Shown: positions 1 to 30,754 of the stretch, one piece after another
Numbering within the stretch: position 1 is the first letter of the stretch
Layout: the number at the start of each line of letters is the position of its first letter
Source of the DNA: a virus
Taxonomy: Duplodnaviria; Caudoviricetes
Length of the DNA: 30,754 nucleotides
Virus record (IMG/VR): IMGVR_UViG_3300032257_000080
Coordinates: 1-30,754 of that record
Strand: one strand, 5' to 3'
Notes under the pieces: model-generated
The model's database searches: none
What the model saw: only the letters and a program-made list of their open reading frames with translations
Told to the model about the DNA's origin: nothing
Translations under genes and position numbers: made by a program

Positions 1-577
1 ACTCTGACATTAGCTGCTGCTCAAGAGTGGCCGTAATTGCTGCGGCTTCCTGTACTTGCTGCGCTAACGCTGCTTTTGCTTGCTCAACTTCACCATTAAA
101 GGCTTTCTTGCTTTCCGCTAACTCAGTGGTTTTGCGGCGATAGTCTGCGTCCCGTTGGTTGCCGTTGCGTAATTCAGCAAGGGTAACTTCTTCCTCAACG
201 CCATCAATCTTTCGAGTAATCTTAGTATTTTCTAAGAAGTCCTCAATGCTTTGACCAGTGGCCTCAGCTAATTGATTAACATTTTCATAGGTGAAGTTCT
301 CGCCTTCTTCCGCGTCCGGTTCTTGTTCCTCAGACTCTTCTAAATTCGTTTCATCGTCATCTGATGCCTCAGTATCTACCTCATCGGCTTCTACATCTTC
401 ATCAGCGCTAGTATCTGTTGTTTGTTCTGTTTCTTCCAAAGCCTCATCATCGATAGGCTCTGCTTTCCCCGCTGCTGCGGCTTCTTGCTCATTCCAGCCA
501 GCTTCTAATTGTGCGGCTAGTGATTCGGTTGTAGTTGTTACTTTTTGCTCAATGGCTGAGGAATTCTCTTGGCTCAT
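1..577 (-). CDS. Capsid scaffolding protein (runs off the window edge)
   Basis: Not in ORF track. ATG at 577 with GGAG RBS; translates MSQENSSAIEQK..., very acidic N-half, then KIDGVEEEVTLAELRNGNQRDADYRRKTTELAE, typical of P22-like scaffold proteins; lies downstream of portal. Confidence 0.85.
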   Translation of the reverse strand, partial: MSQENSSAIEQKVTTTTESLAAQLEAGWNEQEAAAAGKAEPIDDEALEETEQTTDTSADEDVEADEVDTEASDDDETNLEESEEQEPDAEEGENFTYENVNQLAEATGQSIEDFLENTKITRKIDGVEEEVTLAELRNGNQRDADYRRKTTELAESKKAFNGEVEQAKAALAQQVQEAAAITATLEQQLMSE

Positions 578-602
578 CGTATGGCTCCATCAGGGGAATA
601 TG

Positions 603-617
603 TCGTCGTCACGACGA
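603..617. promoter_or_regulatory. Palindrome/hairpin TCGTCGT-C-ACGACGA in the scaffold leader
   Basis: Perfect 7-bp inverted repeat in the short intergenic gap, about 25 nt upstream of the scaffold ATG. Confidence 0.5.
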
Positions 618-629
618 GAGGTAAACCCG

Positions 630-881
630 TTAAAAAAATCTGTTAACTTTCTTCTGGTTATATTCTACCACTTTCTCTTCATTTATACACAAGCGGATAA
701 AATCAATCATTTCCTGCTTGATCTGAAAGCCTAATACTATGGCCAACATATCCTTTTCATTGTTTGGTGATGCCTGCCTAGCCTTGTCCATTAGCCCATC
801 GTCAATAGCGTCGAATATCTCAGCTAACAGTGGATTGTCGGCTAATAACTTAGCGTGCATAATAATTTCTTGTTGGTTCAT
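630..881 (-). CDS. Hypothetical head-module protein (between portal and scaffold)
   Basis: 83-aa ORF in operon orientation and tightly packed with neighbours. Confidence 0.75.
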   Translation of the reverse strand: MNQQEIIMHAKLLADNPLLAEIFDAIDDGLMDKARQASPNNEKDMLAIVLGFQIKQEMIDFIRLCINEEKVVEYNQKKVNRFF

Positions 882-883
882 CT

Positions 884-1309
884 TTACATTCTCGCTTGTA
901 ACTTATCAAGATCATCCATAAACACCATCATTTGTTTCTCTATGTATTCAGGCGTTTCATGCTTTCTAAAACCTGTGCTGTATTCCATATACAGATAATC
1001 TCTAATGGCCTCTCGCATTTTTTTAGCTATCTGATAAGCCATTTCTATCTTTATCTCTCTGTCACTGCTTGCAACCGCCTGCATACACCCGCTAACTACA
1101 CACAATTTTATTATATCCTGATAACCATCTTTCGAAAATGTGATTATCTTTGCATCACTATCACCCGTTTTTTCTTTGTCTGCTACGGATTTTATATGTA
1201 TATATTCATCGGCTGACTCTATATTGCTTAAGCCATGCGCCAATAAATTAGGAGCCGCTAAACTAGCTGCACCCGCCATCATTAACTTTAGAAAATCTCG
1301 TCTGTTCAT
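884..1309 (-). CDS. Twin-arginine (Tat) signal protein, paralog of 5740..6216
   Basis: N-terminus MNRRDFLK plus hydrophobic stretch; AGGAG RBS; C-terminal half aligns by eye with 5740..6216. Confidence 0.8.
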   Translation of the reverse strand: MNRRDFLKLMMAGAASLAAPNLLAHGLSNIESADEYIHIKSVADKEKTGDSDAKIITFSKDGYQDIIKLCVVSGCMQAVASSDREIKIEMAYQIAKKMREAIRDYLYMEYSTGFRKHETPEYIEKQMMVFMDDLDKLQARM

Positions 1310-1331
1310 CTTTATAGCTCCTATTGGTTGG

Positions 1332-3647
1332 CTATTCCATTACCGGCTCAACACCGATAGGCTCACCATCGGCATCATAAATGATCTTTTTCGGTCTGTT
1401 CATCTGACCAGCTAAGGATTGTAACTGCTCATTGAATCCGCTGTTCATACCGTTTAATGATTCTGCGTTTTCAGCTCTAACACTATTCAGCTCACCTAAA
1501 ATACCATCAATAGCGGCTGTTAAGTTAGCGTCATTCTGCTGCTGTTGTGCTGATAGAATAGAATTAAGCACCTCTTGAACACTAGCACCGGCCTTAACCT
1601 GCTCAACCGCAAGTGCTGTCTCTTGTTTAATATCAGCCTCGTATCTATCCGCTTCAATCTTAGCGGCCTCAATACTGCCTTGCATACCTGCGTTATATTC
1701 ATCAAGTGCAAGCTGTCTTTCCTTAAGATCAAGCTCTCTGTTTTTGGCCTGAATATCAGCATCCTGCTTTTGTTTCTGCAATAACGCCTTATCCTGCTCA
1801 ATCTTCATTTGTGCTTGTGCAATTACCTGTTCAGGTGTCTGTTCTGGTTTCTGCTGTGCTTTTTGTTGCGCTGCTTGCTGTGCTTCTTCTGAGTCTGGGT
1901 CTGTCCAGTACATATCGACATTCTTAAGATCAGAGCGCTCAACTAATCGGGCAAACGTATTATAAATATTCTTAGGCGTAACCAGTGGTGAGCCTTGCAT
2001 CAAATGGCCTTCTTGTTTCTCAGCCAATGTCCAAAGCTGTGCAATCTCTTTGTCTCGATTACCTGTACCCAGACCAACAACAACCGTCATATTAGTACGT
2101 TCTTTCCACTCCATCGGATTGATTTCAACATACTTGTTATTTAGCTTAACAGGTATAGTGCGATCATAGTGTTTAATGATTAGTTCGTGAATCATCAGGA
2201 ATGCGTCTTTAATGCCAGTCTCTGCAAAGTTACGGGCATACATTTCAAGCTGTTGGTTAGATTGCTGCTGTGCGCCTTCAAATGCACCATAAGTAGCCTT
2301 AGCCAATACCTCAGCATCAAGCCCCATATTATTGCGGCCCACGCCTGTTCTAAACTCACCGGCCTCTTTCAAGTGCTGCAGCATAGGCATAGATGCGCCC
2401 GCTGTGAATGGAACTAATAACGGTGTGATTGTGCCTGCTTTCTTAACTAATTTAAGACCACCAACGCGAGAAGTAAGAACACTGTCCATATTCTCAACGT
2501 CTTTGGCTACCACCTCTTTCTCAGGATTATTCGACAGATAAAGATTATCAAGCATCTGGCGTGTTAATACCGTAGTGACTCGCTGTATATCCATCAGCTT
2601 ATCAGCGTTAGATAAACCTAAATGCTGGTGAGGCATGGGTACAGGTGAGATGCAAGGGAATGGGATAAAGTCGCATTGCTCGCTATCTAAAATAACAGAG
2701 CCAACCTTGCTGTGCTTCCACAACTGAGAGCGTCCGTCTTCATCCATGTCCATGTAAATATAACATTCTTCAAACAAATGCTCTCGCATCGATTCGTCAG
2801 CAGGCTCGTGTAAGCTCGAGTCTTCATCGGTTAATTGTTCGCGTGATATCTCAAGTGTGCCGTTATTATCGCCTTCATAACCAGCTAAGCCTTTTACTAC
2901 GTTCTCATCAAAGCCCATACCTAATAGCTCTGATTGTGTAACTGGTCTGACATGCGCTACAAATGGTGAGCCTTTTAATGATAATGATGAGGTATTGTTA
3001 GAGATTCGCATCTCTTCATTTGGCACGTTAGCGACTTTAACTTTCTTTTCATTAACCGTGATTTCTAGCTTGATATCAAACAGCTCAACATCTATCTCAA
3101 TAGGCTGGCCAGTCATAGGATCAGGCTGAACAATCTTTTCAAAGTGCGAATCTTGCTCAATCCCTTCCGCGCCTTCTTGCGCCATGACCTGCGCTAATTC
3201 GTCCTCGGTCAGATTTGCATAAGTCTGAGTAGTTATCTTTTCCACATCCTCAATCCAGACCTTGATATAAGCATTCTTCATCAACAGCGCAGATTTAATC
3301 CACGTAAATAACAGCATGTAGCCGTCATTCTCTTTGTTAAAGACATAGTTTACATAATCGGTTTCTTGCTTGGCTTGTTCTTCATCTTCTTCGCCTGTCG
3401 CATCAAACTGAACAGTGCGCTCACCGGCTGAGAATACCCGCATCATGGCAGGCATAGTCCACTCAATGTTTTCCATTAACTCGCGGGTTGTTATTCGACT
3501 AAGACCTTCTTCCTCATCGCCGTACAATTCACCGAAATATCGATCCATTGCCTTGGATTGTTCAGATTCAAGGTCGGATGAATATCCACCCATAGAGTTA
3601 TTAAGCTGTTCATTAAGGATTGCTACGAGAGATGCGTCTTTAATCAT
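1332..3647 (-). CDS. Portal protein, P22-like, with long C-terminal coiled coil
   Basis: 771 aa directly after TerL; EQAKQETDYVNYVF and DIQRVTTVLTRQMLDNLYLSNNP segments and Q/A/E-rich tail match P22-type portals. Confidence 0.92.
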   Translation of the reverse strand: MIKDASLVAILNEQLNNSMGGYSSDLESEQSKAMDRYFGELYGDEEEGLSRITTRELMENIEWTMPAMMRVFSAGERTVQFDATGEEDEEQAKQETDYVNYVFNKENDGYMLLFTWIKSALLMKNAYIKVWIEDVEKITTQTYANLTEDELAQVMAQEGAEGIEQDSHFEKIVQPDPMTGQPIEIDVELFDIKLEITVNEKKVKVANVPNEEMRISNNTSSLSLKGSPFVAHVRPVTQSELLGMGFDENVVKGLAGYEGDNNGTLEISREQLTDEDSSLHEPADESMREHLFEECYIYMDMDEDGRSQLWKHSKVGSVILDSEQCDFIPFPCISPVPMPHQHLGLSNADKLMDIQRVTTVLTRQMLDNLYLSNNPEKEVVAKDVENMDSVLTSRVGGLKLVKKAGTITPLLVPFTAGASMPMLQHLKEAGEFRTGVGRNNMGLDAEVLAKATYGAFEGAQQQSNQQLEMYARNFAETGIKDAFLMIHELIIKHYDRTIPVKLNNKYVEINPMEWKERTNMTVVVGLGTGNRDKEIAQLWTLAEKQEGHLMQGSPLVTPKNIYNTFARLVERSDLKNVDMYWTDPDSEEAQQAAQQKAQQKPEQTPEQVIAQAQMKIEQDKALLQKQKQDADIQAKNRELDLKERQLALDEYNAGMQGSIEAAKIEADRYEADIKQETALAVEQVKAGASVQEVLNSILSAQQQQNDANLTAAIDGILGELNSVRAENAESLNGMNSGFNEQLQSLAGQMNRPKKIIYDADGEPIGVEPVME

Positions 3648-5245
3648 GCGATTGAGCCTGTTTTGTAGTTCAGTGTGCCGCCCCAGTCATTGGTAATATC
3701 AGGACTAATAACACTCATCATCAAAGAGTCCGCCAGATTAGGCGAGGGTATCTTGTGTTTATTCCACATATCTTCTTTGCTCATTATCTGAATCAATCCG
3801 TTACCGTTCGGCTTCTTAGGTATTCTACACAATTCTGCCCTTAATTGCGCCATGCATTTAATATCTGAGGACAAGCTAATCATCTCATCAGGGTCAATGT
3901 AAGCGTCTTTGGTTACTGCTAACCACGTATTATAGAATCTGTCTCTTGTCTTCCAGTAATACTGGGCACGTTTATTTCTAAAGGTTTGCTTATTGGTTCT
4001 TGCGTCTTCATTCTTTTCTGTCTTGTCAGGCTGGTATAAATCATCTGGATCATCCACGCCCTCAGAGCCTTTGAACATCTGGTACTTGCAATGCTTGTTA
4101 GTGAATGACTTGGCTACTTGCCGTCTTAACGTTACTCCTAAACCATCACAATCCCATGTAAACATATCTGCATTCACTTCTAAGGCGTAATCAGTAGCCC
4201 AATCACAGCCCTCATTCACATCACCGACTTTCTTTTCCTGTACATCCAGCACAACAGAGCCATGCCGATACACAAGCCCTTTAGGGTCATCACCTAAGTC
4301 TGATGGGTCATGAGAAACAATCTTAGTGCCTCGCGCTTCAAATCCTTTCTTGAGGTGAGCGTCAATAGCTGCATCAAACCATTCTACAGGGATAATACTG
4401 TTTTCAATCTCATCATAATACTGCCCGCCCCAGACATGATCATACTTAGCCCGACTCCACATCTCTTCATTTTTCTTGCGTTGAGTTTCTAATCGTCCAG
4501 GAAAAAAGGGATTGTCTTGATAATTAATCTCGATAACCAATACATGATCATCTTCATAGTACCCATCACGCAGCAAATCCCTAGCGTATGGCTCTAAGTG
4601 TTCTTGACTGATGGGGTCGGCTGAACTGCCTTTGTTGAGTGAATACCATATTTCCGCGTCTGTATTACGTATGGTTGGCTCTAATGTTTCCAGTGACCGA
4701 GCGCTAATCGTTGCGGCCTCTTCAATCCAGAAATCATCGAAATCATCCATCGACTTAATACCCTCCGGATTACGTGCTAACCCTCGGTATTTAACCGCGC
4801 CGCCATTCTCATGACTTATCTTGCTCTCACCTATTGAGAACCCCGGCAACTCTGATGCTGTTATTTTCTTAGATATGATGGAATGAACTGAATCTTCTAT
4901 ACTGTTCTGGTACTCACGAAAAGCACCGACTTTGCGCCCATAGTCTTTTACTTTGGATGCCATAATAGAGGCGATGTTCTCTGACTTGCCGCTGCCTCGA
5001 CTTCCATATATAACCTTTATGGGCTTTGGTGTGATCAATGCTCTTTCTAGCTTTAAAGGGATAGATACATCCGGCTCCTCTTCAACTTGAACAAACTCTT
5101 TGCCATTATCTTGCCAGCACCTTACCAATCCTTTATCAGGGCAAACAATACCAAACACGGTCATTCTCTTGGCTCTACGTCTTCTTAGCTCAATAACCGC
5201 CGCAGCCTGTAGCTCTAGCTCATTTCTTGTTAATGATTGCTGCAA
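3644..5245 (-). CDS. terL: Terminase large subunit
   Basis: Walker A GSRGSGKS, Walker B FWIEEA, nuclease motifs HDPSD and SPNLADSL; 533 aa. Confidence 0.95.
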   Translation of the reverse strand: MQQSLTRNELELQAAAVIELRRRRAKRMTVFGIVCPDKGLVRCWQDNGKEFVQVEEEPDVSIPLKLERALITPKPIKVIYGSRGSGKSENIASIMASKVKDYGRKVGAFREYQNSIEDSVHSIISKKITASELPGFSIGESKISHENGGAVKYRGLARNPEGIKSMDDFDDFWIEEAATISARSLETLEPTIRNTDAEIWYSLNKGSSADPISQEHLEPYARDLLRDGYYEDDHVLVIEINYQDNPFFPGRLETQRKKNEEMWSRAKYDHVWGGQYYDEIENSIIPVEWFDAAIDAHLKKGFEARGTKIVSHDPSDLGDDPKGLVYRHGSVVLDVQEKKVGDVNEGCDWATDYALEVNADMFTWDCDGLGVTLRRQVAKSFTNKHCKYQMFKGSEGVDDPDDLYQPDKTEKNEDARTNKQTFRNKRAQYYWKTRDRFYNTWLAVTKDAYIDPDEMISLSSDIKCMAQLRAELCRIPKKPNGNGLIQIMSKEDMWNKHKIPSPNLADSLMMSVISPDITNDWGGTLNYKTGSIA

Positions 5246-5618
5246 GCTCTTCGTCCGATTTGCCGGTTAGATCAATGCCACCAGAAAACTCTGTCTCTGT
5301 TTTATCCTTCCATCCAAAGTTATTTTTAAGGTTAAAGATAGTGCCTGTAACAGCGTTGCCGCCAAGCCTTTGCTCTAGGTGAATCTCTACTTTAGCCCTT
5401 GCTCTTTTTATAGCGTCAAGAAACTCATCTCTATTAGAATAATCTAATAAGCCTTGTCTGCTTAAATCTAGCTCGTAAGCGAGTCCTGCCATAGTAGGGT
5501 TATAGATCATTGCGTCGCCTGCTTTCATGTAAGCATTGCCGTCTTCTGCAAAGTAAGCATCGATAATAGCCTGCATTTCTTCTACTGTCTTATACTTGAG
5601 AGGTCTGCCACCAGCCAT
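5220..5618 (-). CDS. terS: Terminase small subunit (P22 gp3-like)
   Basis: GRPLKY...TMAGLAYELDL...TIFNLKNNFGWKDK pattern; immediately upstream of TerL. Confidence 0.9.
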   Translation of the reverse strand: MAGGRPLKYKTVEEMQAIIDAYFAEDGNAYMKAGDAMIYNPTMAGLAYELDLSRQGLLDYSNRDEFLDAIKRARAKVEIHLEQRLGGNAVTGTIFNLKNNFGWKDKTETEFSGGIDLTGKSDEELAAIINKK

Positions 5619-5740
5619 CAGATCACCACCAACGAATAAAGCCCGTAGCCAGCTAGAATCAGTATGACTGCATGTACTAATGCTTGAGCAATATCAAAGA
5701 ATGTTTGCCAGTGCTTTAGGGGTGTTAAATCTAGTTTCAT
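5618..5740 (-). CDS. Small membrane peptide (40 aa)
   Basis: Not in ORF track. MKLDLTPLKHWQTFFDIAQALVHAVILILAGYGLYSLVVI; TGATG overlaps at both ends fill the gap exactly; one hydrophobic helix. Confidence 0.7.
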   Translation of the reverse strand: MKLDLTPLKHWQTFFDIAQALVHAVILILAGYGLYSLVVI

Positions 5741-6216
5741 CAGCCTATATCCTTCTCTATTCTTTCCATGTCATCGACGTATATTGCCATCTGCTCTTTT
5801 TCGTATTCAGCAAAGTAAGGCGAATGTACTATCTTTCTGTAATTATCGCCGTATTGCTCATAGAAGAAATCTAATGTGGCCTCTCTTAGTCGCTTGGCTG
5901 TTTGGAATGCGATTTCTTGCGCTCTCTCTTTTTCTATTGCTTTGTCTCTATGAGTGCCTTTTATTCGTACTGTTTTTACCGCATCCTCACAGCCTTCTTT
6001 GCTTATTGTATATTTCTTGTGATAGGCATCACTTGGTATATCTTCTATTGATACCAGTCTAGCGAACCCATGTGCGTTAAATGTCGCTTTGATTGTGTCG
6101 TCTGGCAGTGATACTTTCTCATATTTGAATGTATCTTGATTGCCAGCCAGTAATATAGGTGCTTTCAGCCCTGCTGACAGTGCTAGTGTGGATTTTAGGA
6201 AGTTTCTGCGGTTCAT
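5740..6216 (-). CDS. Twin-arginine (Tat) signal protein, paralog of 884..1309
   Basis: N-terminus MNRRNFLK; ATGA overlap with upstream gene; similar C-terminal half to 884..1309. Confidence 0.8.
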   Translation of the reverse strand: MNRRNFLKSTLALSAGLKAPILLAGNQDTFKYEKVSLPDDTIKATFNAHGFARLVSIEDIPSDAYHKKYTISKEGCEDAVKTVRIKGTHRDKAIEKERAQEIAFQTAKRLREATLDFFYEQYGDNYRKIVHSPYFAEYEKEQMAIYVDDMERIEKDIG

Positions 6217-6512
6217 GGCCTTGTCCTCACGATAGATGCTTTAAGCTTTAATCTCTCTATTGAATCCAGCGCATCCTCTAAGTTGTCTCTGGTTTCATCA
6301 AGTATAAATATATATGCATTATGCGGGTCGGTATTAAGCTGGATAATCTTTTGCTGGGCGTTATCTGGTGTTAGATGTACGAAGTCAGGAGAGTGATATA
6401 AGCCCATTTCTCCATCAGTCAAACGTATTATATCTTTATCTTGCATATTGCAGAGCTTCTGCACTAGCCCAGTAGCGTCTGGATGGTCTTGATTAACTAG
6501 AAATATGTTCAT
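6213..6512 (-). CDS. Hypothetical protein
   Basis: 99-aa ORF, operon-packed with AGGAG RBS. Confidence 0.7.
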   Translation of the reverse strand: MNIFLVNQDHPDATGLVQKLCNMQDKDIIRLTDGEMGLYHSPDFVHLTPDNAQQKIIQLNTDPHNAYIFILDETRDNLEDALDSIERLKLKASIVRTRP

Positions 6513-6516
6513 TGTT

Positions 6517-6747
6517 TTAGCTCTCCTTAGAGTTGGCTATATTGTAGTGCTCTTGAAACTCATCTGCATCCCATATGTTTTGTGTTTGACAGCAAGGGCA
6601 GATAGCAGAACATAGTTTTCTTATTGGTACTTTTTCAGACCATGTATGCTCGCATTTACCGCAAGTAATTTCCCACTTCTTTTTTCCTGTAAAGTGATTC
6701 CATAAACCATTGGCTCTTAAATTTGATGGGTTTCTTTGTATTGTCAT
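6517..6747 (-). CDS. Small zinc-ribbon-like protein
   Basis: CGKC and CPCC cysteine pairs; GGAG RBS. Confidence 0.7.
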   Translation of the reverse strand: MTIQRNPSNLRANGLWNHFTGKKKWEITCGKCEHTWSEKVPIRKLCSAICPCCQTQNIWDADEFQEHYNIANSKES

Positions 6748-6777
6748 ATCAGCTCCGTTAGGTTGGCTAATGGTTAA

Positions 6778-6831
6778 TTACTTACCGCGACCTTTGCCGC
6801 CCTTGCGTTTCTTTGGTTTAAAACAGGCCAT
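6778..6831 (-). CDS. Basic mini-peptide MACFKPKKRKGGKGRGK (17 aa)
   Basis: Not in ORF track. AGGA RBS, ATG at 6831, TAA at 6778-6780; K/R/G-rich. Confidence 0.6.
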   Translation of the reverse strand: MACFKPKKRKGGKGRGK

Positions 6832-6846
6832 TGTATTAGTCCTATG

Positions 6847-7020
6847 TTAATCGTCTAAGCTAGGGGTTAACTCAAACTCGTTTATATCTTCTAACGTATC
6901 ATCATCAGAATGCTGCTGGATGAATAAAGCATAGCGCAAAGAGTCTATTTCTTCCTCTCTGATTCGCTGTTTGTTTAGCTTATATTCAAATAAGCTGACT
7001 ATGTTGTCTTTGATCTCCAT
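6847..7020 (-). CDS. Hypothetical acidic protein (57 aa)
   Basis: Not in ORF track. MEIKDNIVSLFEYK...; AGGTGA RBS. Confidence 0.7.
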   Translation of the reverse strand: MEIKDNIVSLFEYKLNKQRIREEEIDSLRYALFIQQHSDDDTLEDINEFELTPSLDD

Positions 7021-7050
7021 AGATCACCTGTTAGGGTGGGTTTTAGGTGA

Positions 7051-7251
7051 TTATAGCCCAGAATTGTTCTGTTTTGTACTATGAGGCCATAAGTTAAGTT
7101 TATGCTCTAATTTTTTAAGCCTGCTTTTAATGTCTGCCATCTCTTTAGCGGTATCTTTTTTTCCTGCTTCAAAAGCTGCCGCTGCCAGCCCTACTTTCGT
7201 ATAAGTGTTGTATTGATCTTCTTTTGATTCTAGCCATTCGTGAAAATCCAT
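7051..7251 (-). CDS. Hypothetical protein
   Basis: 66-aa ORF with GGGAG RBS. Confidence 0.7.
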   Translation of the reverse strand: MDFHEWLESKEDQYNTYTKVGLAAAAFEAGKKDTAKEMADIKSRLKKLEHKLNLWPHSTKQNNSGL

Positions 7252-7353
7252 CTTATTAACTCCCGTAGGTTGGTTAAATTTTCCAGAATATTCGGCAAAA
7301 TCACTCTGGCATGACCTGATACCCCAATACCCGAAGATATTGTGTCTGCCTAA

Positions 7354-7737
7354 TTAACTTAATAATAGCATTATTGCCTTTTTATGTCTCCTTACTCGTT
7401 TCTTTCTCTCTTTCTCGACTCGTTGCAGCTCTTCAACTAATTCACGGTCTAATCGCTCTGCTTGTAGTGTGTCGTCAAAGTCAGGCGTTTTCTTGACTAT
7501 CCGTAGCTTAGGCCGTTTCTTAGGCTTTATTTCCTCAATGAAATCTTCAAGGATGTCATCTGGTTGCTGTGTCCAAGGGAAGAATGACTTATCTACATAT
7601 TTAACCTTTCGCTTAGGGGGTGCGCCGCCAGCAGGCTCGACTATCTCCTGCTCTACCTTACCATTAAAGCTGCCATATAATGACCTAGTGCCGCCATAAA
7701 GCCCTAATCTGGTTGTTTGTGCGCCAGAGAAAGCCAT
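7354..7737 (-). CDS. Hypothetical protein, possibly virion-associated
   Basis: 127 aa, abuts the 534-aa gene; charged C-terminus ending IMLLLS. Confidence 0.7.
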   Translation of the reverse strand: MAFSGAQTTRLGLYGGTRSLYGSFNGKVEQEIVEPAGGAPPKRKVKYVDKSFFPWTQQPDDILEDFIEEIKPKKRPKLRIVKKTPDFDDTLQAERLDRELVEELQRVEKERKKRVRRHKKAIMLLLS

Positions 7738-9342
7738 CTAAACAATCTTAAAGGTATCGCCATTTGCCATAGCGGTAGTAAGTGCTGTAAAGGTCAGTAA
7801 TCCAGTGACATTAGCATAATCAGTTATATCCGTTGCTTCACCCTCTGCATTACCCGATGTTACTACCATGACACGACCTATAAGCTGGTCATCTGCATAA
7901 CCTGATAGGTTGCTCGTAGCCTGAGTGGTTGATAACGCGCCAGTAGCCGCTGAACTGTAAATAATGCCTAGATTTAGATTATCAACAACAGTGTCGATAA
8001 TATCCTGTTTGGTCTCTGTCGCTATATCTGCATCGCTGATAGCCGTGTCTATTTCGGCGTTTAATTGCGCCATGATGGTTGCATCGTATGGATTGCCTGA
8101 ACCTGAACGTGTAAACGATACGCCGTCCTCAGTGCCAGAACCAGAGAGTGTAATATTCGGAATGGCGTCGCCAGCAGTTATTTCAATAGGCTGGAATGTA
8201 ATACTGTTTCCCTGTGTGCTTGCAATAGTTACGCCATCAGATCCGGTAATGGTGTCTAAATCTGTCTGCGCTGTTGATATAGGCGCATCTAAATTACCTA
8301 TATTGCTCTGTACGCTATCCGCTGCTGTTGTGTTGTCGCTAATCGCTTGAGCATCTACAACAGGTAGAGCGCTTGTTGCGCCATTTGAAACAGTTGTATG
8401 CTGCCATGTTTCTACATCAACCGAAGCGGGAACTAAAACAAACTCACTGGTAGCGTCCGGTGTAATAACCCATGTTTCCGCTACAGTAGCGACTTTTGTT
8501 GTTCCGTTATACGCTGTAATAATGTCATGCTCGCCTATACCAGTACCCTCAACGATCATACATCTATCACCCCGATAGATGTTATCTGTTGCGCTTGCTC
8601 CCGTATCAAGTGTTATGGTTGTTGCCGCGCCTGCTTGAGCTGTACCTGAATGAACCTCAAATGCTGCGTCTATTTGGCGTAATCGTTTACCGGCGGAATT
8701 ATTAATGTTGTGAGTTCCACCTGTTAATAATCTATCCCAAACAGCTTTTGCAATCTCTACCATGCCGGTCGCAGCTTGGCTGATTGCGTCTAGACCTGTC
8801 GCAGAAAGTGAATACCCTGTTTTGTCGTTATTGTTGGTTAGATTGGTTGTGGTGGTTATTGTACCGGCTGTAATGTTGGTCGGTGTTGCTAAGTCATCTA
8901 TTCCAGTTGCACCACCTGCTGATGTGGCTAGTCCACCCGCCGCGTCTGCTGCTGCATTTGGTAAGGCTGTCATGCCGCCGCGTACCGAATCAAATAAATC
9001 AACATCAGTAAGCTGGATTACACAGCCAATAACCACCATGCCGGTAACTGTGCCATGAACTACGACTTTATCGACACCAGAGGCGCAAGCTGCGTCCGGC
9101 AAATCAAATCGATAGACACCATTGCCGATATGTAAAAAACCGCCGTCTGTGTGGGCTGTGGTGAGTGCTGCAAGTGTTGCTTCTGTGATTGCTGTTGAGG
9201 CCGCGCCATCCCTGCGATACTGTAAGTCGATACCAGAGGTATTCCAGACAACCCCCGTTTCTGGTGTGCCGTCTGTTGAGTCAACTATACGCAATTCTAC
9301 TGATACGTTAGTTGTGCCTTTTGTAATCAAATAATTGTGCAT
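7738..9342 (-). CDS. Putative virion fibre/decoration protein
   Basis: 534 aa, T/A/G/D-rich and beta-rich composition; two internally similar domains. Confidence 0.65.
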   Translation of the reverse strand: MHNYLITKGTTNVSVELRIVDSTDGTPETGVVWNTSGIDLQYRRDGAASTAITEATLAALTTAHTDGGFLHIGNGVYRFDLPDAACASGVDKVVVHGTVTGMVVIGCVIQLTDVDLFDSVRGGMTALPNAAADAAGGLATSAGGATGIDDLATPTNITAGTITTTTNLTNNNDKTGYSLSATGLDAISQAATGMVEIAKAVWDRLLTGGTHNINNSAGKRLRQIDAAFEVHSGTAQAGAATTITLDTGASATDNIYRGDRCMIVEGTGIGEHDIITAYNGTTKVATVAETWVITPDATSEFVLVPASVDVETWQHTTVSNGATSALPVVDAQAISDNTTAADSVQSNIGNLDAPISTAQTDLDTITGSDGVTIASTQGNSITFQPIEITAGDAIPNITLSGSGTEDGVSFTRSGSGNPYDATIMAQLNAEIDTAISDADIATETKQDIIDTVVDNLNLGIIYSSAATGALSTTQATSNLSGYADDQLIGRVMVVTSGNAEGEATDITDYANVTGLLTFTALTTAMANGDTFKIV

Positions 9343-9351
9343 AGTTAGTCT

Positions 9352-9960
9352 CTATGTATAACTCATCATTAATGGGAGTATTGTACCACCTCCGCCCCCG
9401 CCAAGGTCTAGCCCTTCCCAAGAAGTGGCTCTGGATGCGCTTGAATTGCTAAAGTGTGTTACTCCATAATCGCCGCTGGTATGGTCTGTATCTGTCCATG
9501 CCGTTGAAAACCCCCCAGAGGTAATCTCCACATCATTAATAAAGGCGGTTAATGTTGCCGTGCTACCTGATACTGTCACCTCAAGGCGTAGTGTATCGCT
9601 AACAGCCAAGGACTCAGAAGATGAGGCTTTATCGTTGTTAGACGTGCCTGATACTGTAGACCCGCCCACAAGCCCATCTGTACCATCATCACATCGCAGG
9701 AAATAACAATTTGCGCTGCCATCCGTTGCTATATGGACACCAACACCTGTATAAACAAAGCCTGTAATAGCGCCAACGACTATCTCACTGGACTGGTCTA
9801 CCGATGGAGATTGGCCTGTGTAACCAGCTATATTCGAGCCTGCGTCATTGCCGTAAGCAGCATTGCTGAAAATATAGTACGTACCCTGATTTACAACCCA
9901 GTTAACATCATGAGTAGGCAAGGTTGTAAAGTTAGTATTTGTGAACGCATCCGAAGCCAT
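9352..9960 (-). CDS. Putative virion beta-sandwich (lectin-like) protein
   Basis: 202 aa, S/T/G-rich, DTLRLEVTVSGSTATLTAFIND beta pattern, poly-Gly linker near C-terminus. Confidence 0.55.
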   Translation of the reverse strand: MASDAFTNTNFTTLPTHDVNWVVNQGTYYIFSNAAYGNDAGSNIAGYTGQSPSVDQSSEIVVGAITGFVYTGVGVHIATDGSANCYFLRCDDGTDGLVGGSTVSGTSNNDKASSSESLAVSDTLRLEVTVSGSTATLTAFINDVEITSGGFSTAWTDTDHTSGDYGVTHFSNSSASRATSWEGLDLGGGGGGTILPLMMSYT

Positions 9961-10559
9961 TAGATGTCCTGCACCTGTGTCTGTGCTGCCATTAGCTGTA
10001 TAAACGCAGCTTGTATGGTTGTTGAGCCTGTAAGCTCTGTTGTGTCCATGCCGTGATTCTCAGCAAACTTTCTAAGCCTTGCTCTCTTTCCGGCTGGTAT
10101 TTGGGATAACGTGCTGTTTCTGGTTAACCCACCAGCGAATAAGTTTTCTTTAAGGCCATCAAGCGAGTACATGTATTTGTTGATTTTGAATAACCGAACA
10201 ATGTTATGTATCACGTTTTTGTAGGTTAGTGATACATTGACCCATCCGCTAGGTAAATCAAGATCATCTAATCTGGCTTTTACTGCATTAACTCTAGCCG
10301 CGGTCAGTGTGCTGTTAATATTAGCAGGGAATCGCAATACATCAGGGTATGCGGCGAGCGTGTTAAGCGTTGTTGTGTCTGCTTCGATCTTTGCAATAGC
10401 CACGTTAGCAGCGCCATTATGCCGCCAGTCGAACCCCTGAACCGATAAACCGTCCCTCTTGTGTTGATTGTTGATGTATTTCATGTCCCGGTCACTACGC
10501 CACGGGTTTGTGCTATGTACCGTTTCAACCAGTGGAATTATAAAATATCTGACAGGCAT
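9960..10559 (-). CDS. Hypothetical protein
   Basis: 199-aa ORF; TAATG overlap with next gene. Confidence 0.75.
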   Translation of the reverse strand: MPVRYFIIPLVETVHSTNPWRSDRDMKYINNQHKRDGLSVQGFDWRHNGAANVAIAKIEADTTTLNTLAAYPDVLRFPANINSTLTAARVNAVKARLDDLDLPSGWVNVSLTYKNVIHNIVRLFKINKYMYSLDGLKENLFAGGLTRNSTLSQIPAGKRARLRKFAENHGMDTTELTGSTTIQAAFIQLMAAQTQVQDI

Positions 10560-10602
10560 TATTGAATACCGAAAAGTTTATTCATAATAGTATTTTACCA
10601 CA

Positions 10603-10953
10603 TCAACTGGGTTTTTTAACTAACGATAACAAGCGAGGCCAGATCATTTCGATAATGAGTTTATAAGCAGCAATGCCAAGACCACCACAACAAACGCTAA
10701 TGAACATCCAAAACCATAAGGGTTGCTTAGGTAGTCCGAAATAATAGCCAATTAATCCCCCTGATAATCCGAATATAAAGGCAGCAAGCCAAATAATAGC
10801 TGTTTTTCTTATTTTTCTACGCTCTGGCCAGAAGCCAAAATAGATATACTTAAACGCCTGAGTGAGCGACATAACGCCGATAGTAATAACCACCAGAGCC
10901 GTCTTTTGTGCCGGTGAAAATAAATCAATAAGCTGATTTAGGTAGGCTTCCAT
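10603..10953 (-). CDS. Putative holin (3 transmembrane segments)
   Basis: 116 aa, three hydrophobic helices, basic C-terminus, near start of late region. Confidence 0.55.
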   Translation of the reverse strand: MEAYLNQLIDLFSPAQKTALVVITIGVMSLTQAFKYIYFGFWPERRKIRKTAIIWLAAFIFGLSGGLIGYYFGLPKQPLWFWMFISVCCGGLGIAAYKLIIEMIWPRLLSLVKKPS

Positions 10954-11339
10954 TATTTATGCGCTATATCGTTATCTAAATGATTTTTGAATGAATCAAT
11001 GATCGATGATTGAACCGCTTGTTCTGTGATGGTTTTCTGTAAAATCTTGGTTTGCTCTCGCGCTATCTTGTTTTCTTCAACGCCTTGTTTTTCCATGACC
11101 TTAACCGTTGTGGATATCTCAGTTAATACCCTGATAGTTGCCTTGCCGGTCGCTGTCATTTCGGCCTGCATCTTCTCGATAGCCACTTCTTGTCGTTCAT
11201 TAATGATACGATTCTGCTCTATTTGTGGTAGCTGAGAGGCTACCGCAACAATGAATAGCGTTGTTAGACCTAAAAACAACTTCCACACCCATCCACGAAT
11301 AAAATTATATTTATCTTCATCTGCCTTCTTCGTCATCAC
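10953..11339 (-). CDS. Membrane-anchored coiled-coil protein (lysis-cassette-like)
   Basis: N-terminal TM helix followed by a heptad-like region; coupled to holin-like gene. Confidence 0.6.
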   Translation of the reverse strand: MMTKKADEDKYNFIRGWVWKLFLGLTTLFIVAVASQLPQIEQNRIINERQEVAIEKMQAEMTATGKATIRVLTEISTTVKVMEKQGVEENKIAREQTKILQKTITEQAVQSSIIDSFKNHLDNDIAHK

Positions 11340-11373
11340 TATTTACCTTTTTATTATTTTTCGGTTAAATAGC

Positions 11374-11457
11374 TTAGGCGTAGCGCTTCTTAATCTTTTT
11401 CTTAGGCGTTTTAGGCGTTTTCTTTTTCGGGGTAGGCTTACAGTCTTTCTTTGCCAT
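11374..11457 (-). CDS. Lysine-rich mini-peptide MAKKDCKPTPKKKTPKTPKKKIKKRYA (27 aa)
   Basis: Not in ORF track. AGGAG RBS 5 nt before ATG at 11457; TPKK repeats. Confidence 0.7.
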   Translation of the reverse strand: MAKKDCKPTPKKKTPKTPKKKIKKRYA

Positions 11458-11465
11458 GTTCGCTC

Positions 11466-11639
11466 CTATGAGGTCATTAGCTGGTGGTATGCGTTATCCC
11501 GTAGTTTATCATAATCTACAGACTTGTCTTGTTTAGGGCAATTAAAGCACTTTGCAGGGCTGTCTATGTGGATAGCGTCGATTGCGTTAGCTTCAAATGG
11601 TGGCTTGATCTTGAGTTGCTTGTACTCTTGTTCAGTCAT
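11466..11639 (-). CDS. Hypothetical protein (57 aa, CxxC)
   Basis: Not in ORF track. MTEQEYKQLK...CFNC...; AGGGG RBS; first gene after candidate promoter. Confidence 0.65.
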   Translation of the reverse strand: MTEQEYKQLKIKPPFEANAIDAIHIDSPAKCFNCPKQDKSVDYDKLRDNAYHQLMTS

Positions 11640-11664
11640 ATCTAAACCCCTTAGCGTTATGGCT

Positions 11665-11693
11665 ATTTTAACTATTATTGGTGATGGTTACAA
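11665..11693 (-). promoter_or_regulatory. Candidate sigma70 promoter at the head of the late region
   Basis: TTGTAA-17nt-TAAAAT on minus strand in the gap after YopX. Confidence 0.5.
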
Positions 11694-11694
11694 A

Positions 11695-12054
11695 TTAAGT
11701 GGTTTCTTTCAATAATTCTGGATTCTCGTAAATATTACCGATTACTTCTATCGCTTGTTTATAGTAGATATTAATAAATGGACTATTTACCTGAAATCCA
11801 GCCCTATCAATTTCACCATAAATAATTGAATCTCGATGCCTTATCATGTTTGCGCTTATGTACTCCAAAATATCCCCCTCATAAATCTCAGTACCGTTCT
11901 TATCGAGCAATCCTGTAAACTGCATGATCTCACAAGCGTAATGGTCTGATAAAAATTCGCCCAGCTCTTCATTAGTGGATAATGGGCCAGATATTACCTC
12001 TGGCATGTAATCCATTTCTCCATCACCAAAAGCTCTAAATTTAATCGTTCTCAT
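11695..12054 (-). CDS. yopX: YopX family protein
   Basis: MRTIKFRA..., MQFTGLLDKNGTEIYEGDI and EVIGNIYENPELL signature motifs. Confidence 0.92.
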   Translation of the reverse strand: MRTIKFRAFGDGEMDYMPEVISGPLSTNEELGEFLSDHYACEIMQFTGLLDKNGTEIYEGDILEYISANMIRHRDSIIYGEIDRAGFQVNSPFINIYYKQAIEVIGNIYENPELLKETT

Positions 12055-12070
12055 GCTCTTATCCTTATCT

Positions 12071-12106
12071 AAAAATAAGCCCTACCTCATTCGTGCAGGG
12101 CTTATT
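12071..12106 (-). terminator. Intrinsic terminator-like hairpin
   Basis: AATAAGCCCT/AGGGCTTATT 10-bp inverted repeat ending in a T run on minus strand. Confidence 0.6.
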
Positions 12107-12235
12107 CAGTTCTTAATATTTCTCTATGTTTATGAGGTAAATCTATTTAGTTAGTCCATGATTGCAAATCCTCCGGTCATAGCGTTAATAAATATATGTT
12201 CTCTGCACCCAGAAAGCCGCAATAAAGCGGCTGGT

Positions 12236-12268
12236 AAAAAACTCCGGCTGCTAGGATGCAAACCGGAG
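12236..12268 (-). terminator. Intrinsic terminator-like hairpin after exonuclease gene
   Basis: CTCCGG/CCGGAG stem followed by TTTTTT on minus strand. Confidence 0.55.
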
Positions 12269-12331
12269 AACATACTCCCAACGCAGGGAGTGACAGGGTG
12301 GCAAGATATACCGCTTGCCGTCGGATTGGGG

Positions 12332-12949
12332 TTAGTATTCGTTAATTATTTTAAGTATTCTGTCTCTTTCGCGGATCACTCCTACAAGCTGACTCCTTAA
12401 GCCTTCGACTATTTTATCATCCGGCTCATTACGAATAACCAGCATAGGCAAATCAGGATGATAGAAAACCAGATCACACCATTCGCGCTCACAGACCATC
12501 ATTTGACCTTGAATCTGCTGAATATAAGCCGGTGGTGATTTCTTGTTTTTACTGTAATAAATCAGCGCTCCAATATGGTTAGCTGTTTTTAAGCACTTGA
12601 ACTCAACCATGCCGTCATCATTTATCAGCCCGTCAGGTGATACGCCATATAAGCCGCTATCAGGCGTTACAAATCCAGTCTCGACAACTTCGCTATCATT
12701 GAGAAATTGATAGCTTGCGCGGGCTTGTGGCTCTAGCTCAGTACCTCTATCTGTCCATTGGTTGCCTTCAAATGAATCTAGTGGCTTTCCGGCGTACAAA
12801 TCACCAGCCAGATTAGCTGCATAAGTTTCCATTGATTTTGATGGCGCACCCGTTGAGGTGATCAGGTCTTTAAATTTTGACCCTGTAGGAATACCACAAC
12901 GAACCGCAAACCATTCATCAGTGCCTTGTTCCATGTTATGCGTAATCAT
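12332..12949 (-). CDS. YqaJ/lambda-exonuclease family recombination nuclease
   Basis: QGTDEWFAVRCGIPTGS, GTELEPQAR, SPDG...EFKC, QIQGQM motifs. Confidence 0.93.
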   Translation of the reverse strand: MITHNMEQGTDEWFAVRCGIPTGSKFKDLITSTGAPSKSMETYAANLAGDLYAGKPLDSFEGNQWTDRGTELEPQARASYQFLNDSEVVETGFVTPDSGLYGVSPDGLINDDGMVEFKCLKTANHIGALIYYSKNKKSPPAYIQQIQGQMMVCEREWCDLVFYHPDLPMLVIRNEPDDKIVEGLRSQLVGVIRERDRILKIINEY

Positions 12950-13743
12950 TTTTTAGCCTTCTTTTTTGCTTTAATACCCATGTCAATTTGTCGCTTTGCC
13001 TCTGGTAGAGCGTTAATGCTAATTTCTTCAATCGAATTAACCTTTAAAGCATCCTTTAACCAGCGCTCATATTGCTTCATTGGCAGCTCGTTTTCATTAA
13101 TCAGCGCATATAATTCATTAGCCTGAATTTCCGTGATTTTTTCAACAGGTTCATTGCCGTCATTTTCATCTTCACCAATAGCAACATTGAAGATAAGTTT
13201 TAGCAGGTAGCGCATTCCGTATGTCATAGCTGCGCCTGTAGCGTGAGTCTGTGTCATTACGTTGCCGCCTTTTGCTCCTTTGCCATCTGCCGACATATCA
13301 ATGTAATGCTTTCGTGAGTGGCCATCACTGTGCGAAACATGACAAGTAACACGGACAAAATCTTGAGCCGCCCCCTCATCAGTACCAAACGATAAAGCAA
13401 AACCGTTCTCGGTATAAATCGGTCTCAGCACTCTATCCAAAGCGGCATAGCTGGCGTAATTGCTTTTTGTTTGGGGATTGGTGCAATCCGCTGATATTCT
13501 ACCCATCTTTGATTGCGCCTTGCTCATAGCCTCATTAAATGCCTCCTCTGAGGTTTTTGCTGTGATCTTCTGGTGCATTTCAAATAAACGCTCCATTTTA
13601 TCAACGTCAACATCTGGATTGAGTGCGGCTCGTTCAATAACCTGCATAATTGCTGCTGATTCGGTGACCGGAATTACATTTCCAACCGGCTCTGTTATTA
13701 ATGGCTGTCCTGATGTCATTTCTTTACTCTCTTGATCTGTCAT
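12946..13743 (-). CDS. erf: ERF family single-strand annealing protein
   Basis: DVDKMERL, NPQTKSNYASY, GAAMTYGMRY...GEDENDG motifs; adjacent to exonuclease. Confidence 0.9.
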   Translation of the reverse strand: MTDQESKEMTSGQPLITEPVGNVIPVTESAAIMQVIERAALNPDVDVDKMERLFEMHQKITAKTSEEAFNEAMSKAQSKMGRISADCTNPQTKSNYASYAALDRVLRPIYTENGFALSFGTDEGAAQDFVRVTCHVSHSDGHSRKHYIDMSADGKGAKGGNVMTQTHATGAAMTYGMRYLLKLIFNVAIGEDENDGNEPVEKITEIQANELYALINENELPMKQYERWLKDALKVNSIEEISINALPEAKRQIDMGIKAKKKAKK

Positions 13744-13898
13744 GATTTCACCTGTCGTTTATCTTCTTCATAAGCCGCTGCAAAATTCCTGCGCTCGGCT
13801 TGGTTTAGTTTCATTACGTCAACTATTATGTCGTGGTCTTTGCCTGACTCACGATAAGCTGTGTATAGCTGATATCTGTTTTTGTTTTCGGTATCCAT
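13740..13898 (-). CDS. Hypothetical protein (52 aa)
   Basis: Not in ORF track. MDTENKNRYQLY...; TAATG and ATGA overlaps fill the gap exactly. Confidence 0.7.
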   Translation of the reverse strand: MDTENKNRYQLYTAYRESGKDHDIIVDVMKLNQAERRNFAAAYEEDKRQVKS

Positions 13899-14113
13899 TA
13901 GCACGCCTGATGCGCTACTGGCGATGGTGTTTTGTAATGACTATGATCAGTCATGTATTTGTCACAGATTTTGCAGAATCTATCATTATCATCTTGAGCC
14001 ACGAAATAATGACGCTCTGATAATGCCCGCATGATTTCTTCGTCCTGAGCAAGCTGCTCATCGGTTCTGTCGTCATCCTGAGAATCGTAATATTTATTGT
14101 TATCAACGCTCAT
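13898..14113 (-). CDS. Hypothetical protein
   Basis: 71-aa operon-packed ORF with CKIC and His residues. Confidence 0.65.
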   Translation of the reverse strand: MSVDNNKYYDSQDDDRTDEQLAQDEEIMRALSERHYFVAQDDNDRFCKICDKYMTDHSHYKTPSPVAHQAC

Positions 14114-14661
14114 TTAACCAGCTCCAATAGCTTCTTTTCTTCTTCTGAGTTTATCCTTCCGTGATTTGGATGAAATCCATATCTGAATTCTGCTGATTTA
14201 CGAGCGCAGATTGCTTCAAATTTATCTTTAAAGTGTCCGATGTATATGTTTTTATGATTTGCCTTTATTCTGACAAGCCAAGCTGAATCTTTTTTGTTCC
14301 AAACGAGACCCACTACTCCAGACGTATTATTTTTTTGTATTGTTCTATTTTTTTGATTTTCGAGTTTTGAAACGCTTCTCAAATTACACCACCTGTTGTC
14401 GGTTCTAATATGGTTTATGTGGTCTATTTCATCTGGCTGCTCGCCGGTCATATAAACATAGGCGACTCTATGTGCTAAATACACCATATTATCCATAAAC
14501 AAATACAAATATCCGTCTGATGTGGTTGGCCTACAAACAACCGGAGAGTAGTGTATTTTCTTATTTTTTTTCCATTCAAAAAAACCAGTATCGGGATCGT
14601 AAACTACAGTGTCTATTGTTTTCTCATAGTCAATGTGTCTATACTTATTCATCATTCCCAC
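14110..14661 (-). CDS. HNH homing endonuclease with AP2-like C-terminal domain
   Basis: LAHRVAY...IDHINHIRTDNRWCNLR...ENQKN HNH motif; NTSGVVGLVW...IGHF...AICARKSAE AP2 pattern. Confidence 0.92.
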   Translation of the reverse strand: MGMMNKYRHIDYEKTIDTVVYDPDTGFFEWKKNKKIHYSPVVCRPTTSDGYLYLFMDNMVYLAHRVAYVYMTGEQPDEIDHINHIRTDNRWCNLRSVSKLENQKNRTIQKNNTSGVVGLVWNKKDSAWLVRIKANHKNIYIGHFKDKFEAICARKSAEFRYGFHPNHGRINSEEEKKLLELVK

Positions 14662-14855
14662 CCTCTATTTATTCTGTTGCCGTTACTGTCGAACCTGATC
14701 TTTGAGTTTTCAATACTTTTATCAAATGTCATGAACTCAGGCAGTCCGTAGATTTCGATAGCTTCACTAATTAGCCATGCCGCCATAATAGCCAGCAGGA
14801 CTAATAAACACTTGAAGCACCTTATTATCCTTAAATCCTTTTTGCTTGGTCTCAT
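14652..14855 (-). CDS. Small membrane protein
   Basis: 67 aa with one hydrophobic helix. Confidence 0.6.
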   Translation of the reverse strand: MRPSKKDLRIIRCFKCLLVLLAIMAAWLISEAIEIYGLPEFMTFDKSIENSKIRFDSNGNRINRGWE

Positions 14856-14865
14856 TGGCTTGTCC

Positions 14866-15075
14866 TTATTTGCCCCAAAGTTCTTTGGCTTTTTTTAGGG
14901 CTTTGATCATGTTGTCAATATCAGCATATTCACACAAATATTTTGTTTTCTCTTCGTCATCAAAATAAATACCGACTGTTACAGCGTCAGCCATAACAAG
15001 CCTGTCATTAGAATCATCAAACTTAATTTCTGTGATTTCTTCTTTTACTTTATCTCTAATATCTAATGTAGCCAT
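14866..15075 (-). CDS. Hypothetical protein, first gene of leftward early operon
   Basis: 69 aa, purine-rich RBS, downstream of consensus promoter. Confidence 0.75.
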   Translation of the reverse strand: MATLDIRDKVKEEITEIKFDDSNDRLVMADAVTVGIYFDDEEKTKYLCEYADIDNMIKALKKAKELWGK

Positions 15076-15113
15076 CTCTCTTCCCCTGTCTGTATTTATT
15101 GTTTCGATGGCTA

Positions 15114-15143
15114 ATTATAGGCATAGCTATATTTGATTGTCAA
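15114..15143 (-). promoter_or_regulatory. Leftward early sigma70 promoter
   Basis: Perfect TTGACA-18nt-TATAAT on minus strand. Confidence 0.85.
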
Positions 15144-15153
15144 CTACTAACGA

Positions 15154-15168
15154 GTATTATTTTAATAC
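15154..15168. promoter_or_regulatory. Palindromic candidate operator between divergent promoters
   Basis: GTATTA-TTT-TAATAC. Confidence 0.45.
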
Positions 15169-15178
15169 GCTGTTTAGG

Positions 15179-15207
15179 TTGACATTCGCATACTATAGGA
15201 TTAGTAT
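15179..15207 (+). promoter_or_regulatory. Rightward early sigma70 promoter
   Basis: TTGACA-17nt-TAGTAT; ATACTA/TAGTAT inverted repeat overlaps the -10. Confidence 0.8.
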
Positions 15208-15235
15208 CATAGGCACATTACAAAAAAGGTGATTT

Positions 15236-15448
15236 ATGAGTCTATTAACAATTACGTCAAAACTACTTAAAGAGTGTCCATTATCCAAGCCATTTATTGC
15301 AGATGAGTTCGGTTGCTCTATTGGGTATCTGAATGATATTTCAGCCATGTCAGGCGACCCCGGCATTAAAAAACTGGAATGCCTGCACGATTGGCTGATT
15401 GATGAAAAGGCGCATCGAGCAAAGCAGCAAAGGAAATGCAAAAAATGA
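15236..15448 (+). CDS. Cro-like helix-turn-helix regulator
   Basis: 70 aa, IADEFGCSIGYLNDI HTH and DPGIKKLECL; first gene after rightward promoter; AGGTGA RBS. Confidence 0.7.
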   Translation: MSLLTITSKLLKECPLSKPFIADEFGCSIGYLNDISAMSGDPGIKKLECLHDWLIDEKAHRAKQQRKCKK

Positions 15449-15654
15449 GCAAGACCATGCAAATGAACTATTGCAACGGCTGTGTTTATGTGATGAACAA
15501 CGAAACCGGCGAATGTGACAATATTTTTGCTTTTGATTATCTGGATAAGGTCGAGGAAATATCGCCAGAGTTCAGAGATTGGCCTGACCTACATGAAGCA
15601 TGGAAGTATTACCGTAACGAAATAAGCAAGCCCTTACCGGCTTTGAGGAATTGA
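15445..15654 (+). CDS. Hypothetical protein
   Basis: ATGA overlap with Cro-like gene. Confidence 0.65.
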   Translation: MSKTMQMNYCNGCVYVMNNETGECDNIFAFDYLDKVEEISPEFRDWPDLHEAWKYYRNEISKPLPALRN

Positions 15655-15655
15655 T

Positions 15656-15928
15656 ATGGCTAAGAAATTAAACCGCTGGAATGGTCGAGCAACTGACTGG
15701 GCTATAAACAATAAAAAAGTTCAGCGTATTTATATCGGTGCATTTAGTCGTGCAGATGCTTCAAGAGCCTTGAAGGAAGCAGGTTATTTGTACGGGACAG
15801 ATAGCGAATTAAAGAATTATTTTTCTGAATGCTGGGGAAACTCAATGGACGGCATTAATCTTGACCGTGGCGTATGGGTGTCTTTCAGCGGGCATAGCTC
15901 AAAAGAAGTTATTGAGAGGATATTATGA
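15656..15928 (+). CDS. Hypothetical protein
   Basis: 90 aa, GAGGA RBS. Confidence 0.75.
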   Translation: MAKKLNRWNGRATDWAINNKKVQRIYIGAFSRADASRALKEAGYLYGTDSELKNYFSECWGNSMDGINLDRGVWVSFSGHSSKEVIERIL

Positions 15929-16275
15929 ACCTAGACAACCTAACAAACCCAGAGCTTGACAGGCTTTGTGCTGAAAAGATGGAGTGGAAGCTTGATGGTT
16001 TCTCGCTGGAAGAAGATAGATTTGGCGACATCCTTATGGATGAATACGAAACGCCGAAACTGTATTTCAGCCCTACCACAAATAAAGATCAGTGCTTTGA
16101 TTTGCTGATTGAGAATTTATTAACAGTCACCCCGCCTTGTTATGGTAGTGGTAAATGGAGCGCGGAAGTTTATGTTCCCAAAGGCGATGATAATCACAGG
16201 TTTCGATTTCATACAGAAGACACCGACCCACTACGGGCAATCGTTAAGGCTTACATAATGAGCAAGGGGGAGTGA
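15925..16275 (+). CDS. NinX-like / phage ABA-sandwich family protein
   Basis: ELDRLCAEKMEW...FSPTTNKDQCFDL...DPLRAIVKAYI pattern. Confidence 0.65.
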   Translation: MNLDNLTNPELDRLCAEKMEWKLDGFSLEEDRFGDILMDEYETPKLYFSPTTNKDQCFDLLIENLLTVTPPCYGSGKWSAEVYVPKGDDNHRFRFHTEDTDPLRAIVKAYIMSKGE

Positions 16276-16466
16276 TGGGATTAATAACTAAAATGGAGTT
16301 AATACATCCTACTAATAAGAATAAAATTGTCAGGTTAGAAAAAGATGCTTATTCGCTTAATTTAATGGCTTGTAGAAATGGCTACCAATACTCAGGAATG
16401 ACAATTGATGAGGATATGCTACCAATAATTAAACAAATTATCGAAGACTGGGAGCGTAACCAATGA
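16272..16466 (+). CDS. Hypothetical protein
   Basis: Operon-packed ORF with GGGGGAG RBS. Confidence 0.7.
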   Translation: MMGLITKMELIHPTNKNKIVRLEKDAYSLNLMACRNGYQYSGMTIDEDMLPIIKQIIEDWERNQ

Positions 16467-16648
16467 CTAACCCAGATTTGAAGCCGTGTTGTAGCTCGTG
16501 TGAGAACTTAGGTTATGAGTCTCCACAGCCAGATCAGCCTTATCCTGAGATATGGTGCATGAAAGGTCATTTTGATTGCCCTAGCTCGTTAGATGAGCTG
16601 CACGAACCGATTAATTGTAAGGATTACACCCGCGAGGACAACAAATGA
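16463..16648 (+). CDS. Cys-rich hypothetical protein
   Basis: CCSSC...C..GH...C; overlaps neighbours by ATGA. Confidence 0.7.
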   Translation: MTNPDLKPCCSSCENLGYESPQPDQPYPEIWCMKGHFDCPSSLDELHEPINCKDYTREDNK

Positions 16649-17016
16649 TTAATATTACTGATGAAGAATTAAATGATTCGATACAACAATTGCAAATGCT
16701 TTTGTATAAGGTTTCTGACGTTGAAGACATTTCTGTATACGCCCCTGTTCTAAAAAAACTTATCGCAGAACACGAAGCCACGAGAGGTATGGAATGGGTT
16801 AGCGTTGATGAGCAGATGCCTCCTATAGGTGTGCTAGTAGATGTATGTATAAAATTCAGCGAGGACGATTACGGAAGGGTTACCGATTGCGAGTTTACTA
16901 CTAAGTATGGATGGGGAAAAGATGGTGAAAGTCTTCATTCATATCTGGCTTTTGTTTTTATTGGAGTAACTCATTGGAGGCCAATACTACCACTACCTAC
17001 TGGAGAGAGTGAATGA
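16645..17016 (+). CDS. DUF551-domain protein
   Basis: EWVSVDEQMP...VTHWRPILPLP signature. Confidence 0.8.
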   Translation: MINITDEELNDSIQQLQMLLYKVSDVEDISVYAPVLKKLIAEHEATRGMEWVSVDEQMPPIGVLVDVCIKFSEDDYGRVTDCEFTTKYGWGKDGESLHSYLAFVFIGVTHWRPILPLPTGESE

Positions 17017-17225
17017 GCGAATTTTTGAAGTGTGTAATAGAATCTGATGTGCTTCATTTTAAAGATAACTTCATCAAAGAAAAGAAATACGAGATAACTA
17101 AAGCTGGTGATCTAGATGTAATAACTGCTGAAGATGGCGTTAAATATCCTGTTGATATTGGAAACCACAGTTTAATAGATATGGACATTACATTTAACTT
17201 AAAACCAAAGTTCGTGCCAGCTTAA
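17013..17225 (+). CDS. Hypothetical protein
   Basis: 70 aa, ATGA-coupled. Confidence 0.7.
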   Translation: MSEFLKCVIESDVLHFKDNFIKEKKYEITKAGDLDVITAEDGVKYPVDIGNHSLIDMDITFNLKPKFVPA

Positions 17226-17248
17226 CACCCCAACCATGAGGAATTGAG

Positions 17249-17482
17249 ATGGATATTTATGAAGTAGTAAAAAAATTAATAGGAGATGTAGAGCCGATTG
17301 GTGATTCAACTATCGACAGCATGACCTATGAAAATTTGCAGAAACTAACATCGCTTGCAGAGCAATTACTAACAGATATATGCCGGATCGAAACTGAATA
17401 TAAAAACAATCATCAGTATAGCATGAAGCGAGCGTCAGAGCATTGCGCTGGATTTTTAGATGCTAATGGTGTGCATGAATGA
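17249..17482 (+). CDS. Hypothetical protein
   Basis: 77 aa, GAGGA RBS. Confidence 0.75.
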   Translation: MDIYEVVKKLIGDVEPIGDSTIDSMTYENLQKLTSLAEQLLTDICRIETEYKNNHQYSMKRASEHCAGFLDANGVHE

Positions 17483-17504
17483 TTAACCCCTAATAGGTGA
17501 TGTG

Positions 17505-17684
17505 ATGACAGATAGTAGATTAGGTATTTTTGGCGATGGTATCGAAAGAGCTGATAACAAAAGAGAACGGGAAAGACTACTGTGTGAAAAACATAAGCGC
17601 TTCCCTTGCCGTGAATGCGGAACTAAGTATTATCCAGAGTGTGAGTGCTCTTTTTGTAAACCAATTAACCCACCCAACAGGTGA
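17505..17684 (+). CDS. Cys-rich hypothetical protein
   Basis: CEKH...CREC...CECSFC; AGGTGA RBS. Confidence 0.65.
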   Translation: MTDSRLGIFGDGIERADNKRERERLLCEKHKRFPCRECGTKYYPECECSFCKPINPPNR

Positions 17685-17889
17685 TAGGAGGCGAGACGAG
17701 ATGAGCAATCAGGTGGATGATCAAGTATTGTTGTTGTCGTTAAAATCAGTTCTCACAGCACTTGATAATCTATTAAGTGACTGTATCGACGATAATGGAA
17801 ACCTAAAGCAGCCTAGTAAACAATCTATTATGAAAGCCAAGGGCTACTTGCCCGCTAAGTATAGAAACGCATACAACAGGTGATAGGAG
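17675..17889 (+). repeat. Exact 16-bp direct repeat CAACAGGTGATAGGAG flanking one gene
   Basis: Copies at 17675-17690 and 17874-17889. Confidence 0.85.
17701..17883 (+). CDS. Hypothetical protein
   Basis: MSNQVDDQ...; AGGAGG RBS supports start at 17701 rather than 17530. Confidence 0.7.
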   Translation: MSNQVDDQVLLLSLKSVLTALDNLLSDCIDDNGNLKQPSKQSIMKAKGYLPAKYRNAYNR

Positions 17890-17896
17890 ATTGATT

Positions 17897-18088
17897 ATGA
17901 GTGAAATAAGCAAGACAATACCCTTAAAAGAGCTTGAAAGATTATACAAACTTGCCGATGAAGCGGTAAGCCCAGAGGTTACGTTTTCAGAAGATTATGA
18001 GAAAATGAAAATACAAGCAGATGATATAAAAAGAAATAATATTTTGATTATCTGGAATGCTCTTGGAAAATTAACTGACCACAAATAA
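17897..18088 (+). CDS. Hypothetical protein
   Basis: AGGAG RBS then ATG at 17897. Confidence 0.7.
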   Translation: MSEISKTIPLKELERLYKLADEAVSPEVTFSEDYEKMKIQADDIKRNNILIIWNALGKLTDHK

Positions 18089-18099
18089 AAAATCCTGAA

Positions 18100-18128
18100 T
18101 TGACCTAGAGCCAAAACAGGATTATTAT
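18100..18128 (+). promoter_or_regulatory. sigma70 promoter preceding the long non-coding element
   Basis: TTGACC-17nt-TATTAT; AATCCTG/CAGGATT inverted repeat brackets the -35. Confidence 0.7.
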
Positions 18129-18134
18129 TAACTT

Positions 18135-18540
18135 TATCGGTGACCCTACCAAGGTCGTCGAAAGTATCAGAGGTTTAGGCAAAATACGATCAACGTGTCG
18201 ATAAGACAATTATATATCATATTTTCCTAATAGTTCAACTAATCAATTAATCTCTTGAATACTTTCGTAGCCGGTTCCTGACCAGAGGGTTATATTCGGG
18301 CTTTTTTCGGCTTACTGGCAAATAGGATTGATTTAGAACAAATGAATAACAAATCTAGGCAATGATTCGCCATATCAACCTAGCCCATGAAACTCAGTGT
18401 ATCTGAGATGTGATTTGCTCAAAGGATTGAGTATCTGGTTTAGCCAGAGGGGGAATAATTAGTACCTGTAATCTAGCCTAGAGTTAGACCAGAGCATGTG
18501 GACATGTTCATGGGGGAAAATGGCAGTGTTATGTCTAAAA
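18135..18540 (+). ncRNA. Candidate large structured RNA (or structured origin region)
   Basis: About 470-nt gap without a credible ORF, with many nested complementary segments found by eye. Confidence 0.55.
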
Positions 18541-18558
18541 TAAACGAGGAGAGGAAAG

Positions 18559-18732
18559 ATGAAATCAGTAAAAGAATTGAAAGAAGAGTTAAGTAAATTT
18601 GAAGACGGTGATTTATGTTTTGCCTATGAGGGTGAGGTTATTGGCATAGTAGTAAATAGGGGTGATAGGCAAGGAGTAATTTATTGCGGTGAAGGCAGTC
18701 TTAAAGAGAGCGAAACTAAGATTATCGATTAA
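18559..18732 (+). CDS. Hypothetical protein (57 aa)
   Basis: Not in ORF track. MKSVKELKEELSKF...; GAGGAGAGG RBS. Confidence 0.75.
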   Translation: MKSVKELKEELSKFEDGDLCFAYEGEVIGIVVNRGDRQGVIYCGEGSLKESETKIID

Positions 18733-18756
18733 CTTAAATAAATAGGAGATAGGAAT

Positions 18757-19023
18757 ATGAGCATAAGAAATGAGATTTTAAAATTAACAGCTTTTACCGG
18801 ATTTGAAAGCAAAGCCTGTTATGCGATGGCGGAAGAAGCTGCGAGAATTGCTGAAAAGTATGTCGGCGAAATAGATGAAGGTACTTTTGAGCAAGCCGCT
18901 AGGCCGCTAATAAAATACATTAACGAAAACCACCATATTCATGTGACCGCTATTGTTGATAGTGATCATGCCGAGATATTAGAAGGCATTAATGTATTCA
19001 GTACTAAGGATTACATCAAATAA
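18757..19023 (+). CDS. Hypothetical protein
   Basis: 88 aa, AGGA RBS. Confidence 0.75.
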   Translation: MSIRNEILKLTAFTGFESKACYAMAEEAARIAEKYVGEIDEGTFEQAARPLIKYINENHHIHVTAIVDSDHAEILEGINVFSTKDYIK

Positions 19024-19040
19024 ACCAAGAGGATAGAGAG

Positions 19041-19241
19041 ATGGATATTTTAGAAAAACTGTATGACTTTAATACTGAATTAACAAATGACGCTAGAATT
19101 GAGATAGCAGAAAGTGTACAGACGCTAATGGAATTGATCGGAAATTTAGTTGAATTATGCGATGAAGAAATAGCCGACCCAGAGGATTGTTCAGCACTAC
19201 AGTCAGCTAAAACATACCTCAAGGAGAGCAATAATGGCTGA
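19041..19241 (+). CDS. Hypothetical acidic protein
   Basis: 66 aa, GAGGA RBS. Confidence 0.7.
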   Translation: MDILEKLYDFNTELTNDARIEIAESVQTLMELIGNLVELCDEEIADPEDCSALQSAKTYLKESNNG

Positions 19242-19827
19242 TGAAACTCTGCAACTACTAAAGGCCTTCATAGATGCCATGGGTTATGAGTATAAGATAG
19301 ATGTTGTTGACCCCCTTGTAACACCCGTCGAGGCGATCTACAAAGTCACAAAGAAGCCCAAAAAGCTCCGCGAGACTAAGCAGGAGGGGTATAGCGAGGG
19401 CTTTCTTGAGCTTTGGTCTATTTACTCGCTGAAAGGAAAAGGAAGTAAACAAGCGGCATTCAGGCAATACAAGGCGCGAATGGCAGAGACAACCGATAAA
19501 AATTATTATCATAGTCACCAGCAAATGAAGAGGGGTATGCATAAATATGTGTTTTTCATTAAAGAGACTGGCCAATATTCTATGCACATGAGTACATTTT
19601 TAGGCAGAGACAAGCACTATCTAAATGACTTCACCATACCAGATAGCGTAGTTAAGAAAAACCGAGTCAAGCAAGACTGGGAGACCATACCCGAAAATGA
19701 GAACCATATACTAGCTTTCATTGAGAAGCACGGATTTAAAAAGTGTACTCAGGGCGAGACTACCAAGCACGTTATAAACCGCCTTCGAAGTGAGATAAGG
19801 GCGAGAATATTAGCAGAGGAAAAATAA
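19234..19827 (+). CDS. Putative replication initiator-like protein (C-terminal-domain type)
   Basis: FLELWSIY..KG.GSKQAAFRQY...MHMSTFL...HY pattern resembles C-terminal domains of phage replisome organisers. Confidence 0.55.
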   Translation: MADETLQLLKAFIDAMGYEYKIDVVDPLVTPVEAIYKVTKKPKKLRETKQEGYSEGFLELWSIYSLKGKGSKQAAFRQYKARMAETTDKNYYHSHQQMKRGMHKYVFFIKETGQYSMHMSTFLGRDKHYLNDFTIPDSVVKKNRVKQDWETIPENENHILAFIEKHGFKKCTQGETTKHVINRLRSEIRARILAEEK

Positions 19828-19828
19828 G

Positions 19829-19966
19829 ATGGGAATATGGTTTGGATGGAGAGAATTATTTATAGATGTTAATGGTTATCCGACAGATGAAGAAACTGAT
19901 TGGAAAGCTAGTTGTTTTATATTTTTTACGCATGTGATTTATATTGGAGAGGTAAAGCCAGCATGA
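19829..19966 (+). CDS. Hypothetical protein (45 aa)
   Basis: Not in ORF track. MGIWFGWRELF...; GAGGA RBS and ATGA overlap with next gene. Confidence 0.6.
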   Translation: MGIWFGWRELFIDVNGYPTDEETDWKASCFIFFTHVIYIGEVKPA

Positions 19967-20166
19967 AAAGATTCAAAGATACTGAAATAGCGTTATCCAA
20001 AGACGATCTTCAAGCAATATTAAGCGACTGGCTTAATGATGATGTTTTATCGTTTTCAACACAATATCAATTTATAACAGACATGAAAATAAAAGGTGAA
20101 AATAAATATGTAATTAGATTTGCGGTATCAACAGAAAAACCAGACATTAACCCAACCAATAACTAA
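19963..20166 (+). CDS. Hypothetical protein
   Basis: GAGGT RBS supports start at 19963. Confidence 0.7.
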   Translation: MKRFKDTEIALSKDDLQAILSDWLNDDVLSFSTQYQFITDMKIKGENKYVIRFAVSTEKPDINPTNN

Positions 20167-20177
20167 TAGGTGATGAG

Positions 20178-20381
20178 ATGGATATAGCAGATTTAGAAAA
20201 AAGACTAGCAAATACAGAGGCCGCTTTGATTGCGCTTTGGTCATTAACAAAAGACACAATGCCGCAAGAAGTTTTCAATAACACAGATAATATGATGAAT
20301 GAATATTTTGATGCTAATGAAAGCTATGGCTCAAATTTCAATATTAGAAATGGATTTAAGCATAAAGCCAGTAACCCCTAA
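20178..20381 (+). CDS. Hypothetical protein
   Basis: 67 aa, AGGTGA RBS. Confidence 0.7.
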   Translation: MDIADLEKRLANTEAALIALWSLTKDTMPQEVFNNTDNMMNEYFDANESYGSNFNIRNGFKHKASNP

Positions 20382-20400
20382 CCATTAAGCAGAGGTAGAT

Positions 20401-20598
20401 ATGAATGACAAAGATTTGACCGAATCTGAATTAGATCAATTAATCAGTAACGATATGCAATGTATTTCATTGATGATGCTGAGCGCTAAAAAATATTCAT
20501 TGTTAACAGAAGTTATTTATAGCTATGGTCTTGCGATGGCATCACATGGCAATGTGCCAAGAGCAGTCAATCAAGCCCTGATGGAATGGGATATTTAA
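20401..20598 (+). CDS. Hypothetical protein
   Basis: 65 aa, GAGGT RBS. Confidence 0.7.
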   Translation: MNDKDLTESELDQLISNDMQCISLMMLSAKKYSLLTEVIYSYGLAMASHGNVPRAVNQALMEWDI

Positions 20599-20617
20599 CC
20601 AACCAATAAGAGAGAAG

Positions 20618-20785
20618 ATGATGGATATAGAAAAGGTAAAAAGAGAGGTAATCGAAGCAATGTTAAGCGCCCCACCAAAAGACGGCAAATGTCATTGTGA
20701 TATGCGAACCAAGTTAGTTGGCGATGGCTGTAGTGTATGCAACCCAGAGTATTACGCTGAAATGATGGAAGATGAGACCGATTAA
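20618..20785 (+). CDS. Small Cys-motif protein (55 aa)
   Basis: Not in ORF track. ...CHCDMRTKLVGDGCSVCNPE... Confidence 0.65.
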   Translation: MMDIEKVKREVIEAMLSAPPKDGKCHCDMRTKLVGDGCSVCNPEYYAEMMEDETD

Positions 20786-20836
20786 CAAACCCAATACAAC
20801 CAGAGGGAATGATAGGTATTTACAATAGATAAACGG

Positions 20837-20865
20837 TTGATTATCGGAATCCGATAGAGTAGGAT
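20837..20865 (+). promoter_or_regulatory. sigma70 promoter with palindromic operator in its spacer
   Basis: TTGATT-17nt-TAGGAT containing TATCGGA-A-TCCGATA (20842-20856). Confidence 0.7.
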
Positions 20866-20890
20866 GTAGTTATTGAATAGGAGAATAGAG

Positions 20891-21118
20891 ATGAAATATT
20901 ATTTTTTTGGAGCATTATTTTTTGTTTTATCTGCATGCGATCATATTGTTCTTGATAATGACGAGCTCATTATTCATAGCGCTAAAGAAATCGAATCTGG
21001 TGTCAGGAAATACGAATACTCCATTAAAGATGGTAGTGATATCGGATGGGTATTAAAAACAAATAAAAAATTCTCTGTTGGTGATACTTTGATTTTTATT
21101 AAAGTTGACAAGGATTAA
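20891..21118 (+). CDS. Putative lipoprotein
   Basis: MKYYFFGALFFVLSAC: basic n-region, hydrophobic h-region, lipobox LSAC; AGGAG RBS. Confidence 0.7.
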   Translation: MKYYFFGALFFVLSACDHIVLDNDELIIHSAKEIESGVRKYEYSIKDGSDIGWVLKTNKKFSVGDTLIFIKVDKD

Positions 21119-21119
21119 C

Positions 21120-21317
21120 ATGCCTAAATCAAAACAACAAATCGACGCTGATCATTACAAGAAGAAAAAAGAAGGCGGCTGGTTCAAGTTCAGTAAATGG
21201 GTACACAAGGACAAGATCGAGCCTATTACTGAGAAAGAGATAATTGCATTCGCTAACGCTAAGACCGACAAGCGTGAGTTAATTAACTCCGTTGATGATA
21301 AGAGAGAGGGGAAATAA
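21120..21317 (+). CDS. Small basic putative DNA-binding protein
   Basis: MPKSKQQIDADHYKKKKEGGWFKFSKWVH, similar in pattern to small ribbon-helix-type phage regulators. Confidence 0.55.
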   Translation: MPKSKQQIDADHYKKKKEGGWFKFSKWVHKDKIEPITEKEIIAFANAKTDKRELINSVDDKREGK

Positions 21318-21319
21318 CA

Positions 21320-22462
21320 GTGGAATTACAAACAAAATTAATTATAGATACAATAAAACAAACAGGGAAAAATATTTCTGAACTTTCTCTTGATGAGAAG
21401 GTGAGCGCCATTAATGAAATAAAATTGTTTTTACATGAAATAAGCCCTTTTAGCTCAGAGCCGGTTGATTGCGTTATTTGGGAGAAATCTGACAGCGTAG
21501 TTGCTAACCAGTATAACCCTAATAAAGTAGCTCCACCTGAAATGGAATTGCTTGAAATTTCCATTATGAATGATGGATACACTCAGCCAATTGTTACTTA
21601 TCCGCATGATGATGTATCAGAAGTTGTGGATGGATTCCATAGGTCGAGAGTCGGAAAAGAATCAAAAGTTGTTAGTGAGAGAGTTAAGGGTTATTTGCCG
21701 GTAGTTTCGATTCGTAAAGAACAAACCAATAAAAACGACCGTATAGCATCGACTATTAGGCACAACCGAGCACGAGGAAAGCATCAAATAGATGCTATGT
21801 CTGAAATTGTTATTGAGCTAAAAAACAGGAACTGGACTAATACGCGAGTTGCTAGAGAGCTTGGCATGGACGAGGAAGAGGTGCTTCGATTATGTCAGAT
21901 TACCGGATTAGAGTATTTATTCTCTGATGCCGATTTCTCTGCCGCATGGGAAAGCGACGATACTGAGACTGGGTTTGAAGAATTATCCGATGAATTATCC
22001 GATGAAGAAATGGATGTAAGAATACCGCATAAAGAAGATACTGAACGGGTTATGCACACATACGACAAATGGGAATGTCATAAGGCCGGATTTTATGCGA
22101 GTAAATTCGATGGTATGACAAAGAATGAGTGCGAACAGGCGTACGCTGATTTTCTTTCCGATAGCGATAAGTTTTCCAACGCGCTAGATAAATTAACAAA
22201 TGAGTGGAAGTATTCATGCGAGCATTACCTGAGTAATCGTGCAATGAATAGGATTGCATGGCTAGGACAAGCAGCAATGTGTTATGCAACAGGAATTCCA
22301 AGTGTTTATTGCTCTGGATATAACCGTCTAACTAGAGAACAGCAAGAAGAGGCTGACAGCGTTGCGTTGAAGTATCTTAATAAATGGCGCGAAAACAACA
22401 ACATGAACACACTGGAAATGGATGAGGCGCTATCATCTGGCAGACAAGTGGAGATTTACTAA
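21320..22462 (+). CDS. ibrB: IbrB-like ParB/Srx-domain protein with extra C-terminal domain
   Basis: ANQYNPNKVAPPEMELLEISIMNDGYTQPIV, VVDGFHR, ASTIRHNRARGKH motifs; acidic linker then ~140-aa extension. Confidence 0.88.
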   Translation: MELQTKLIIDTIKQTGKNISELSLDEKVSAINEIKLFLHEISPFSSEPVDCVIWEKSDSVVANQYNPNKVAPPEMELLEISIMNDGYTQPIVTYPHDDVSEVVDGFHRSRVGKESKVVSERVKGYLPVVSIRKEQTNKNDRIASTIRHNRARGKHQIDAMSEIVIELKNRNWTNTRVARELGMDEEEVLRLCQITGLEYLFSDADFSAAWESDDTETGFEELSDELSDEEMDVRIPHKEDTERVMHTYDKWECHKAGFYASKFDGMTKNECEQAYADFLSDSDKFSNALDKLTNEWKYSCEHYLSNRAMNRIAWLGQAAMCYATGIPSVYCSGYNRLTREQQEEADSVALKYLNKWRENNNMNTLEMDEALSSGRQVEIY

Positions 22463-23679
22463 TGACTGCTAAAAAGTATTTAAATATCAGTGTTTATCAG
22501 GCCGCTAAAAAGCGTATTGAATTATCATTCGATAACTTTGAAAAGATTTATATTTCGTTTTCTGGTGGAAAGGATAGTTCTGTGATGACTCATATGGTAC
22601 TGGATGAAGCAAAGAAAAGAGGCAGGAAGGTTGGCTTGCTTATAATTGATCTTGAAGCACAATACCATGACACGATAGAGCATATTCATCAGATGGTTGA
22701 AATGTATAAAGACAATATTGATTTACACTGGATATGCGCAGAGATGCTTTTGAGAAATGCAGTTAGTAATTTTGAGCCTCGCTGGATTTGCTGGGATGAA
22801 GAAAAAAAAGATATATGGGTTAGGGAAAAGCCAGAATTAGCAGCCGATATGAGTCAATATGATTTCTTTCAGCCAAAGATGGAATTTGAAGAGTTTATGG
22901 TTTTATTTGGTAAGTGGTATTCGCAAGGAAAAGATACGGCGGCAATGATTGGTATCAGGTCAGATGAAAGCTTGCACCGTTATCGCGCCATTGTTAGCCA
23001 GAAGAATGGGTTAATGTATAACGATTGGAAATGGACAACCAAGGTATCAAAAAATCTTTTTAATGTTTACCCTGTATACGATTGGAAAACTGAAGATATT
23101 TGGATATATCACGGCAAAAACAAACATTTGCCGCATAATAAGGTATATGACCAAATGACAAAGGCGGGTGTTAAATTAAGTCAACAGAGATTGTGTCAAC
23201 CTTATGGAGATGACCAAAGACGAGGATTATGGTTGTATCATATTCTTGAGCCGATGACTTGGTATAAGCTCATAGAGCGCGTTAACGGTGTAAATTCAGG
23301 CGCGTTATACATTCAAGAAAATGGGAATATGACAGGCTACCATTCAATAACAAAGCCAGAGGATCATACATGGAAAAGTTTTTGTAATTTGTTACTAGCG
23401 ACAATGCCTAAAAAGACATCAGAGCATTATAAAAAAAGATTTAAAAAATTTATAGCTGGGTGGAAATTAAGAGGCTATGACAAGATTCCAGATGAAGCTC
23501 CTCATGATCTTGAGCGCAAATGCTGGGCTCCGTCTTGGCGAAGAATGTGCCGTTCTTTATTGCGTAATGATTACTGGTGTAAGGGACTTGGCCAGACACA
23601 GCCAAAGTCAGAAGCCTATGAGAAATTTAAAGCAATTAAACATAAGCGAAAATTAGAAGCGGAGATAGAAAATGGATAA
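22462..23679 (+). CDS. ibrA: IbrA-like PAPS-reductase-fold (PP-loop) protein, DUF3440
   Basis: SFSGGKDS PP-loop, GIRSDESLHR, YPVYDWKTEDIW, RLCQPYG, PSWRRMCRSLLRNDYWCKGL. Confidence 0.9.
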   Translation: MTAKKYLNISVYQAAKKRIELSFDNFEKIYISFSGGKDSSVMTHMVLDEAKKRGRKVGLLIIDLEAQYHDTIEHIHQMVEMYKDNIDLHWICAEMLLRNAVSNFEPRWICWDEEKKDIWVREKPELAADMSQYDFFQPKMEFEEFMVLFGKWYSQGKDTAAMIGIRSDESLHRYRAIVSQKNGLMYNDWKWTTKVSKNLFNVYPVYDWKTEDIWIYHGKNKHLPHNKVYDQMTKAGVKLSQQRLCQPYGDDQRRGLWLYHILEPMTWYKLIERVNGVNSGALYIQENGNMTGYHSITKPEDHTWKSFCNLLLATMPKKTSEHYKKRFKKFIAGWKLRGYDKIPDEAPHDLERKCWAPSWRRMCRSLLRNDYWCKGLGQTQPKSEAYEKFKAIKHKRKLEAEIENG

Positions 23680-24016
23680 TTTAGAAAAAATTACTTCCGA
23701 TTTATTAGTGTTTCGTGATGATAGGAATTGGGGTCAATTTCACACCCCTAAGAATTTAATTATGGCTATCAATGGCGAAAGCGGCGAATTAAGCAGCCTT
23801 TGTCAATGGGTTAATAATTCCGAGATATACGAAAATATTGAATTAAGGAATGATGTTTTATTAGAGATGGCTGATATTTTCATTTATTTGATAAATCTAT
23901 CTATCGTTTTAAATGTTGATCTGGTTGATATCGCAAATATCAAAATTGAAGAAAACGAAAAAAGATATCCCGTTGATTTGTGCTATGGGGCTAATACTAA
24001 AGCAGATAAGTTGTGA
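23672..24016 (+). CDS. mazG: MazG-like nucleotide pyrophosphohydrolase
   Basis: FRDDRNWGQFHTPKNL...ESGEL...EMADIFIYL...NEKRYP. Confidence 0.88.
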   Translation: MDNLEKITSDLLVFRDDRNWGQFHTPKNLIMAINGESGELSSLCQWVNNSEIYENIELRNDVLLEMADIFIYLINLSIVLNVDLVDIANIKIEENEKRYPVDLCYGANTKADKL

Positions 24017-24027
24017 GGAGCGAGATA

Positions 24028-24219
24028 ATGTCCCAGACTAGCGATATATTAAAAGCACTTAAGAAAGGCCGAAAGATTACGCCATTAGATGCGCTGTCAG
24101 AATTTGGCTGTTATCGACTTGCAGCGAGAATTGAAGAAATCCGGCGTTATCATACTATTGAGACTGAAATGGTGAAGGCTAATAATAAGCGGTTTGCCAG
24201 ATACAGTCTGGTGTCTTGA
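24028..24219 (+). CDS. Winged helix-turn-helix protein
   Basis: ILKALKKGRKITPLDALSEFGCYRLAARIEEIR...IET...ARYSL. Confidence 0.8.
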   Translation: MSQTSDILKALKKGRKITPLDALSEFGCYRLAARIEEIRRYHTIETEMVKANNKRFARYSLVS

Positions 24220-24220
24220 T

Positions 24221-24457
24221 ATGACTCGCCGCAGAGTACCAACCAAAGAGCAAATTGACTTTATGATCAAGTCTAAAGAAGGCTCTCAGGAGTGCGCTAT
24301 CAAGGTAGGATATAGCGCCGCCACTGTTTGTAAATATCGCAGATTATATGGCTATGGCATTAAGCATTATAAATTTGGAGACAAGGAAGCAGTTAAATTT
24401 AAGCAGCCGAACATGAGCAATCCAGCTAATAAATTTTTATATGGTGCAATAGTATGA
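24221..24457 (+). CDS. Small HTH protein
   Basis: ECAIKVGYSAATVCKYRR HTH pattern. Confidence 0.65.
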   Translation: MTRRRVPTKEQIDFMIKSKEGSQECAIKVGYSAATVCKYRRLYGYGIKHYKFGDKEAVKFKQPNMSNPANKFLYGAIV

Positions 24458-24684
24458 ATATTACATGCACCTGCGGTCAGTCGCTTGATCGAAATGTGAT
24501 GGGTATTAGATCGCATTTAGCCGGAAGCAAGCACCCAGAACTTAAGTTTCCATCTGGCAAGGTAAAACCTAAAGCGCTTGAAAAAGCCAGATACGCTTTA
24601 ATGTATTCGGAAACAAGTAGCCTTAATGAGCCTGCAGGAACTCAGGAAGAGAGAGTGCGCGCTAAAATGTCGGGGATTAGCTAA
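24454..24684 (+). CDS. Hypothetical protein, possible C2H2-type zinc site
   Basis: CTCG...H....H spacing; coupled to neighbours. Confidence 0.65.
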   Translation: MNITCTCGQSLDRNVMGIRSHLAGSKHPELKFPSGKVKPKALEKARYALMYSETSSLNEPAGTQEERVRAKMSGIS

Positions 24685-24920
24685 TGACAGTATTAACCGA
24701 TGAAATGAAGAAAATCATAATGGACTCGCCATTAAGCGGCATTCAGATTGCCAAGGAGTTAGGCGTAGGCCATACGACAGTAACCGTTTACCGAAGCTCT
24801 CACGGCTATAAAAAAGAGCATCGCGGATCGGTTAGAGGCGACAGAAGTAAACCGCCTCTTAAGAAAGAAGTTAGACCGGACAAAAATAGTTTTTTTAGTA
24901 TGAAGTTAATTAATAGTTAG
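24684..24920 (+). CDS. Small HTH protein
   Basis: QIAKELGVGHTTVTVYR HTH pattern. Confidence 0.7.
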   Translation: MTVLTDEMKKIIMDSPLSGIQIAKELGVGHTTVTVYRSSHGYKKEHRGSVRGDRSKPPLKKEVRPDKNSFFSMKLINS

Positions 24921-24929
24921 GAGATAGTG

Positions 24930-25121
24930 ATGGGGTTGAATGGTATAGAAACTAGATTTGCTTTTTTGCCTAGAGTCGTTAGTACATGGCGAGGCACAAA
25001 GGCATTAATCTGGCTGCAAACATATTGCGTTGATACTGGTAGCTATTTTGTGCCTCTTAATGGTGACGATAACGACTCGCCTTGGTGCAATAAACTGGGC
25101 TTTCTAAGTCTTGAATTTTAA
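24930..25121 (+). CDS. Hypothetical protein
   Basis: RFAFLPR...IWLQTY; AGGAG RBS. Confidence 0.65.
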   Translation: MGLNGIETRFAFLPRVVSTWRGTKALIWLQTYCVDTGSYFVPLNGDDNDSPWCNKLGFLSLEF

Positions 25122-25160
25122 ATTAACCCGCCCTTATGGGTGTATAATTGGAGAGAGAGA

Positions 25161-25343
25161 ATGAAAACAAGCACAATGTTAATAGTAGCAGCATTATTAA
25201 TTACGCCATGGATTTGGAACGCGGCAAAGTTTGCAAGCTGTGACTTTGAATCGAATTATAAATGCGAGGCAATTCACGGTATCGGCGTATTTGTTCCGCC
25301 AGCCGCTTATGTTACTGTCTGGTTTGATGATGACGGCGAATAA
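25161..25343 (+). CDS. Small membrane protein
   Basis: Hydrophobic N-terminus, CDF...CEAIHGIGV; GGAG RBS. Confidence 0.7.
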   Translation: MKTSTMLIVAALLITPWIWNAAKFASCDFESNYKCEAIHGIGVFVPPAAYVTVWFDDDGE

Positions 25344-25353
25344 ATAAGTTTAT

Positions 25354-25413
25354 GGCAACCAGCTACCGCCTTTTAACAATATGAATCAAGTAATAGGTAG
25401 TTGGTTGTCGCCA
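25354..25413 (+). ncRNA. Long hairpin ending in G-CCA (minihelix-like)
   Basis: GGCAACCAGCTACC pairs with GGTAGTTGGTTGTC (14 bp including G-U pairs), followed by GCCA. Confidence 0.45.
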
Positions 25414-25418
25414 TATAT

Positions 25419-25500
25419 GGTTGGTGTAGCTTAAAGTAGAGTGGTGTGCAAGCCTAGGAAATTGCCATCGGTGCAGGTTCAAGCCCTGTCACCAACCCCA
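25419..25500 (+). tRNA. tRNA-like element with non-canonical anticodon arm (identity undetermined)
   Basis: GGTTGGTG/CACCAACC acceptor plus CCA; TAGCTT..AGAG D-arm; GCAGG-TTCAAGC-CCTGT T-arm; extended anticodon stem with 10-nt loop. Confidence 0.7.
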
Positions 25501-25517
25501 ATATTAAGAGGTGGGCT

Positions 25518-25730
25518 GTGGAATTAATAAAAACAAATAGACCTCATTGGCATCCGATAAAAAATCTGGACACATTGAGACAGTTTACAATGTGCGAAGA
25601 TACAAGGCATGTTTTAGATAATTGGGGCATGAAATACTTAGATATTCGCATCGATATGAGAACAGGAAATTTTGCGGTAAGAGAAGGAAATACCGATAAG
25701 CCGCAATATATTAAAATAGCAAAAGAATGA
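25518..25730 (+). CDS. Hypothetical protein
   Basis: 70 aa, GAGGTG RBS, GTG start. Confidence 0.7.
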   Translation: MELIKTNRPHWHPIKNLDTLRQFTMCEDTRHVLDNWGMKYLDIRIDMRTGNFAVREGNTDKPQYIKIAKE

Positions 25731-25912
25731 ATACCGAACAAAGAATGCAAAAACAGCGAGCCTTTCACAGCCACCAATATGCTATGAAGCTGTATAGGGA
25801 TAAAACGGGATTGATGGCTGATGACTTTAAGCATAGAGCAAGCGTGTACGGTCGTGATTGGGCTGAGAAGATTTGGGGCTTGCGTAATTTGATCAAACGA
25901 GGTGAGAGATGA
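25727..25912 (+). CDS. Hypothetical protein
   Basis: ATGA-coupled on both sides. Confidence 0.65.
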   Translation: MNTEQRMQKQRAFHSHQYAMKLYRDKTGLMADDFKHRASVYGRDWAEKIWGLRNLIKRGER

Positions 25913-26049
25913 CAATATCAAAACGACAAAGAATAAAGCTAAGAAGTCGTAAATATAACGACATGAAGCCTCATGTATTTGATAAGCTGCTTGCGTTATT
26001 GCCTCATGTTATGGATGGGATAAGCATTCCTAATCACTATGAAAGCTGA
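25909..26049 (+). CDS. Hypothetical basic protein (46 aa)
   Basis: Not in ORF track. MTISKRQRIKLRSRKY...; GAGGTGA RBS; fills the gap before ninB. Confidence 0.55.
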   Translation: MTISKRQRIKLRSRKYNDMKPHVFDKLLALLPHVMDGISIPNHYES

Positions 26050-26500
26050 AACTATTTATCTAACCAGTCAGGACAAGGTGCAAGATGTAGTCGATACCAT
26101 ACTTAATCTTGAGGTCGGGAATAAATACAAGGTCGAGATATCTGACGCAGGATGTAAGACAAGCCGCCAAAACAGATACCAAAGAAGACTATGCAGGGAT
26201 GTCGCTAAATCTGGAATAGGAGGCCGGAACGAAGTAACACCAGAGAAGGTGCATATCAAATGCAAATACCTTTTCGCACTTCCTGTGATACTGGAAAAAG
26301 ATGAAAACTTTGCATGGCTTTATGAGATGGTTAGAAAGGAAGTTGATAACGATAAAGACAAGTTGATGTGGTTTGTCGATAAGCACGTAAGCACAATGGA
26401 TTTTACGGTTAGTGAAGGCGCTAATTATATTCAGGATATGATTGATTACTATGCCCCGATGGGAGCAAATCTGACCGATCCGAAAGAATACAATCTATGA
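26039..26500 (+). CDS. ninB: NinB family recombination protein
   Basis: KTSRQNRY..., STMDFTVSEGANYI pattern; adjacent to NinG. Confidence 0.75.
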   Translation: MKAETIYLTSQDKVQDVVDTILNLEVGNKYKVEISDAGCKTSRQNRYQRRLCRDVAKSGIGGRNEVTPEKVHIKCKYLFALPVILEKDENFAWLYEMVRKEVDNDKDKLMWFVDKHVSTMDFTVSEGANYIQDMIDYYAPMGANLTDPKEYNL

Positions 26501-27105
26501 AACAAACAGCCCTTAAGCCAGCAAGGAAGAAAGCCTGTAAAGTCTGTCAGGAGAAATTCACACCCCCTAATACACTCGCTCGCACCTGTAGCATTAAATG
26601 TGCAATTATTGACGGCGAATCAGCCAAGAAAGAAAGCATCAAGACCGAGAAGAAAGAAAACCGGAAGGCATTAAGGGAATATAAAGCAAACAACAAAACT
26701 TATAATCAGCTAATCAAAGAAGCATGGGCACCATGCAGTAAATTTATAAGGTTAGTCCGCGATATCAATGAGCCATGTATAAGTTGTGGGCGTTATGATC
26801 ATGAAATAACCGAGCCATTAACGGGTGGCAAATTTGATGCAGGCCACTACCTCGGTAAAGCTGCTCACCCCGAGTTAAGATTTCATCCTGATAATATTCA
26901 CAAACAATGCAAGACCTGCAATGGTGGCGCTGGTAAATACGCTAAGAAAAACCACACTGTCACACAGTCCTACAGGGTTAATTTAATCGAAAAGATAGGC
27001 GTTGATCGGGTCAACTACCTAGAAGGCCACCACCAAGCCCAAAATTGGACTCATGATGACCTCAAAGACATAGCTAAACACTATAAAGAAAGCTCAAAGC
27101 TTTAG
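26497..27105 (+). CDS. ninG: NinG/Rap family endonuclease
   Basis: CKVC...CSIKC, FIRLVRD...PCISCG...DAGHY...LRFHPDNIHKQC..CN. Confidence 0.92.
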   Translation: MKQTALKPARKKACKVCQEKFTPPNTLARTCSIKCAIIDGESAKKESIKTEKKENRKALREYKANNKTYNQLIKEAWAPCSKFIRLVRDINEPCISCGRYDHEITEPLTGGKFDAGHYLGKAAHPELRFHPDNIHKQCKTCNGGAGKYAKKNHTVTQSYRVNLIEKIGVDRVNYLEGHHQAQNWTHDDLKDIAKHYKESSKL

Positions 27106-27125
27106 CCATGTAGACAAAGACAATC

Positions 27126-27154
27126 CGCGAGTGATGATAGGCATTACTACCGCG
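27126..27154. terminator. Hairpin between convergent operons
   Basis: CGCG-AGTGATG / CATTACT-AC-CGCG stem between ninG and tailspike stops; no clear T tract. Confidence 0.35.
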
Positions 27155-27180
27155 ACAAGCTAAAGGGGATTAGTTAATTA

Positions 27181-28917
27181 CTACACATAAGTGTAGCCAG
27201 TACCAAAGGCGTTATTTACAACCGACTCTATCTCCCAAAATCCATCTTCCGCACAGTAAAGAACAACACCAACCCAATCAACAGCGATATTGATATACTG
27301 TCCGGCTGTGCCGCCTCTAATAATTTCCGTTCCATCTGGCTTAATTCTGTAGTTGGTTATTCCCGCCTCGTCAGACCTGATTATCTTATATCTAAGCCCT
27401 GTAACAGCAGGCGGCAATAAGGCATCACAAGAGCCTGATGGATATCTACCTATTAATGTCCATCCATTTAATGAAGGATCTAATAATTGACTGAAAGCTG
27501 TCTGTATGAGCTGCTTAGATACGCCCTCAATGGCATAAAGCTCTGGAAGAATGTTGTTAGTAGGATCGCCAGCAAAAGAGAATCCAGTAGATTTAAAATT
27601 ATCTAAATCGACTTTTATAATATCCTCTTTACCAGCCATTAGCGTAGTGAGGTTGACACCAGAAGCAGCAACTAAAGCAACAGTTTGATTAAAGCCTGTA
27701 CAGTCTTTCATTGTGAGCAGGTTAGGCGTGTCGAACAATCTAACTACTCCGCGCCCTGTAGCGATTGCTCCGTCCACTGTATATGCATCTGAATTAGTTA
27801 TACTAACCACTGTCGGTCTAATATCAGTATCATCATTTGCAGGCGCAAAGTTATTGACCAATGTCTTGCTTCCGCTTTCTCCACCAGCTCTAAACTTATC
27901 GAGAATAACAACGCCTGTCCGATGCCCGCCAGCTGTGGCCCTGTTGTTAATCCATGCAGTTTCACTAAAGCCACCAGTAGCGCCGGGGACACCTATGGTA
28001 TTATTTATAATCAACTTCCCTGCGTTTTCAATACCCGCCTGATTATTTGCTGTTCTATCGCCCTGCTTGATCCATGAGTCATTAATAACCACGCAATCAC
28101 CAGTGATGATATTGATCTCGGTATCACATTTAAACCAAACGCAATTACCAAATATACCGATAGAGCTTTGGCAGTCGTAAGATACCGCTGTTGGACACGC
28201 TACAAATTTACAATCCTCCCATGATAGAAGTCCTGCATCTTGATTATTATTATCAATATCAAATCCATTTGATTCGTGTATTGAAAGCCCCTTTGCTCGG
28301 AACCTGTAAAAGCCATTGGTAATAGCGTTACTAAATGCGTAGTGTGTTGACGAGCATTTAAATATAGCTTCGTCGCATGTAAGGGTTGTGTATGGGTAAA
28401 TCCCTACCGTTAAATCAAGAACATAAACCCCTTTTGGAAAATAAACAGGAATATTGGATTTATCTCCTATAGACGCATAACCAGAGCCTTGCACTACTGA
28501 GTTTGAATAATCTATAGCCGCTTGAATCGAAGACTGATCGTCGGTGCTATTATCACCAACAGCTCCAAACCACGCCACACTGATAGCGCCAGAATAATCC
28601 CTAACCCAAGCCGTAGACCCATCGCCCCCGGTAGGGATAAACTGAGTACCGCAATATGAGCCGCCATTGTCTGAATAAGTCGCTGCCGCCGCGCCTGTGA
28701 CAGCTTTGAATAATCCGCCGTCCGAACCATTAACAAACAGCATTGCGTCTGCAACAGGCGTTAGTAATACCGCCGCCGCTTTATTGGTTGCCGTTCTGGT
28801 GTTGACTGCATCAAAAGCCGTGTTGATAGCTGAGAAGTTATCACGGACGCTTTGAGTTGTCGCTGTGCCTGTGGTGGGCTTGGTTGCATCAATATTGCTT
28901 GTGTCTATAATTCCCAT
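27181..28917 (-). CDS. Tailspike / receptor-binding protein with pectate-lyase-like beta-helix
   Basis: VAWFGAVGDNSTDDQSSIQAAID...VYFPKGVY motif followed by beta-helix-like repeats; last late gene. Confidence 0.85.
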   Translation of the reverse strand: MGIIDTSNIDATKPTTGTATTQSVRDNFSAINTAFDAVNTRTATNKAAAVLLTPVADAMLFVNGSDGGLFKAVTGAAAATYSDNGGSYCGTQFIPTGGDGSTAWVRDYSGAISVAWFGAVGDNSTDDQSSIQAAIDYSNSVVQGSGYASIGDKSNIPVYFPKGVYVLDLTVGIYPYTTLTCDEAIFKCSSTHYAFSNAITNGFYRFRAKGLSIHESNGFDIDNNNQDAGLLSWEDCKFVACPTAVSYDCQSSIGIFGNCVWFKCDTEINIITGDCVVINDSWIKQGDRTANNQAGIENAGKLIINNTIGVPGATGGFSETAWINNRATAGGHRTGVVILDKFRAGGESGSKTLVNNFAPANDDTDIRPTVVSITNSDAYTVDGAIATGRGVVRLFDTPNLLTMKDCTGFNQTVALVAASGVNLTTLMAGKEDIIKVDLDNFKSTGFSFAGDPTNNILPELYAIEGVSKQLIQTAFSQLLDPSLNGWTLIGRYPSGSCDALLPPAVTGLRYKIIRSDEAGITNYRIKPDGTEIIRGGTAGQYINIAVDWVGVVLYCAEDGFWEIESVVNNAFGTGYTYV

Positions 28918-29093
28918 TACTGCTCCACATAAACAGGCGTGCTTCCTGTTTCATTTGTATAATCTGTCGGGTCTATATCCCAGAAAGTAATCGCAATATT
29001 ACCTGTTACATCCCAAGCTGCGTCCCAAGTCGTTACGTTCTTTTTATCTTCATTGTAATTAACTTCGGTGTTAGTGGTTTCTGTGTAGGCCAT
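28917..29093 (-). CDS. Small tail-associated protein (58 aa)
   Basis: Not in ORF track. MAYTETTNTEVNY...WD..WD...WD; TAATG overlaps on both sides. Confidence 0.7.
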   Translation of the reverse strand: MAYTETTNTEVNYNEDKKNVTTWDAAWDVTGNIAITFWDIDPTDYTNETGSTPVYVEQ

Positions 29094-30490
29094 TATTCGG
29101 CCTCATCTTCTGCTCTACCGCCTTGTAAAAGACCTTGCTGAATAAGTGTACTTCTGACTTTTGGATCAATCATGTTCATCATTCCAGCGTCTTGAAGCTC
29201 TCTTAATTTAATAGCAATTTTAGCTTTATTGGCTTCTAATAATGCCGCAGCGCCACCGATAGCAGCAGCTGGGGCATCTCCCACTTGAGCGCCAGTAACA
29301 ATTTTAGCGGGTGCGCCCAATCCTATTAAATCACGCCTTTCAATTCGAGAAGCTGCTTTTCTTAATGGCTCATTAAGTTTAATCAGGCTTGATAATTCTT
29401 TGTTGATATCAGCAACCTCTGGAACAACAGACTCAACGCCTTCTCTGGCCGCTCTTGCCGTCGCCTTGCTCGCTTGCTCTGTTCCAGTTTCTGGTTTTTG
29501 GCCGGGTATTACCGAATACTTAGCCTTCTTTTGAGCGCTCTGTTTGAATTTCTGCATTTGTGCAGGAGTAACAGTATTACCCGGCATGTTATCCAGTAAT
29601 TCGGTCATATCCTTAGCGACTTTATTGACCTGAGCCAAATCTTTTTTAGCGTCGATTTGTAACCCGCCCACTGATCGACGCGCTTCTTTCAATCGAGAAT
29701 AAAGCTGCGCTTTCGGGATGGTCTTACCTGACTTAGTGGCCTTATCGATCAATTTATTTAGCTTATCGCCTAGCTCTGATGAGTATTTCTCTAATGCAAT
29801 AATACCTTTCTCAGTCGGCATGATTTTATGCTTCAAAGCTGTTTCGGCAAGCTTGGTTTGTCCGCCAATATCTTTAACGTCAATCGACCCGGGGAATTTA
29901 GCTGCGCGTTTATAAAGATCGGTAGCAACACCGCGAGGGATAAGCTTGCCTGCCGCTGTTTTAGCGCCACCCACCATTAAATTGATAGGATCAGTTGCCA
30001 TGCCCGCTTTACCGATTTTCTCAGCCATGCCGCCAGATTTAGCCAGCATTGATCCGCCGCCAGCTAAAAGGCCCGTTAAGTCTAGTCCAGCTCCGGCAGG
30101 GTCAGTGATTAATGTCTCTTTAATTGCCTCTGGTGAGCCATAACGCCCTTTGGCATATCTGCCTAATGCCTCTGGATATTGCTCCCATTCTGATTTCTCA
30201 TAAGGCTTAATGCCTGCTGATTCTGGAAGCTGCTCTGACATTTCGCGGGTTCGCTTAGCTAATCCACCAGCCGCTGTCTTGCCTAGTGTTGAAGCCATCT
30301 CAGGCCAATTCATAGGGTTAAGCGTTGATAGTATATCTTCACCAGCCTGTGCCGCACTTGCCGGAATATTGCCGATTAAATCAGACCACTCAGACGGCTC
30401 GTCCTTATGTGGAACAAAACCGCCTTTCGTGTACTTAACCGCTGTACCATCTGGCAAGTCGTAAACGTCACCTATTTTATAATCGGCCAT
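29093..30490 (-). CDS. Putative DNA ejection (internal virion) protein
   Basis: 465 aa, A/G/K-rich and helical, position before tailspike as in P22-like phages. Confidence 0.7.
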   Translation of the reverse strand: MADYKIGDVYDLPDGTAVKYTKGGFVPHKDEPSEWSDLIGNIPASAAQAGEDILSTLNPMNWPEMASTLGKTAAGGLAKRTREMSEQLPESAGIKPYEKSEWEQYPEALGRYAKGRYGSPEAIKETLITDPAGAGLDLTGLLAGGGSMLAKSGGMAEKIGKAGMATDPINLMVGGAKTAAGKLIPRGVATDLYKRAAKFPGSIDVKDIGGQTKLAETALKHKIMPTEKGIIALEKYSSELGDKLNKLIDKATKSGKTIPKAQLYSRLKEARRSVGGLQIDAKKDLAQVNKVAKDMTELLDNMPGNTVTPAQMQKFKQSAQKKAKYSVIPGQKPETGTEQASKATARAAREGVESVVPEVADINKELSSLIKLNEPLRKAASRIERRDLIGLGAPAKIVTGAQVGDAPAAAIGGAAALLEANKAKIAIKLRELQDAGMMNMIDPKVRSTLIQQGLLQGGRAEDEAE

Positions 30491-30754
30491 TTATTTTCTC
30501 TTTACCGCGCCGGGTGGTAATGTTTGAATACCTTGAGGAGGTGGCGTTTCGCCACGGTAAGCGCCTAATAATTTAGTAGTTTCTGGCGATGGCTTATAAG
30601 GATCATAAAGCCCTCTTGTAAATGTCGCTTTCGTTGGGTCTAACTGATAGCTTTCTGCTAATTTCTCAAAAGTAGCCTTACGCTTGCCGAATCCCGTTAG
30701 AGCCTCGTTGTATAATTTACCGGCTCTGTTTGTAAAATCAGCTCTTTGGGTAGG
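30491..30754 (-). CDS. C-terminal part of a putative ejection protein (starts outside window)
   Basis: Open frame PTQRADFTNRAGKLY...LPPGAVKRK with TAA at 30491-30493, abutting next gene. Confidence 0.65.
   Translation of the reverse strand, partial: PTQRADFTNRAGKLYNEALTGFGKRKATFEKLAESYQLDPTKATFTRGLYDPYKPSPETTKLLGAYRGETPPPQGIQTLPPGAVKRK

Follow-up and report, generated by a model that had tools for sequence, protein, structure and literature searches.

Why would a phage whose genes otherwise overlap or nearly touch leave 470 bases free of genes ahead of its replication genes? The question is raised by positions 18089-18558 of the window, the whole stretch of DNA that was analysed, which is a 30,754-bp virus record of IMG/VR with a completeness estimate of 59%. 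The sole public sequencing run that contains the stretch is a microbial-mat metagenome (DNA run X1). Head and packaging genes (portal, terminase) as well as Erf, exonuclease and HNH genes are found on the minus-strand arms; the head genes resemble podovirus or lambdoid types, and neither portal nor terminase is T4-like. Positions 15236-27105 on the plus strand form an early or replication block of small orphan genes, and this block includes lambda-O-like initiator, ParB-like, PAPS-reductase, NinB and NinG genes. Stops and starts of neighbouring genes in this block mostly overlap, and the remaining spacers are no longer than about 24 nt. No N or Q gene was recognised within the window.

The first gene 3' of the gap is a plus-strand ORF of 57 aa (18559-18732). 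The replication-like gene of the earlier note is the plus-strand gene at 19234-19827 (197 aa), which PHROG matches and tblastn identify as a lambda-O-like replication initiator: it matches a replication family (E 4e-10) and a replication-initiation family (E 1.5e-9), and 52-57% of its length aligns with phage replication protein O at 27-31% identity. The phage appears isolated among the sequences that we searched, its O-like gene having no close relative and its Erf none at all. The O-like gene has no relatives in viral contigs, and in metagenome contigs it was found only in the window's own contig and in a fragment of 27% identity; no Erf relatives were found, and relatives of the portal are limited to eight short contigs, and nothing in the records of these contigs matches the gap.

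The gap is non-coding. Its longest ORF is 34 aa, each of the six frames holds 7-13 stops, and all three stop codons are used. Reassignment of a stop codon was ruled out: with all three stops present in every frame, no recoding opens the gap. It is also the sole internal stretch of the contig of at least 200 nt without cover by a 50-aa ORF on either strand, which bears out the earlier description as the longest ORF-free gap. The 34-aa ORF (18105-18209, minus strand) has no relatives at E≤0.001 among 1.84 billion representatives, a search with little power given so short a query. Six-frame translation of the gap matched nothing in the fetched loci apart from the cassette described below, and no decayed ORF was recognised. 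ARAGORN found no tRNA and no tmRNA.

We give about an even chance to the reading that the gap is a control region at the head of the replication-gene operon, built of exchangeable pieces. These are most likely regulatory parts of known kinds: a promoter/stem-loop cassette, a probable antisense unit and a leader that sequesters the Shine-Dalgarno (SD) sequence. The earlier proposal that a non-coding element behind a promoter and ahead of the replication-like gene acts as a regulator is thus supported, by the conservation of the cassette in a second phage and by the predicted sequestration of the SD. If true, the reading would show how a highly mosaic lineage of uncultivated phages controls the entry into its replication genes. 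Regulatory DNA (the cassette and the whole leader) would be shuffled at the same short junctions as protein-coding cassettes, and mobile regulatory cassettes, known from T4-type phages, would be extended to a lambdoid or podovirus-like group. No long-standing question is opened by this, and no new RNA class is established.

A rather unlikely alternative is that the gap is a functionless spacer, or a recombination scar of cassette shuffling, with its helices and motifs arising by chance. Against the otherwise minimal operon spacers (about 0-24 nt) 470 idle bases would be conspicuous, and any gene remnant would have to be very old, given the lack of six-frame similarity and the 7-13 stops per frame. 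The evidence on this alternative is taken up again as it arises.

A stem-loop cassette shared with a mosaic relative

The first of the pieces is a 38-nt cassette of A-tract and hairpin (18084-18121), whose start coincides with the stop codon (TAA, 18086-18088) of the gene at 17891-18088. The hairpin has the stem AATCCTG/CAGGATT (18091-18123) and carries TTGACC in its loop; the 38 nt span the U-tract and the stem-loop, and stop 2 nt short of the far stem end at 18123. Folded as minus-strand RNA the cassette reaches -15.1 kcal/mol (z -4.81) and is followed by U6AU3, as compared to -8.9 kcal/mol (z -3.88) on the plus strand. The hairpin is 6 kcal/mol stabler as minus-strand RNA because its inner stem depends on G-U pairs. 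On the minus strand it ranks fifth among the 17 terminator-like sites of the window.

The rightward promoter-like site that the earlier note had described, TTGACC-17-TATTAT, is present at 18100-18128 on the plus strand. It is sigma-70-like and agrees with the consensus at 10 of 12 positions; its function is predicted only, with a start at about 18135.

A search of viral contigs with a 31-mer from the hairpin retrieved one contig, G001 (39.5 kb). The cassette is 100% identical in G001, and no other DNA is shared within 1 kb on either side. In G001 the stop codon of a different gene is followed by the cassette, TGATATAAT (an extended -10), a leader of about 125 nt and a replication-type gene. 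This gene begins MNYYPHHIGDF, which we take to be the start of a DUF1376-type replication protein. Since the layout is the same in G001, the cassette, followed by a putative promoter, heads replication genes in both phages.

The cassette is one link of a longer chain. By blastn, the window and G001 share a collinear series of short identities (25-68 nt, 93-100%) that sit on gene junctions: 16236-68, 16629-53, 16987-17016, 18084-18121, 19777-819, 20594-623, 20779-820 and 21246-313, that is, at least seven junction identities besides the cassette. The junctions consist of last codons, stop, ribosome site and start, and the genes between the identities are unrelated. The early region is hyper-mosaic, with cassettes swapped at short junctions. 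The position of the gap among such junction-mediated swaps is what a recombination scar would lead one to expect.

Allowing up to three mismatches, the window holds one copy of the cassette. One copy is present in G001, none in the other fetched loci except for the window's own copies (L001 and L093), and the exact pattern was not found in genome contigs. The shared 38 nt could just as well represent a promoter's upstream half, a UP-like A-tract with its -35.

Contigs of run X1 point to further contexts. In a 625-nt contig of depth 369, the stretch 18084-18121 is present and is followed by the sequence that follows it in G001, and another contig joins the window sequence at 18123, coming from a different upstream sequence.

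Elements that combine terminator and promoter are known from T4-type phages, in which these PeSLs (promoter-early stem-loops) are cross-over points of cassette shuffling (PMC2839356; PMC4122927). The points of likeness are an intergenic stem-loop with a sigma-70-like promoter and an AT-rich tract upstream of the -35; a position that starts at the upstream stop codon and lies upstream of the downstream start; and conservation across phages with unrelated flanking genes, at break points of identity. PeSLs occur by the dozen, clustered in hyperplastic regions of T4-type myoviruses, whereas the cassette is present in one copy per genome. The -35 lies inside the loop here and after the stem in PeSLs; the stem here is not a G/C run; 38 nt are conserved as compared to about 100; and the phage is not T4-like, its promoter and terminator activities being predicted. 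Membership of the PeSL family was accordingly rejected on copy number, arrangement and phage type. By analogy with the T4-type cassettes, the cassette would shield the upstream operon, start transcription anew and act as a recombination joint.

Folding of the gap and the search for an RNA family

The long-range stems and most of the hairpins that the earlier note had named were recomputed with no mismatches, the GCTC/GAGT pair being checked by eye only. Domain 1 (18138-18267, plus strand) is a hairpin at 18138-18160 that adjoins a long imperfect hairpin at 18159-18267. The former has two G-U pairs and forms on the plus strand only; the two adjoining stem-loops begin 3 nt past the predicted start. 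Domain 2 is closed by the stems 18356/18532, 18369/18520 and 18384/18509.

The gap folds better than shuffles, yet only moderately so, and several coding windows of the contig fold as well. The whole 468 nt have a z-score of -2.43 as plus-strand RNA and of -4.07 as minus-strand RNA, values that none of 100 shuffles equalled in either case; the frequency of the plus-strand minimum free energy (MFE) structure in the ensemble is about zero. In halves of 230 nt, z is -2.26 (plus) and -3.39 (minus) for domain 1 and -1.56 and -2.85 for domain 2. Control windows of 230 nt from the same contig (108 values, from 54 of the 67 planned windows) gave 9 values at or below -2.26 and 3 at or below -3.39. These whole-domain scores fall within the range of coding windows, as they would in an idle spacer.

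In a scan with 131-nt windows, the domain-1 window (z -3.81) ranks eighth among 944 values, in the top 1% of the contig; five of the seven windows ranked above it are in coding sequence. The remaining windows in the gap, from 18201 to 18526, range from +0.47 to -1.52, so that six of the seven windows starting within the gap are unremarkable, again in keeping with a spacer. Cut at its own limits (18138-18267), domain 1 has z -3.77 on the plus and -4.81 on the minus strand. The domain-2 core, cut at the helix ends of the earlier note, reaches -3.30 (plus) and -3.12 (minus), and only 1 of 168 values from 182-nt control windows is at or below -3.3, a comparison biased towards the chosen limits because those of the controls are arbitrary. 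When domain 2 is cut instead at the limits of the module shared in X1 (18289-18564, see below), z is -1.59 and -2.21. Set against the controls, the scores therefore place the long hairpin of domain 1 above chance and domain 2 at the borderline, neither of them being strand-specific. The argument that frequent G-U pairs point to RNA on the plus strand fails: G-U pairs make up 13% of the plus-strand and 11% of the minus-strand MFE pairs, and the better z belongs to the minus strand.

Nor does the terminator-like CCTGA/TCGGG hairpin with T6 proposed at 18269-18312 (plus strand) hold up as a terminator. The segment 18266-18316 has z -0.24, 77 of 200 shuffles folding as well as it does, and the hairpin ranks 16th when the 17 terminator-like sites of the window are compared. 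An attenuator with a plus-strand intrinsic terminator was rejected, the fold being at chance level and the U-run lying inside the outer stem. No alternative terminator/antiterminator fold of the leader was found.

The earlier note did not recognise the family, and nothing in Rfam 15 matched the gap, whether at gathering score or at E≤10. At gathering score the whole window matched only a tRNA model, at 25420-25497. At E≤10 the region 17900-18800 had three matches of 14.5-17.5 bits, as compared to gathering scores of 36-45, and all three fall outside the gap body. The families without a match at the gap include thermometers, riboswitches, ribozymes, group I/II introns, C4/CI-type phage RNAs, GOLLD, ROOL, HEARO and tmRNA. 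Of the outcomes that the earlier note named as telling against it, none was fully obtained, there being no Rfam match and no decayed ORF.

Searches for homologues by nhmmer, blastn, patterns and covariance models found none for either domain. No match was obtained when 17900-18800 was compared by blastn with 50,697 phage records, or the gap with 72,556 plasmids. Against 32 whole viral records the best match of the gap DNA (E 0.005 over 22 nt) was not credible. With the gap and its halves as queries, nhmmer returned nothing at E≤10 from 80 loci with a ParB-like gene; what these loci have in common with the window is limited to the ParB-like and PAPS-reductase genes. This gene pair is a widespread module with varying neighbours. 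The exact pattern of the domain-1 hairpin was absent from viral contigs, and a 24-mer from domain 2 from both genome and viral contigs. Single-sequence covariance models of the two domains found only themselves in 967,287 bases of related phage DNA and nothing in 24 whole records.

These results bear on the earlier proposal of a single promoter-driven, novel plus-strand RNA of about 400 nt (a primer or origin RNA, a put-like antiterminator or a ribozyme-like RNA), which we consider improbable. It would account for the promoter-like site immediately upstream, the two adjoining stem-loops 3 nt past the predicted start with a domain-1 window in the top 1% of the contig, the score of the domain-2 core at its own limits (matched by 1 of 168 controls), the absence of coding capacity, and the apparent movement of domain 2 between genomes as a unit. 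Against it, the fold of the whole element is modest and better on the opposite strand (-4.07 as compared to -2.43), the plus-strand MFE structure has next to no share in the ensemble, the internal terminator is at chance level, Rfam offers no match even at E≤10, and there is no homologue in sequence or structure in 0.97 Mb of related phage DNA and 24 whole records. Moreover, the pieces are distributed differently, since G001 has the cassette and neither domain, and the proposed RNA would end in the SD and start codon of a gene, as expected of a leader. That no conservation extends beyond one sample series also suits the spacer alternative.

Antitermination deserves separate comparison. The put sites of HK022 (putL/putR; PMC9378689) are likewise two adjoining stem-loops early in a transcript, just after the promoter, and the present window likewise has no recognised N or Q gene. 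The put sites are about 70 nt long, whereas domain 1 is about 130 nt and has no conserved relatives; the gap has no similarity to the phage collection (put itself was not compared), and no credible terminator that would have to be overridden.

That both strands fold about equally well is what DNA palindromes would give, and raises a further alternative: that the gap is a DNA origin of replication for the O-like initiator, its hairpins being DNA structure by an AT-rich stretch. We regard this as very improbable. The gap lies 0.7 kb upstream of the O-like gene, 18200-18279 has 29% G+C, CTAG reaches its contig maximum in the gap (5 in 470 nt), and 4 of the 14 plus-strand copies of TYTAGSC are inside it, although this motif was picked post hoc, once the data had been seen. 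On the other side, there is no iteron family, all direct repeats being two-copy and scattered; the gap has a single DnaA box match with one mismatch, with 50 in the window against 38 expected and no cluster; and the AT-rich stretch is not the lowest nearby (25% G+C at 18000-18079). In lambda-type phages the origin is located inside the O gene, and a 22-nt repeat is present here at 19741 and 19788, at the 3' end of the O-like gene.

Predicted pairing of the Shine-Dalgarno sequence with an upstream pyrimidine tract

Within the control-region reading, the T-run is better taken as an anti-SD tract than as a terminator tail because its predicted pairing with the SD is strong in our tests. The pyrimidine tract CTTTTTTCG (18301-18309, plus strand), which contains the T6, pairs with CGAGGAGAG (18545-18553), the SD of the gene at 18559, in every plus-strand fold. 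This predicted helix is found in both the MFE and the centroid structures, with a pair probability of 0.82-0.93 across four transcript definitions. In the same sequence context, the mean pairing of the SD region of this gene, 0.94, is the highest among 58 gene starts, and dinucleotide shuffling of the leader gave a value as high in only 2 of 200 cases (mean 0.48, sd 0.20); these tests were devised once the helix had already been seen, and a U-run pairs readily with a purine-rich SD, so that they are suggestive and not proof. Sequestration of the SD is, as predicted from folding, the leader's one statistically unusual feature. The three relatives of the 57-aa gene that were found in viral contigs have coding sequence directly upstream, no such leader and no upstream similarity to it.

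Contigs of X1 suggest that this part is shared as well. The domain-2 module defined from the fold and these contigs (18289-18564, plus strand) comprises the anti-SD tract, the multi-branched core, the SD GAGGAGAGG and the ATG at 18559. Contigs with no differing letters over 18289-18404 and 18375-18564 have depths of 136-141 and the flanking contigs of 56-58, so that the module stands at 2.4 times the flanking depth; depth is a single figure per contig and an indirect sign of sharing. The high-depth module spans both partners of the anti-SD/SD helix, and one contig diverges past 18564, after the shared SD, ATG and AAA. The contigs leave 18171-18231 uncovered, a hole that carries no evidential weight. 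Read with caution, the contigs indicate that other genomic contexts in the community also contain the cassette, the beginning of domain 1 and the whole of domain 2, and, with the same caution, that these pieces are exchangeable modules and not one co-inherited 400-nt unit. That parts stay identical in other contexts speaks against an idle spacer.

SD-sequestering leaders of known kinds include fourU and ROSE-type thermometers and the platforms of translational riboswitches. The predicted pairing of a U-rich tract with the SD is common to these and to the present leader; in fourU and ROSE-type elements the partners lie in one small hairpin, whereas here they are 245 nt apart. Pairing of the T6 tract with the SD 245 nt downstream would close domain 2, and would hold off translation of the first gene until the fold opens.

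A bolder form of this reading, to which we assign a low probability, is that domain 2 (18289-18564) is a mobile structured leader that hides the ribosome-binding site and is swapped before different first genes by phages of the mat community. In this form it would be combined with an oop-like antisense RNA ending at the shared terminator cassette, the whole being a new family of exchangeable riboregulators.

Facing promoter-like sites and a predicted antisense RNA

The remaining part is the probable antisense unit. A leftward sigma-70-like site, TTGAAC-18-TATAAT, is present at 18209-18238 on the minus strand (10/12; predicted start at about 18202), so that two promoter-like sites, both of predicted function, face each other in the gap. 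From the leftward site to the cassette hairpin and its U-tract, a minus-strand RNA of about 118 nt is predicted (18085-18202), complementary to about the first 67 nt of the leader. Its fold of -31.5 kcal/mol has z -3.26, with 1 of 200 shuffles as good. No leftward promoter is recognisable in the leader of about 125 nt in G001, which argues that the antisense RNA is not a conserved feature.

The control region would then work as follows. The rightward promoter, from its predicted start at about 18135, would yield a leader of about 424 nt. The leftward promoter, 67 nt into this leader, would yield the antisense RNA of about 118 nt, which would terminate at the cassette hairpin, a better terminator on the minus strand than on the plus strand. 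Through interference or RNA pairing, the face-to-face promoters would lower rightward expression, in a manner comparable to pO/oop ahead of lambda O.

The lambda oop RNA has a length of about 77 nt, and the RNA of about 118 nt predicted here is longer. In lambda, pO/oop counteracts transcription from pR ahead of gene O, through interference between convergent promoters and through antisense action (PMC3985674). The predicted layout here resembles it in having a short leftward unit set against a rightward early transcript upstream of an O-type gene, with its end at a putative intrinsic terminator adjoining the upstream gene. Unlike oop, the unit predicted here would overlap the leader, and of the upstream gene it would reach the stop codon alone and no part of the 3' coding end; it lies 1 kb from the O-like gene and not at the start of that gene. 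The blastn search of 17900-18800 against the 50,697 phage records gave no match to oop regions of lambdoid phages.

Attenuation of replication-gene leaders by antisense RNA is also known from the plasmids pT181 and pIP501, and an antisense promoter-like site inside the leader of a replication gene is common to these systems and the present one. Attenuation of the pT181 type was dropped: blocking 18135-18202 in silico neither formed a better terminator nor freed the SD. Because the SD stays paired when the antisense target is blocked, we propose no coupling of the antisense and SD mechanisms.

The spacer alternative would have to attribute to chance the coincidence in the gap of two 10/12 promoter-like sites, one of the better terminator-like sites and the most sequestered SD. 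Promoter-like sites as such are not enriched overall (17 found as compared to 21.5 expected). Between 14500 and 20500 there are four with at least 10 of 12 matches, all of them inside two intergenic regions, and the strongest pair is divergent, at 15143 (minus strand) and 15179 (plus strand).

Cassette junctions shared with a mosaic relative

Between positions 16236 and 21313, blastn comparison of the window with G001, a mosaic relative on a viral contig of 39.5 kb (L112/L113), returned eight matching segments of 25-68 nt at 93-100% identity. These segments coincide precisely with gene junctions (stop, ribosome site, start), and the genes that separate them are unrelated. From the sequences, it looks as though gene cassettes have been shuffled via junction homology throughout the early region. 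The 3' end of the lambda-O-like replication initiator gene (19234-19827, plus strand) carries a 22-nt direct repeat, AAGTG..AGGGCGAGA.TA, with copies at 19741-19762 and 19788-19809. G001 keeps the second copy, which is intergenic there and follows an unrelated replication gene; the repeat may represent an origin or a junction element.

ORF-free stretches, short motifs and folding

At another place in its genome, G001 has an ORF-free stretch of its own (8080-8536, 457 nt), in which blastn found no match to the window. Terminator-like hairpins accompany this stretch, at 8103 and 8589. The ORF-free gap of the window (18089-18558) holds, within 18105-18484, five copies of CTAG, the highest count among all 470-nt windows, and four of the 14 plus-strand copies of TYTAGSC. 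In G001, two of the five TAGGGC copies lie within the leader, spaced 13 nt apart. Judging by sequence, the copies in the gap and in the G001 leader could be protein-binding sites, the motif having been picked after the data were seen.

Scored against shuffled sequences, six 131-nt windows fold at z ≤ -4, surpassing every window of the gap. Five fall within coding sequence: 9231-9361, 15991-16121, 17941-18071 and 24441-24571 on the plus strand and 18851-18981 on the minus strand. The sixth, 12156-12286 (plus strand), lies in the spacer 12055-12331. The 182-nt window at 14954 (plus strand), spanning the divergent early promoters, scores z -3.48.

Possible strain variation and a tRNA-like site

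In the microbial-mat metagenome run X1, the gene at 18757-19023 has a second variant that differs at 23 positions over 134 nt (18793-18926), mostly 3 nt apart, at a depth of 32 versus 57; this suggests co-existing strains.

Positions 25420-25497 (plus strand) match the Rfam tRNA model at 39.4 bits, but ARAGORN called no tRNA. The preceding sequence (25121-25417) is 95.6% identical to G001, the identity ending at the 5' edge of the match; in the corresponding position G001 carries another tRNA match, which differs from this one and scores higher (62.4 bits).
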